Origin: a virus | Lineage: Duplodnaviria; Heunggongvirae; Uroviricota; Caudoviricetes | IMG/VR virus record: IMGVR_UViG_3300045988_138709 | DNA length: 40,733 nt | Strand: one strand, 5' to 3' | Notes under the pieces: model-generated | The model's database searches: none | Told to the model about the DNA's origin: nothing | The model's input: the letters and a program-made list of their open reading frames with translations, nothing else | Translations under genes and position numbers: made by a program | In this document: one piece after another, positions 1 to 40,733 of the stretch | How positions within the stretch are numbered: the first letter of the stretch is position 1 | Layout: each line of letters begins with the position of its first letter

Positions 1-114
1 ATAAAACCGGGTGATGCAAAAGTAGCCATTTGATTCACAAGGCCATTGACGCATCGCCCGGTTAGTTTTAACCTTGTCCACCGTGATTCACGTTCGTGAA
101 CATGTCCTTTCAGG

Positions 115-190
115 GCCGATATAGCTCAGTTGGTAGAGCAGCGCATTCGTAATGCGAAGGTCGTAGGTTCGACTCCTATTATCGGCACCA
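115..190 (+). tRNA. thrW: tRNA-Thr (anticodon CGU), 76 nt, ends in CCA
   Basis: Seen in sequence: GCCGATATAGCTCAG...anticodon loop TTCGTAA...GGTTCGACTCC T-arm...CACCA; cloverleaf folds by eye. thrW identity is from recall, not a search. Confidence 0.85.
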
Positions 191-204
191 TTTAAATCAA
201 TAAG

Positions 205-1368
205 TTACACATCATTAGTACCTTCCTTATTTTTTGACTGGGACAAATTTGGGACCGATGGGTTCAGGATCGAGTCTATTTGCCGTGCGTGTTCGGTAAG
301 GTGATTAGGTGCAAGGTGAGCATATCGACGAACCATTTCGATAGACTCCCAGCCTCCCATTTCCTGTAACACTGACAACGGGACTCCGGCTTGAACCAGC
401 CAACTTGCCCAGGTGTGTCTCAAGTCGTGAAATCTGAAATCATCAATACCAGCCCGTCTCAGCGCCGCTTTCCAGGCTGTGTTTGCGTCATACCGCATCT
501 TCCTGACTGTTGGCGCTTTCGTTCCGTCTGGTTTGGTACAGCTTTCCTTGTACACAAATACCCAACGGTGATGATTCCCGATTTGTTTTTTCAATACGCG
601 ACATGCAGTATCATTCAGCGCAACGCCAATTGCGCGGTTTGATTTACTCTCTTCCGGGTTTATCCATGCCACCCGGCGCTGCATATCTATTTGTTGCCAT
701 TCAAGGTTGATGATGTTCGAGCGTCTTAGGCCTGTTGCCAGTGCAAATTCAACAACAGACTTTAATGGCTCCGGACATTCATCAATCAGCCTTTGTGCTT
801 CATGGGGCTCCAGCCAGCGGATCCGTTTATTCTTTGGTTGGGGCACTTTAATAATTGGTGCCTTATCCAGCATTTTCCATTCACGCTCTGCGGCTCTTAG
901 TAGGGCCTTTATAAATGAAAGATGCGTAGCCTTCGTTGCAACGGACGCTGGTTTTGGCGTGTATTCTGGAACAGGTTTCCCTTTTTTTCTGCATGCTTCT
1001 GCCCTGAGTTTCCAGTTTTCCTCATGACGCCGGTTCGTCATTTTCTGCATTGCTGAATAAATTTTTGATTCAGTAATGTCTCTTAGTTGCATTCCTGCGA
1101 AATGTTGAAGCCAGAATCCGATCCGGCTTTTGTCATCGTCCAGTGATTTTTTATGTGCTTTCTCTTCAAGCCACCTGACACACGCTTCCTCGAACGTTAT
1201 ATCAGGTATTTCACCAAGTTTGCTGACCCGCCATGCTTCAGCCTTTAGCTTGTCATGGAGTTCTGTCGCCTGCCTTTTGTCCTTTGTTCCAAGAGACTGT
1301 TTAAATCTTTTACCGTTCGGCAATGTGAAACTGGCGTACCATATTTCACCTCTGCGGAAGAGTGACAT
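205..1368 (-). CDS. int: Tyrosine-type phage integrase
   Basis: 387 aa; C-terminal catalytic motifs [10 protein letters not shown]...[15 protein letters not shown]; N-terminus [14 protein letters not shown] typical of tRNA-targeting prophage integrases; adjacent to tRNA. Confidence 0.9.
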
Positions 1369-1595
1369 TTTCTTTCCTCTGTTATGCCATCACCCGCGCT
1401 CACCTGGACAGTATGCAGCGGAGACTGAAGAGCCGCAATGCAGGCTTGTCGTGTTGTGAGGTAAGGAGATTTATTCTTAGTGGGATCTTTGCGTGTTGCC
1501 TGAAGACGCCCTGTGCGTATCCAGTTAATGGCAGTCGGTCTGGATATCTTGAGAAAATGACAGGCCTCATCGAGTGTGAGGCTGTATGGCTCCAT
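1245..1595 (-). CDS. xis: Excisionase-like HTH protein (AlpA/Xis-type)
   Basis: Internal start [31 protein letters not shown] gives a short HTH typical of excisionases; its ATG overlaps the upstream stop (TAATG); 3' end overlaps int in another frame as in lambda xis/int. Exact extent uncertain. Confidence 0.55.
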
Positions 1596-1900
1596 TATTT
1601 CACCTCTTGCTGTGACATTGTTGAAAAATGGATACCAGCTCGTTGCTGCCAGACGATCCAACCGAGAGTCATATCCCATGCCATGTATTCGTTATCGCCG
1701 TTTTTTGCTCTCCGACGATCTACTAAGTCACCGAAACGCTTTTCCATGAATAATTCATAAGCTTCGCGTTCATCTGGTTCTACTTCCAGAGATAGGAGTG
1801 CGATTTCATAAGCACGGCGCTCAATATCGTCTCGCACGTCAAGGCTGCTGATACGCTCTTTAATTTCTTTAATCAGTTCTTTGTCGGTAAAAGTGGTCAT
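1595..1900 (-). CDS. Hypothetical small acidic phage protein
   Basis: 101-aa ORF, translationally coupled on both sides (1-nt stop/start overlaps). No recognisable motif. Confidence 0.5.
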   Translation of the reverse strand: MTTFTDKELIKEIKERISSLDVRDDIERRAYEIALLSLEVEPDEREAYELFMEKRFGDLVDRRRAKNGDNEYMAWDMTLGWIVWQQRAGIHFSTMSQQEVK

Positions 1901-2262
1901 TATGCTCCAGCCTCCGGTGCTTTTGGCATTACTGCCCAGTGAGTGATATTGACGTTTTCAAGGTCCCCGACCTGAAATGTCCACTGCCATTCTCCGGTTT
2001 CTTTTTGTCCCCAGGTGTACCAGAGAGAACGCCAGCCAATTAGCCAGCCTTCTCCGTTAGCATCGAATAACAAAACACTTTCATTTGCTGGTGGCAGTTC
2101 AGTTGACACTGGTATTACTTTGTTTTCCTGTGCTGCATATTTAGCTTCAAGCGCATCGAATTTACGCACCAGGTATTCAGCATCTGTTTCATTTACTTTC
2201 AGATCTCGCGGTACACATCTCCCACGAAGAAACCCTTCCATTTCGAAAACATTCATGCGCAT
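1900..2262 (-). CDS. Hypothetical phage protein
   Basis: 120-aa ORF in same-strand operon, overlaps neighbours by a few nt. No motif recognised. Confidence 0.5.
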   Translation of the reverse strand: MRMNVFEMEGFLRGRCVPRDLKVNETDAEYLVRKFDALEAKYAAQENKVIPVSTELPPANESVLLFDANGEGWLIGWRSLWYTWGQKETGEWQWTFQVGDLENVNITHWAVMPKAPEAGA

Positions 2263-2789
2263 TTGCGTAACTCCGATAACTCGTTAAAGCGTTCCATAAA
2301 CATCCCGTAGGCATGGCCCGGTGCCAGTGGAATCACGTTGAACATCTCTGTTGCCGGGATACCTTCCAGTACAGGCCAGAAAGAGCCATCATCAAGCCCG
2401 AGATCGCGGCGTTCGGTTGCCAGCATGATGAGATCGGCATATTTCACGGGCGTACTCATAACTGGAGGTAACCCGTATTTCTCACGGATTACGGCGTCTA
2501 TTTTTTCTTCCATTTGTTTATAGTCAGGAAGAAGGCGTTTCAGTGGTGCGGGAATGTCCTGGCAATACGCTTCTGTTGCATCATGCATTAACGCTTCAAA
2601 AGCAAATTCCTGCGGCACCAGCTGGCTGCAAAGAACCGCATGTTGGGCGACGCTGTAGAAGTGCGAAAGATGACCGGCAAAGCGACAGATATTTGAAAGG
2701 GAAACCGCGATATCGTTAATATCGATGTCGTCTTTATTTATCCTGTCATAATAAAAATGCTTCCCGGAAAAAGTTTTAATAAATGACAT
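2253..2789 (-). CDS. HD-domain phosphohydrolase (YfdR-like 5'-deoxynucleotidase family)
   Basis: HD signature ...SVAQHAV...ALMHDATEAY...; start moved to internal ATG (MSFIKTF...) from the longer ORF 2253..2816. Similarity to E. coli CPS-53 YfdR is from recall. Confidence 0.75.
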   Translation of the reverse strand: MSFIKTFSGKHFYYDRINKDDIDINDIAVSLSNICRFAGHLSHFYSVAQHAVLCSQLVPQEFAFEALMHDATEAYCQDIPAPLKRLLPDYKQMEEKIDAVIREKYGLPPVMSTPVKYADLIMLATERRDLGLDDGSFWPVLEGIPATEMFNVIPLAPGHAYGMFMERFNELSELRKCA

Positions 2790-2916
2790 TTTGTTCTCCA
2801 CGTATATGCGCTGCACCGCGCTGAATTCTGGTAAAAAGAATCCCTCACCATCCGGCGATTATTGAGTAAATTACGTTTCCATAAATGCCCCCGCAGGGGC
2901 ATTTGCAGTAATGAAA

Positions 2917-3741
2917 TCAGGCGGTGAAAGTACCAATAAAGGTTTCTACTTTGCTGTCCTTGAATTTCTCAACAAGCAGATCACGAAATTCGTTAGCCAT
3001 TTCTTCCTGCACCGCCTCCAGCTGAATAATGCGCAGAACCAGTACAGGACGATCGCCAGTGATAATACTGAGGCGTAATTTAAACGGACGTTCTTTCAGA
3101 CCTTCAAACGGAACGCATTTAAATTCAAATGCCACTGGCATAATGTCTTTGGTCTTCGCTTCGACAGACTCCATCAGGGAGCGTTTGCCGCTGAAGTCAT
3201 TATCTTCAAAATCAGCGGTCTGGTTTGCTTCAATCGTGATTTTACGGACAGCCGCAGCCGCTTTTGTTGCCTGAATAGCGTCACCATTAGCATCAAAGCC
3301 CACAAGATAGTCGGCCCAGTCTTCAATCCATTCTGCCAGTGACTTCTGGGAGTTACGCTCGCCGTTAACAGACAACAGAGCAGAGAACGGTGCTGTCTTT
3401 TTCAGTTTGAGTGTGGCGGTGTTATCTGCGTGACCTGGTTCATCAATAGTACCCAGGTTAAGCACACTGACGGCACGCATATTATCAGCATCGATAAAGC
3501 AGCGGGTGCCTTCATCTGCAAGATCTTTAGAATAACGGGTAAAGTCATCGATGCTGGCAGTGGAAAGCGCACCACGGAAACGGAAGCGATTTAAATTAAA
3601 TTTTTCCAGATCATGAATGCGGAAATTCTCAGGCAATGCCACAGCATCGGCACCAATCTTACTGATAATTTCATTAACACCCTGAGCAGAAATAAGGGCA
3701 TGGATTTGATTAATTGCGGTTGCGTCTAAGTTCTGAGACAT
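2917..3741 (-). CDS. DUF2303 / YfdQ-like prophage protein
   Basis: 274-aa ORF with GAGGA RBS ahead of ATG; resemblance to CPS-53 YfdQ from recall; function unknown. Confidence 0.7.
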
Positions 3742-3806
3742 AATAAGTCCTCACTATATAAAGATATTCAGTGATGAGATAAATAATCAGTTAATTAAAA
3801 ACGATA

Positions 3807-4169
3807 TTAACGACCTGCTGCGCGGAGTTTTCCGTCAGGTTCACCGGCAAGAGTCAGTAACTGTCCCTGGTCTTCCTGCAGAATAGTCAGGCGACCACCG
3901 CGATTGACATACATCGGCGTTTCGGTGGTGTCTTCTTCGGAAATTTTCCCGCGGTTAGTCGGGCGAACATATGAGAGTTTGTGTTTGATTTTCACTCGGT
4001 TCTCATCAAACGGTTCGATTTCCAGGTTGAGCGAGACCTTACCTTTGGTTTTCGTGTTCATCACACCGGAAGCGACTTCACTGAGAACTGCGCCGATTTT
4101 GGTTTCAAATACGCCGCCGTCCAGCTCCCCGATAAATGCCTGCACATCAGTACTGCGTTCGCTAGCCAT
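3807..4169 (-). CDS. YfdP-like small prophage protein
   Basis: Internal start MASERSTDVQAF... (aa 107 of ORF 3807..4487). The N-terminal extension of the long ORF runs through a hairpin-rich non-coding block and is rejected. Confidence 0.6.
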   Translation of the reverse strand: MASERSTDVQAFIGELDGGVFETKIGAVLSEVASGVMNTKTKGKVSLNLEIEPFDENRVKIKHKLSYVRPTNRGKISEEDTTETPMYVNRGGRLTILQEDQGQLLTLAGEPDGKLRAAGR

Positions 4170-4209
4170 TTTGCTGCTCCTCATCATATCGACCCTGCAA
4201 GGTCGGTTA

Positions 4210-4355
4210 GTTTCTCCACAAAACAGAGAAGAACACCTGCGGTGACTGCCGCCCGGATGGATTGGGTTATGAGCCCGTCGTCCGGTGATGCTCTTCTCTG
4301 TTTTGTAAAAAGGACGGTACCAGCCGGAAGCAAGGGTACAAGCTGGTACCGCCAA
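4210..4355. other. Structured non-coding block: nested long inverted repeats
   Basis: ~17-bp inverted repeat ACAAAACAGAGAAGAAC / GCTCTTCTCTGTTTTGT (about 4219-4235 and 4291-4307) and a perfect 9-bp stem GGTACCAGC/GCTGGTACC (about 4317-4351). Overlapping low-quality ORFs on both strands. Confidence 0.4.
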
Positions 4356-4637
4356 GACTACACACAGCATAAAGTTGTGGTGCCGGGTGCCTCCCGGTGC
4401 CTGGCGAAGGTTGCACACCAGGCGGGTGGGTATCCACAGAAGGTCGACTGTCAGCCTCAACCTTAACCCGCGTGCGCTGAGCCGCATTCACCACAACGCT
4501 AAGGATTCTCTCTGGTTGAAAATACTTAGCTGTTATGTGCCTGCTTTTAGCCACATCAGGCGAGGTGGACCTAGTTATTCCCCAACAACAAGGATTCGGT
4601 TAATCTGGTTATCCCCAACAACGCAAAAGGAAAAGAA

Positions 4638-5072
4638 ATGTCCGGTAATATCTATACGCTGTACAAATCCCACTGTGAAAATGTTGGAAAGTATCGGGGC
4701 ATTGAAATCAGTGGGGTAGTGTCATCAGTCGAAATAAGCAAAGTTGAATCAAGGGCAACATTACTTACTCTTTTGGACCTTGTCTTACATGAGCACCGGA
4801 AGAAATTCGGCACTCCCTATAATCAGTTGAATGGGAAAAAGGCTCTGGTTCACCTTATTCTGATGAAGCATCACTGGATGCCAAAACAGATTAATGAGAT
4901 GAAATTTGATGAACTTCTTCTTTCAATTCAGGATGAACTCACACTTGATAAAATAAGCGTAACCGCCCAGAAATTTTTAGATTATCGAGACTGGAGATCA
5001 CAAATTCATCACTTTGATGATTTTGACGAAAATGAATGGGATCCTAATTTGTCTGCACAATATCTAAAGTAA
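4638..5072 (+). CDS. Hypothetical protein encoded antisense to the early-left operon
   Basis: 144-aa ORF with ATG and AAAGGA RBS; AT-rich; no motif recognised. Confidence 0.5.
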   Translation: MSGNIYTLYKSHCENVGKYRGIEISGVVSSVEISKVESRATLLTLLDLVLHEHRKKFGTPYNQLNGKKALVHLILMKHHWMPKQINEMKFDELLLSIQDELTLDKISVTAQKFLDYRDWRSQIHHFDDFDENEWDPNLSAQYLK

Positions 5073-5250
5073 CATCCTGTGATAAAACCGTGATTTCCTG
5101 ATCCAGTTTTTTTAAGGAGTCTATTGTTTCCTGTCGATAAGACAGCACTTCACGAAGCTGGTTTATAGCTGCCAGCTTCTTTGTCATCCACTCATAAATT
5201 TCCTCATCTGTGTAGCCAGGCGCGACGATTTTGGGTTCTGTTTTGTGCAT
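5044..5250 (-). CDS. Small hypothetical protein (first gene of leftward early transcript?)
   Basis: ORF 5044..5265, start placed at internal ATG (MHKTEPK...). 3' end overlaps the convergent 4638..5072 gene. Weak. Confidence 0.35.
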   Translation of the reverse strand: MHKTEPKIVAPGYTDEEIYEWMTKKLAAINQLREVLSYRQETIDSLKKLDQEITVLSQDVTLDIVQTN

Positions 5251-5310
5251 TTCACATCTCCTCAAGTTATCAGTTACTTGTTGATGGGGACCAGATTGTT
5301 AAAGAGCTAA

Positions 5311-5332
5311 GCGTCCTGTAGGGCGCTTTTTT
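5311..5332 (+). terminator. Putative intrinsic terminator (hairpin plus T6)
   Basis: GCGTCC-TGTA-GGGCGC followed by TTTTTT, read by eye. Confidence 0.35.
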
Positions 5333-5409
5333 GTTGCTAACGAATCATCCTGGACTTCATATGCCCCAGGCGGCTACTTCGTGGGCGTCCTGCCTGTTCG
5401 TTGTTTCTC

Positions 5410-5446
5410 TTGGGTACATTACGTATCTCAAAGGTACATTGTCAAG
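5410..5446 (-). promoter_or_regulatory. Putative OL/pL: two GGTACATT repeats and a TTGACA -35 on the minus strand
   Basis: GGTACATT at about 5413-5420 and 5433-5440 (20-bp spacing); minus-strand TTGACA at 5445..5440; -10 is weak. Position just outside the repressor terminator matches a lambdoid pL. Confidence 0.4.
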
Positions 5447-5471
5447 TATAAAAAAACCTGCCGAAGCAGGT
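5447..5471 (-). terminator. Intrinsic terminator downstream of the repressor gene
   Basis: Minus-strand ACCTGC-TTCG-GCAGGT followed by a T7 run, immediately after the repressor stop. Confidence 0.55.
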
Positions 5472-5484
5472 TCATAAACATTGA

Positions 5485-6159
5485 TTAGGCTTTGATTTTG
5501 TATCTTCTTGGTTTTCCTGAGAAAATCACTGTACCAATTATAGAGCAATTACCGTTGATCTTAATGTAAGGCTCAGGCCAGTTTGGGTTTAACGCTTTGA
5601 GATAACGCTGTGTCCCATCTTCTATTAACCTTTTGAAGGTGGTTTCACCTGTATCGTGCATCAATGCAATAACGTCGTCACCGTGGCAGGCAGGTACTTC
5701 AGGATCGACAAAAATCATGTCTCCCGGGCGGTACTCATCAATCATTGAATCACCTATCACCCGCAAGATATAAGTCATTTCCCCACAGGGTACAGGGCAG
5801 GGATACGTTTCTGCTGTGCTCAAATCAACCTCAGAATATCCAACTTCTTTCCATGCTCCGGCCTGTACCCATGATATGACAGGGACTAATGTGATTTGTT
5901 TATTAGTGATTGAAACATCAGGTTTTTTTGTGATGTTCGTTGTCTGGTGTTCTTGATCGAGCCATCCGACAGGTAGGTCGAAACATTTTTCGATGTGTCG
6001 TGCCATGCTGTCACCGATATTTTTAGTAGCACCATCTCCCATAAACCTGCTGGTCTGGGTTGGCTCGCGATCAATCATAGTGGCAAAGGAAGAATTCCCG
6101 CCAACACCATCTCTCAGTTTTCTGGCGTTAGACCGCCGGATGTCATGGATTGTTTTCAT
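5485..6159 (-). CDS. cI: CI-like phage repressor (N-terminal HTH plus C-terminal S24 LexA-like peptidase domain)
   Basis: 224 aa; C-terminal autocleavage-domain motifs (...VISWVQAGAW..., GDSM, ...TFKRL...); divergent from the Cro-like gene; no obvious SD ahead of its ATG. Confidence 0.85.
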   Translation of the reverse strand: MKTIHDIRRSNARKLRDGVGGNSSFATMIDREPTQTSRFMGDGATKNIGDSMARHIEKCFDLPVGWLDQEHQTTNITKKPDVSITNKQITLVPVISWVQAGAWKEVGYSEVDLSTAETYPCPVPCGEMTYILRVIGDSMIDEYRPGDMIFVDPEVPACHGDDVIALMHDTGETTFKRLIEDGTQRYLKALNPNWPEPYIKINGNCSIIGTVIFSGKPRRYKIKA

Positions 6160-6169
6160 AACGAAATTA

Positions 6170-6249
6170 AAACCCTTGTACCGTTAAGGTACAAGTATCT
6201 TGAAGGTTCATTTCAATCATGTAATATGTACACCGGAGGTACATATTGT
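6170..6249. promoter_or_regulatory. OR region: two palindromic operators plus pR (TTGAAG-16-TAATAT)
   Basis: Palindromes CTTGTACC-N5-GGTACAAG (about 6175-6195) and ATATGTAC-N7-GTACATAT (about 6224-6246, overlapping the -10 at 6222-6227); -35 TTGAAG at about 6200-6205. Confidence 0.55.
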
Positions 6250-6450
6250 ATGAAAGCGTATTGGGACTCTTTAACCAAAGAACAGCAGGGCGAGTTGGCC
6301 GGAAAAGTTGGCTCAACACCTGGCTACTTACGGCTGGTTTTCAATGGCTATAAAAAAGCCAGTTTTGTGCTGGCTAAAAAACTTGAGCAATGCACGTCAG
6401 GTGCAATTACGAAATCTGACTTAAGACCGGATATCTATCCGAAAGATTAG
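6250..6450 (+). CDS. cro: Cro-like HTH regulator
   Basis: 66-aa protein from internal ATG (MKAYWDSLTKEQQGELAGKVGSTPGYLRLVFNG...) of ORF 5995..6450; sits directly behind pR/operator, divergent from the repressor. Confidence 0.7.
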   Translation: MKAYWDSLTKEQQGELAGKVGSTPGYLRLVFNGYKKASFVLAKKLEQCTSGAITKSDLRPDIYPKD

Positions 6451-6481
6451 CAGAACACTTTCAATTTTTAACCACAGAACG

Positions 6482-7045
6482 ATGAGGCTAATCGTGGGTA
6501 AGCATCACTGGAAAATAGAAAAACAGCCTGAGTGGTACGTGAAAGCTGTCAGAAAAACTATCGCGGCGTTGCCGGGGGGTTACGCTGAAGCGGCTGACTG
6601 GCTCGATGTAACAGAAAACGCTTTATTCAACCGCCTTCGTGCAGATGGCGATCAGATTTTCCCGCTGGGATGGGCAATGGTTTTACAGCGTGCTGGTGGC
6701 ACTCACTTCATTGCTGATGCTGTGGCGCAGTCTGCAAATGGCGTCTTTGTGTCTCTTCCTGACGTCGAGGATGTGGACAACGCCGATATTAACCAGCGTC
6801 TGCTGGAAGTCATTGAACAGATCGGCAGTTATTCAAAACAGATTCGTTCAGCAATCGAAGACGGTGTAGTGGAACCGCATGAGAAGACAGCAATTAACGA
6901 CGAGCTGTACCTCTCAATTTCGAAGCTGCAGGAGCATGCAGCACTGGTCTACAAAATCTTTTGCGTTTCAGAAAGTAGTGGCGCCCGCGAGTGTGCAGCT
7001 CCGGGCGCCGTGGCGTGTCGTGACTGTGGAGAAACTAACGCATGA
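6482..7045 (+). CDS. Putative CII-like regulatory protein
   Basis: 187-aa ORF in the position of a lambdoid cII; family assignment is a weak recollection (CP76-type CII) without motif proof. Confidence 0.45.
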
Positions 7046-7380
7046 ACAGTTTAACAACACACTACCGTCGCTCGCAACTGATTGCGCTTCCTGTACCGGG
7101 TGGAAAAGCGAAGGTGGAATATTGCTATGCAGTGAATGTACCAGGTGACAGGGAAATTGTAACCCACAGCTTTGCAGAGTGGGCTGTGGGGGATTTCAAC
7201 CGGCAGAAGGAGACAGTCCTTTGCGACAAGTTAACCGCTGGTTCAAAGATCACTACGGAGTGCCCGTCAGAGTCATTCGTTGGGAGCCGGAAACACAACG
7301 GGTTATCTACCTCCGCGAAGGCTATGAGCATGAGTGCTTCAGTCCGCTCGAACAGTTTCGTCGTAAATTCAGGGAAATAG
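7042..7380 (+). CDS. Hypothetical protein; likely frame-disrupted (continues in ORF 7179..7400)
   Basis: ATGA overlap with the upstream gene. The first ~60 aa look protein-like, then a low-complexity Ser-rich tail, while the protein-like sequence continues in the +1-shifted ORF 7179..7400. Confidence 0.4.
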
Positions 7381-7389
7381 AGGTCGGTC

Positions 7390-8331
7390 ATGAGCACTAA
7401 ATTAACCGGCTATGTATGGGATGGTTGCGCAGCGTCAGGCATGAAATTATCCAGCGTGGCAATTATGGCCCGCCTGGCTGATTTCAGTAATGACGAAGGT
7501 GTGTGCTGGCCATCAATTGAAACTATTGCCCGTCAGATTGGCGCGGGGATGAGTACCGTCAGGACGGCTATCGCACGGCTGGAAGCAGAAGGCTGGTTAA
7601 CGCGTAAGGCGCGTCGCCAGGGTAACCGCAATGCGTCGAATGTTTATCAGCTTAACGTTGCGAAGCTTCAGGCAGCGGCATTTTCTCAACTGTCAGATTC
7701 TGACCCGTCAAAATCTGACGCATCAAAATCTGACCCGTCAAAATTTGATGCGTCGAAATCTGGCAAAAAAGCGGGTTTTCACCCGTCAGAATCTGGCGGG
7801 GATCCGTCAGTAAAATCAAAACATGATCCGTTAGATAAAAAACCTTCTCGTCCGGACGCTTCGCAACCGGACACGCAGACGGATGAACAGGATTTTTTAA
7901 CTCGCCATCCTGATGCGGTTGTATTCAGCCCTAAAAAGCGCCAGTGGGGAACGCAGGATGATTTGACCTGCGCACAGTGGCTCTGGAAAAAAATCATTGC
8001 CCTGTACGAGCAGGCCGCCGAATGTGACGGCGAGGTGGTTCGTCCCAAAGAACCGAACTGGACAGCATGGGCAAACGAAATTCGCCTGATGTGTGTGCAG
8101 GATGGTCGTACTCACAAACAAATCTGCGAGATGTACAGCCGCGTCAGCCGCGATCCGTTCTGGTGCCGTAACGTGCTCAGCCCGTCGAAGTTGCGGGAAA
8201 AATGGGATGAGCTTTCCCTGCGCTTATCGCCGTCCGTCAGCACGCACACAGAAAAACGTGAAGACCCGTACTTCAAAGCCAGTTACGACAACGTGGACTA
8301 CAGCCAGATCCCGGCAGGATTCAGGGGGTGA
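7390..8331 (+). CDS. Replication initiator (lambda O-like; N-terminal HTH, repetitive linker, C-terminal domain)
   Basis: 313 aa; N-terminal HTH (...SSVAIMARLADFSNDEGVCWPSIETIARQIG...); iteron array inside the gene encodes an SDPSKSD-type linker; position after cro/cII. Confidence 0.8.
   Translation: MSTKLTGYVWDGCAASGMKLSSVAIMARLADFSNDEGVCWPSIETIARQIGAGMSTVRTAIARLEAEGWLTRKARRQGNRNASNVYQLNVAKLQAAAFSQLSDSDPSKSDASKSDPSKFDASKSGKKAGFHPSESGGDPSVKSKHDPLDKKPSRPDASQPDTQTDEQDFLTRHPDAVVFSPKKRQWGTQDDLTCAQWLWKKIIALYEQAAECDGEVVRPKEPNWTAWANEIRLMCVQDGRTHKQICEMYSRVSRDPFWCRNVLSPSKLREKWDELSLRLSPSVSTHTEKREDPYFKASYDNVDYSQIPAGFRG
7691..7797. repeat. Iteron array (5-6 copies of a ~15-bp unit, consensus CCGTCAAAATCTGAC) - candidate origin
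   Basis: Tandem units at about 7691, 7705, 7720, 7735, 7750 and 7783, followed by an A-rich stretch, all inside the O-like gene as for lambda ori. Confidence 0.65.
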
Positions 8332-8822
8332 TCATGAGTCTTTTGAATGAAGTTCAGAAATTCATTGAAGCCCATCCGGGGTGTACTTCCGGAGACATTG
8401 CGGATGCTTTTGCAGGTTACTCACGGCAGCGCGTTCTGCAGTCAGCAAGCAAGTTACGTCAGAGTGGGCGTGTGGCTCACCGTTGTGAAGGAGATACACG
8501 CAGACATTTCCCACGCCTGACTGAGAGAGCGCAGGAGCCAGAACCACAACCAGTTCGTGAAACCAGACCTGTGCGCAATTTCTATGTCGGCACTAACGAT
8601 CCCCGGGTGATTTTGTGCCTGACCCGCCAGGCGGAAGAACTGGAGTCCAGGGGCTTATACCGTCGTGCTGCAACGGTGTGGATGGCGGCATTCCGTGAAA
8701 GCCACTCCCAGCCAGAACGAAACAATTTTCTGGCGCGTCGTGAGCAGTGTTTACGGAAAAGCAGCAAGCGCGCTGTATCGGGTGATGAGTGGTATCTGTC
8801 AGGGAATTACGTGGGGGCTTAA
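8328..8822 (+). CDS. Hypothetical protein with winged-helix-like N-terminus
   Basis: 164-aa ORF, ATGA-coupled to the O-like gene. No helicase-loader motifs, so not a P/DnaC-like protein. Confidence 0.55.
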   Translation: MIMSLLNEVQKFIEAHPGCTSGDIADAFAGYSRQRVLQSASKLRQSGRVAHRCEGDTRRHFPRLTERAQEPEPQPVRETRPVRNFYVGTNDPRVILCLTRQAEELESRGLYRRAATVWMAAFRESHSQPERNNFLARREQCLRKSSKRAVSGDEWYLSGNYVGA

Positions 8823-9475
8823 TGAGTAATAAATATTGCCAGGAGCTGGTGGAACTGCGGAACAAACCAGCCCATGAACTGAAGGAAGTGGGTGATCAGT
8901 GGCGCACGCCGGACAACATTTTCTGGGGAATTAATACCCTGTTTGGCCCGTTTGTTCTGGATCTGTTCACTGACGGTGATAACGCCAAATGTGCTGCGTA
9001 TTACACGGCGGAAGACAACGCGCTGGCGCATGACTGGTCAGAACGTCTTGCGGAGCTTAAAGGGGCTGCCTTTGGTAATCCCCCATACAGCCGCGCCAGT
9101 CAGCATGAGGGGCAATACATCACCGGCATGCGTTACATCATGAAGCATGCCAGTGCCATGCGTGATAAAGGCGGGCGCTATGTTTTCCTGATCAAAGCTG
9201 CCACCAGCGAAGTGTGGTGGCCGGAAGATGCAGACCATATTGCTTTTATTCGCGGGCGTATTGGTTTTGAACTGCCTGTCTGGTTTATCCCGAAAGACGA
9301 GAAGCAGGTGCCGACAGGAGCGTTCTTCGCTGGTGCTATTGCTGTTTTCGATAAGACCTGGAAGGGACCGGCAATCAGCTACATCGGGCGCGATGAACTT
9401 GAGACATGTGGTGAGGCGTTTCTGGCGCAGGTTCGCCAGCAGGCGGAAAAACTGATCAGGGAGATGGCGGCATGA
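8822..9475 (+). CDS. Phage DNA N6-adenine methyltransferase (Dam-like)
   Basis: Motif ...FGNPPYS... (NPPY catalytic motif); start moved to ATG (MSNKYCQELV...), overlapping the upstream stop. Confidence 0.8.
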   Translation: MSNKYCQELVELRNKPAHELKEVGDQWRTPDNIFWGINTLFGPFVLDLFTDGDNAKCAAYYTAEDNALAHDWSERLAELKGAAFGNPPYSRASQHEGQYITGMRYIMKHASAMRDKGGRYVFLIKAATSEVWWPEDADHIAFIRGRIGFELPVWFIPKDEKQVPTGAFFAGAIAVFDKTWKGPAISYIGRDELETCGEAFLAQVRQQAEKLIREMAA

Positions 9476-9798
9476 CGACATTAACTCAATGCCAGCAGCA
9501 GGTGCTGGATATGCTGATTTCTTATCAGAAAGAACGTGGCTTCCCGCCAACCAATCAGGAGGTGGCTACCATGCTGGGATACCGTTCAGTGAATGCAGCG
9601 GTGGAGCATCTTCGCGCACTGGAGAAAAAAGGCGTCATCACGATAAAGCGTGGCGTGGCACGGGGGATAACGCTTCATACCGCGGTGAAGGACGACGACA
9701 GCGAGGCGGTCGGGATTATCCGCTCACTGCTTGCCGGTGAGGAAAACGCCAGGCTGCGTGCAGCCCACTGGTTACATGAGAGGGGCCTGAAAGTATGA
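9472..9798 (+). CDS. LexA N-terminal DNA-binding-domain protein (no peptidase domain)
   Basis: 108 aa; winged-HTH resembling the LexA DNA-binding domain (...NQEVATMLGYRSVNAAVEHLRALEKKGVITI...); ATGA-coupled. Confidence 0.55.
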   Translation: MTTLTQCQQQVLDMLISYQKERGFPPTNQEVATMLGYRSVNAAVEHLRALEKKGVITIKRGVARGITLHTAVKDDDSEAVGIIRSLLAGEENARLRAAHWLHERGLKV

Positions 9799-10184
9799 AG
9801 CTGATCCTGCCTTTTCCGCCCAGCGTGAACACGTACTGGCGACACCCCAACAAAGGGGCGTTTGCTGGTAAGAGCCTGATAAGCTCGGCGGGGCGAAAAT
9901 TCCAGAGCGCGGCGTGCGCAGCAATAGTTGAGCAGTTACGTCGTCTGCCGAAACCAACGTCGGCACCTGCTTCAGTGGAGATCGTGTTGTTTCCTCCGGA
10001 TAACAGGATCCGCGATCTGGACAACTATAACAAGGCGCTGTTTGACGCCCTGACCCACGCGGGGGTGTGGGAAGACGACAGTCAGGTGAAAAGAATGCTG
10101 GTGGAGTGGGGACCGGTTATCCCGGAAGGGAAGGTCGAGATCACTATCAGTAAGTACGAGAAAACGGCGGGTGCAGCCGCCTGA
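9795..10184 (+). CDS. rusA: RusA Holliday-junction resolvase
   Basis: 129 aa; MKLILPFPPSVNTYWR...RDLDNYNKALFDALTHAGVWEDDSQV matches RusA catalytic-core pattern. Confidence 0.9.
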   Translation: MKLILPFPPSVNTYWRHPNKGAFAGKSLISSAGRKFQSAACAAIVEQLRRLPKPTSAPASVEIVLFPPDNRIRDLDNYNKALFDALTHAGVWEDDSQVKRMLVEWGPVIPEGKVEITISKYEKTAGAAA

Positions 10185-10203
10185 TTAAGAGGAGAAACGA
10201 AGT

Positions 10204-11001
10204 ATGAATAATCTGATGGTTATTGATGGTATTGAAGTTCGTCGTGATGCTTATGGGCGTTACAGCCTGAACGATCTGCACAGGGCTGCTGGTTCTCTGG
10301 ATAAGCATAAGCCTGCATTCTGGCTCCGCAATGAGCAAACTGAGCGTTTAATAAGCGAGTTGCAGATTTGCAACTCGGTCAATATAGAGCCAGTTAACGT
10401 TATTCGTGGCGGAAATAACCAGGGGACGTATGTCTGCAAAGAACTGGTGTATGCCTATGCAATGTGGATCAGCCCGTCATTCCATCTGAAGGTGATCCGT
10501 ACTTTCGACATGGTAACCAGCGCACCGGAAAAATTATCCGGACAGGCTGCTGACAAGATGCAGGCTGGTGTGATTCTGCTGGACTTTATGCGCCGGGAAT
10601 TAAACCTGTCTAACTCTTCAGTGCTTGGTGCCTGCCAGAAACTCCAGGAGGCTGTTGGCTTACCGAATCTGGCACCGCGCTATGCCATTGATGCTCCTGC
10701 TGATGCACACGATGGCTCAAGTCGCCCCACGCTGTCTCTGAGTGCACTGCTGAGGCAGTATGGTATCCGCCTGACGGCTAATCAGGCATATCACCAGATG
10801 GTGAAGCTGGGGATCGTTGAACAACGCGAACGATACAGCCGTACCGCGATTAACAACATCAAAAAATTCTGGTCGCTGACGGCGAAAGGCTGCATGTTCG
10901 GCAAGAACATCACCAGTCCTGCAAATCCGCGCGAGACGCAGCCGCATTTCTTCGAATCCCGATTCCCTGAGCTGTTAAAACTGCTCGATACCGTTCATTG
11001 A
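10204..11001 (+). CDS. KilA-N domain protein
   Basis: N-terminus MVIDGIEVRRDAYGRYSLNDLHRAAG...KPAFWLRNEQTERLI typical of the KilA-N DNA-binding domain; C-terminal domain unassigned. Confidence 0.75.
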   Translation: MNNLMVIDGIEVRRDAYGRYSLNDLHRAAGSLDKHKPAFWLRNEQTERLISELQICNSVNIEPVNVIRGGNNQGTYVCKELVYAYAMWISPSFHLKVIRTFDMVTSAPEKLSGQAADKMQAGVILLDFMRRELNLSNSSVLGACQKLQEAVGLPNLAPRYAIDAPADAHDGSSRPTLSLSALLRQYGIRLTANQAYHQMVKLGIVEQRERYSRTAINNIKKFWSLTAKGCMFGKNITSPANPRETQPHFFESRFPELLKLLDTVH

Positions 11002-11002
11002 G

Positions 11003-11998
11003 GTGACCGTGAGAGCACTACTGACCCCTGAAATTGCCCCGCGTATGGGGATTGTATTGTTCAGGCCAGGTTCAGAGCTGATGCCCCTGTTTATGCAGGG
11101 GCGTGTCCTGCTGGAGCCTGAGCCGGAACGTTATTCATCTTTCGCCAGTGGTGCCGTTCCGGCGGCATCACAACCGCTGGCGGATGATCCTGCCGTTCGG
11201 GCCGTGTTCCGCAATGAGGCAGTGATCCGTCGTGCTGGTGGCGTGGAATGTCTTGAAAGCTGGTTACTTCGTGAAAAGGGCTGTCAGTGGCCTCATTCCG
11301 ACTGGCACAGCGAGAACATGACCACAATGCGGCACGCTCCGGGAGCAATTCGTCTGTGCTGGCACTGCGATAACCAGCTGCGTGACCAGTTCACGGAACG
11401 GCTGGAATCAATGGCAACGGATAACTGTGCCCGCTGGGTGTTGTCTGTTGTGCGTCGGGATCTCGGTTTTGATGATAGTCACGTTGTGACAATGCCGGAA
11501 CTGTGCTGGTGGCTGATTCGTAATGACCTGGCGGATGCCTTACCGGAAAGTGCAGCCCGTAAGGCACTGAGATTACCAAAGCCTATTGTGCCGTCTGTCA
11601 CCCGGGAAAGTGACCTTGTGCCTTCGGTTCCTGCCACCAGCATCATCCAGGATAAGGCGAAAAAGGTGCTGGCGCTGAAAGTGGATCCGGAGTCGCCGGA
11701 GTCTTTTATGTTACGCCCAAAACGTCGCCGCTGGGTTAATGAAAAGTACACGCGCTGGGTTAAGACACAGCCGTGTGCATGTTGTGGAAAGCCCGCTGAT
11801 GATCCCCACCACCTGATAGGTTACGGTCAGGGTGGAATGGGAACAAAAGCGCATGACCTTTTTGTGTTGCCTTTGTGCAGAAAGCATCACGACGAGCTGC
11901 ATGCGGATACCGTGGCATTTGAAGAAAAGTATGGCTCCCAGCTGGAGCTGATATTTCGTTTTATCGATCGCGCGCTGGCAATTGGCGTGCTGGCCTGA
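11003..11998 (+). CDS. DUF968-like protein with C-terminal Cys/His (HNH-like) cluster
   Basis: 331 aa; C-terminal ...CACCGKPADDPHHL...CRKHHDELH...; common in lambdoid nin regions (recall). Confidence 0.65.
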   Translation: MTVRALLTPEIAPRMGIVLFRPGSELMPLFMQGRVLLEPEPERYSSFASGAVPAASQPLADDPAVRAVFRNEAVIRRAGGVECLESWLLREKGCQWPHSDWHSENMTTMRHAPGAIRLCWHCDNQLRDQFTERLESMATDNCARWVLSVVRRDLGFDDSHVVTMPELCWWLIRNDLADALPESAARKALRLPKPIVPSVTRESDLVPSVPATSIIQDKAKKVLALKVDPESPESFMLRPKRRRWVNEKYTRWVKTQPCACCGKPADDPHHLIGYGQGGMGTKAHDLFVLPLCRKHHDELHADTVAFEEKYGSQLELIFRFIDRALAIGVLA

Positions 11999-12013
11999 TT
12001 TTTTCGGAGAAAG

Positions 12014-12382
12014 GTGATGCGTGATATTCAGATGGTTCTTGAGCGTTGGGGGGCATGGGCGGCGAGTGACAGTTCAGGAGTAGACTATTCGCCTATAGCT
12101 GCTGGGTTTAAGGGACTTCTTCCCTATACAAGCAAAACACGTCAGGCTTGTTCAGATAGTGATGCATTAATTATTGAAGGTTGTCTTGCTCGTCTAAAGC
12201 AAAAAAGGCCAGACGAACATTCGCTTCTTGTTGCCCATTACCTATACGGTATCTCTAAAAGAAAGCTCGCCAAAGCTCGTAAAAAGGATGAGAAACTAAT
12301 ACGCATTGAGATACAGATGGCTGAGGGGTTTATTGAAGGCTGTCTCTCAATGCTTGATCTTTGTTTGGAAATGGACCAATAG
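12014..12382 (+). CDS. Q: Late antiterminator Q (phage-82-type Q family)
   Basis: 122 aa; MRDIQMVLERWGAWAA...IAAGFKGL...CLARLK... strongly resembles 82-type Q proteins (recall). Confidence 0.85.
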   Translation: MMRDIQMVLERWGAWAASDSSGVDYSPIAAGFKGLLPYTSKTRQACSDSDALIIEGCLARLKQKRPDEHSLLVAHYLYGISKRKLAKARKKDEKLIRIEIQMAEGFIEGCLSMLDLCLEMDQ

Positions 12383-12405
12383 ACTACAAGAATAGCAACT
12401 GCCGC

Positions 12406-12828
12406 TCAGCTTTGCGGATCGGCAGTTTCTGATGGTGTAATGTTACGCGCAGATGTTTCAAGTATAGATTCCCTTCCGATTGATACCAAAATTTCGATTG
12501 TTCTTGCTTTAGCCTGCATCAATGTTGATTTTATTTCAGGACTTAAGTGGTCAGATCGTAACTGCTTCTCAATCTCAGCCAAATCACGCTTGCATTTTGC
12601 TCTTTTGGCTGCGTCTTCTGGAGATTCGAAACCATGTCTCGAAATGAACCAATTCATGACGTAAGTTAAAGTTGCCGCAACACCCGGTACTAATGCGTAG
12701 GCTACAGTTCGCCACACGCTATTAGGGTCGGTTAAAATCGCGCTAACAAGAACACTTAAAATTGCTCCCCAACCACCAGTTGAAAGGGTAGCTTTTCCTG
12801 TGCTTAGACCTTTAGTTTGAGAATTCAT
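12406..12828 (-). CDS. Cassette gene 3: predicted membrane protein (two N-terminal TM helices plus charged helical tail)
   Basis: 140 aa; hydrophobic segments GGWGAILSVLVSAIL and VAYALVPGVAATLTYVMNWFI; ATG start; ATGA-coupled to cassette gene 2. Confidence 0.6.
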   Translation of the reverse strand: MNSQTKGLSTGKATLSTGGWGAILSVLVSAILTDPNSVWRTVAYALVPGVAATLTYVMNWFISRHGFESPEDAAKRAKCKRDLAEIEKQLRSDHLSPEIKSTLMQAKARTIEILVSIGRESILETSARNITPSETADPQS

Positions 12829-13094
12829 TTTCGTTTTGAATTCTCCGCAATTGCCTCATCAATGAGGGTTGTTAGCATTTTTCCCTTTTTACTTGGAACT
12901 TTTATTACTAGCGTTTTGGTCACTCCGGAATCTTCATCGTGATATCGGAATTCGAAGACTTTTGTAGGGAATAGTCGACGCCAAAGCAAGGCTGACGCTG
13001 AATAGCAAAAACGACTAAAGGCAGGGATGATCATTATCACCCCTATCCAGAAGATCAGTTGTGCTATCTGCATGTTTAGTGTCACTTTTGTCAA
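12825..13094 (-). CDS. Cassette gene 2: small single-pass membrane protein
   Basis: 89-aa ORF (possible TTG start; in-frame ATG 7 codons in); TM segment IAQLIFWIGVIMIIPAF; stop overlaps gene 3 start. Confidence 0.5.
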   Translation of the reverse strand: MTKVTLNMQIAQLIFWIGVIMIIPAFSRFCYSASALLWRRLFPTKVFEFRYHDEDSGVTKTLVIKVPSKKGKMLTTLIDEAIAENSKRK

Positions 13095-13960
13095 GCCTCA
13101 GCAGGGCGTTTTCGTTTTACTTTGGTTATAGCATACTTGGTTGTGGCATTTCGCGCAGTGAAAGTTTTTATAGTTTTTAGCTCAACAACAAACAAATCTT
13201 CTTTTGTAAAACTGATGATTCCGTTTTGAACTTGGTGTATAAACAACTGATCTTCAAAGGTAACAGCATGCTCTTCGCCTAAATAATCGATTCTCCAACC
13301 CTTTGTACCCTCGAAGTTGATCTGTACGAATCTAACATTGACTTCTTCTACAGACTCTTCTTTTTCAAGTAGTGTGCCTCTAGGCAGCGGTTTGATCTCT
13401 TCGGTTTCACTTCCTTCAAGACGAACGACTTCTTCGCCTTCATCATTCAGCACCTTAAATACTGCTCCTTGTTTGCCGTCTAATGGTGCACGAACTACAT
13501 TCACAAGGGCATCACGGACTTCTGGATCTGTTACTAACTTAGCCACTGAGTCATGGCAAACAATTTCTTCCCCTTCAAGCTCAAGAACAGATTCTTCTGT
13601 TCCTGCCCGTTTTGTTACCGAAATTACTTTCTTGCTGCCCAGTTGGCGGATTAGTGATAATGCTGGAGCTCCAATAGTAGCCCCGGCTATCCCTGTTAGG
13701 CCAATCACTTTTGCTACGTCGACGGCATGAGGAACAAGCTCCATCATCGTATAGGATACGCCGAGTGATCCCGCTTCAGCTGGATTAGTAACCATTAACT
13801 TAACGGTTTGTTGGCCGTCATTAAGTCTTTTATCAGCTGCTGATATTAAATCTGCCATCGAACCTATGGAAATGCTTAATGTTTTGGCATCAATTTTATG
13901 CTGTGCTAATTCATTATCCTCTGCATCGTAGAAGATCTGAAAAGAAGTTGTTTTAGTCAC
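13091..13960 (-). CDS. Cassette gene 1: hypothetical 289-aa protein (acidic linker, one hydrophobic segment)
   Basis: Long ORF with probable GTG start; no catalytic motif recognised; hydrophobic stretch VAKVIGLTGIAGATIGAPALSLI; stop overlaps gene 2 start. Confidence 0.6.
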   Translation of the reverse strand: MTKTTSFQIFYDAEDNELAQHKIDAKTLSISIGSMADLISAADKRLNDGQQTVKLMVTNPAEAGSLGVSYTMMELVPHAVDVAKVIGLTGIAGATIGAPALSLIRQLGSKKVISVTKRAGTEESVLELEGEEIVCHDSVAKLVTDPEVRDALVNVVRAPLDGKQGAVFKVLNDEGEEVVRLEGSETEEIKPLPRGTLLEKEESVEEVNVRFVQINFEGTKGWRIDYLGEEHAVTFEDQLFIHQVQNGIISFTKEDLFVVELKTIKTFTARNATTKYAITKVKRKRPAEA

Positions 13961-14082
13961 TCTTTGCTCGCTATGTCTTGATTTTTTTCCACAAAATACC
14001 TTTTTTTGGTGTAAAAAACATTATCGCGGTCCGCAAAAATTGCGTTACTGTGTTAAGAGTGATTACTTCGTCACACAGCTTA

Positions 14083-14108
14083 AACCCGCCGTCGAGCGGG
14101 TTTTTTTA
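14083..14108 (+). terminator. Intrinsic terminator (tR'-like) downstream of Q
   Basis: AACCCGC-CGTCGA-GCGGGTT followed by a T7 run. Confidence 0.5.
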
Positions 14109-14230
14109 TACCTGTAAACCTGGTGCAGTACGGTAAACACGCTGGTGGTCGTGAATACTGACTTTTTATCTTGCTGGCTTTTTAGACAAGAGTTATTGGT
14201 ATGTCATGTTAACCATGAAGGTAAAAAGAC

Positions 14231-14425
14231 ATGCTAAAACAGCAAGATATGACAGAAACGGCGAAAGTTGTTTTTAATGAATTAAACGGCAAACCGGCAA
14301 CAGTCGGGGAGATAGCACAAAACACATACCTTTCACGCGAACGCTGTCAGTTAATACTGACCCAGCTGGTTATGGCGGGGCTGGCAGATTACCAGTTCGG
14401 CTGTTACAGACGCCTTCAGCAATGA
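14231..14425 (+). CDS. Small hypothetical protein (possible winged-helix)
   Basis: 64-aa ORF with ATG and AAGGTAAAAAG upstream; precedes the methyltransferase. Confidence 0.4.
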   Translation: MLKQQDMTETAKVVFNELNGKPATVGEIAQNTYLSRERCQLILTQLVMAGLADYQFGCYRRLQQ

Positions 14426-14574
14426 AGGGCTTTTAATTTGTGAAAATGGGCGGCTGGTGGGTGTTGGTAGCACCTGCCAGCCATTCGCTCATGCTTACTG
14501 GTCACAAGCGAACCATGGCCCACTGCTTTAGCGCAAAAGCAGAGTGAGCCTACCAGAGTTACGCTTACTGATCC

Positions 14575-15627
14575 ATGAAAAATACTGTAAAAATAAACAG
14601 TGTTGATTTAATCAACGCTGATTGCCTGCATTTTATTCAGTCCCTGCCTGATGACTCCATTGATCTGATTGTTACCGATCCGCCGTACTTCAAAGTGAAG
14701 CCCAACGGCTGGGACAATCAGTGGAAAGGGGACGAAGATTACCTGAAGTGGCTGGACCACTGTCTGGCCCAGTTCTGGCGGGTACTGAAACCAGCCGGAA
14801 GCCTTTACCTGTTCTGTGGACATCGCCTGGCATCTGATATCGAGATCATGATGCGTGAACGTTTCAACGTTCTTAACCATATCATCTGGGCGAAGCCGTC
14901 CGGACGATGGAACGGGTGTAATAAAGAAAGCCTGCGGGCATATTTCCCCGCTACAGAGCGCGTTCTGTTTGCTGAACATTACCAGGGGCCATATCGCGGC
15001 AAAAGTGACGATTATGCGGCAAAAGAAAGGGAACTCAAACAGCACATAATGGCACCGCTGATTTCGTATTTCAGGGATGCTCGTGCCGAACTGGGTATAA
15101 CGGCAAAACAGATTGCCGAAGCCACTGGTAAGAAAAATATGGTTTCCCACTGGTTTGGTGCCAGTCAGTGGCAGTTGCCGAATGAGGCTGACTACCGGAA
15201 GTTGCAGGCACTGTTTTCCCGTATAGCGGCAGATAAATTTCAGGAACAACAACTGGAACAACCACACCACCAGCTGGTGGCATCTTATGATTCACTGAAT
15301 CGCAAATATTCTGAATTGCTGGATGAGTTTAAAACTCTCCGGCGCTATTTCTCCGTATCAGTTTCCGTGCCTTATACCGACGTCTGGACGCATAAACCCG
15401 TTCAGTTCTACCCGGGTAAACATCCGTGTGAGAAGCCTGCGGATATGCTCCGGCAAATAATCAGTGCCAGTAGTCGACAAGGCGATCTGGTTGCTGATTT
15501 CTTTATGGGATCCGGTTCCACAATAAAAGCGGCAATGGCGCTGGGGCGTCGGGCGTTAGGTGTTGAACTTGAGTCAGAGCGGTTTAATCAGACGGTGAAA
15601 GAGGTAAGTGAACTGGTGGGGAAATAA
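14575..15627 (+). CDS. DNA methyltransferase (N6-adenine/N4-cytosine class; DPPY then FxGSGS order)
   Basis: 350 aa; N-terminal ...LIVTDPPYF... and C-terminal ...DFFMGSGST...; no adjacent restriction endonuclease seen. Confidence 0.85.
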   Translation: MKNTVKINSVDLINADCLHFIQSLPDDSIDLIVTDPPYFKVKPNGWDNQWKGDEDYLKWLDHCLAQFWRVLKPAGSLYLFCGHRLASDIEIMMRERFNVLNHIIWAKPSGRWNGCNKESLRAYFPATERVLFAEHYQGPYRGKSDDYAAKERELKQHIMAPLISYFRDARAELGITAKQIAEATGKKNMVSHWFGASQWQLPNEADYRKLQALFSRIAADKFQEQQLEQPHHQLVASYDSLNRKYSELLDEFKTLRRYFSVSVSVPYTDVWTHKPVQFYPGKHPCEKPADMLRQIISASSRQGDLVADFFMGSGSTIKAAMALGRRALGVELESERFNQTVKEVSELVGK

Positions 15628-15634
15628 TTCTGGT

Positions 15635-15660
15635 GGCCACGTTGCGTGGCCTTTTTATTT
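15635..15660 (+). terminator. Intrinsic terminator between methyltransferase and holin
   Basis: GGCCACG-TTG-CGTGGCC followed by TTTTTATTT. Confidence 0.55.
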
Positions 15661-15703
15661 CCAACACAGCACCCGCAAATATCGCGAGGTGAGAGATGAC
15701 GAA

Positions 15704-16039
15704 ATGCCTCATAACCCAAATACCTGGCCGGACTGGCTGGAGTTGTTTCAGAGCTGGTGGCGTGGAGATACGCCGCTGGGCGCAGTGATTATGTCGATTG
15801 TTATGGCTGGTTTGCGTATTGCCTATTTTGGTGGTGGTGGCGGCTGGAAACGAAAAACACTCGAAATTTTGCTCTGTGGCGCTCTGACGCTGACCTTTGC
15901 ATCCGCTCTTGAGTATGTCGGATGGCCTAAATCGCTTTCTGTTGCCATTGGTGGTGGGGTGGGGCTGATCGGGGTCGATGCAATTCGTGGGGCTGCAATG
16001 CGAGTAATCGGTAATAAGTTTGGTAGTTCTAAGGAGTAA
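15704..16039 (+). CDS. Holin (three predicted TM segments)
   Basis: Start at ATG with GAGGTGAG RBS, downstream of the terminator; hydrophobic segments LGAVIMSIVMAGLRIAYF, TLEILLCGALTLTFASALEYV and LSVAIGGGVGLIGV; directly precedes the endolysin. Confidence 0.7.
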   Translation: MPHNPNTWPDWLELFQSWWRGDTPLGAVIMSIVMAGLRIAYFGGGGGWKRKTLEILLCGALTLTFASALEYVGWPKSLSVAIGGGVGLIGVDAIRGAAMRVIGNKFGSSKE

Positions 16040-16042
16040 TTT

Positions 16043-16519
16043 ATGCAGGTACTAAATTCCCAGCGTAAAGCTTTCCTTGATATGGTGGCTTGGTCAGAAG
16101 GAACGGATAACGGACGACAACCGACACGTAACCACGGTTATGACGTTATTGTCGGTGGTGAACTCTTCACTGATTACTCCGATCACCCTCGCAAACTTGT
16201 CACGCTAAACCCGAAACTCAAGTCAACAGCCGCCGGACGTTACCAGCTTCTTTCACGCTGGTGGGATGCTTACCGTAAACAGCTTGGCCTGAAAGATTTT
16301 TCTCCAGAAAGCCAGGACGCTGTAGCTCTGCAGCAGATTAAAGAGCGTGGCGCTTTACCGATGATTGACCGTGGCAATATTCGTCAGGCAATCGACCGTT
16401 GCAGCAATATCTGGGCGTCGTTACCTGGTGCAGGTTATGGTCAGTATGAACATAAAATCAGTGACCTGATTGCACGGTTTGAAGAGGCTGGTGGGGTGGT
16501 AAATGAAGTTGAGCTATAA
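16043..16519 (+). CDS. R: Endolysin, lambda R-type lytic transglycosylase
   Basis: 158 aa; near-collinear with lambda R (...NSQRKAFLDMVAWSEGTDNGRQPTRNHGYDVIVGGELFTDYSDHPRKLVTLNPKLKSTAAGRYQLL...), from recall. Confidence 0.9.
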   Translation: MQVLNSQRKAFLDMVAWSEGTDNGRQPTRNHGYDVIVGGELFTDYSDHPRKLVTLNPKLKSTAAGRYQLLSRWWDAYRKQLGLKDFSPESQDAVALQQIKERGALPMIDRGNIRQAIDRCSNIWASLPGAGYGQYEHKISDLIARFEEAGGVVNEVEL

Positions 16520-16895
16520 GCTGGTTATCGCTGCATTCTTCTTTACTGTCATCGGTTCTTTCATCTGGTCTGCCAACCACTACTACAGCAAATATCAGCA
16601 CGAAAAGAAACGTGCTGATGAGGCTGTACAAAATGCCAAATCGGCAACTGTCATTACCAATAACGTCCTGCAATCACTGCAAATCGTCAATACAGTTCTG
16701 GAGGCTAACCAGCATGCAAAACAGCAGATCACACTGGAGTCACAGAGAACCCAGGAAGATATCAAAGTGGCTGTTGCGGATGATGATTGTGCTTCACGTC
16801 CTGTGCCTGCTGCCGCTGCTGACCGGTTGCGGAAGTACGCGAACAGTTTACGTGCCTATTCCGGCGGTACCGTTGCCAGCAAGCCTGACTACTGA
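16503..16895 (+). CDS. Rz: Rz-like i-spanin
   Basis: N-terminal TM anchor (LVIAAFFFTVIGSFIWSA) then coiled-coil-like region; follows the endolysin. Confidence 0.7.
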   Translation: MKLSYKLVIAAFFFTVIGSFIWSANHYYSKYQHEKKRADEAVQNAKSATVITNNVLQSLQIVNTVLEANQHAKQQITLESQRTQEDIKVAVADDDCASRPVPAAAADRLRKYANSLRAYSGGTVASKPDY

Positions 16896-17052
16896 AACTC
16901 CCCAGCCAGTTATTCCCGATCCTCTGACCTATGGGGCCAGCCTGGATCTGAATGTGAGCCTGCTTTCGGCGTTGGGACAATGCAATATTGACAAAGCGGG
17001 GATTAGAAGTATCGAGATGCGCCGTAACGTTTTGCTGGCAGCAGGCAAATAG
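16780..17052 (+). CDS. Rz1: Rz1-like o-spanin lipoprotein, overlapping Rz in another frame
   Basis: Internal start MMIVLHVLCLLPLLTGCGS with lipobox LTGC, Pro-rich mature part; starts inside Rz and extends past its stop. Confidence 0.6.
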   Translation: MMIVLHVLCLLPLLTGCGSTRTVYVPIPAVPLPASLTTETPQPVIPDPLTYGASLDLNVSLLSALGQCNIDKAGIRSIEMRRNVLLAAGK

Positions 17053-17078
17053 TCTGGACAAAGAACAGGAATATATTT

Positions 17079-17429
17079 ATGCCTCCTCGAACCCCAAAAG
17101 CCTGCCGCGTTCGCGGCTGCCCCCATACCACCACTGACTCGTCAGGCTATTGCGAAAGGCACAAAAGCGAAGGCTGGAAGCAATACAAGCCAGGCCAGTC
17201 CCGTCATCAGCGCGGTTATGGTTCGAAGTGGGACAGTATCCGCGCGCGCGTCCTGAAGCGTGACAAAGGTTTATGTCAGTTATGTCTGCGTGCCGGTGTG
17301 GTGCGTGAAGCTAAAACCGTTGACCACATCATCCCTAAAGCGCATGGCGGCACCGATGCAGACAGTAATCTGCAGAGCCTGTGCTGGCCGTGCCATAAGA
17401 CGAAGACGGCCCGTGAACGGCTAAAGTGA
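17079..17429 (+). CDS. HNH endonuclease (terminase-associated)
   Basis: 116 aa; Cys clusters and ...DHIIPKAHGGTDADSNLQSLCWPCHKTK...; immediately upstream of small terminase. Confidence 0.85.
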   Translation: MPPRTPKACRVRGCPHTTTDSSGYCERHKSEGWKQYKPGQSRHQRGYGSKWDSIRARVLKRDKGLCQLCLRAGVVREAKTVDHIIPKAHGGTDADSNLQSLCWPCHKTKTARERLK

Positions 17430-17454
17430 TAATAATTCTCAACTGCCTGAGGGG

Positions 17455-17517
17455 AGGGGCGGGTCAAATCCCTGTGGCCTGACGTCTTCCGGACTGCCCG
17501 CCCCATCGTTTTTTTAT
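17455..17517 (+). other. GC-rich stem-loop plus T-run between HNH and terS: terminator and/or cos region
   Basis: GGGGCGGG ... GCCCGCCCC arms around a ~32-nt loop, followed by TTTTTTT. Location matches where HNH-type cos phages carry cos (recall). Confidence 0.35.
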
Positions 17518-17554
17518 ACCCGCGAAAAATGAAATTTAACCAGGAGTGCCGCAT

Positions 17555-18049
17555 ATGGCTGGAACGGCGGGGCGTTCCGGGCGTCGCCCCAAGCCAACGG
17601 CGCGCAAGGCGCTGGCCGGAAACCCCGGCAAGCGAGCCCTGAATAAAGATGAACCTGTTTTTACGCCCATCAAAGGTGTTGAGCCACCGGAGTGGTTCGC
17701 TGAAGAAGATCTCCCTCTCGCTACGATCATGTGGCAACTGACAACTAAAGAACTCTGCGGTCAGGGCCTGCTGTGCGTGACTGACCTCGCGGTGCTTGAG
17801 CGGTGGTGCGTGGCCTACGAGTTCTGGCGACGTGCCGTGAAAAATATTGCCAGACAGGGCAACACCATCACCGGTGCAATGGGCGGTATGGTCAAAAATC
17901 CGGAGCTGACCGCCAAAAAAGAACAGGAGTCCGAGATGAGCAGTACGGGGGCAATGCTCGGACTCGACCCCAGCAGCCGCCAGCGTCTGATTGGCCTGGC
18001 GGGGAAGAAGAAAGCCACTAACCCGTTTCTGAAAATCATCGAATCATGA
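17555..18049 (+). CDS. Terminase small subunit (P27-type)
   Basis: Start at ATG ([15 protein letters not shown]...) with CAGGAG RBS; basic N-terminus; overlaps terL start. Confidence 0.8.
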
Positions 18050-19779
18050 GCCGGAAATCTTACCCCAACGTAAATGCTGCCAATCAGTATGCCCGTGATG
18101 TCGTGCGCGGAAAGATTGTGGCCTGCCAGTTTGTGATTCAGGCCTGCCAGCGCCATCTTGATGACCTGATGGCGGAAAAAAGTAAGTCGTTTCGTTACCG
18201 CTTCGACAAGGACCTGGCTGAACGGGCCGCCAAATTTATTCAGCTGTTGCCACACACCAAGGGTGAGTGGGCATTCAAACGGATGCCCATCACGCTGGAG
18301 CCGTGGCAGCTCTTTGTGATCTGCTGTGCGTTTGGCTGGGTCAATAAAGGCACCCGGTTGCGTCGCTTCCGTGAGGTGTATACCGAAATCCCCCGTAAGA
18401 ACGGCAAATCGGCAATCTCTGCCGGTGTTGCCCTGTATTGTTTTGCCTGTGATAACGAGTTCGGTGCGGAAGTGTATTCCGGTGCCACGACGGAGAAACA
18501 GGCATGGGAAGTCTTTCGCCCGGCACGACTGATGTGTAAACGCACACCCATGCTGACGGAAGCGTTCGGGATTGAGGTTAACGCCTCAAACATGAACCGT
18601 CCGGAGGATGGCGCGCGGTTTGAACCGCTGATTGGTAACCCCGGTGATGGTTCATCCCCCCACTGTGCGGTGGTGGATGAATATCACGAGCACGCCACCG
18701 ATGCGCTTTACACCACGATGCTTACCGGGATGGGGGCGCGACGTCAGCCACTGATGTGGGCCATTACTACTGCCGGGTACAACATTGAGGGGCCGTGCTA
18801 CGACAAGCGGCGGGAAGTTATCGAGATGCTCAACGGGTCGGTACCCAACGATGAACTGTTCGGGATCATCTATACCGTTGACGAAGGCGATGACTGGACC
18901 GACCCGCAGGTGCTGGAAAAAGCCAATCCAAATATTGGCGTGTCGGTTTATCGCGAATTTTTGTTAAGTCAGCAGCAGCGTGCGAAAAATAACGCCCGTC
19001 TGGCAAACGTCTTTAAAACAAAACACCTCAATATCTGGGTGTCGGCGCGTTCGGCGTATTTCAACCTGGTGAGCTGGCAGAGCTGCGAGGATAAATCACT
19101 GACCCTTGAGCAGTTCGAGGGGCAGCCGTGCATTCTGGCCTTTGACCTGGCGCGTAAGCTGGATATGAACAGTATGGCGCGACTTTATACCCGCGAGATT
19201 GACGGTAAAACGCATTACTACAGTGTGGCTCCGCGCTTCTGGGTACCGTATGACACGGTGTACAGCGTCGAGAAAAATGAAGATCGCCGGACAGCCGAAC
19301 GCTTTCAGAAATGGGTGGAAATGGGCGTTCTGACCGTTACCGATGGTGCAGAGGTGGATTATCGCTACATCCTCGAAGAGGCCAAAGCGGCGAACAAAAT
19401 CAGCCCGGTCAGCGAGTCACCCATCGACCCCTTCGGGGCGACCGGGCTCTCACATGACCTTGCTGATGAAGACCTGAACCCCGTCACTATCGTCCAGAAC
19501 TTCACCAATATGTCCGATCCGATGAAAGAGCTGGAAGCAGCGATTGAATCGGGACGTTTTCATCATGACGGCAATCCCATCATGACCTGGTGTATCGGCA
19601 ACGTGGTCGGCAAAACCATTCCGGGTAACGATGATGTGGTGAAGCCCGTCAAAGAGCAGGCGGAAAACAAAATCGATGGTGCAGTTGCGCTGATTATGGC
19701 GGTTGGCAGAGCCATGCTGTACGAGAAAGAAGACACGTTGTCTGACCACATTGAGTCCTATGGGATCCGCTCGCTTTAA
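18046..19779 (+). CDS. Terminase large subunit
   Basis: 577 aa; ATPase Walker A-like (...[12 protein letters not shown]...), Walker B (...CAVVDEYHE...) and C-terminal nuclease acidic residues. Confidence 0.9.
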
Positions 19780-19790
19780 CTGAGGTAATT

Positions 19791-19973
19791 ATGATCATGC
19801 TGATTCTCGCGCCTCTGGTGGGCGTGCTGGGGGCGCTTTTGCTGGCGTATGGTGCCTGGCTGATTTATCCCCCGGCGGGGTTTGTTGTTGCCGGGGCGTT
19901 GTGCCTGTTCTGGTCGTGGCTGGTGGCGCGATATCTTGACCGTACACAGTCGTCTGTCGGCGGAGGTAAATAG
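19791..19973 (+). CDS. Small membrane protein
   Basis: 60-aa ORF with GAGGT RBS and two hydrophobic helices; stop overlaps the portal GTG start. Confidence 0.45.
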
Positions 19974-21214
19974 TGTTCTTTTCGGGATTATTTCAACGAA
20001 AAAGTGACGCACCGATGACCACGCCAGCAGAGCTGGCGGATGCTATCGGGTTGTCCTACGACACCTATACCGGAAAGCAGATCAGCAGCCAGCGGGCCAT
20101 GCGACTGACGGCGGTTTTTTCCTGTGTCAGGGTGCTGGCGGAGTCGGTCGGGATGTTGCCCTGCAACCTGTATCACCTGAACGGCAGCCTGAAGCAGAGA
20201 GCCACTGGCGAACGTCTGCATAAGCTGATCTCCACGCATCCCAATGGCTATATGACGCCGCAGGAGTTCTGGGAGCTGGTGGTCACCTGTCTGTGCCTGC
20301 GGGGAAACTTTTACGCCTACAAAGTGAAAGCATTTGGCGAAGTGGCTGAACTGCTGCCCGTCGATCCCGGCTGTGTGGTACCGAAGCTTAACAGTAGCTG
20401 GGAGCCGGTCTATCAGATCACATTCCCGGATGGCTCCTCGGATGTACTGAGCCAGGAGGATATCTGGCATGTGCGCACGCTGACGCTGGACGGACTGGTG
20501 GGGCTGAATCCCATCGCCTATGCCCGCGAGGCAATATCGCTGGCGGCAGCGACCGAAGAGCACGGGGCCAGACTGTTCAGCAATGGCGCGGTGACGTCGG
20601 GTGTGTTGCGTACAGAGCAGACGCTGTCAGATCAGGCTTATGAGCGCCTGAAGAAAGATTTTGAGGAGCGTCACACCGGGCTTGGCAATGCTCACCGCCC
20701 GATGATCCTTGAGATGGGGCTGGACTGGAAGTCGATGGCGCTGAACGCCGAGGACAGCCAGTTCCTGGAAACCCGCAAGTTTCAGCTTGAAGAAATCTGT
20801 CGTCTGTTCCGGGTACCGTTGCACATGGTGCAGAACACCGATCGCGCCACCTTCAACAATATCGAAGAACTGGGGCTCGGATTTATCAACTATTCACTGG
20901 TGCCGTATCTGACCCGCATCGAACAGCGGATCAACACCGGACTGGTACGAAAAAGTAAGCAGGGCGTTTATTACGCCAAATTTAACGCCGGGGCGTTACT
21001 GCGCGGGGATATGAAGTCCCGTTTTGAAGCCTACGCCACCGGGATTAACTGGGGAATTTACTCTCCCAATGACTGCCGCGACCTGGAAGATATGAATCCG
21101 CGTCCCGGTGGTGATGTCTATCTCACACCGATGAACATGACCACGAAACCCTCCGATGGCAGTAAGGCCGGTAAGCAGAAGGATAACGCCAATGCAGACG
21201 AAACAACGTCTTGA
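19973..21214 (+). CDS. Portal protein (HK97 family)
   Basis: 413 aa; GTG start with GGAGG RBS (alternative ATG at about 20015); position after terminase and before protease. Confidence 0.85.
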   Translation: MFFSGLFQRKSDAPMTTPAELADAIGLSYDTYTGKQISSQRAMRLTAVFSCVRVLAESVGMLPCNLYHLNGSLKQRATGERLHKLISTHPNGYMTPQEFWELVVTCLCLRGNFYAYKVKAFGEVAELLPVDPGCVVPKLNSSWEPVYQITFPDGSSDVLSQEDIWHVRTLTLDGLVGLNPIAYAREAISLAAATEEHGARLFSNGAVTSGVLRTEQTLSDQAYERLKKDFEERHTGLGNAHRPMILEMGLDWKSMALNAEDSQFLETRKFQLEEICRLFRVPLHMVQNTDRATFNNIEELGLGFINYSLVPYLTRIEQRINTGLVRKSKQGVYYAKFNAGALLRGDMKSRFEAYATGINWGIYSPNDCRDLEDMNPRPGGDVYLTPMNMTTKPSDGSKAGKQKDNANADETTS

Positions 21215-21842
21215 TGTACCGCTGAGTCTGAAATCTGTCAGTGACTCCGGTGAGTTTGAAGGGTATGGCTCCGTCTTTGGTGTAAAGGACAGCCACGATG
21301 ATGTGGTGATGTCCGGGGCATTTGCTGCTTCCCTGCGGGCGTGGAGTGACAGAAAAGCGTTACCTGCGCTGCTCTGGCAGCACCGCATGGATGAACCCAT
21401 CGGTGTTTACACCGAAATGAAGGAAGACGATGTCGGGCTTTACGTCAGGGGACGGTTGCTTATTGATGATGATCCCCTGGCAAAACGCGCACATGCACAC
21501 ATGAAGGCCGGTTCGTTAACCGGCCTTTCTATTGGGTACGTCCTGAAAGACTGGGAATACGACCGGACGAAAGAAGCCTTTTTGCTGAAAGAAATCGACC
21601 TCTGGGAAGTCAGTCTGGTGACGTTTCCGTCTAACGACGAGGCGCGGATCAGCGACGTCAAGAACGCGCTGGCCCGCGGGGAAATCCCTGAACAGAAAAA
21701 AATCGAAAGAGTCCTGCGTGATGTCGGACTCTCCCGTACCCAGGCCAAAGCATTCATGGCCGGGGGCTATGGCGCACTGTCCCTGCGCGACGCTGAGGAT
21801 GTGGGCTCTGCACTGAATGCACTGAAAAATCTGAACTTCTAA
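21192..21842 (+). CDS. Prohead protease (HK97-type)
   Basis: Start at ATG (MQTKQRLDVPL...); ...FEGYGSVFGVKDSHDDVV... consistent with prohead protease family; overlaps portal 3' end. Confidence 0.8.
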   Translation: MQTKQRLDVPLSLKSVSDSGEFEGYGSVFGVKDSHDDVVMSGAFAASLRAWSDRKALPALLWQHRMDEPIGVYTEMKEDDVGLYVRGRLLIDDDPLAKRAHAHMKAGSLTGLSIGYVLKDWEYDRTKEAFLLKEIDLWEVSLVTFPSNDEARISDVKNALARGEIPEQKKIERVLRDVGLSRTQAKAFMAGGYGALSLRDAEDVGSALNALKNLNF

Positions 21843-21856
21843 TCAGGAGAAATACG

Positions 21857-23062
21857 ATGGCGGTTGATATTAAAGATGTGGAACAGGTCGCGCAGGAGCT
21901 GCAGCAGAAGTTTGACGACTTCAAGGCAAAGAACGACAAGCGCGTGGATGCGATTGAGCAGGAAAAAGGCAAACTTGCCGGGCAGGTGGAAACCCTGAAC
22001 GGGAAACTCAGCGAGCTGGAAAATCTCAAAAGCGACCTTGAAAAAGAGCTGCTTGAGCTGAAACGTCCGGCAGGTGGTGTGCAAAATAAACTGGCCACTG
22101 AGCATAAAGAAGCGTTTGTGGGCTTTCTGCGTAAAGGCCGTGAAGACGGTCTGCGCGATCTGGAGCGCAAGGCATTACAGGTGGGCACCGATGAAGACGG
22201 TGGCTATGCCGTGCCGGAAGCACTGGATCGCAACATTCTCACCCTGCTGAAAGATGAAGTGGTGATGCGCCAGGAAGCCACGGTGATCACTGTTGGCGGT
22301 TCCGACTACAAAAAACTGGTGAATCTGGGCGGCACGGCTTCCGGATGGGTGGGCGAGACTGACGCGCGCTCCCAGACTGCCACCTCAAAACTGGGGCTGA
22401 TTGAACCTTTCATGGGGGAAATCTACGGTAACCCGCAGGCCACTCAGAAAATGCTGGATGATGCCTTCTTCAACGTGGAGGCCTGGATCAACAGCGAGCT
22501 GGCGACCGAATTTGCTGAACAGGAAGAAATTGCCTTTACCACCGGTGATGGCACCAAGAAGCCAAAAGGGTTCCTGGCGTATGAATCCACCGATGAAACC
22601 GATAAGGTTCGTGCGTTCGGTAAACTTCAGCATATTGTATCCGGTGAAGCGACGACGGTGACCGCAGACGCCATTATCAAACTGATTTACACGCTGCGTA
22701 AGGCACACCGCACTGGCGCGAAGTTCATGATGAACAACAACAGCCTGTTTGCCATCCGTCTGTTGAAAGACACCGAGGGTAACTATCTGTGGCGTCCGGG
22801 GCTGGAGCTGGGGCAACCGTCCTCTCTGGCGGGTTACGGTATCGCTGAAAACGAACAGATGCCGGATATCGCCGCTGATGCGAAAGCTATTGCATTTGGT
22901 AACTTCAAGCGGGGTTACACCATCGTTGACCGTATCGGTACCCGCATTCTGCGTGATCCGTACACCAATAAACCATTTGTCGGTTTTTATACCACCAAGC
23001 GCACCGGCGGCATGCTGGTCGATTCGCAGGCCATCAAACTGCTGAAGATTGCAGCGGCGTAA
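21857..23062 (+). CDS. Major capsid protein (HK97 fold, with N-terminal coiled-coil delta domain)
   Basis: 401 aa; AGGAGA RBS; coiled-coil N-terminus then capsid domain; follows protease. Confidence 0.9.
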   Translation: MAVDIKDVEQVAQELQQKFDDFKAKNDKRVDAIEQEKGKLAGQVETLNGKLSELENLKSDLEKELLELKRPAGGVQNKLATEHKEAFVGFLRKGREDGLRDLERKALQVGTDEDGGYAVPEALDRNILTLLKDEVVMRQEATVITVGGSDYKKLVNLGGTASGWVGETDARSQTATSKLGLIEPFMGEIYGNPQATQKMLDDAFFNVEAWINSELATEFAEQEEIAFTTGDGTKKPKGFLAYESTDETDKVRAFGKLQHIVSGEATTVTADAIIKLIYTLRKAHRTGAKFMMNNNSLFAIRLLKDTEGNYLWRPGLELGQPSSLAGYGIAENEQMPDIAADAKAIAFGNFKRGYTIVDRIGTRILRDPYTNKPFVGFYTTKRTGGMLVDSQAIKLLKIAAA

Positions 23063-23111
23063 TCATTCATGGGCGCGGAACCGCGCCCCCTGTTCTGACG
23101 GGTGAAGAATC

Positions 23112-23312
23112 ATGATCCTGAAACAAGATCTGAAATGGTCACCGGACGGTATGCGTGTTGAGGTCATTCGGGCCGGTGAGTATGACGACGGGGCGCTTCC
23201 TGCCCGTGTGCAGGAGATTGCACTTCAGGCCGGGTTAGCAGAGCGCGGAATCAGTGCAAAAAGCAGTAAAGCGGCAAAAGAGAAAAAAGCCACGACCAGT
23301 AAAGAGGGCTGA
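23112..23312 (+). CDS. Small hypothetical head-region protein
   Basis: 66-aa ORF between capsid and connector; Lys/Ala-rich C-terminus. Confidence 0.4.
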   Translation: MILKQDLKWSPDGMRVEVIRAGEYDDGALPARVQEIALQAGLAERGISAKSSKAAKEKKATTSKEG

Positions 23313-23314
23313 GC

Positions 23315-23638
23315 ATGCTTCTGACAATGGAAGAGATTAAAGCCCAACTCCGGCTGGATGAGGATTTCGATACTGATGACCGCCATCTGCAACTGCTGGC
23401 CTGTGCGGCACAAAAGCGGACGGAAACGTATCTGAACCGGAAGCTCTATGCACCGCATGAAACCATTCCGGACAGCGATCCGGACGGGCTGCACCTGCCG
23501 GATGATATTCGTCTGGGGATGCTGATGCTTATCAGCCATTTTTACGAAAACCGCTCGTCGGTTACGGAAGTGGAGAAACTCGACATGCCGCAGAGTTTTG
23601 GCTGGCTTGTCGGCCCGTACAGGTACTTTCCGCAATGA
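23315..23638 (+). CDS. Head-tail connector (gp6-like)
   Basis: 107 aa; position and size; ...LRLDEDFDTDD...LIS... pattern of gp6-like connector proteins (recall). Confidence 0.65.
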   Translation: MLLTMEEIKAQLRLDEDFDTDDRHLQLLACAAQKRTETYLNRKLYAPHETIPDSDPDGLHLPDDIRLGMLMLISHFYENRSSVTEVEKLDMPQSFGWLVGPYRYFPQ

Positions 23639-24045
23639 AAATTCGTCAGGCGCAGACCAGCGCAACCTACATTCTGCCGGACCCCGGTGAACTGAATAAA
23701 CGCGTCCTGATCCGCCAGCGGGTGGATATGCCCGCGGATAACTTTGGCGTGGAGTCTCAATACCCGGTTACGTTCCGGACATGGGCGAAGGTTATCCAGA
23801 CCAGTGCCACCACCTGGCAGGAAACCGCGCAGACCGGGGACGCCATCACCCATTACATCACCATTCGCTACCGCCGGGGGATCACCGCTGATTATGAGGT
23901 GGTCTGCGGTGACAGTGTGTACCGGGTGAAACGTCAGCGCGATCTGAACGGGGCGCGGCGCTTTCTGCTGCTGGAGTGTACGGAACTGGGCGAATTTACG
24001 CAGAGTCACGGAGGCAGCAATGGCGACTTCCTTTTTTCACGTTGA
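23635..24045 (+). CDS. Head closure / head-tail adaptor protein
   Basis: 136-aa ORF, ATGA-coupled, synteny within head-tail joining genes. Confidence 0.55.
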   Translation: MKIRQAQTSATYILPDPGELNKRVLIRQRVDMPADNFGVESQYPVTFRTWAKVIQTSATTWQETAQTGDAITHYITIRYRRGITADYEVVCGDSVYRVKRQRDLNGARRFLLLECTELGEFTQSHGGSNGDFLFSR

Positions 24046-24526
24046 TTTTCAGCAGCCCGCGGAGATGCGCTTTAACCGCGCCCGTGTCCGGCGGGCGTTT
24101 GTCACGATTGGCCAGCGTCATATGCGTGATGCCCGTCGGCTGGTGATGCGCCGTGCGCGGTCGGCACCAGGTGAAAACCCCGGTTATCAGACCGGACGCC
24201 TGGCTCGTTCGATTGGTTACATGGTGCCGAGAGCCAGTAAAAAGCGAGCCGGTTTTATGACACGCATTGCCCCTAACCAGCGCAACGGGAGGGGGAACCG
24301 GATGATCTCTGGTGACTTCTATCCGGCGTTTCTGTTTTTTGGTGTCCGGGGAGGAGCAAAACGTCGTCGCAGTCATCATCGTGGTGCATCCGGTGGCAGC
24401 GGCTGGCGACTGGCTCCACGTAATAACTTCATGGTGGAAACTCTTGAAAAGAACCGCAGCTGGACACGCTATTTTCTGGCGCGGGAATTGCGTAAATCAC
24501 TGAAGCCGGAGCGACGACACAGATGA
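24020..24526 (+). CDS. HK97 gp10-like tail-component protein
   Basis: 168 aa, basic; ...PGENPGYQTGRLARSIGY... resembles the gp10 family (recall). Confidence 0.55.
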   Translation: MATSFFHVDFQQPAEMRFNRARVRRAFVTIGQRHMRDARRLVMRRARSAPGENPGYQTGRLARSIGYMVPRASKKRAGFMTRIAPNQRNGRGNRMISGDFYPAFLFFGVRGGAKRRRSHHRGASGGSGWRLAPRNNFMVETLEKNRSWTRYFLARELRKSLKPERRHR

Positions 24527-25083
24527 AACTGACGCCTGTTATTGCTGCGCTGCGTGCCCGCTGCCCGTATTTTGAAAACCGGGTGGCAGGCGCGGCACAG
24601 TTCAAAAATCTGCCGGAGGTCGGAAAGCTGAGACTCCCGGCGGCGTATGTGGTACCGGGGGATGATTCTCCGGGAGAAAACAAAAGCCAGACCGACTACT
24701 GGCAGGAGCTGAAAGAGGGCTTCTCCGTGGTTGTCATACTGAGTAACGGGCGTGATGAGCGCGGTCAGTTTGCTTCGTATGATGTGGTGGACGATGTCCG
24801 GCAGATGCTCTTTAAGGCCCTGCTGGGCTGGAACCCGGAAGAGTGCGGTAACCCGATTAACTATGACGGCGGCACGCTGCTGGATCTGAATCGTCATGAG
24901 CTGATTTATCAGTTCGATTTTTCGATCATCAGCGAGCTGACTGAAGACGATACCCGCCAGCAGGATGACCTGAACAGTCTGGATGAACTGCGAACGCTGG
25001 CGATTGATGTTGATTATCTCGATCCCGGTAACGGGCCTGACGGCGATATCGAACATCACACCGAAATAACCCTTCCTTCCTGA
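24523..25083 (+). CDS. Tail completion / virion morphogenesis protein
   Basis: 186-aa ORF, ATGA-coupled, immediately upstream of the sheath gene. Confidence 0.55.
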   Translation: MKLTPVIAALRARCPYFENRVAGAAQFKNLPEVGKLRLPAAYVVPGDDSPGENKSQTDYWQELKEGFSVVVILSNGRDERGQFASYDVVDDVRQMLFKALLGWNPEECGNPINYDGGTLLDLNRHELIYQFDFSIISELTEDDTRQQDDLNSLDELRTLAIDVDYLDPGNGPDGDIEHHTEITLPS

Positions 25084-25245
25084 GAATCTTCATGTTTGTG
25101 AAACCTGTTAAAGGGCGGTCAGTGCCTGACCCTGCCCGCGGTGACCTTTTGCCCGCCGAAGGGCGAAATGTTGACGAGAACAACTACTGGCTGCGCCGTG
25201 AAGCAGCGGGTGATATCCGGCGCGTGAATAAAAAGGTGAACACCG

Positions 25246-26742
25246 ATGACGATAAGCTTTAACACCATTCCGTCGAATACGCTGGTTCCGCTGTTTTATG
25301 CGGAAATGGATAACCAGGCGGCGAATACTGCACAGGACAGCGGAGCATCGCTGCTGATTGGTCATGCCAATAACGGTGCAGAGATTGTTGCCAACAGTCT
25401 GGTGCTGATGCCGTCGGCAGACTATGCACGCCAGATTTGTGGTGCGGGAAGTCAGTTGGCGCGTATGGTCGAGGCTTATCGCCAGACCGACCCGTTTGGT
25501 GAGCTGTATGTGATTGCCGTTCCGGAAGCCACAGGCGCGGCGGCAACGGTTACGCTGACGGTGACCGGGGAAGCAACCGAAAGCGGCACGGTGAATGTCT
25601 ATGTGGGACGTACCCGCGTGCAGGCTCCGGTGACCAACGGCGATAACGTCACGACGATTGCCAGCAGTATCAAAGATGCCATCAATGCCGTTCCGACTCT
25701 GCCGTTTACAGCTTCATCTTCGGCTGGTGTTGTCACGCTGACCGCGCGTCATAAGGGGCTTTGCGGGAATGAAATTCCTGTCAGCCTCAATTACTACGGC
25801 TTCGGTGGGGGCGAAGTACTGCCAGCGGGCGTACAGATTGCCGTGGCGACGGGGACCGCCGGAACGGGCGCTCCGGTTCTCACCGGCGCGGTGGCTGCAA
25901 TGGCGGATGAGCCGTTTGATTATATCGGTCTGCCGTTCAACGACACGGCCTCCGTTAACACGCTGGTGACCGAGATGAACGATACCAGCGGTCGCTGGAG
26001 CTATGCGCGTCAGCTGTATGGTCATGTGTATACGGCAAAGACCGGCACACTGTCAGAACTGGTGAACGCAGGTGACCAGTTTAACCAGCAGCACATCACC
26101 CTGGCGGGGTACGAAAAAGAGACCCAGACGCCTGCCGACGAGCTGGCGGCAAGCCGTACCGCCCGCGCAGCGGTGTTTATCCGCAACGATCCGGCACGTC
26201 CCACGCAGACCGGTGAGCTGGTGGGTATGTTGCCTGCGCCGAAGGGGAAACGGTTCACGATGACCGAGCAGCAGACCCTGCTGTCTCATGGCGTGGCAAC
26301 GGCGTATGTCGAAAGCGGGGTGCTGCGCATTCAGCGTGATGTCACCACGTACAGGAAAAACGCTTACGGGGTTGCGGATAACAGCTACCTAGACAGCGAG
26401 ACGCTGCATACCAGTGCGTATGTACTGCGCAAACTGAAATCCGTCATTACCAGTAAGTACGGGCGTCACAAGCTTGCCAGCGACGGTACCCGCTTTGGTC
26501 CCGGTCAGGCGATTGTCACCCCGGCGGTAATCAAAGGGGAACTGCTGGCAACCTACCGTCAGCTTGAGCGTGCGGGGATCGTGGAAAACTACGAACTGTT
26601 TAAGCAGTACCTGGTTGTGGAGCGTGATGCCAGCGATCCGAACCGCCTGAACACGCTGTTCCCGCCTGACTATGTTAACCAGTTGCGTGTTTTTGCCGTG
26701 GTTAACCAGTTCCGTCTTCAGTATTCAGAGGAGTCTGCATAA
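25246..26742 (+). CDS. Contractile tail sheath protein (Mu gpL-like)
   Basis: 498 aa; size, position before the tube gene and general sheath-like composition; family from recall. Confidence 0.8.
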   Translation: MTISFNTIPSNTLVPLFYAEMDNQAANTAQDSGASLLIGHANNGAEIVANSLVLMPSADYARQICGAGSQLARMVEAYRQTDPFGELYVIAVPEATGAAATVTLTVTGEATESGTVNVYVGRTRVQAPVTNGDNVTTIASSIKDAINAVPTLPFTASSSAGVVTLTARHKGLCGNEIPVSLNYYGFGGGEVLPAGVQIAVATGTAGTGAPVLTGAVAAMADEPFDYIGLPFNDTASVNTLVTEMNDTSGRWSYARQLYGHVYTAKTGTLSELVNAGDQFNQQHITLAGYEKETQTPADELAASRTARAAVFIRNDPARPTQTGELVGMLPAPKGKRFTMTEQQTLLSHGVATAYVESGVLRIQRDVTTYRKNAYGVADNSYLDSETLHTSAYVLRKLKSVITSKYGRHKLASDGTRFGPGQAIVTPAVIKGELLATYRQLERAGIVENYELFKQYLVVERDASDPNRLNTLFPPDYVNQLRVFAVVNQFRLQYSEESA

Positions 26743-27098
26743 TGGCCCGTATCGGGGGAACCTGTTATTTCAAAATTGACGGTCAGCAGCTATCGCTGAC
26801 CGGCGGCATTGAGGTGCCCATGAACAGGACGGTCAATGATGACATCATCGGCCTGGACGGTTCAGTGGACCGCAAGGAAACTCACCGTGCGCCTTATGTC
26901 AAAGGGACCTTCAAGGTGCCGAAGAATTTTCCGGTGAGCAAAATCACCTCGTCTGATGAGATGACCATCACTGCCGAGCTGGCGAACGGTCAGGTCTATG
27001 TATTGTCGTCCGCCTGGCTGCACGGAGAAGCGAACCATAATGCCGAAGAAGGCACGGTTGATCTTGAGTTCCACGGTGAAGAAGGGGATTACCAGTAA
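26742..27098 (+). CDS. Tail tube protein (Mu gpM-like)
   Basis: 118 aa; start overlaps sheath stop; canonical sheath-tube-chaperone-tape-measure order. Confidence 0.8.
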   Translation: MARIGGTCYFKIDGQQLSLTGGIEVPMNRTVNDDIIGLDGSVDRKETHRAPYVKGTFKVPKNFPVSKITSSDEMTITAELANGQVYVLSSAWLHGEANHNAEEGTVDLEFHGEEGDYQ

Positions 27099-27367
27099 TG
27101 AAAGAGCTTGAGTTAAAGAAACCGATTATCGCTCATGGTGAGACACTCTCCGTACTGGAGTTTGATGAACCCACCGGGAAGGATGTCCGCGAGCTGGGGT
27201 ATCCCTACCAGATGAATCAGGATGAGTCCGTCAGACTTCTGGCGCATGTGGTGTCGAAATACATTGTGCGGCTGGCGAAAGTGCCGCAAAGCTCTGTCGA
27301 CCAGATGTCTCCGGCAGACCTGAATGCAGCGGCGTGGCTTGTGGCTGGTTTTTTCCTCCAGGCCTGA
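27098..27367 (+). CDS. Tail assembly chaperone (short form)
   Basis: 89 aa; ends just after a T_TTT_TTC slippery heptamer; located before the tape measure gene. Confidence 0.7.
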   Translation: MKELELKKPIIAHGETLSVLEFDEPTGKDVRELGYPYQMNQDESVRLLAHVVSKYIVRLAKVPQSSVDQMSPADLNAAAWLVAGFFLQA

Positions 27368-27516
27368 CGGCTGAATACCTCACTGATCGCTTCTTTGACT
27401 GCGCCAGCTACTGGCGCATTAATCCCTTCGAATTGCTGAATATGCCGATCAGTGAAATTCCCTTGCTGGTCAGTCAGGCAAACAGGATAGAGCAGGAGAA
27501 ACGCACACATGGCTGA
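27098..27516 (+). CDS. Tail assembly chaperone, long form via programmed -1 frameshift at about 27349-27355
   Basis: The -1 frame ORF (27334..27516) is open across the slippery site and ends overlapping the tape-measure start; conserved strategy in tailed phages. Confidence 0.6.
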
Positions 27517-29344
27517 ATTTGAGCTTAAGGCGTTGATCACCGGTGTCGACAGGCTTTCTCCCGCGCTGTCGAAAATGCAAAAGAAAATCCGGGGATTTAA
27601 ACGCCAGGCGGAAGAGGCGTCACAGGGTGGGCTGGCGCTTGGTGGCGGACTGGCAGCGGGGCTGACGCTTTCCCTGAAATCTTATGCCGATCAGGAAAAC
27701 GCCGCTACCGGGCTGAAAGTCGCCATGATGGATGCGAACGGCGAGGTTGGAAAGAGCTTTCAGGACATCAATAAACTGGCTATTGGCCTGGGTAACCAGC
27801 TACCCGGTACAACGGCTGATTTCCAGAACATGATGCAGATGCTGGTGCGTCAGGGGATCCCGGCAGAAAACATTCTGGGTGGTGTGGGTAAAGCGACAGC
27901 TTATCTTGCGGTACAACTGAAAAAAACACCGGAAGCGGCTGCCGAGTTTGCCGCAAAGATGCAGGATGCTACCGGAACGGCCTCAGAAGACATGATGGGG
28001 CTGTTCGACACAATTCAGAAGGCGTTTTATCTGGGCGTTGACGACACCAACATGCTGTCATTCTTCACTAAAACCAGCTCTGTTCTGAAGATGGTGAATA
28101 AGGACGGTCTTCAGGCTGCACAGAGTCTTGCCCCCATCAGTGTCATGATGGATCAGATGGGGATGAACGGGGAGTCGGCAGGTAATGCCCTGCGAAAAGT
28201 TATCCAGTCCGGATTAAGCGTTAAGAAAATCAGGGACGTCAATAAAATCATGGCCCGCCAGAAACTCGGGGTACAGCTCGATTTTACTGATGGCAAAGGG
28301 AGTTTTGGCGGTCTTGATAACATGTTCAGGCAACTGGCAAAGCTGCGAAAACTGACCGACGTTAAGCGAACCGGTGTACTTAAGGCAATATTTGGTGATG
28401 ATGCCGAAACCCTTCAGGTGGTCAATGCTCTGATCGATAAAGGAAAGGATGGTTACGATCAGATCCAGCAGAAGATGCATAAACAGGCCAGCCTGAATAA
28501 ACGTGTTCAGGCACAGCTTGGTACGCTGTCCAACCTGTGGGAGGCAATGACGGGGACCGCAACTAACGGTCTTGCAGCTATTGGCGGCGCATTTTCTGGT
28601 GACGCTAAAAATATCACGCAATGGCTGGGGGAGTTGGGGGAAAAATTCACGAAGTTTGCGGATGAAAATCCCCGGGTTATTCGCGGCGTCGTCGGGCTTG
28701 CTGCCGGTCTTGCGATTCTGAAACTGGGATTGATGGGCGTGGGCAGTGCCATCAGCATTGTCAGCAGGATCATGTCGATGACGCCGATTGGCATGATTGC
28801 GACGGCGATAGCCCTGGCTGCGGGATTAATTATCACTAACTGGGATGTTGTCGGACCTTATTTCAAGAAGCTCTGGGAAACCATTGGTCCTTATTTTGAG
28901 GCTGGCTGGGAACTCCTTAAGAAAGTTTTTGCCTGGTCGCCGCTGGGGATGGTGATCAATAACTGGGGGCCGGTTGTTAAGTGGTTTCAGGATATGTGGG
29001 ACAAGCTGAAGCCAATTATTGAGTGGTTTACCGACAGTTCCGGAGACACGGTCGATGCCATTAACTCTGCGCAGTGGGGCGCGGGTGCTTATGATGCTTA
29101 TGGGACGGGAATACCGGCACGGGGATACACACCTTATCCGGCGGTAGATCTGGCTCAGTCAAACAACGCCTCCGATGCCACAGGCCCGAATCCCTTCATG
29201 ATTAATAAAGCTACTGCGCCAAAAGTTGATGGTGAGATCAAGGTCTCTTTTGTGAATTCGCCTCCGGGTATGCGGGTTATGGAAACGCGATCCAGCGGTT
29301 TTGATGTCAGCCATGATGTTGGCTATACGCGCTTTGGCAGGTAA
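27509..29344 (+). CDS. Tail tape measure protein
   Basis: 611 aa; Ala/Gly-rich helical protein with C-terminal hydrophobic segments; position after the chaperone. Confidence 0.9.
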   Translation: MAEFELKALITGVDRLSPALSKMQKKIRGFKRQAEEASQGGLALGGGLAAGLTLSLKSYADQENAATGLKVAMMDANGEVGKSFQDINKLAIGLGNQLPGTTADFQNMMQMLVRQGIPAENILGGVGKATAYLAVQLKKTPEAAAEFAAKMQDATGTASEDMMGLFDTIQKAFYLGVDDTNMLSFFTKTSSVLKMVNKDGLQAAQSLAPISVMMDQMGMNGESAGNALRKVIQSGLSVKKIRDVNKIMARQKLGVQLDFTDGKGSFGGLDNMFRQLAKLRKLTDVKRTGVLKAIFGDDAETLQVVNALIDKGKDGYDQIQQKMHKQASLNKRVQAQLGTLSNLWEAMTGTATNGLAAIGGAFSGDAKNITQWLGELGEKFTKFADENPRVIRGVVGLAAGLAILKLGLMGVGSAISIVSRIMSMTPIGMIATAIALAAGLIITNWDVVGPYFKKLWETIGPYFEAGWELLKKVFAWSPLGMVINNWGPVVKWFQDMWDKLKPIIEWFTDSSGDTVDAINSAQWGAGAYDAYGTGIPARGYTPYPAVDLAQSNNASDATGPNPFMINKATAPKVDGEIKVSFVNSPPGMRVMETRSSGFDVSHDVGYTRFGR

Positions 29345-29368
29345 TGAAAAATTAATCTGTTAATGAGT

Positions 29369-29390
29369 CCCACTCCGGTGGGATTTTTTA
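29369..29390 (+). terminator. Weak hairpin plus T-run after tape measure gene (possible attenuator)
   Basis: CCCAC-TCCG-GTGGG followed by ATTTTTTAT. Confidence 0.35.
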
Positions 29391-29404
29391 TGTACGGAGT
29401 TTAT

Positions 29405-30733
29405 ATGACGTGGAAAGACAGACTTCAGGACGCGTCATTTCGCGGTGTGCCGTTTAAGGTTGAAGAAGAAAGTGCGGGAACCGGTCGTCGTGTGGAAACG
29501 CACGAATACCCGAACCGCGACAAACCCTATACTGAAGACCTGGGGAAAATCACTTTCCGCCCGTCCATCACGGCTTATGTGGTGGGAGATGACTGCTTTG
29601 ACCAGCGCGATCGCCTGATTGACGCGCTGAATAAACCCGGTCCCGGCACGCTTGTCCATCCGACTTACGGTGAGCTGAAAGTCTGTGTTGACGGAGAGGT
29701 TCGGGTCAGCACATCGAAGAGTGAAGGGCGTATTGTCCGCTTTGACCTGAAGTTTGTCGAAGCGGGAGAGCTCTCTTACCCCACATCAGGTGCGGCGACG
29801 GCGCAGACGCTGATGTCATCCTGTTCTGCACTGGATGACTGCATCAGTGACAGCTTCAGCGGTTTCAGTATCGATGGCGTGGCGGATTTTGTGCAGAACG
29901 ACGTCGTCGGTAATGCCAGCACAATGCTTGGGTATGTTTCTGATGCGATGAAAGTGGTGGATTCTGCCGTATCGGATGCTGCCAGGCTGTTGCAGGGGGA
30001 TATCTCGGTACTTCTGCCGCCACCATCGTCAGGCAAAAATTTCGTTGAGCAGGTGCAGAAAATGTGGCGTACCGGGAAACGCCTTTATGGTAACGCCAGC
30101 GACCTGGTCACCATGATCAAAACGCTTTCCGGTGTCAGCCTCGGCAGCGATCTGCAACCGCGCGGCGTCTGGAAAACGGACAGTAAAACCACCGCCACGG
30201 CGACGCATCAGCGTAACGAGGTTGCCAGTACCCTTCGTACGACCGCAATCAGCGAAGCGGCGTATGCCGTCACCCGATTGCCTGCGCCAACAACTTCCGC
30301 GGTGATGCAGAATGCCGCAGTGGGGCAGTCAACAACACCTGCGCAGAGCGCTGGCTGGCCTTCCGTCACGCATCCGGCACTGAACAATGCACCGGCGGTG
30401 AAAAACACGGTTGACCTGCCAACGTGGGAAGAACTGACTGACATTCGCGACACACTGAATACGGCAATTGATAAGGAGTTGTCCCGTACAACCAGTGATG
30501 CGCTGTTTCTGGCACTGCGCCGGGTGAAAGCAGATCTGAATGCGGATATCAACACGCGCCTTGAACAGTCTGCACGGATCATTCAGCGCACACCGGATGA
30601 GGTTTTACCCGCGCTGGTGCTGGCGGCGACCTGGTTTGATAACGCGGCGCGTGATGCGGACATTATCCGGCGTAATGCCATTACGCATCCCGGCTTTGTG
30701 CCGGTGATCCCTCTGAAGGTGCCAGTGCAATGA
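29405..30733 (+). CDS. Mu gpN-like tail protein (DNA circulation protein family)
   Basis: Start at ATG with GGAG RBS (MTWKDRLQDASFRGVPF...), N-terminus typical of Mu N-like proteins (recall). Confidence 0.75.
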   Translation: MTWKDRLQDASFRGVPFKVEEESAGTGRRVETHEYPNRDKPYTEDLGKITFRPSITAYVVGDDCFDQRDRLIDALNKPGPGTLVHPTYGELKVCVDGEVRVSTSKSEGRIVRFDLKFVEAGELSYPTSGAATAQTLMSSCSALDDCISDSFSGFSIDGVADFVQNDVVGNASTMLGYVSDAMKVVDSAVSDAARLLQGDISVLLPPPSSGKNFVEQVQKMWRTGKRLYGNASDLVTMIKTLSGVSLGSDLQPRGVWKTDSKTTATATHQRNEVASTLRTTAISEAAYAVTRLPAPTTSAVMQNAAVGQSTTPAQSAGWPSVTHPALNNAPAVKNTVDLPTWEELTDIRDTLNTAIDKELSRTTSDALFLALRRVKADLNADINTRLEQSARIIQRTPDEVLPALVLAATWFDNAARDADIIRRNAITHPGFVPVIPLKVPVQ

Positions 30734-31809
30734 ACGACAATGTCACGCTACGGGTAAATGGCCGGGAGTGGAATGGCTGGACATCGGTGCGCATCGGTGC
30801 CGGTGTTGAACGACTGGCGCGGGATTTCAGTGTGGAGATCACCCGCCAGTGGCCGGGTGATGAGGGTATCACCACGCTTCAGCCGCGCATTAAAAACGGT
30901 TCAAAAGTGGAGGTGCTGATTGGTGATGAGCTGGTGATCACCGGCTGGGTGGAGGCGACGCCCGTTCGTTACGATGCCCGTTCGGTCAGCACCGGTATTG
31001 CCGGACGCAGTCTGACCGCTGACCTGATTGATTGTGCAGCTGAACCGACACAGTTTAACGGACGATCACTGGTACAGATTGCGCAGGCGCTTGCTGCGCC
31101 CTTCGGCATTGAGGTGGTGAACAGCGGTGCGCCGTCGGGTGTTATTCCTGATGTCCAGCCTGATCACGGTGAAACGGTGATCGAGGTGATTAACAAAATA
31201 CTCGGTCAGCAGCAGGCGCTGGCTTATGACGACCCGCACGGCAGGCTGGTGATTGGCGGTATTGGCTCAACGCGGGCACATACCGCGTTGGTACTCGGGG
31301 AAAACATCCTTTCCTGCGATACGGAGAAGAGTATCCGGGAGCGGTTTTCTGTTTACCAGGTGGCGGGGCAGCGTGCCGGAAACGACGATGATTTCGGTGA
31401 GGCCACCACAACTGCGCTGCGGGCCCGCACAGAGGACGCATTTATTGCCCGTTACCGTCCGATGTATATCAGGCAGACAGGGCAGGCTACGGGGGCTGGC
31501 TGTATTGCGCGTGCTGACTTTGAAGCCCGACAACGGGCGGCGCGGACGGATGAAACCACCTATGTGGTGCAGGGCTGGCGACAGGGTAACGGTACGCTGT
31601 GGCAGCCCAACCAGCGGGTGATTGTCTTCGATCCGGTCTGTGGTTTCGACAATACCGAACTGCTTGTCTCGGAAGTCACGTTTACTCAGGACCAGAATGG
31701 CACCCTGACGGAAATCCGTGTCGGCCCACCTGATGCTTATCTGCCTGAACCCGAAGCCCCCGGCGCGCGGAAAAAGAAAAAAGCCAGAGTACAGGAGGAC
31801 CCGTTCTGA
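30730..31809 (+). CDS. Mu gpP-like tail/baseplate hub protein
   Basis: 359 aa; ATGA-coupled; synteny with Mu N-P-Q-V-W-J order. Confidence 0.75.
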   Translation: MNDNVTLRVNGREWNGWTSVRIGAGVERLARDFSVEITRQWPGDEGITTLQPRIKNGSKVEVLIGDELVITGWVEATPVRYDARSVSTGIAGRSLTADLIDCAAEPTQFNGRSLVQIAQALAAPFGIEVVNSGAPSGVIPDVQPDHGETVIEVINKILGQQQALAYDDPHGRLVIGGIGSTRAHTALVLGENILSCDTEKSIRERFSVYQVAGQRAGNDDDFGEATTTALRARTEDAFIARYRPMYIRQTGQATGAGCIARADFEARQRAARTDETTYVVQGWRQGNGTLWQPNQRVIVFDPVCGFDNTELLVSEVTFTQDQNGTLTEIRVGPPDAYLPEPEAPGARKKKKARVQEDPF

Positions 31810-32357
31810 TGAAGGCGATTGAAGCCATGCAGCGACAACTCCTCGGCCTGATTGGGCGGGCGGTGGTGAAAAGCATCAGTGCCGCCACGAAATGTCAGAC
31901 CGTGGATGTGTCCCTGATTGCCGGTGAACCCAAAGACGGGGTTGAACATCTTGAACCCTACGGTTTTACCGCAAGGGCAAACAGCGGTGCGGAAGCGGTG
32001 GTGTTGTTTCCGGATGGTGACCGTTCTCATGCGGTGGTTGTTACGGTGTCGGACCGGCGCTACCGCCTGAAAGGGCTGCAGACGGGTGAGGTGGCTGTCT
32101 ATGACGATCAGGGGCAGTCCGTGACGCTGACCCGGGAGGGGATCGTGGTGGACGGTGCAGGTAAAACGATCACGTTTCGCAATTCACCTAAAGCACGTTT
32201 TGAAATGGACCTGGAAGTGACAGGACAGGTGAAAGACCTGTGCGACTCCAGCGGCACCACCATGTCAGCGATGCGGCTTGCCTATAACGGGCATCGTCAC
32301 AGAGAGAACGGTCAGGGCAGTAACACCGACAAACCTGATAAATCGATGGAGGCATGA
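31809..32357 (+). CDS. Baseplate assembly protein V / spike (gp45-like)
   Basis: 182 aa; synteny; family from recall. Confidence 0.7.
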   Translation: MKAIEAMQRQLLGLIGRAVVKSISAATKCQTVDVSLIAGEPKDGVEHLEPYGFTARANSGAEAVVLFPDGDRSHAVVVTVSDRRYRLKGLQTGEVAVYDDQGQSVTLTREGIVVDGAGKTITFRNSPKARFEMDLEVTGQVKDLCDSSGTTMSAMRLAYNGHRHRENGQGSNTDKPDKSMEA

Positions 32358-32782
32358 TGGAACTGTGGCTGACGGTGAACGGTAAACGCACCTGCGCCAG
32401 CGCACCGCTGGATCCGCTGACCCGCGCCGTGGTGATTTCCCTGTTTACCTGGCGGCGGGCGGAGCCTGATGACAACGCCGACGTCCCGATGGGATGGTGG
32501 GGGGATACCTGGCCTGCGGTACAGAATGACCGTTACGGCTCCCGACTGTGGCTGCTTCAGCGCAGCAAACTGACCAATCAGCTGGTGCTGACGGTAAGGG
32601 GGTATATCCGCGAATGCCTGCAATGGATGATTGATGACGGCGTGGTGTCCCGTATTGATCTGGATATCCACCGCACCGGGATTAATGAACTGGGTAACAG
32701 TATCACTCTCTGGCGTCGTGACGGACCGGTAATGATTTCTTTTGATGATCTGTGGAGTGCGATAACGCATGGCGGACAGTGA
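32354..32782 (+). CDS. Baseplate protein (Mu gp46-like)
   Basis: 142 aa; ATGA-coupled; synteny. Confidence 0.65.
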   Translation: MMELWLTVNGKRTCASAPLDPLTRAVVISLFTWRRAEPDDNADVPMGWWGDTWPAVQNDRYGSRLWLLQRSKLTNQLVLTVRGYIRECLQWMIDDGVVSRIDLDIHRTGINELGNSITLWRRDGPVMISFDDLWSAITHGGQ

Positions 32783-33827
32783 ATTTCAGCGCCCGACGCT
32801 GGCAGAAAATATCAGTATGCTCCGTAACGATTTATTCGCCAGGCTGGACGTCAGCGACACGCTCCGGCGCATGGATGAAGACGTGCGGGCAAAGGTGTAT
32901 GCGGCGGCGCTGCATACGGTTTACGGGTACATCGATTATCTGGCAATGAACATGCTGCCTGACCTGTGCGATGAGTCCTGGCTGGCGCGACATGCTGCGA
33001 TGAAACGGTGTCCGCGCAAGGGGGCCACGGCTGCCAGCGGGTATATGCGCTGGGAAGGTGTCAGCGATGGCCTGAAGGTGACCGCCGGGAGTGTTATTCA
33101 GCGCGATGACCTGGTTCAGTACACGGCAACTGCCGATGAAACCAGCTCCGGTGGTGTCCTGCGCGTGCCGATCGCCTGCTCAAGTGCAGGCGCGGTCGGT
33201 AACGCTGACGACGGTACGTCATTAATCCTGGTCACGCCGGTTAATGGTCTGCCGTCTTCCGGCGTGGCAGATACCCTGACAGGTGGATTTGATACTGAAG
33301 AGCTGGAAACGTGGCGTGCCCGCGTCATTGAGCGGTATTACTGGACGCCTCAGGGCGGGGCTGACGGGGACTATGTCGTCTGGGCTAAAGAAGTGCCCGG
33401 CATTACCCGCGCATGGACATACCGTCACTGGATGGGAACGGGAACTGTCGGTGTGATGATTGCCAGCAGTGACCTGATTAATCCCATTCCGGAAGAATCA
33501 ACGGAAACGGCAGCAAGACAACATATCGGGCCACTGGCCCCGGTGGCAGGCTCTGATTTGTATGTATTCAGGCCGGTGGCACATACGGTGGATTTTCATA
33601 TCCGCGTGACGCCGGACACACCGGAAATACGGGCTGCCATTACCGCGGAGTTGCGTTCGTTCCTGCTGCGTGATGGTTATCCGCAGGGAGAACTGAAGGT
33701 ATCGCGTATCAGTGAGGCGATTTCCGGTGCGAACGGGGAATACAGCCATCAGTTGCTTGCACCGGTGGACAATATCTCCATTGCGAAAAACGAACTGGCG
33801 GTACTGGGGACGATTTCATGGACGTGA
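32769..33827 (+). CDS. Baseplate J-like protein (gp47-like)
   Basis: 352 aa; size and position; family from recall. Confidence 0.8.
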
Positions 33828-34402
33828 CAAACGATGATTACATCCGCCTGTTATCGGCACTGTTGCCGCCCGGTCCGGCGTGGTCAGCCAGCGATCCGGC
33901 GATTGCCGGTGCGGCACCGTCATTAACCCGTGTTCATCAGCGTGCGGATGCCCTGATGCGGGAGCTGGATCCGCGCACCACCACTGAACTGATAAACCGC
34001 TGGGAGCGTCTGTGCGGTCTGCCGGATGAATGTATTCCGGCGGGAACGCAGACCCTTCGCCAGCGTCAGCAACGGCTGGATGCGAAGGTTAACCTGGCGG
34101 GCGGCATCAACGAGGATTTTTATCTTGCACAGCTTGCTGCCCTGGGCAGACCAGATGCCACCATCACGCGATACGACAAAAGCACGTTCACCTGCTCATC
34201 GGCCTGTACTGACGCGGTGAATGCGCCGGAATGGCGGTATTACTGGCAGGTCAACATGCCAACCACCACCAACACCACCTGGATGACATGTGGCGATCCC
34301 TGTGATTCCGCACTGCGTATCTGGGGTGACACCGTTGTCGAGTGTGTGCTTAACAAACTCTGCCCGTCGCATACCTACGTAATTTTTAAATATCCGGAGT
34401 AA
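33818..34402 (+). CDS. Tail protein, DUF2313 / YmfQ-like (gp48-like)
   Basis: 194 aa; Cys-rich C-terminus; resembles e14 YmfQ (recall); precedes the tail fibre. Confidence 0.7.
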
Positions 34403-34405
34403 TCC

Positions 34406-35149
34406 ATGCATCGTATAGACACGAAAACCGCGCAGAAGGATAAGTTCGGCGCGGGTAAGAACGGTTTTACCCGTGGTAACCCCCAGACTGGCACGCCTGC
34501 CACCGATCTGGATGATGACTACTTTGATATGTTGCAGGAAGAACTCTGCAGCGTGGTGGAGGCATCCGGTGCCAGCCTGGAGAAGGCGCGGCACGACCAG
34601 TTGCTTACCGCGCTTCGTGCGCTGCTGTTAAGCCGCAAGAATCCGTTTGGCGATATCAAATCGGATGGCACGGTGAAAACAGCTCTCGAAAACCTTGGTT
34701 TGGGAGAAGCGGCAAAACGGAATGTGGGCAACGGGGAAAACCAAATCCCTGATATGTCTTTCTGGACGGTTACTGGTGGCAATGGAAATTTTGTGATTCG
34801 TCAACCTGACGGGCTAATCACTCAGATGGTTACTGTAAGTATAAGCGGTCCAGTGGCGATGAATGGAATGACTGATAATGCTTATGCCATTACAGGTTCT
34901 AATAAGTCTTATATTGCCACAGCCACATTGCCCTTTGTATTTCCTAATAAGGTACTGGGCGTTATCCCTCTGGTATCAACAACAGCCTATGGTGGTGTAT
35001 CCAGTAATATTACAGGTTCATACGCGACGGCGGTTTGTTCTTTTGCCGCTGTCCGGGGGAATAATACGATTGTATTCAAAGTCGACAAACCACTGAATGC
35101 AGCCTTTCCTTCAGATACCAGCGTCTCAGCGTTAATCATTGGACGGTAA
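34406..35149 (+). CDS. Tail fibre protein: constant N-terminus (about 34406-34695) fused to the currently expressed variable C-terminus
   Basis: 247 aa; GGAG RBS; the left crossover site lies inside the gene at codons encoding ...ENLGLGE.... Confidence 0.8.
34683..34708. repeat. Left crossover site of the invertible segment (Gin/Hin/Pin-type, 26 bp)
   Basis: CTCTCGAAAACCTTGGTTTGGGAGAA; about 20/26 identity to the reverse complement of the right site, including the identical 13-bp arm TGGTTTGGGAGAA. Confidence 0.65.
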
Positions 35150-35151
35150 TA

Positions 35152-35595
35152 ATGAACTCAGTATTCTTTTCACCCGGAAGTAAAAGTTTTTATCTACAAG
35201 AATTGTTTCCAGAATATGAGGATGCGGGAACGCTTCCAGATGATGTTATTGAAATTACCCGAGAAACATATGAGCAATTTCTTGGGCTGCATCCAGAAGG
35301 GAAAGAAATTGGCGCTGACAGTTCAGGACGGCCAATATGGATTAATTCCCCACCGCCTTCAAAAGAGGATGAGGTGTTGATGGCTGAAATGAAAAAAATA
35401 TCTTTGGTTTCAGAAGCCAATACCTACATCAATACCCATCAGTGGCCTGGCAAAGCTGCTATTGGTCGTCTGAAAGGTAACGAGCTGGAGCAATATAATT
35501 TATGGCTGGATTATCTGGACGCACTGGAACTGGTTGATCCCTCCAGTGCTCCAGATATTGAATGGCCTACGCCTCCGGCAGTTCAGGCCAGATGA
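35152..35595 (+). CDS. Tail fibre assembly protein (expressed orientation)
   Basis: 147 aa; conserved C-terminal ...LDYLDALELVDPSSAPDIEWPTPP... also present in the opposite-strand paralogue. Confidence 0.8.
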   Translation: MNSVFFSPGSKSFYLQELFPEYEDAGTLPDDVIEITRETYEQFLGLHPEGKEIGADSSGRPIWINSPPPSKEDEVLMAEMKKISLVSEANTYINTHQWPGKAAIGRLKGNELEQYNLWLDYLDALELVDPSSAPDIEWPTPPAVQAR

Positions 35596-36169
35596 CATTC
35601 GGCGCGGTGCTGGTATCTGTTGCCGTCACCGCGTCAATGTAATCCAGCACAGCGTTAAGCTGGGTTGTTTCTGCCTGCGTCAGTTTCCGTCCGGCCTGTA
35701 ATTTCAGCTGAATCAGACTGATGGAAGCCATTGCAGCATCAATCAGTGACTGGCGCTGTGCTTCTGCCGCGTCTACTGCGGCGCTATGCTGTGCCTCAGT
35801 ATCGGTTACCCATTTCTCACCATCCCATTTATCGTATGGAGATAAAGGGGCGATAGTGGTTGTATTTTCAGGGTAATCACCCGGAGCTTTGATTTCTTTT
35901 GATTCTCCTGTTTCTGTGCTAAAGACGATTTCACCACGATGGTCTGGCACATATTCCCATGAGTTAAAATCTGCAGAACGGCAAATTGCATACCCAGTTT
36001 TGTATGAGCCAGGAGCATCTAAACAGGAACATGCCGGAATGCCGACACCCACAGCAAGATATTCAGTTGATGTGAAAATATATTCCCGTGTTTCACCATC
36101 ATAGTTATAAACCGTAATATTTCCTGCCTGGGTGGCGATAAATTCGTTATTTAATACAGCGTAATCCAT
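35567..36169 (-). CDS. Alternative tail fibre assembly protein (silent orientation)
   Basis: 200 aa; C-terminal ...LDYIDAVTATDTSTAPNVIWPELP... paralogous to the + strand chaperone. Confidence 0.75.
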   Translation of the reverse strand: MDYAVLNNEFIATQAGNITVYNYDGETREYIFTSTEYLAVGVGIPACSCLDAPGSYKTGYAICRSADFNSWEYVPDHRGEIVFSTETGESKEIKAPGDYPENTTTIAPLSPYDKWDGEKWVTDTEAQHSAAVDAAEAQRQSLIDAAMASISLIQLKLQAGRKLTQAETTQLNAVLDYIDAVTATDTSTAPNVIWPELPEA

Positions 36170-36670
36170 TATGCAGCCCTCATGATATACGCAAATGCCA
36201 GGTTCCGTGGTCTGGTTTCTTTAATTAAAGAGGAGGCATCAGGTGAACTCACTGATTCAGCACCATTTCTTCCACCAGTGGTATAAGTAAAAACTCTTTC
36301 ACTGTTAGACCAGTAATCCACACCAACTGTTTTTGCTGATGAAAAAATGGTTTCATCAGATATAACCTGTTCTATTCCATACGGGATATTAGTAACTGAC
36401 CCCACTTTTGTAGGTATTCCATGATTATGAGAAATTACTGCATGCTCTTGATTCGTTAATAAAGTACGACCGCTATCCACTCCACGCCCGTCATCCCAGC
36501 CACGAATAAACTCACCACGTAAATCAGGCAATTTATTTGTCGGATAAGCCTTTGCCAGTTCCGGGTATTCTTCAGCAGAAAAAGCGGCACCGTTGCATTT
36601 CAGCCAGCCTGTTGGCGGAGTGGCGGAAGGCCACGGAACAGGCACGCCAACGGGTAATGCCGAACCTTCT
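36169..36670 (-). CDS. Alternative tail fibre variable C-terminal segment (promoterless; expressed only after inversion)
   Basis: Reading frame passes in-frame through the right crossover site (...INVGLGEGS...), matching ...ENLGLGE... at the left site; ORF 36169..36720 trimmed to the site. Confidence 0.65.
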
Positions 36671-36692
36671 CCCAAACCAACGTTTATGAAAA
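36667..36692. repeat. Right crossover site of the invertible segment
   Basis: TTCTCCCAAACCAACGTTTATGAAAA, in inverted orientation relative to the left site, about 55 bp upstream of the invertase start. Confidence 0.65.
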
Positions 36693-36746
36693 TGCAGAAA
36701 TAACGAGCAAATGGCATCATTCCTGCTTTTGTCAGGGAGATCCACC

Positions 36747-37301
36747 ATGCTTATTGGCTATGTACGCGTATCAACAAATGACCAGAACACCGATCTACAA
36801 CGTAATGCGTTGAACTGTGTAGGATGTGGGCTGATTTTTGAAGACAAGATAAGCGGTACGAAGTCCGAAAGGCCCGGACTGAAAAAACTGCTCAGGACAT
36901 TATCGGCAGGTGACACTCTGGTTGTCTGGAAGCTGGACAGGTTAGGGCGCAGTATGCGGCATCTTGTTACGCTGATAGAAGAGTTGCGCCAGCGTGGCGT
37001 GAATTTCCGAAGCCTGACTGACAGTATTGATACCAGTACCCCAATGGGCCGTTTCTTTTTTCATGTCATGGGTGCCCTAGCTGAAATGGAACGAGAACTG
37101 ATTGTTGAACGAACAAAAGCTGGACTGGAAGCTGCTCGCGCACAGGGACGAATTGGTGGACGTCGTCCCAAACTTACACCAGAACAATGGGCGCAGGCCG
37201 GGCGATTAATTGCATCAGGCGTTCCTCGCCAGAAGGTGGCGATCATCTATGATGTTGGTATATCGACACTGTATAAGAAGTTTCCGGTCGGAGATAAATG
37301 A
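36747..37301 (+). CDS. pin: Site-specific DNA invertase (serine recombinase, Pin/Gin/Hin family)
   Basis: Start MLIGYVRVSTNDQ (catalytic Ser in the canonical N-terminal motif), GGGAGA RBS; C-terminal HTH; adjacent to the crossover site. Confidence 0.9.
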   Translation: MLIGYVRVSTNDQNTDLQRNALNCVGCGLIFEDKISGTKSERPGLKKLLRTLSAGDTLVVWKLDRLGRSMRHLVTLIEELRQRGVNFRSLTDSIDTSTPMGRFFFHVMGALAEMERELIVERTKAGLEAARAQGRIGGRRPKLTPEQWAQAGRLIASGVPRQKVAIIYDVGISTLYKKFPVGDK

Positions 37302-37303
37302 AA

Positions 37304-37339
37304 CCGTAGCACGTCGTATGCAAGAAGATCGTGCTGCGG
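37304..37339. repeat. Hairpin-forming repeat, copy 1 (10-bp stem, 16-nt loop)
   Basis: CCGTAGCACG-TCGTATGCAAGAAGATC-CGTGCTGCGG directly after the pin stop; near-identical second copy at 38317-38350. Confidence 0.6.
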
Positions 37340-37361
37340 TTTATGCTTATCACTTAAAGAC

Positions 37362-38231
<870 letters not shown>

Positions 38232-38316
38232 CTAACCCTTTGAATTTACATAGCGCAAAAAGATACCTTTCCTCATAATGTGAGCTAATTTTATGTTTCG
38301 TTTGATGATCGGGTCG

Positions 38317-38350
38317 GTCTCGAAACCCGTAGCCACGTCGTATGCAAGAA
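38317..38350. repeat. Hairpin-forming repeat, copy 2
   Basis: CCGTAGCCACG-TCGTATGCAAGAA-CGTGCTACGG; same orientation as copy 1, so the two bracket the GIY-YIG gene. Confidence 0.6.
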
Positions 38351-38734
38351 CGTGCTACGGCTGGCTGGTGAACTTCCGATAGTGCGAGTATTGAATGATT
38401 TCCAACTGTTATCGATTTTGCGTATTTTTTGCATGAGAGGATTTTTACCTCCTCCCACCGATCCTCCATGGCTTTACGCCAGTGTCTCTGGTCTGCTATG
38501 TGCCAAGAGCGGACGTTAGAAGTAAAAAAGCATCTTTACAAGCGGGTTGTTGGGGAGAGTTTTGTTGCGTTCGCCACAACTCTTGAGAATGCTGCTATTT
38601 ATTATGGTAGTATTGACAGCTAAAATTTATAATGATTAGCGACTCAATAGCCAGTTCAAGCCAGATTTTGATGGGACACTAATGAAATCCTCCCGCACTA
38701 TTGCGGTATATTCATACCCACTCGAGCATCTTTA

Positions 38735-39259
38735 GTGTTAACAAGGAATGAAATCGTGACAGAATTTCTTGAAAAAATGTTTGATCGTGTTTATTCGGAG
38801 AAAGACTTCAGCATTAACATCGCAATATTTGTCTCCGGAATCGCAGGAGTTACCTGTTATCTTATTCTTCGCGATTATGTACTGACTCTGTTTTCTTTTA
38901 TTATTATTTTTCCAGTTGTAAAGATTATTGCGGGAGGATTATATGTGCGAATTATTACCCGCAAGGGAGAGGCAGTTGCAGAAAAACGACTGGCAACGCT
39001 TTATAATTCTCTGACTGGAAGAGAAAAAGAAGTAGTCATGCACTTTGTGACGCATGGTGGTTCTGTTATGACATGGGGACAAATGAATAGGCTTGATGAT
39101 CCTGAACCGGGTGTAGAATCTCTGGCCCGTCGGGGATTACTGAATACGTCCGTAACGATGGATGGTATGCGAGAAACGTTTGAACTAGATCTGACCCTCT
39201 TTAATTATGCATATAAGTATCACCCCCATCAGGAGAAGATGCTTACTTCAGAAGAATAA
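38735..39259 (+). CDS. Hypothetical membrane protein (two to three N-terminal TM helices)
   Basis: 174-aa ORF with GTG start (alternative in-frame GTG at about 38756 has an AAGGA RBS); hydrophobic segments INIAIFVSGIAGVTCYLIL and LTLFSFIIIFPVV; AT-rich. Confidence 0.5.
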   Translation: MLTRNEIVTEFLEKMFDRVYSEKDFSINIAIFVSGIAGVTCYLILRDYVLTLFSFIIIFPVVKIIAGGLYVRIITRKGEAVAEKRLATLYNSLTGREKEVVMHFVTHGGSVMTWGQMNRLDDPEPGVESLARRGLLNTSVTMDGMRETFELDLTLFNYAYKYHPHQEKMLTSEE

Positions 39260-39528
39260 GAAATTTTTAATCTTTATGATGGAGATCTTAAACAGGATGG
39301 ACGCCTCCCATCCCGTTTATTCAAAGAATGTAAGGTTTACAGTATATACTCCATGTAAGAGGATGAACAGAAATCTATTCCTCCATATTAGCAATAATGT
39401 CATAAATTAGGCTTGCCAATTCGGTTAACAATATCTTCCGCCTCTCACGCTATAATGCCAGAAGCATTATACATTATAAAACATGAGAGGCGGACAAGAA
39501 TGCATCTTCAATCAAGGATTAATCTTAG

Positions 39529-40446
39529 TCATGGTTTGTTGCTAATATCTCTACAGTCAGGACAAATGTTAGTCCCCTCCCCAAGCCAAGAACTCATTTC
39601 CTCTTCAGGCCATTCAGCACCACAAACATCACATGTGACTTCAATTGAGCCTGAGTCTTCGGCACCGCAATACGTACAACGATATCCTGAAGTAGAATCG
39701 TTATTTTGAATCATTGTCTCATGACCACAGTAATCGCAGATATATTCTTTCCAATTAACTAACTCAAAAAACTTTGGTCTAACCCCAAGAAATGCTGCTT
39801 TTCTAGCATCAGCTACATCAAGATAACCTTCATGAACATTATGCTCATATTCGTCAGAAAGTATATTATAGGAATTAGATATTTCCTTAGAAACTTCTTT
39901 ATCTAGATCGTATAAACCAAATATATCAGAGAACTCAGCCAACCCTCTGACCAAACGCCCCATTGCCAGACGAACATGTTTAATAGTAAACGAGAATTCG
40001 TAATGCTCAATTGAATTTCTAAGATCTTTCATCCAAGCGATATCATCTAGTAACTCTTTATCAACTAAGTCCACAGAGGTTATGCTACACTTTTCATGTG
40101 TAGCTATCGATATTGCTTGATCCAAAGTAATAGTATGAGGATTTTTATGTCCTTTAATAAGTTCTTCAAAGTCGAATTCTTCAGCCTCCATTTTATAAAA
40201 AGCTTCAATAAGATTGACTTTGTCACTTTTGGCACGCTCTATTACTGCTCTGTAGCATTTTGAAAAAATCAAGTTTTCGTCTAATGTTTGAATATACATT
40301 TTCAACGTCAATTCAAAACAATGAGACAAATGTAGTATAGCAAACTTGAAAGCTTTATAATCTCCATTTTCTCCTTGCTGGAATTTTTTGATGGCTTCAT
40401 TAAAACTATCTAAAGCATTGGATTTTAGATCAAGTTTAAATTCCAT
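39529..40446 (-). CDS. HEPN-motif protein with C-terminal multi-CxxC zinc ribbon (candidate RNase-type abortive-infection effector)
   Basis: Alpha-helical N-terminal region containing R-x4-H (DLRNSIEHYEF); C-terminus CDYCGH...CTYCG...CDVCG...CPDC; start set to in-frame ATG (MEFKLDLK...), ORF track starts 3 codons upstream at GTG; AT-rich. Confidence 0.6.
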   Translation of the reverse strand: MEFKLDLKSNALDSFNEAIKKFQQGENGDYKAFKFAILHLSHCFELTLKMYIQTLDENLIFSKCYRAVIERAKSDKVNLIEAFYKMEAEEFDFEELIKGHKNPHTITLDQAISIATHEKCSITSVDLVDKELLDDIAWMKDLRNSIEHYEFSFTIKHVRLAMGRLVRGLAEFSDIFGLYDLDKEVSKEISNSYNILSDEYEHNVHEGYLDVADARKAAFLGVRPKFFELVNWKEYICDYCGHETMIQNNDSTSGYRCTYCGAEDSGSIEVTCDVCGAEWPEEEMSSWLGEGTNICPDCRDISNKP

Positions 40447-40733
40447 TGTTTTCACTTACTTTACTTGAATGGTAGAATATTTTTACATAATTAAGAACGC
40501 TGCGCTATAGCATCGGAGGTACTAACTTCCGCTCCTCGCTCATAACAGACATAAACTTCAGTTATGGCATAAAGGTATGCATGCTGGGTGGGGAAAGTAT
40601 GAAGGAAAAGAAGACTGCTGCGCCGTTTGTCGTCACGTTTATCTTCATTGGCTATGCAAGTCGTAATACAAGGTGGGACAAAACTGAGACACATAAGGCC
40701 TCGCAATGGCTTGCAAGGCTTTACATGTTTTGA

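Follow-up and report, generated by a model that had tools for sequence, protein, structure and literature searches.

A candidate structured leader RNA upstream of an M.EcoGII-type adenine methyltransferase gene in the late operon of a phage

A methyltransferase gene preceded by a short open reading frame and placed just ahead of the lysis genes raises a twofold question: what does the enzyme modify, and what decides when it is made? We met this question in a stretch of 40,733 nucleotides from a virus of the Caudoviricetes (IMG/VR record IMGVR_UViG_3300045988_138709), named the window hereafter. M.EcoGII, to which the enzyme proves to be closely related, is a widely used reagent in chromatin footprinting, in MadID and in RNA m6A tools; of its biology in nature and of its regulation, however, essentially no description exists to our knowledge.

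Both reading frames are where a preliminary description of this DNA had placed them, the 64-aa frame beginning with ATG and the 350-aa frame displaying DPPY, then FxGxG (Table 1). Bracketing of the pair by intrinsic terminators, which that description had also proposed, is borne out: both hairpins are strong (dG -12.0 kcal/mol, z -3.0 for the tR'-like one; dG -12.5 kcal/mol, z -3.3 for the closing one), and the record of the 95.6% identical phage SfV marks each of them as a terminator. Between them stands a weak hairpin (dG -7.8 kcal/mol, z -1.7), at a place where relatives have a strong terminator, for example N15, phiKO2 and loci L012, L021, L026, L036 and L040.

Table 1. Features of the methyltransferase module and related elements of the window.
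Feature	Position	Strand	Basis or remark
Dam-like phage N6-adenine methyltransferase, early region	8789..9475	+	NCBIfam TIGR01712 E=3e-76
Antiterminator Q, 122 aa	12014..12382	+	Pfam Phage_antitermQ E=3e-53
Putative Q-specific late promoter pR'/qut region	14013..14081	+	inferred
tR'-like intrinsic terminator	14082..14110	+	stem 14082-14103, 8-bp GC-rich, T7 run
Stand-alone winged-helix protein, 64 aa	14231..14425	+	SfV orf47; PHROG 331
Weak terminator-like hairpin	14413..14438	+	stem 14413-14428; overlaps stop of small ORF, directly 5' of RNA motif
Conserved structured leader RNA (core), ~120 nt	14436..14558	+	covariance models R1 and R2
P0 helix	14438-14443/14502-14507		closing stem of leader
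P1 helix	14446-14451/14487-14492		leader
P2 helix	14452-14463/14471-14482		leader
P4 helix	14517-14519/14548-14550		leader
P3 helix	14523-14529/14536-14542		leader
Anti-TIR long-range helix	14500..14574	+	predicted, covarying
M.EcoGII-family beta-class N6-adenine DNA methyltransferase, 350 aa	14575..15627	+	Pfam, identity, motif order
Intrinsic terminator closing the module	15635..15661	+	stem 15635-15651 and T-run; upstream of holin S
Holin S	15704-16039		flank of module, followed by endolysin

The antiterminator Q, 74% identical to that of phage 1720a-02 and a distant match to the Q21 structures 6P18 and 6JNX, is expected to be the regulator that licenses transcription of the module. The sequence immediately preceding tR' is common only to phages with the same type of Q (1720a-02, phiP27); SfV and mEp460, both with another Q, have a different sequence there. 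Scanning with the sigma-70 consensus found no canonical promoter and resolved no exact -35 and -10 hexamers in this stretch, and it yielded no credible candidate for pR' or for an internal promoter, the leader spacer included. The succession of Q, tR', module, terminator and holin is kept in SfV, mEp460, phiP27, 1720a-02, Stx2c, Citrobacter, Hafnia and Morganella phages, as well as in N15 and phiKO2. The locus forms an insert within the late operon, in the place where Stx phages carry their stx genes. Because the methyltransferase gene lies downstream of tR', gene order suggests that its transcription takes place solely under antitermination by Q.

As for the enzyme, residues 29-341 match Pfam N6_N4_Mtase (E=8.8e-42), with DPPY at residues 35-38 (nt 14677-14688), FxGxG in the form F310-M-G-S-G314 (nt 15502-15516) and a helix-turn-helix (HTH)-containing TRD in between; this order of motifs, IV, TRD, then I, places it in the beta class. 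The catalytic motifs are intact, and the enzyme is an orphan, as had been claimed, no nuclease gene being adjacent: the module is flanked by Q, three antisense ORFs, the holin and the endolysin. Classification can be carried beyond the profile to the M.EcoGII clade. Over its full length, HTH TRD and charged linker included, the protein is 81% identical to M.EcoGII and 88% identical, with just 2 gaps, to the active reconstructed ancestor Anc291 (both sequences from PMC11551740, Table S1). It is 97.7% identical to SfV orf48 and matches PADLOC MTase_II with E=3e-151. M.PflMI, the nearest site-specific relative, is just 27% identical to M.EcoGII. Judged from sequence, the enzyme is a close relative of M.EcoGII, not a sequence-specific methyltransferase of a new kind. 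The residues that differ from M.EcoGII, 19% of the total, include TRD positions.

M.EcoGII and M.EcoGI come from prophages of E. coli O104:H4 C227-11 (Murray et al. 2018, PMC5778455). The former is a non-specific adenine methyltransferase, toxic and silent in lysogens, which methylates RNA as well as DNA (PMC5778455). Since enzymes of this clade methylate adenine in any context, as the ortholog in the window presumably would, there would be no motif to find, and the defined methylation motif that the preliminary description had anticipated would fall away. Moreover, M.EcoGII not being expressed in lysogens (PMC5778455), comparing the methylomes of a lysogen and a cured strain would yield a false negative. 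The location of the window gene in a prophage, behind tR', fits such silence, as far as gene order goes.

These observations bear on a first alternative, namely that in the lysogen a sequence-specific orphan enzyme writes a defined motif, serving epigenetic control or a layered defence against restriction, while the 64-aa ORF encodes a transcriptional controller akin to the C proteins of restriction-modification systems. Intact catalytic motifs and the lack of a restriction endonuclease agree with it, and so does the DNA-binding-type fold of the small protein, which accompanies the methyltransferase in 26 of 49 loci. It has to contend, however, with 81-88% identity to enzymes that are non-specific by experiment, with the silence of the family in lysogens (PMC5778455) and with the position of the gene behind tR'. 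The small protein, besides, is a stand-alone winged helix, not a C protein with an Xre-type HTH (HTH_3), it has no restriction endonuclease next to it, and many relatives do without it. We hold this alternative to be improbable. What stands of the functional proposal is anti-restriction, the accepted role of the M.EcoGII-type family; a gene behind tR' is unlikely to exert epigenetic control in the lysogen. It is also true that the phage encodes two unrelated methyltransferases, the second being the Dam-like enzyme of the early region (254.5 bits against TIGR01712, for a cutoff of 97).

A structured RNA in the 150-nt spacer between the small ORF and the methyltransferase gene, missed in the preliminary description, is the most conserved element of the locus and exceeds the flanking coding sequences in this respect. 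It folds into a multi-helix domain with invariant junction nucleotides, as is typical of riboswitch domains. In alignments fitted to the proposed structure, 92.4% of cells are paired and 26 of the 34 pairs display compensatory change, a result reached in 0 of 500 shuffles, while slid controls are 27-45% paired. RNAalifold gives the same fold, though not when divergent leaders are aligned with MAFFT alone, which puts the stems out of register. The covariance model, seeded with near-identical sequences and a hand-drawn structure, scores up to 158 bits on the plus strand and at most 18 bits on the minus strand. No family of Rfam 15 matches 14436-14574 at E<=5, nor any of six divergent loci at E<=1, and our literature searches found no earlier description of the motif. 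We regard the leader as a candidate structured RNA with good support, one that Rfam lacks and that had not been described before.

A number of simpler identities were considered and set aside. ARAGORN and Rfam, at the gathering threshold, gave just a tRNA-Thr at 115-190, hence neither a tRNA nor a known RNA in the spacer; weak Rfam matches at 14019-14109 (Trp leader, isrK, anti-hemB) are merely the tR' hairpin; and the anti-sRNAs AgvB and AsxR of Stx phages are convergent sRNAs of 51-60 nt, downstream of morons, that differ from the leader. An upstream ORF ending at the conserved UGA of UGAUCYAUG has no in-frame start codon. A tertiary pairing of J2/1 (UUC) with J0/4 (GAA) was dropped because its covariation is inconsistent. 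A further hairpin, P5 (GUGAGC/GCUUAC), that competes with P4 was considered; its register varies among lineages.

Could the spacer be kept for a reason that has nothing to do with RNA, because it serves as a promoter or operator, encodes a small protein, or has been inherited from a recent ancestor? An invariant AUG/GUG does open a frame of 33 codons in the window, and for many of the E. coli copies identity exceeds 95%. Against this, stops and frameshifts break the frame in most homologs, so that a small protein was rejected; changes in the stems are compensatory or G-U, which works on the plus strand only; the structure persists where the methyltransferases are just 48-60% identical; and no sigma-70-like promoter was detected. 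Such an explanation is largely refuted, and we regard it as very improbable.

The leader is found in phages of Enterobacterales, Vibrio and Aeromonas, and its linkage to one gene is exclusive: every match lies directly 5' of an M.EcoGII-type methyltransferase gene or of a gene resembling com of phage Mu. Thus, in 389 kb, all 32 R2 matches are located just 5' of the methyltransferase gene or of a Com-like ORF ahead of that gene, and when viral contigs were scanned for the motif first, the methyltransferase gene came next in 118 of 118 evaluable true matches (one match, L287, was discarded as a chance hit within a GC-rich coding sequence). Approximately a quarter of complete E. coli genomes, Stx phages included, carry relatives of the methyltransferase, and some 23% have the leader. 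The full motif is missing in 17 of 49 methyltransferase loci, 10 with a shortened leader and 7 with none, which means that it is not indispensable.

How might this RNA act? The methyltransferase start codon has no Shine-Dalgarno sequence. Positions 14500-14509 (GGUCACAAGC), which overlap the 3' strand of P0, can pair with 14563-14574 (GCUUACUGAUCC), that is, with positions -12 to -1 relative to the AUG. This anti-TIR helix belongs to the minimum free energy fold of most of 21 homologs; in an alignment again fitted to the structure, its 9 pairs are 90.6% paired, 7 of the 9 being compensatory, against 0 of 500 shuffles and 19-48% in slid controls. It is not evident in Hafnia yong2, phiKO2 and N15, where the unpaired probability of the TIR is 0.60-0.69. 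P0 and the anti-TIR helix are mutually exclusive and both covary, as expected in silico of an expression platform. For the window leader, the anti-TIR state, at -65.0 kcal/mol, is the predicted ground state, against -61.7 kcal/mol for the P0 state, a difference of 3.3. Covariation in fitted alignments and nearest-neighbour energies together suggest that the leader is probably a translational switch, OFF by default.

The nature of the effector then comes into question. Were the leader a true metabolite riboswitch, binding of its ligand would make P0 more stable and uncover the start site; SAM or SAH would be most logical, given the drain on the SAM pool that methylation of every adenine entails. 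The conserved domain with its invariant junctions, the alternative partner of the closing helix at the translation start, the occurrence of the motif without the winged-helix ORF in 12 loci, so that no common protein partner is needed, and its presence in phages with unrelated late-transcription regulators (lambdoid, N15, VHML) all speak for it. The motif is tied, however, to a single gene family, being found only upstream of the methyltransferase gene or of com followed by it and not of several related families; such a pattern is more usual for a leader that autoregulates or binds a protein, and no SAM or SAH class of Rfam resembles it. A metabolite riboswitch seems rather unlikely to us.

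Exclusive linkage to one gene would suit an operator that responds to a protein, whether through activation by the winged-helix protein, or by some other protein of phage or host, or through feedback from the methyltransferase, which might bind the leader or methylate it, as M.EcoGII does methylate RNA (PMC5778455). The winged-helix ORF is directly upstream in lambdoid phages, and displaced in N15-like ones; Com, a proven RNA-binding activator of translation, fills the same niche in relatives. Yet the winged-helix protein, absent from those 12 motif-bearing loci, cannot be the universal effector, and where com is present the motif lies upstream of it instead of being replaced by it. We view a protein-responsive operator as possible but doubtful. 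The broader proposition, that the leader founds a new class of effector-responsive translational switches, be it a riboswitch (for SAM or SAH, for example) or an m6A- or protein-responsive autoregulatory element, is tentative, and we would place it somewhat below an even chance.

The account that we prefer, and deem likely as a whole, combines a late-operon methyltransferase of the M.EcoGII type, transcription gated by Q, a role in anti-restriction and a switch in the leader. In the lysogen, transcripts from pR' would end at tR' and the methyltransferase would be silent. After induction, RNA polymerase modified by Q would pass tR', the weak hairpin and the closing terminator, and this read-through would have the winged-helix ORF, the leader and the methyltransferase gene transcribed along with the lysis and morphogenesis genes. 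If the enzyme behaves as its characterised homolog, it would then modify most adenines in the DNA of the progeny, and in the next host this DNA would be broadly shielded from m6A-sensitive restriction. Such an enzyme being toxic, a second layer of control on the mRNA makes sense. In the ON fold, P0 would be formed and the start region of the methyltransferase free; in the OFF fold, which is the ground state by prediction, that stem's 3' strand would instead pair with positions -12 to -1 of the start codon. Translation would require P0 to be stabilised, or kinetically trapped, by a factor, for which the winged-helix protein encoded alongside, a small molecule (SAM or SAH, for instance) and the methyltransferase itself are candidates.

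Several consequences follow for annotation and for experiment. Relatives of the enzyme go by the names 'site-specific DNA-methyltransferase' and 'DNA adenine methylase' in annotations, which should be corrected, and lysogen methylomes would not reveal them. The conserved leader, bistable by prediction, offers a testable handle on the way phages safely express a lethal all-adenine methylase, and it is a candidate RNA in the hunt for ligands or proteins. In Stx phages, the module sits directly upstream of stx. Should the switch class be real, it would be among the commonest unannotated structured RNAs of E. coli prophages, and a genome-wide adenine methylase would be licensed only at the right lytic moment.

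Comparison with known systems puts these features in perspective. M.EcoGII and M.EcoGI share with the window enzyme DPPY, an HTH-type TRD with a charged linker, FxGxG, a length of 349-350 aa and a prophage-borne, orphan state; published work on them (PMC5778455) covers the protein, not the leader RNA or the small ORF. The same module, winged-helix ORF, 150-nt spacer and methyltransferase, follows tR' and precedes the lysis or stx genes in SfV (orf47-orf48; 95.6% nucleotide identity), mEp460, cdtI, phiP27, 1720a-02 and Stx2c/Stx2a phages, which, unlike the window, have no 1.6-kb antisense insert of three genes between Q and pR'; SfV also differs by its type of Q. C proteins of type II restriction-modification systems are likewise small, DNA-binding-type proteins encoded just upstream of a modification gene, whereas the ORF of the window has another fold, no endonuclease partner and a place in a late operon, and is missing from many relatives. 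In translational riboswitches with a P1-type switching helix (SAM-II, SAM-III, preQ1), as in the leader, the 3' strand of the closing helix can pair with the initiation region and both alternatives are conserved; in the leader, by contrast, the segment that would be sequestered adjoins the AUG on its 5' side without being a Shine-Dalgarno sequence, a single gene family is concerned, and Rfam holds nothing alike.

Finally, com-mom of phage Mu provides a parallel in a late, host-toxic, broad-spectrum DNA modification whose translation is gated on the mRNA, as is predicted for the window. Homologs of Com (Mu Com-like zinc ribbon, Pfam PF10122) precede relatives of the methyltransferase in Aeromonas, Vibrio and Cellvibrionaceae (loci L012, L038, L039 and L049), and Com is linked to the non-specific methyltransferases Hia5, Hin1523 and Nme1821 (PMC3299994). 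No Com zinc-ribbon ORF lies upstream of the methyltransferase gene in the window, the protein encoded there being a winged helix. Mom is an acetamido-transferase and Hia5 an alpha-class methyltransferase, while the enzyme of the window belongs to the beta class; and where Mu has a single Com-binding hairpin, the window has a multi-helix RNA domain of 120 nt.

In the module between the antiterminator gene Q and the lysis cassette, the large open reading frame appears, from its sequence, to be an additional member of a known and characterised enzyme family. Its 350-residue product falls into Pfam N6_N4_Mtase (E=8.8e-42), and the DPPY and FxGxG motifs noticed in the preliminary description lie at residues 35-38 and 310-314, in the order of the beta class. 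It is 81% identical to M.EcoGII over the full length, with two gaps (reference sequence from Table S1 of PMC11551740), and 88% identical to Anc291, a reconstructed ancestor that is experimentally active. Among enzymes of proven site specificity, M.PflMI comes nearest, and it shares only 27% identity with M.EcoGII. The latter, from E. coli O104:H4, is a non-specific adenine methyltransferase: it targets A in any context, in double-stranded DNA, single-stranded DNA and RNA, its expression slows growth, and its prophage gene is off during normal growth (PMC5778455). The same work names phage 1720a-02 as the carrier of a very similar enzyme; that counterpart shares 81% protein identity with ours and occupies the same genomic position. 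Membership of the M.EcoGI/II clade is hardly in doubt, and non-specific activity of the window enzyme is quite likely. The orphan methyltransferase, probably anti-restrictive, that was first proposed is indeed the accepted view for this family. Because enzymes of this family recognise no motif and are not expressed in lysogens, no new methylated motif would be expected there, and the suggested lysogen methylome comparison, which took the lack of a motif as refutation, would mislead. Just past the start codon lies a hairpin, ACUGU-N8-ACAGU (14583-14604, codons 4-9), whose synonymous positions are conserved in most homologs and which could contribute to controlling translation initiation.

The window is an SfV-like prophage of the lambdoid group, inserted beside tRNA-Thr (115-190). 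A prophage of E. coli W12-1 is 99.8% identical over the Q-to-holin stretch tested (11900-16100). All features of the preliminary description were found, namely the 64-residue and the large frame, two strong intrinsic terminators bracketing them, flanking genes devoid of any nuclease, and a second, Dam-like enzyme elsewhere in the phage; its interpretation holds only in part. Phage SfV, which matches the stretch at 95.6%, has both terminators annotated in its record. The lysis cassette comprises holin, endolysin and spanins.

Features of the window and helices of the leader RNA
Feature	Position	Remark
Integrase	205-1368	
Dam-like methyltransferase	8789-9475	TIGR01712, E=3e-76
Antiterminator Q	12014-12382	Pfam Phage_antitermQ, E=3e-53
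Upstream terminator	14082-14103 + T-run	dG -12.0, z about -3 vs shuffles
Small ORF	14231-14425	64 aa
P0	14438-14443 / 14502-14507	leader helix
P1	14446-14451 / 14487-14492	leader helix
P2	14452-14463 / 14471-14482	leader helix
P4	14517-14519 / 14548-14550	leader helix
P3	14523-14529 / 14536-14542	leader helix
Methyltransferase	14575-15627	350 aa
Downstream terminator	15635-15651 + T-run	dG -12.5, z about -3 vs shuffles
Holin	15704-16039	lysis cassette
Endolysin	16043-16519	lysis cassette

Nucleotides 14013-14081 are common only to phages of the same Q type (1720a-02, phiP27), while SfV and mEp460, of another Q type, differ there until the common terminator. This is the pattern expected of a Q-specific pR'/qut region followed by tR', and transcription of the module should thus require antitermination by Q; the position of the gene would then account for its silence. 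A consensus scan of the pR' region returned no canonical promoter. The weak Rfam matches over the short-transcript region between pR' and tR' (14030-14109; isrK, 17 bits; Trp leader, 22 bits) probably reflect the terminator alone, and a terminated RNA of roughly 40 nt would correspond to lambda 6S RNA and to StxS.

Several other features of the region deserve mention. Between tR' and 14231, the leader of the small ORF holds a block, TTGCTG...CAGAGTTA (about 14171-14200), invariant in E. coli, Citrobacter, Hafnia, Morganella, Xenorhabdus and Proteus; it matches a sigma-70 promoter poorly, and it is not a palindrome. An insert of three minus-strand ORFs (140, 89 and 289 codons; 12406-13960) separates the stop codon of Q from the Q-specific pR'/qut region. 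The 289-residue protein matches NCBIfam LAPAL_fam (E=1e-59), the PADLOC candidate defence system PDC-S42 (E=8e-33) and PHROG 3243. The insert, which SfV, 1720a-02, phiP27 and mEp460 lack and at least 30 E. coli genomes carry, is likely a defence moron that puts 1.6 kb between Q and its target promoter. Directly after the Dam-like gene, as in SfV and 1720a-02, a LexA-like ORF of 108 codons (9472-9798) retains the N-terminal DNA-binding part only (TIGR00498, E=1e-19).

It is the spacer between the two genes of the module that holds the novelty. It measures 138-153 nt in phages of E. coli, Citrobacter, Hafnia and Morganella. Its sequence varies less than the coding DNA on either side and combines invariant blocks (AAUGGGCGG, CCAGCCAU, GGCCCA, AAAGC, GAGCCUA) with visibly compensatory stems. 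The element is also found 5' of the methyltransferase gene in N15, phiKO2, Serratia OS31 and Vibrio VHML, where the enzyme is 48-60% identical. A covariance model, seeded with three near-identical copies and a hand-drawn structure, was searched against 94 sources (389 kb: the window, 14 phage-record loci and 79 loci from a scan of genome contigs in which each species is represented by one genome). Its second generation gave 32 matches at E<0.1, all on the plus strand, with exactly one in the 40.7-kb window. In the alignment of 25 sequences, itself fitted to the structure under test, 92.4% of cells are paired and 26 of 34 pairs are changed on both sides; the covariation score is 0.439 against 0.175 in shuffles, none of 500 reaching as high, and sliding the partners by 1-3 columns leaves only 27-45% pairing. 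RNAalifold recovers the same fold from the same alignment (33 pairs, 25 compensatory). Frequent G-U pairs imply that the structure exists in the sense transcript only. A coding frame starting from the invariant AUG/GUG in P1 was considered and discarded, the frame not being conserved. We are highly confident that the leader is a real RNA structure. It has no match in Rfam 15 (window at E<=5, six divergent loci at E<=1), no RefSeq annotation at its position and no description found by full-text literature searches: with respect to Rfam and the searchable literature, it is new.

The motif goes with the enzyme. All covariance-model matches end 10-22 nt before the methyltransferase start, except in Aeromonas phiARM81ld and two Vibrio genomes, where they end 11-12 nt before an ORF for a Mu Com-like zinc ribbon (Pfam PF10122) that itself precedes or overlaps the methyltransferase gene. 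A motif-first scan of IMG/VR with an exact pattern, so strict that it samples mainly close relatives, yielded 121 matches; the methyltransferase comes next in 118, at an identical offset in 114, and of the remaining matches two run off contig ends and the third falls by chance within a GC-rich gene. Of 5426 complete E. coli genomes, 1264 carry leader and enzyme, and the copy number reaches 8 in a single genome. A census of 49 methyltransferase loci found the motif together with the winged-helix (small) ORF in 16, alone in 12 and with a Com-like ORF in 3; the winged-helix ORF with a shortened leader in 10 (Xenorhabdus, Photorhabdus, Proteus hauseri); a Com-like ORF alone in 1; and neither in 7. 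The Com-like ORFs (L012:1362-1577, L038:1352-1468, L039:1331-1441, L049:1326-1553), from phiARM81ld, the two Vibrio genomes and a MAG of Cellvibrionaceae, lie before or overlap the gene for the M.EcoGII-family enzyme, and the RNA motif lies 5' of com in the first three loci. The Xenorhabdus and Photorhabdus loci that retain the winged-helix ORF (L022, L023, L025, L027, L028, L030, L031, L047, L055) have a leader (about 1405-1500) cut to about 95 nt, GGUGAAAUGGGCGGC...GCCAGCCUUUCACC; the covariance models miss it, and of the motif it keeps the 5' half.

How might this RNA act? No Shine-Dalgarno sequence precedes the methyltransferase start codon, where the bases are CUUACUGAUCCAUG; UGAUCYAUG is conserved at this site across genera. 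When the leader plus 36 nt of coding sequence was folded for 21 homologs, most displayed a long-range helix, in which 14500-14509 (GGUCACAAGC, region of the P0 3' strand) pairs with 14563-14574 (GCUUACUGAUCC, -12 to -1 of the start). This anti-TIR helix and P0 are mutually exclusive, because they use the same nucleotides. A third covariance model was built with this alternative fold. Over nine well-aligned pairs, in an alignment again fitted to the structure under test, 90.6% of cells are paired and seven pairs are changed on both sides (such as AAGC/GCUU in E. coli, GGA/UCC in Proteus and GAG/CUC in Ewingella); none of 500 shuffles reached the observed values, and slid controls were 19-48% paired. 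An obvious anti-TIR helix is absent in Hafnia yong2, phiKO2 and N15. For the window RNA, nearest-neighbour estimates make the anti-TIR state the predicted minimum (-65.0 kcal/mol, pair probabilities 0.6-0.9), with a cost of 3.3 kcal/mol for enforcing P0; the first 75 nt alone are predicted to adopt the P0 state. The leader would then be a translational switch that is OFF by default, with a decision window during transcription, and synthesis of the enzyme would need some factor stabilising or trapping P0. We put such an ON/OFF switch at even chances. That the effector is a protein is a tentative proposal, candidates being the winged-helix product or, by feedback, the methyltransferase, for which RNA is a substrate too; a metabolite (SAM or SAH, for instance) seems less likely still, and what weight is left goes to purely kinetic or constitutive attenuation. 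A GATC (Dam) site lies 2-5 nt before the ATG in most homologs (14569-14572 in the window), and many have a second in the P0 3' strand; in a phage with its own early Dam-like enzyme, this may or may not be coincidence.

The small ORF belongs to PHROG 331 (E=6e-35) and has 320 homologs, all in Enterobacterales, under the NCBI name 'TrmB family transcriptional regulator'. Its AlphaFold2 model is confident (pLDDT 89), with the H-H-H-beta-beta topology of a winged helix. The controller-like role once suggested for it does not fit: this is not a C protein of the Xre type, and there is no restriction endonuclease to control. The ORF has two allelic forms with about 50% identity, whose recombination is independent of the methyltransferase, and it is present in 26 of the 49 loci. 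A remote homolog (25-27% identity), gp51 of N15-type phages, sits upstream, not downstream, of the late promoter. Our best guess is a nucleic-acid-binding accessory regulator.

Besides the covariation-supported bistability of the leader, also new are the strict association of this RNA with genes of the M.EcoGII type and the way in which the upstream regulators alternate as a mosaic, with winged helix, Com, or both layers. Overall, the locus is probably a translationally gated late phage function for DNA modification. GenBank already has many entries of the pair of winged-helix ORF and methyltransferase, SfV orf47/orf48 and phiP27 L23/L24 among them. Mu com-mom is the paradigm of post-transcriptional gating of promiscuous DNA modifiers; homologs of Com precede relatives of the window enzyme and also Hia5 and Hin1523, unrelated non-specific methyltransferases of the alpha class (PMC3299994), which shows that gating after transcription has been adopted repeatedly for such enzymes.

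What the first reader, a model, noticed from the sequence alone, without database searches (positions are those of the whole stretch)
34683..37301. Complete tail-fibre host-range inversion switch (26-bp crossover sites, two fibre-tip/chaperone sets, Pin-family invertase)
Inverted 26-bp sites at about 34683-34708 and 36667-36692 share the 13-bp arm TGGTTTGGGAGAA; both alternative fibre C-termini read in-frame through the site (GLGE codons). This supports a functional Mu-G / e14-P-type switch producing two receptor specificities.
Basis: partly seen in the sequence, partly recalled or inferred. Interest (0 to 1): 0.55.

Follow-up and report, generated by a model that had tools for sequence, protein, structure and literature searches.

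The report
e14-type Pin tail-fibre inversion switch
This is the well-known Pin/pix DNA-inversion switch of E. coli e14-type prophages, here in an intact-looking prophage, which flips a 2-kb segment to swap the tip of the phage tail fibre; it is real and evidently active in nature, but not new.

Summary
Two 26-bp sites (34683-34708 and 36667-36692) lie in inverted orientation. They are letter-for-letter identical to the published pixL and pixR sites of the E. coli K-12 e14 element.

They bracket a 1986-bp segment carrying two convergent sets, each a fibre tip plus a Caudo_TAP chaperone. The flanking gene (36747-37301) is an intact serine invertase, 94% identical to K-12 PinE and about 77-81% to Gin and Cin. 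Its 5' end conserves the stretch that is annotated as the enhancer in P1 cin.

Both fibre C-termini read in frame through the site (…NLGLGE…), giving fibres of 247 or 266 aa.

Both orientations exist in nature on otherwise identical DNA. Flipping 34695-36680 in silico makes 14,434 bp of the window identical to E. coli 20A24. Two further near-clonal genome pairs differ only by this inversion, and one confines the crossover to 10 bp starting at the core TT.

Only the fibre-tip alleles differ from K-12. Receptor specificities and any host-defence role remain inferred.

The parts
34406..35149 (+). Tail-fibre gene in its present orientation (247 aa): constant N-terminal part Sc (aa 1 to about 101, 34406-34708) fused to tip A (34709-35149).
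   Evidence: ORF. It starts 4 nt after the ymfQ/Mu-gp48-like baseplate gene. Sc is 96% identical to the K-12 StfP N-terminus and matches PHROG tail-fibre families (phrog_1396 at 2.7e-59, phrog_2617 'short tail fiber'). Tip A matches phrog_12714 (7.8e-48) and, below threshold, Pfam Gp53-like_C.
34683..34708 (.). pixL, the left 26-bp crossover site, with core dinucleotide TT at 34695-34696. It encodes ...LENLGLGE.
   Evidence: Identical to the reverse complement of the published pixL (Table 3 of PMC3241671). 1 mismatch to the dix consensus.
34695..36680 (.). Invertible P segment, 1986 bp measured core to core.
   Evidence: Flipping exactly this interval gives 0 mismatches to E. coli 20A24 over 14,434 bp. 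Flipped copies were found at 100% identity in 3 genomes.
35152..35595 (+). Tail-fibre assembly chaperone for tip A (TfaP-like, 147 aa).
   Evidence: Pfam Caudo_TAP 3.6e-27. phrog_188. 56% identical to K-12 TfaP.
35567..36169 (-). Tail-fibre assembly chaperone for tip B (TfaE, 200 aa).
   Evidence: Pfam Caudo_TAP 2.4e-32. 90.5% identical to K-12 TfaE. Annotated tfaE in RefSeq.
36169..36717 (-). Tip B (StfE-like, phage tail-collar domain). It is currently an orphan ORF with its own ATG and a 13-aa leader, MPFARYFCIFINV, encoded by the outer half of pixR. After inversion, aa GLGE onwards fuse to Sc to give a 266-aa fibre.
   Evidence: Pfam Collar 1.2e-15. 57% identical to K-12 StfE. The fused form matches 'tail collar fiber protein' PHROGs. 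Translation of the flipped sequence is, and the orphan forms are.
36667..36692 (.). pixR, the right 26-bp crossover site, with core AA at 36679-36680.
   Evidence: Identical to the published pixR and to the K-12 e14 site.
36747..37301 (+). pin, a serine DNA invertase (184 aa), preceded by AGGGAG 7 nt upstream of the ATG.
   Evidence: Pfam Resolvase 1.2e-51 plus HTH_7 4.6e-13. Matches the Gin structures 3uj3/4m6f at E about 1e-92 over residues 1-181, with the VRVSTNDQ serine and the KLDRLGRS motif conserved. 172 of 184 residues identical to K-12 PinE (12 substitutions listed). phrog_125 DNA invertase.
36765..36836 (.). Stretch equivalent to the recombinational (Fis-dependent) enhancer, inside the 5' end of pin. 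It contains two Fis-like G-N13-C 15-mers at 36768-36782 and 36817-36831.
   Evidence: The P1 record annotates nt 19-90 of cin as the enhancer of C inversion. A gap-free codon alignment puts the same nt 19-90 here. This stretch is 67/72 identical to K-12 pinE. Both G-N13-C motifs are conserved in pin, gin and cin. Function is inferred.

Best explanation
This is the P-inversion (Pin/pix) switch of the e14 prophage family, sitting at the end of the tail operon of an intact-looking Mu-like-tailed prophage integrated at tRNA-Thr (thrW).

Proposed mechanism:
- The tail-fibre gene has a fixed 5' part (Sc, about 100 codons) that runs into pixL.
- Pin dimers bind the two inverted 26-bp pix sites.
- With the Fis-bound enhancer inside the 5' end of pin, Pin forms an invertasome, cuts both sites at the central TT/AA dinucleotide, and exchanges strands by subunit rotation.
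- This inverts the 1986-bp segment.

In the orientation seen in the window, the late operon expresses Sc-tip A (247 aa) followed by its chaperone TfaA. In the other orientation it expresses Sc-tip B (266 aa, tail-collar type) followed by TfaE. A lysogen population therefore yields virions with one of two receptor-binding tips (host-range bet-hedging).

Shown here: the anatomy, site identity with pix, an intact invertase, the conserved enhancer stretch, and real inversion events in nature with the crossover confined to a 10-bp stretch that starts with the core.

Inferred from the Gin, Hin, Cin and Pin literature: Fis dependence, the cleavage chemistry, and that the two tips bind different receptors.
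For: - **Sites.** They are identical to published pixL/pixR and to K-12 e14. They are the only two such sites in the window.
- **Invertase.** It has Resolvase and HTH_7 domains. It matches Gin crystal-structure sequences at E about 1e-92 with catalytic motifs intact. It is 94% identical to PinE, 77% to Gin and 81% to Cin.
- **Enhancer.** The stretch aligned to the annotated cin enhancer is 93% identical to K-12 pinE, and both Fis-like 15-mers are conserved across pin, gin and cin.
- **Cassettes.** Both tips are in frame through GLGE, and each is followed by a Caudo_TAP chaperone.
- **Natural inversion.** The in-silico flipped 3.1-kb query hits 3 genomes at 99.9-100% identity over its full length. 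At 80% coverage or more, 17 genomes have the window orientation and 32 the flipped one.
  - Window against 20A24: 0 mismatches in 14,434 bp after the flip.
  - IrN against Cn5: 19,050 bp identical apart from an exact inversion.
  - 23CRST027 against 23CRST031: an A/G polymorphism in the inner arm travels with the segment, confining exchange to TTGGTTTGGG, which begins at the core TT.
- **Prophage context.** It has a full set of integrase, regulatory, lysis, head and tail genes.
- **Literature.** e14 P inversion by PinE has been shown by sequencing, PCR and qPCR in K-12 (PMC4272514; PMC12529663).
Against: - No read-level data exist for this particular strain, so inversion in this genome is inferred from identical relatives.
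- Pin here carries A25V and E28G, where PinE, Gin and Cin all have A and E. The same nucleotide changes fall in the second Fis-like site. However, this exact pin allele occurs with both orientations (window and 90-1 against 20A24).
- Other Pin-type invertases elsewhere in the genome could flip the segment in trans, as PinQ and PinR do for e14.
- No consensus sigma-70 promoter for pin was found.
- Tip A has no characterised homologue. Its Pfam hit is below threshold and the structure model failed, so 'two receptor specificities' is unproven.
Confidence: 0.9

Rival explanations
1. The switch also works for the lysogen, or works mainly for it. It would phase-vary an orphan tip protein (leader MPFARYFCIFINV + GLGE + whichever tip is not joined to Sc) that blocks adsorption of other phages. 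This is what was reported for StfE2 of K-12 e14. It does not exclude the host-range role.
For: An orphan ORF with its own ATG exists in both orientations: 182 aa now and 163 aa after the flip. The leader and upstream sequence are conserved with K-12. Such orphan products are called as genes in many genomes (P0123, P0128, P0129). In K-12 the orphan chimera StfE2 reduced T2 adsorption and protected against several phages (PMC12529663). pin is directly followed by the anti-phage gene PD-T4-3, and by mcrA in e14.
Against: Tip A here is unrelated by BLAST to the K-12 StfP tip that makes StfE2, and profile comparison gave only 41% probability. The leader overlaps pixR and the pin upstream region, so its conservation may have nothing to do with coding. 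The Shine-Dalgarno spacing is poor: AGGA lies 3 nt from the annotated ATG. No PADLOC model matches the orphan. This prophage looks intact, so a plain virion function is sufficient.
Confidence: 0.2
2. The switch is a fossil in this genome. Pin, or its enhancer, is inactive because of the A25V and E28G changes, and the orientations seen in relatives were produced by other invertases in trans or long ago.
For: Positions 25 and 28 are invariant in PinE, Gin and Cin but changed here, and the changes overlap the second Fis-like site. Trans-inversion by PinQ/PinR is documented. One relative carries R65W in the DRLGR motif, showing that such inactivation does occur.
Against: The exact pin allele of the window occurs in both orientations on DNA identical over 14.4 kb, so a flip happened very recently in this lineage. 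All catalytic motifs are intact. The sites are perfect.
Confidence: 0.07
3. The orientation differences between genomes are assembly artefacts or RecA-mediated recombination between short inverted repeats, not site-specific recombination.
For: Assemblers can collapse mixed-orientation populations to either state. Only 15-20 bp of identity flank the segment.
Against: A mixed population is itself evidence of switching. Repeats of 15-20 bp are far below the usual homology requirement of RecA (established knowledge). The breakpoints coincide with sites identical to proven Pin substrates, and an adjacent invertase gene is present. The same exact event appears in three independent near-clonal pairs.
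Confidence: 0.02

Closest known systems
P segment / PinE / pixL-pixR of the defective prophage e14 of E. coli K-12 (Plasterk and van de Putte 1985; Goldberg et al. 2014, PMC4272514; Kirigo et al. 2025, PMC12529663)
   Same: The 26-bp sites are identical. The gene order is the same: ymfQ, Sc, pixL, tip, tfa, then tfaE and stfE on the opposite strand, pixR, pin. Pin is 94% identical, Sc 96% and TfaE 90.5%.
   Different: The K-12 element is a 15-kb remnant with a broken baseplate gene (jayE pseudogene), integrated at icd. Here the prophage looks complete and sits at thrW. The segment is 1986 bp rather than 1797 bp. Tip A shows no BLAST similarity to the StfP tip. TfaA is 56% identical to TfaP and tip B only 57% to StfE. 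The cargo after pin is PD-T4-3 rather than mcrA.
G segment / Gin / gix of phage Mu
   Same: The logic is the same: a constant Sc part, two convergent Sv-U sets, the invertase gene just outside the segment, and an enhancer in its 5' end. The upstream Mu-like baseplate genes (gp44-48 homologues) are also shared. Pin is 77% identical to Gin.
   Different: The Mu segment is about 3 kb with long fibres (S is 504 aa). The gix core is GA, whereas here it is AA/TT. The fibre here is short (247 or 266 aa) with only about 100 constant residues.
C segment / Cin / cix of phage P1, and the multiple-inversion Min system of plasmid p15B
   Same: Both use Din-family invertases and 26-bp sites with an AA core. 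The enhancer lies in nt 19-90 of the invertase gene. Pin is 81% identical to Cin.
   Different: In P1, cin lies on the opposite side of the segment relative to Sc, and the segment is 4.2 kb. Min uses six sites to shuffle many cassettes. Here there are only two sites.
Hin / hix flagellar phase variation in Salmonella
   Same: It uses the same recombinase family, site architecture and Fis-enhancer mechanism. Pin is reported to complement Hin (as cited).
   Different: Hin flips a promoter rather than coding cassettes, and it is not a phage fibre switch.

Membership tests
Din-family DNA invertases (Hin, Gin, Cin, Pin) | A small (about 185-195 aa) serine recombinase with an N-terminal catalytic domain and a C-terminal HTH. 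| tested here: met
   184 aa. Pfam Resolvase 1.2e-51 plus HTH_7 4.6e-13. Full-length match to Gin structures, E 1.8e-92.
Din-family DNA invertases (Hin, Gin, Cin, Pin) | The catalytic serine in the YVRVST motif and the arginines of the DRLGR motif are intact. | tested here: met
   The alignment to Gin 4m6f shows VRVSTNDQ and KLDRLGRS unchanged. None of the 12 substitutions relative to PinE touches them.
Din-family DNA invertases (Hin, Gin, Cin, Pin) | Two 26-bp sites (12-bp imperfect half-sites around a 2-bp core) in inverted orientation with matching cores. | tested here: met
   Identical to published pixL/pixR. 1 mismatch each to the dix consensus. The core is TT/AA in both.
Din-family DNA invertases (Hin, Gin, Cin, Pin) | A cis-acting Fis-dependent recombinational enhancer, located in the 5' end of the invertase gene. 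| tested here: inconclusive
   The sequence equivalent to the annotated cin enhancer is conserved (67/72 identical to K-12 pinE), and two Fis-like G-N13-C motifs are conserved in pin, gin and cin. Three substitutions fall in the second motif. Fis binding and dependence cannot be tested here.
Din-family DNA invertases (Hin, Gin, Cin, Pin) | The segment actually inverts, with exchange at the core. | tested here: met
   Three near-identical genome pairs differ by an exact inversion. The crossover is confined to 10 bp starting at the core. It is not resolved to the 2-bp core, and the enzyme responsible is not identified.
Phage tail-fibre host-range cassette switch (Mu G, P1 C, e14 P type) | A constant fibre N-terminus outside the segment, and two alternative C-termini in frame through the site. 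| tested here: met
   247-aa and 266-aa fibres that share aa 1-101.
Phage tail-fibre host-range cassette switch (Mu G, P1 C, e14 P type) | Each alternative tip is followed by its own tail-fibre assembly chaperone. | tested here: met
   Two Caudo_TAP proteins, one downstream of each tip.
Phage tail-fibre host-range cassette switch (Mu G, P1 C, e14 P type) | Both tips are genuine receptor-binding fibre domains. | tested here: inconclusive
   Tip B has the Collar domain at 1.2e-15 and matches many fibre PHROGs. Tip A has only a sub-threshold Gp53-like_C hit (20.3 bits against a 24.9-bit cut-off) and phrog_12714 of unknown function. However, tip A is found fused through the same NLGLGE junction to two other fibre N-termini. 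The structure model was unusable.
Phage tail-fibre host-range cassette switch (Mu G, P1 C, e14 P type) | The two orientations give different host range or adsorption. | not testable with these tools
   This needs locked-orientation lysates and plating or adsorption assays.

The most novel reading that the evidence does not exclude
In lysogens the switch is not only a virion host-range device. Each orientation also exposes an orphan ORF in which the outer half of pixR encodes a short hydrophobic leader (MPFARYFCIFINV) fused at GLGE to the unused tip. This would give a phase-variable protein that blocks adsorption of competing phages, as reported for StfE2 in K-12. Together with the adjacent PD-T4-3 gene it would make the pin end of these prophages a small phase-variable defence island, even in an intact phage.
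Probability: 0.15. Interest if true: 0.45.

Novelty: already known. Interest (0 to 1): 0.15.

Why it matters
It matters mainly as a clean, verified annotation. The window carries a complete and evidently active copy of the classical e14 P-inversion system inside a prophage that still looks able to make particles, whereas the K-12 reference copy sits in a remnant. Such a strain could be used to do what K-12 e14 cannot: link each orientation to a real host range. It could also test the recent claim that the orphan tip protein protects the lysogen. The finding does not open a new question.

Tried and rejected
- **Structure of fibre A.** AlphaFold2 with an 11-sequence alignment gave mean pLDDT 39.2 and pTM 0.32. 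The model is unusable, so no fold search was run.
- **Tip A against the K-12 StfP tip.** Profile comparison gave 41% probability and E 2.8e-4 over 40 columns. This is suggestive only and was not used.
- **Whole-library HMMER search with tip A.** Only 23 cluster representatives reached E of 1e-3 or better. The family is narrow and offers no deep alignment.
- **tblastn of tip A against isolated phages.** There was one weak hit.
- **Promoter scan.** It found no consensus promoter for pin or within the junctions. I drew no conclusion, since invertase promoters are known to be weak.
- **Search for attR.** I looked for an exact repeat of the tRNA-Thr end within the window and found none of 13 nt or longer, so the right prophage end is not defined.
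- **A third pix-like site.** I considered multiple inversion as in Min, but no further site exists.
- **Origin of the window.** I first assumed it was strain 90-1. It is identical only in the switch region (3101 bases at 100%); the late region as a whole is 99.8% identical, and the early region is mosaic relative to 90-1.
- **Papers not held.** Johnson's review, Mehta 2004 and Plasterk 1985 were unavailable.
Full report
**1. The observation**

- Left site, 34683-34708: CTCTCGAAAACC-TT-GGTTTGGGAGAA.
- Right site, 36667-36692: TTCTCCCAAACC-AA-CGTTTATGAAAA.

Read as an inverted pair they agree at 21 of 26 positions. The 2-bp core plus the whole inner arm (TTGGTTTGGGAGAAG) is identical. The 14-mer TTCTCCCAAACCAA occurs only at these two places in the 40.7-kb window, once per strand (0.30 expected even allowing 2 mismatches). 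A scan with the published 26-bp Din consensus finds only these two sites with 1 mismatch or fewer, so there is no third site.

**2. Anatomy**

Upstream lies a Mu-like baseplate block: baseplate J, then a Mu gp48/YmfQ homologue ending at 34402. The elements that follow are:
- The fibre gene starts at 34406. Its first 101 or so codons (Sc) run into the left site.
- In the present orientation it continues into tip A (34709-35149), giving a 247-aa protein.
- A Caudo_TAP chaperone follows at 35152-35595.
- On the opposite strand lie a second Caudo_TAP chaperone (35567-36169, TfaE) and a second tip with a phage tail-collar domain (36169 to about 36680).
- Just outside the right site, 36747-37301 encodes a 184-aa serine recombinase with Resolvase and HTH_7 domains.

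Inverting 34695-36680 in silico joins Sc in frame to tip B (...ENLGLGEGSALPV..., 266 aa).

**3. Identity of the parts**

- **Sites.** They are letter-for-letter the pixL and pixR sites tabulated for Pin (Table 3 of PMC3241671). They are identical to the two sites in the e14 element of E. coli K-12 MG1655.
- **Invertase.** It is 172/184 identical to K-12 PinE (12 substitutions), 77% identical to Mu Gin and 81% to P1 Cin.
  - It aligns end to end with the Gin crystal-structure sequences (E about 1e-92).
  - The VRVSTNDQ serine motif and the KLDRLGRS arginine motif are unchanged.
- **Enhancer.** The P1 record annotates nt 19-90 of cin as the enhancer of C inversion.
  - The same nt 19-90 of pin (36765-36836) align without gaps and are 67/72 identical to K-12 pinE.
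  - They contain two Fis-like G-N13-C 15-mers (36768-36782 and 36817-36831) that are conserved in pin, gin and cin.
  - Three of the five differences from K-12 fall in the second motif. These are also the A25V and E28G changes in Pin. This is the only blemish I found.

**4. Does it flip?**

I searched the 5,426 complete E. coli genomes with the 3.1-kb region as it stands, and again with the segment flipped in silico.
- As it stands, 17 genomes have it at 80% coverage or more.
- Flipped, 32 genomes do, and three of them match at 99.9-100% identity over the full length.

Direct comparison gave three near-identical pairs:
- **Window and E. coli 20A24.** After flipping 34695-36680 the two are identical at all 14,434 compared positions.
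- **Strains IrN and Cn5.** Their genome sizes differ by 14 bp. They are identical over 19,050 bp except for an exact inversion between the sites.
- **Strains 23CRST027 and 23CRST031.** They come from the same study. After the flip, the about 14.6 kb ahead of a 1-bp indel in IS1 differ by one SNP.
  - Their two sites carry an A/G polymorphism in the inner arm that moves with the segment.
  - Together with the C/G difference at the last base of the outer arms, this confines the exchange to the 10 bp TTGGTTTGGG, which begins with the core TT.

This is what serine-invertase exchange at the core predicts, though it is not resolved to 2 bp. The window's exact pin allele occurs with both orientations.

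**5. Context**

The window starts at proA and tRNA-Thr (115-190). It carries a prophage with integrase, repressor/Cro-like regulators, replication genes, Q, lysis genes, terminase, portal, protease, capsid, sheath, tube, tape measure and baseplate. This is judged from the annotation of strain 90-1, which is identical in the 3.1-kb switch region, 99.8% identical across the late region and mosaic in the early region. Only one small gene is flagged as frameshifted there. Unlike K-12 e14, where the baseplate J gene is a pseudogene in a 15-kb remnant, this copy sits in a prophage that may still make particles. That is not shown.

**6. Differences from K-12 e14**

| Part | Identity to the K-12 counterpart |
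|---|---|
| Sc | 96% |
| TfaE | 90.5% |
| Tip B vs StfE | 57% (collar part identical, distal part divergent) |
| TfaA vs TfaP | 56% |
| Tip A vs StfP tip | none beyond residue 106 |

- Tip A belongs to a narrow family. Only 23 cluster representatives were found in 1.8 billion proteins, there was one weak hit among isolated phages, and it matches phrog_12714 of unknown function.
- Its Pfam Gp53-like_C hit is below threshold.
- The same tip is found fused, through the same NLGLGE junction, to two unrelated fibre N-termini (P0121 and P0122). It also occurs as the orphan form with the MPFARYFCIFINV leader (P0123, P0128, P0129). This supports tip A being a fibre module, and the pix/GLGE junction being a cassette boundary.
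- A structure model of fibre A failed (pLDDT 39). A profile comparison with the K-12 StfP tip was inconclusive.

**7. Mechanism**

The best-supported account is the standard one for this family.
1. Pin dimers bind pixL and pixR.
2. Together with the Fis-bound enhancer in pin, they assemble an invertasome on supercoiled DNA.
3. Pin cuts at the central dinucleotide through the active-site serine.
4. Strands are exchanged by subunit rotation and religated.
5. The late tail operon then reads Sc-tip A-TfaA or Sc-tip B-TfaE.

The anatomy, site identity, intact enzyme, conserved enhancer stretch and real inversion events are shown here. Fis dependence and the chemistry are taken from established work on Hin, Gin, Cin and Pin. 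Different receptor specificity of the two tips is inferred from their unrelated sequences and separate chaperones.

**8. Rival or additional reading**

A 2025 paper reports that inversion of the K-12 e14 P segment (by PinQ, PinR or PinE) creates an orphan chimera, StfE2, that blocks T2 adsorption (PMC12529663). The equivalent orphan ORF exists here in both orientations, and pin is followed by a known defence gene. So a host-defence side function cannot be excluded. But tip A differs from the K-12 tip, the leader overlaps pixR, and nothing here tests expression. I give this about 0.15-0.2, and it is not exclusive of the main explanation. A fossil switch (0.07) and an artefact or RecA event (0.02) are poorly supported.

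**9. Verdict**

The finding is correct and well described, but it is the already-known e14 Pin/pix system. RefSeq annotates it as pinE and tfaE in identical genomes. The interest is low. The only specific features are the intact prophage context and the uncharacterised tip A allele.

Noticed in passing
window 37362-38135 (-): The gene directly downstream of pin is a full-length match to the PADLOC model PD-T4-3 (E 9.6e-140). This is a single-gene GIY-YIG anti-phage defence (Pfam LEM-3_GIY-YIG). It occupies the position held by mcrA in K-12 e14. A retron Ec67 reverse transcriptase follows it in a related prophage (L009 12470-14305). The pin-distal end therefore looks like a defence-cargo hotspot.
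   Followed up: partly
window 37303-37340 and 38325-38363: An imperfect direct repeat of about 40 bp, including the exact 17-mer CACGTCGTATGCAAGAA at 37310 and 38334, flanks the PD-T4-3 gene. RefSeq calls the second copy a 'capsid protein' pseudogene fragment. It may be a scar of cassette insertion. The sequence is absent downstream of pinE in K-12.
   Followed up: partly
window 39529-40455 (-) and 38735-39259 (+): Two ORFs without Pfam hits lie between PD-T4-3 and the window end. The N-terminus of the 308-aa protein matches the candidate defence model PDC-S64 (E 2.2e-16, residues 6-90 only). The 174-aa protein matches nothing.
   Followed up: partly
L010 position 10565 (E. coli 23CRST031 pinE): The only SNP in the about 14.6 kb between the near-clonal pair 23CRST027 and 23CRST031 is R65W in Pin, in the catalytic DRLGR motif. 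It occurs in the strain carrying the flipped orientation. It may be a naturally locked switch.
   Followed up: no
window 34695-34708 (GLGE junction); proteins P0121, P0122, P0123, P0128, P0129: The same tip A is joined through an identical NLGLGE motif to at least three different fibre N-termini. It also appears as an orphan with the leader MPFARYFCIFINV. The crossover site therefore doubles as a module boundary for tip exchange between phage lineages.
   Followed up: partly
window 1-17080: The window is not strain 90-1 throughout. The late region from 17080 onward is 99.8% identical, but 6466-12360 is 97% identical and about 12360-17080 is largely unmatched or 90% identical. The early and lysis-proximal regions are therefore mosaic among otherwise identical prophages. 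tRNA-Thr lies at 115-190, next to the integrase.
   Followed up: no
window 35505-35522 / 35631-35648: An 18-nt inverted repeat (83% complementary) lies where the two convergent chaperone genes overlap by 29 bp. It reflects the conserved C-terminal LDY(L/I)DA...WP motif of both Tfa proteins and is not a separate recombination site.
   Followed up: yes

Follow-up and report, generated by a model that had tools for sequence, protein, structure and literature searches.

The last gene of an SfII/SfV-like Escherichia coli prophage, located at tRNA-Thr and about 350 bp from attR, encodes a 305-residue protein in which a predicted HEPN RNase domain is joined by a helical linker to a double zinc ribbon. 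This protein is probably a stand-alone, prophage-borne immunity factor: a trigger-activated abortive-infection HEPN RNase that uses its zinc ribbons as a sensor. The argument for this reading draws on the predicted fold, the conservation of its motifs, homology to a catalogued family, a mobile cargo location and the lack of a conserved partner gene.

Prophage setting and cargo slot

The window (the whole 40,733-nucleotide stretch that was analysed) contains the following features that define the element and the position of the gene within it.

115 to 192, plus strand: tRNA-Thr(CGT), found with ARAGORN, with the attL core at 145 to 192
36711 to 37301, plus strand: Pin/Gin-type serine invertase bounding the tail-fibre module (Pfam Resolvase, 1.5e-51, and HTH_7; pinE in RefSeq copies)
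37362 to 38186, minus strand: PD-T4-3, a LEM-3-like GIY-YIG nuclease in the same cargo slot (PADLOC PD-T4-3, 1.1e-139, full length; Pfam LEM-3_GIY-YIG, 3.7e-14)
38500 to 40550, no strand assigned: mobile block of about 2.05 kb holding a small membrane-protein gene and the HEPN/zinc-ribbon gene, also present in an ICE-like island
39529 to 40446, minus strand: HEPN/zinc-ribbon gene, from the open reading frame list, with the stop codon at 39529 to 39531

The 47-48 bp att repeat recurs as attR approximately 66 bp beyond where the window ends on the right. The copy in loci L001 and L002 of E. coli is exact and lies about 350 bp upstream of the ATG of the gene. The first-pass annotation had assigned the gene to a cargo position after the tail-fibre/invertase module, and this is indeed a genuine cargo slot at the end of the prophage; its contents are swapped in sister prophages, and other SfII-like prophages hold different genes there. 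In related Shigella phages, the att-proximal slot is presumably occupied by O-antigen-modifying gtr genes. PD-T4-3, which shares the slot here, is a known single-gene anti-phage system. The mobile block is also matched by itself: at least ten E. coli genomes among the matches listed align only to positions 1801-3851 of the query taken from 36700-40733 of the window, at 99.4% identity. The ICE-like island in which the block also resides is located at tRNA-Ser and carries DotA/TraY, RepL and H-NS-like genes.

The reading frame proposed at the outset, 305 codons with an RNSIEH motif and four CxxC pairs, is confirmed, and its strand can now be given as minus. It starts with ATG, the form annotated by RefSeq in identical E. 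coli copies; an in-frame GTG is located three codons upstream, at 40455. Of 5426 complete E. coli genomes, 24 have an identical coding sequence, annotated as "hypothetical protein". The claim that it sits in an AT-rich stretch also holds, with 35% GC in the gene against 55% in the structural region and 51% in the window as a whole. PHROG 20824 matches the protein over its full length (1.7e-99), although tblastn detects no copy of it in 50,697 GenBank phage records. A consensus scan detected no consensus sigma-70 promoter upstream of the gene on the minus strand, a result compatible with a weaker promoter.

It could be argued that a gene close to attR serves the life cycle of the phage itself, or encodes a catalytically silent nucleic-acid-binding regulator, and is no immunity gene at all. 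In a Rahnella 186-like prophage, the CI repressor gene is followed directly downstream by a homologue in the same orientation, and some HEPN domains are non-catalytic (PMC3710099). However, the catalytic residues are almost perfectly conserved, and the 24 E. coli genomes that carry the gene contrast with a prophage type that is common with other genes in the slot. Homologues also occur outside prophages, in chromosomal islands and ICEs, and a GC content of 35% is typical of horizontally acquired cargo. A role of this kind is therefore highly improbable.

The HEPN domain

The N-terminal part of the protein comprises the HEPN domain, its two predicted active-site elements and an insert.

39919 to 40446, minus strand: HEPN domain, residues 1-176, with core helices a1 (7-26), a2 (32-55), a3 (130-148) and a4 (155-175)
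40300 to 40314, minus strand: E45-x3-K49 motif, the second active-site element of the HEPN domain, in its helix 2, recognized by conservation
40060 to 40281, minus strand: subfamily-specific helical insert between HEPN helices 2 and 3, residues 56-129, from the secondary structure of the model
40003 to 40020, minus strand: predicted catalytic Rx4H motif, R143-N-S-I-E-H148, closing HEPN helix 3 at its C-terminal end, residues 143-148 of the sequence

HEPN domains are defined by a family-conserved Rx4-6H motif that ends helix 3 and has a polar residue (N, D or H) after the arginine; the canonical catalytic motif is placed where helix 3 ends and the loop to helix 4 begins, and a conserved acidic residue of helix 2, typically within an Ex3[KR] motif, has been described for HEPN families (Anantharaman et al. 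2013, PMC3710099). The single-chain structural model has the four core helices a1-a4, and the RNSIEH sequence, which the first-pass annotation had located in an alpha-helical region and taken as a HEPN hallmark, closes the predicted helix 130-148. As modelled, the position of Rx4H at the end of helix 3, the polar asparagine after the arginine, Ex3K in helix 2 and the helix 2-3 insert all match the published definition.

The motif by itself is within chance expectation: in 100,000 shuffles of the protein, Rx4H alone has p=0.28 and R[NDH]x3H has p=0.05. It gains its weight because it is conserved among homologues and lies in the predicted fold. H148 is present in 71 of 71 homologues, R143 and N144 each in 70 and E147 in 69, and at least 90% of 92 distant relatives retain R143, N144 and H148. 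E45 and K49 (E45-L-T-L-K49, in the helix spanning 32-55) are invariant in the 71 homologues, and at least 90% of the 92 distant relatives keep them. These counts and the modelled fold support the first-pass annotation in its reading of the motif as that of a HEPN RNase. The HEPN core is the best-conserved part of the protein, with 63-64% identity.

The insert carries conserved C64, T105 and C120. Approximately 33 of its residues are absent from relatives of 257-280 aa and from P0168, a HEC-08-like relative, so that it is longer by that amount than its counterpart in P0168; the pairwise alignment places a 33-residue gap opposite residues 89-121. Foldseek recovered no significant PDB match for the model (nothing with E<0.47), and a sequence profile search of the PDB returned just an insignificant MCM zinc-ribbon match (E 0.5).

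The linker and double zinc ribbon

The remainder of the protein is divided into two segments.

39757 to 39918, minus strand: helical linker from the HEPN domain to the zinc ribbons, residues 177-230, from the model
39532 to 39756, minus strand: C-terminal double Cys4 zinc-ribbon module, residues 231-305, with C237/C240/C257/C260 in one ribbon and C272/C275/C295/C298 in the other

The CxxC pairs begin at residues 237, 257, 272 and 295 (CDYC, CTYC, CDVC and CPDC), and four or more such pairs have p=3e-5 in 100,000 shuffles of the protein. All eight cysteines are conserved, which bears out the proposal of a C-terminal zinc ribbon built from four CxxC pairs, and models of the module contain beta-hairpins. 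Pfam and NCBIfam give weak, below-cutoff matches to the zinc ribbons of TFIIB, L37ae, RPB and NrdD, and no specific or informative solved structural analogue was found for the domain. The linker is the least conserved segment (36% mean identity among non-close homologues) and, together with the second zinc ribbon, forms the most variable part of the protein (36-39% identity). Conservation in the first zinc ribbon is fairly good, with 48% identity and a mean entropy of 1.19.

A model for how such a module might work is provided by RAZR (PD-T7-4), in which the zinc finger is the phage sensor, contacting the trigger and setting specificity, while the HEPN domain cleaves single-stranded RNA; activation occurs when the protein assembles around phage proteins that form rings (Zhang et al., Nature 2026, PMC13017515). 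By analogy, the variable linker and double zinc ribbon would be the likeliest trigger-sensing or oligomerisation module here. The comparison is purely one of logic, with the domain order reversed: the zinc finger of RAZR is N-terminal and its HEPN domain C-terminal. RAZR also has one zinc ribbon instead of two, and its HEPN domain is of the DUF4145 family, with R146 and H154 in Rx7H spacing as opposed to Rx4H. The protein studied here has no match to the PD-T7-4 or DUF4145 models at E<=1.

It may be instead that the ribbons of the same HEPN RNase bind RNA or select its substrate, for example a particular tRNA or rRNA site, and do not sense a phage protein; activation could then come, for instance, from the level of expression, from the disappearance of a labile host factor or from a nucleotide signal. 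Binding to nucleic acids is common among zinc ribbons, the weak TFIIB, L37ae, RPB and NrdD matches point the same way, and the degree of conservation of the first ribbon is as expected for binding to a conserved substrate. Against this, variation is greatest in the linker and the second ribbon, no nucleic-acid-binding structural analogue was recovered, and RAZR, the only mechanistically solved defence protein combining a zinc ribbon with HEPN, senses its trigger by the zinc finger (PMC13017515). A substrate-selecting role is thus a credible but rather unlikely alternative to sensing by the ribbons.

Family membership

The group to which the protein belongs is already flagged for defence, and one relative has been shown to be protective; the protein itself is a predicted member. 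PADLOC PDC-S64 is the sole defence model that it matches directly (PDLC05059, E 2.2e-16, 57.8 bits), and the match is partial, consisting of three separate stretches, the best of which aligns residues 3-87 with profile positions 2-88 of 339. The second PDC-S64 model, PDLC05058, is not matched, and direct Pfam, NCBIfam and PADLOC scans returned no match at E<=1 for HEPN, DUF3644, DUF4145, HEC-08 or PD-T7-4. PDC-S64 is a single-gene candidate nominated because it occurs within loci of BREX, DISARM or type I RM systems (guilt-by-embedding). It is a computational candidate, with a related one, PDC-S19, in the same superfamily; a literature search for "PDC-S64" found no paper, and one for "HEC-08" found no mechanistic follow-up.

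The wider family is better connected. An exhaustive search with a profile of the protein family yielded 639 representatives. Among 92 diverse relatives, PDC-S64 is matched by 91 (best 3e-39), over up to approximately 240 positions, and the PADLOC and Pfam models for DUF3644 by 52 and 47, respectively. HEC-08 is matched by 29 (best 1.7e-15), across profile positions 18-269 of 358. The gathering score of Pfam DUF3644 (PF12358; 27.6 bits) is exceeded by P0081 (31.4 bits), P0099 (29.0) and P0125 (34.6), and P0081 in turn matches the profile of the subfamily under study at 1.9e-74. BLASTP aligns the protein directly with P0168 (4e-11, 23% identity) over residues 3-276, from the HEPN domain through the linker to the third CxxC pair. 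The protein itself lies below detection by PF12358, short of its gathering score, probably because of the helix 2-3 insert, and the PADLOC HEC-08 HMM (PDLC04162) does not match it at E<=1. Its link to HEC-08 and DUF3644 is therefore a transitive one, or rests on the pairwise E value of 4e-11. Judged from these sequence comparisons, the DUF3644 homology is real and the protein an outlying member, representing an insert-bearing subfamily of the DUF3644-type superfamily, in which HEPN is combined with a C-terminal zinc finger. The architecture has already been catalogued (PDC-S64, HEC-08, DUF3644), and is less novel than the first-pass annotation implied.

HEC-08 (Hma-embedded candidate 08) is the closest relative with experimental data. 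Its phage defence is lost on mutation of the motif histidine, H128, and it structurally matches the HEPN toxin SO_3166 (Payne et al., bioRxiv 2024, 10.1101/2024.01.29.577857). Both HEC-08 and the protein described here are encoded by a single gene, with an N-terminal DUF3644-type HEPN domain (Rx4-6H) followed in the same order by C-terminal zinc-finger or zinc-ribbon domains. They differ in that HEC-08-like proteins are approximately 23% identical to it, the HEC-08 model has 358 positions against 305 residues, and the extra C-terminal region of P0168 and P0221 is missing. HEC-08 is embedded in a Hachiman operon, whereas the gene studied here is prophage cargo. The EC042_2821/DUF3644 HEPN family also has a conserved Rx4-6H motif, is found in R-M operons and is fused to zinc ribbons as well as to wHTH and REase domains (Anantharaman et al. 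2013, PMC3710099). Unlike some of its members, the protein lacks an REase or wHTH fusion.

Genomic contexts and the question of a partner

Homologues travel as solitary genes; they are found in prophages, ICEs and defence islands. Their neighbors at different loci include a Lamassu-like operon, an Mrr-like nuclease, PIN_12 with a methylase/HNH/HATPase cluster and a KAP NTPase; one homologue is located at the end of an inovirus prophage, and several contexts (Aeromonas, Halomonas) have no known defence neighbors. Across 11 contexts there is no conserved partner gene, in agreement with the earlier impression that an obvious antitoxin is absent. In the E. coli element, two features adjoin the 3' end of the gene.

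38735 to 39259, plus strand: small predicted membrane protein, 174 aa from GTG (167 aa in RefSeq), the convergent neighbor
39295 to 39313, scored on both strands: terminator-like hairpin between the two convergent genes, a pattern match from a consensus scan

Were the protein a toxin with an antitoxin partner, that partner could be this membrane protein, a small ORF lacking annotation or an antisense RNA, and the first-pass annotation had suggested the membrane protein or a small RNA as a neutraliser. Neither suggestion is supported. The membrane-protein gene is convergent with the HEPN/zinc-ribbon gene, not in an operon or co-transcribed with it, and has no family in Pfam, PADLOC, NCBIfam or PHROGs. 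It accompanies the gene solely in a near-identical E. coli block: tblastn finds it in three loci of E. coli (L001, L002 and L018) and in no loci of other genera, where it is absent beside homologues of 87%, 80% and approximately 50% identity in ten loci. Rfam identifies no RNA family in the region; all matches are far below gathering scores, and a hairpin at 39437-39494 explains spurious miRNA matches. A 71-aa minus-strand ORF upstream, at 40491-40706, is probably spurious because it overlaps a conserved plus-strand att-proximal ORF common to phage-21-like lambdoids and is unannotated in RefSeq.

No MNT nucleotidyltransferase or other antitoxin family is encoded nearby, the neighbors being the family-less membrane protein and the att-proximal segment. 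Compared with the toxin of the HepT/MNT type VII toxin-antitoxin system (SO_3166/SO_3165), the protein is much larger, carries a zinc-ribbon module and has no sequence-level match. The upstream neighbor of its homologues differs in every genus, and PDC-S64, HEC-08 and RAZR are all single-gene systems. It is thus very unlikely that the protein acts as half of a toxin-antitoxin pair.

Phage defence or plasmid exclusion

The Ishtar proteins ist1 and ist2 resemble the protein in general design, being single-gene systems with an N-terminal DUF4145/DUF3644-type HEPN domain containing RNxxEH, followed by a beta-rich domain at the C terminus; RP4 is lost through their action, and they are located in variable regions, integrons and satellites (bioRxiv 2026, 10.64898/2026.07.06.735840). 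The protein was considered as an Ishtar homologue and rejected: the Ishtar homologue table (Table S3) lists neither WP_063119594 nor WP_086217972 and contains none of four family-specific peptide motifs, and BLASTP against the E. coli homologue WP_087897310 is non-significant (E 0.13). Ishtar proteins are also shorter (approximately 212-218 aa), lack cysteine clusters and have plasmid loss as their phenotype in place of phage defence.

It could nevertheless be that the protein is mainly an anti-plasmid barrier of the Ishtar type, an RNase that clears or blocks conjugative plasmids with little cell death, for example by degrading replication primer RNA. The similar design of ist1 and ist2 would fit, as would the presence of the family on ICEs and other conjugative elements, where competition between elements is plausible. 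The lack of homology to Ishtar weighs against this, as does the anti-phage activity of HEC-08, the closest tested relative; the gene also rides on three different prophage types. A mainly anti-plasmid function is accordingly unlikely.

Proposed function and significance

In the preferred model, we infer RNase activity, dimerisation and a defence phenotype for the protein, and a sensor role for its zinc ribbons. The N-terminal HEPN domain is predicted to be a metal-independent RNase; in the HEPN superfamily, such activity comes from a composite active site that spans a dimer. The enzyme would be kept inactive in the lysogen. Entry of a competing phage, or possibly a plasmid, would switch the enzyme on; it would then cut cellular and invader RNA, translation would stop and the infection would be aborted.

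A more elaborate version can be outlined, but is quite unlikely. In it, the insert-bearing, double-zinc-ribbon subfamily would be a distinct sensor-effector, its ribbons and linker templating assembly on a phage or plasmid structure in a RAZR-like manner that evolved independently and with reversed domain order, or the gene might, in E. coli, form a two-gene unit with the membrane protein. H42, C64 and C120, which are conserved, subfamily-specific and situated around the HEPN insert, could in this version form an extra regulatory or metal site.

No new category of defence system is opened by these findings, as the family is already in PADLOC and one relative, HEC-08, has been shown to defend. 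If the assignment is confirmed, the defence cargo of this SfII/SfV-like prophage would comprise two systems, PD-T4-3 and a HEPN/zinc-ribbon RNase, and the protein would be an experimentally tractable E. coli representative of the PDC-S64 group, which has been largely computational so far. Since RAZR has the same two modules in the opposite order, a comparison of the two proteins could reveal whether the coupling of zinc-ribbon sensing to HEPN cleavage is a modular design that holds generally.

Prophage boundaries and neighboring genes

The window is essentially a single complete prophage, with structural genes about 97% identical to those of the Shigella phages SfII, SfI, SfIV and SfV. Its right end consists, in order, of the tail-fibre module, Pin, PD-T4-3, a small membrane protein and the HEPN-zinc ribbon gene under study.

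Landmarks of the prophage
115-190, left end: tRNA-Thr(CGT)
205-1368, minus strand: integrase-sized ORF, 387 aa, named by size
36711-37301: Pin invertase
37362-38186, minus strand: PD-T4-3 (LEM-3-like GIY-YIG nuclease), full-length, PADLOC 1.1e-139
38735-39259, plus strand: small membrane protein
39529-40446, minus strand: HEPN-zinc ribbon protein

A 47-48 bp sequence from the 3' end of the tRNA (145-192) is repeated about 350 bp upstream of the ATG of the HEPN-zinc ribbon gene. This repeat, located in two E. coli genomes that share the module, lies about 66 bp past the right edge of the window. The gene is thus the last prophage gene before attR, in keeping with the cargo position beyond the tail-fibre/invertase module proposed in the first-pass annotation. 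PD-T4-3 sits between the Pin invertase and this cassette, and its presence gives the prophage end at least one validated defence gene, with the HEPN-zinc ribbon gene as a candidate.

The final 200 bp (40536-40733) are outside the cassette and form an att-proximal segment common to phage-21-like lambdoids (87-89% identity). The phage-21-like counterpart bears the annotation of a putative membrane protein (51 aa); it is some 400 bp away from attP and has predicted CII-binding sites. A 71-aa minus-strand ORF (40491-40706) overlaps this shared segment and is therefore probably spurious. In the gap that separates PD-T4-3 from the cassette, RefSeq copies are annotated with an 81-nt 'capsid protein' pseudogene fragment (window ~38346-38426), probably a recombination scar or a mis-annotation. 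Outside the prophage, past attR at thrW in E. coli ECCHD184 (locus L001, 5353-11087), an FRG-domain protein and a 1061-aa DEAD/DEAH helicase occur together with remnants of IS1 and IS4; this stretch may be a further island of defence type that shares the prophage's tRNA site.

A cargo slot beside attR

The slot beside attR is a cargo-swapping hotspot, and the HEPN-zinc ribbon gene behaves as mobile cargo. Other SfII-like prophages retain pin and PD-T4-3, and 129-aa and 488-aa hypothetical proteins replace the membrane protein and the HEPN-zinc ribbon protein; in E. coli 0H26, positions 5971-8142 (L019) correspond to window 38500-40550. The 2.05-kb block at 38500-40550, comprising both genes, has a 99.4% identical copy in an ICE-like island at tRNA-Ser, which suggests that a prophage and a conjugative island exchanged it recently. 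This copy (E. coli Es_ST80, L018, 9001-11051) shares its island with DotA/TraY, RepL, two H-NS-like genes and a restriction endonuclease. Among 5426 complete E. coli genomes, the gene is present in only 24. A phage life-cycle function is a rival explanation, a very unlikely one, against which both this replacement in related prophages and the sparse carriage speak.

Protein motifs

The 305-aa ORF runs from an ATG at 40446 to a stop at 39529-39531, with an in-frame GTG upstream at 40455. The feature is present as first described, on the minus strand. Its GC content is 35%, compared with 55% in the phage structural region, in keeping with the AT-rich setting noted initially. The RNSIEH motif occupies aa 143-148 (nt 40003-40020), and the four C-terminal CxxC pairs are at aa 237, 257, 272 and 295. 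Chance occurrence was estimated by shuffling the protein 100,000 times.

Chance probabilities of the motifs
Rx4H: 0.28
R[NDH]x3H: 0.05
Four or more CxxC pairs: 3e-5

The frequency of such a cysteine cluster in shuffled proteins is far too low for chance to explain it; the HEPN motif, taken alone, does not exceed chance, and its validation thus depends on conservation and fold.

Downstream of the stop codon by 35 nt is an inverted repeat (39437-39494; 18-nt arms, 22-nt spacer, no T-run), which accounts for spurious Rfam miRNA-family matches. A separate terminator-like hairpin (39295-39313) lies between the convergent genes.

Conservation and predicted fold

No curated family was found in direct family scans, which returned only two matches: PHROG 20824 (function not assigned; full-length, 1.7e-99) and the PADLOC phage-defence candidate PDC-S64 (partial, 2.2e-16). 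The 74 close homologues (~300-311 aa), from Gammaproteobacteria and some Betaproteobacteria, are all annotated as hypothetical. In alignments, no substitution occurs at H148, E45, K49, N10, S14, K34, R159 or R164, 70 of 71 homologues retain R143 and the same number N144, and all eight zinc-ribbon cysteines are conserved, defining a conserved double Cys4 module.

The only homologue with a substituted catalytic arginine (VWNAIEH) is P0036 from Acinetobacter baumannii (L013, 3128-4042), which starts 36 bp past an Mrr_cat restriction-like gene and may be an inactivated or repurposed copy. Within the insert-bearing subfamily, each of H42, C64 and C120 (nt ~40321-40323, 40255-40257 and 40087-40089) is either invariant or conserved to at least 93%, a pattern absent in the wider family. 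The three residues might make up an additional metal, redox or regulatory site around the HEPN insert.

An AlphaFold2 model built from 71 sequences is confident (pLDDT 90.2, pTM 0.82).

Elements of the model
aa 7-26 and 32-55: helices
aa 56-129: helical insert
aa 130-148 and 155-175: helices
aa 177-230: helical linker
Beta-hairpins: bear the cysteines

Values listed with the model
AF0298: 10.2
HEPN toxin SO_3166: 9.7
Csm6: 9.1
AbiA: 8.9
Sacsin HEPN: 8.4
LsoA: 6.9 (rank 39)

The HEPN census defines the fold by a four-helix bundle with an insert between helices 2 and 3, an Rx4-6H motif ending helix 3, a polar residue following the R, and Ex3[KR] within helix 2 (PMC3710099). All four features are present, with RNSIEH closing helix 130-148: the protein has the HEPN fold, and its set of active-site residues is complete and conserved. 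Neither Foldseek nor sequence searches found a close solved relative in the PDB.

Relationship to DUF3644-type proteins

An exhaustive profile search of 1.84 billion representatives (E<=1e-3) found 639 relatives, many of which are 250-280 aa long and lack part of the helix 2-3 insert. Models were scanned against 92 diverse full-length relatives.

Model matches among the 92 relatives
PDC-S64: 91, best 3e-39
PADLOC DUF3644: 52, best 2.5e-13
Pfam DUF3644: 47, best 1.6e-8
PDC-S19 (PADLOC candidate): 35, best 1.7e-9
HEC-08 (Hma-embedded candidate): 29, best 1.7e-15

Three relatives exceed the Pfam DUF3644 gathering score, one of which matches the profile of the present subfamily (1.9e-74). The HEC-08-like relative P0168 aligns (E 4e-11) over aa 3-276, covering HEPN, linker and three CxxC pairs, with an insert about 33 residues longer in the prophage protein. 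Together, these matches and this alignment place the protein in the DUF3644-type "HEPN + C-terminal zinc finger" superfamily, as part of a divergent subfamily distinguished by its insert.

HEC-08, which has the same architecture, protects against phage, and mutation of its Rx4-6H histidine abolishes defence; the PDC candidates stem from the same guilt-by-embedding study (10.1101/2024.01.29.577857). The prophage protein is thus homologous to a defence-validated family. Because the architecture is already catalogued and one relative tested, it is a divergent new addition, not a separate category.

RAZR/PD-T7-4 has the same two kinds of module in reversed order, with a DUF4145 HEPN; the prophage protein does not match the PD-T7-4 or DUF4145 models. 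RAZR binds ring-shaped phage proteins through its zinc finger and cuts ssRNA with its HEPN domain (PMC13017515). An anti-plasmid role is a less likely, rival explanation, given that Ishtar HEPN proteins block plasmid RP4 (2026 preprint); unlike the protein studied here, Ishtar proteins lack zinc ribbons, and it is absent from the Ishtar homologue set.

Genomic contexts

Eleven contexts of the gene and its homologues were examined.

Contexts examined
E. coli: SfII-like prophage, adjoining PD-T4-3
E. coli: ICE-like island at tRNA-Ser
Xenorhabdus: conjugative element, adjoining a transposase
Rahnella: 186-like prophage, directly downstream of the CI repressor gene
Pectobacterium: inovirus prophage end, after an Xre_MbcA_ParS_C gene
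Klebsiella: island with PIN_12 and a methylase/HNH/HATPase cluster
Pseudomonas: directly after a Lamassu-like Cap4-nuclease/SMC operon
Acinetobacter: after an Mrr-like nuclease
Metagenomic contig: after a KAP NTPase, between IS91-like units
Aeromonas: small variable island without known defence genes
Halomonas: small variable island without known defence genes

No neighbor is common to all 11, and the gene has no conserved partner; the first-pass annotation had seen no obvious antitoxin. The two neutralizers suggested there found no support: the membrane protein gene is convergent and confined to the near-identical E. coli block, and an Rfam scan for a small RNA found no RNA family. These results fit a self-contained single-gene system, as for HEC-08, PDC-S64, RAZR and Ishtar. 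A toxin-antitoxin toxin, an unlikely rival explanation, would be expected to have a partner; a hint of a possible upstream regulator comes from one context only, the Pectobacterium locus (L020, 7658-8939). There an integrated inovirus (Zot, secretin, G5P) has the homologue as its last gene, which starts 20 bp past a 107-aa Xre_MbcA_ParS_C (antitoxin-type) gene. In Rahnella (L017, 5834-7918), a 186/P2-like prophage carries an 80%-identical homologue immediately after the CI repressor gene and on the same strand; if the two are co-transcribed, expression in the lysogen would be expected.

Proposed mechanism

In the most likely reading, the protein would be an RNase, probably in the form of a HEPN homodimer, that stays latent until infection, or possibly the arrival of a plasmid, switches it on. 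Once active, it would cleave RNA, halting translation and aborting the infection. Identity among homologues is 63-64% in the HEPN core and 36-39% in the linker and second ribbon; this variability, together with the RAZR precedent, suggests that linker and ribbons may act as a sensing or assembly module. A structure search with the isolated C-terminal domain was uninformative. A less likely alternative is that the ribbons are an RNA-binding module.

The initial observation is thus confirmed and its interpretation as a HEPN defence-type protein supported. The gene lends itself well to a quick defence assay, and its product to a useful comparison with RAZR.
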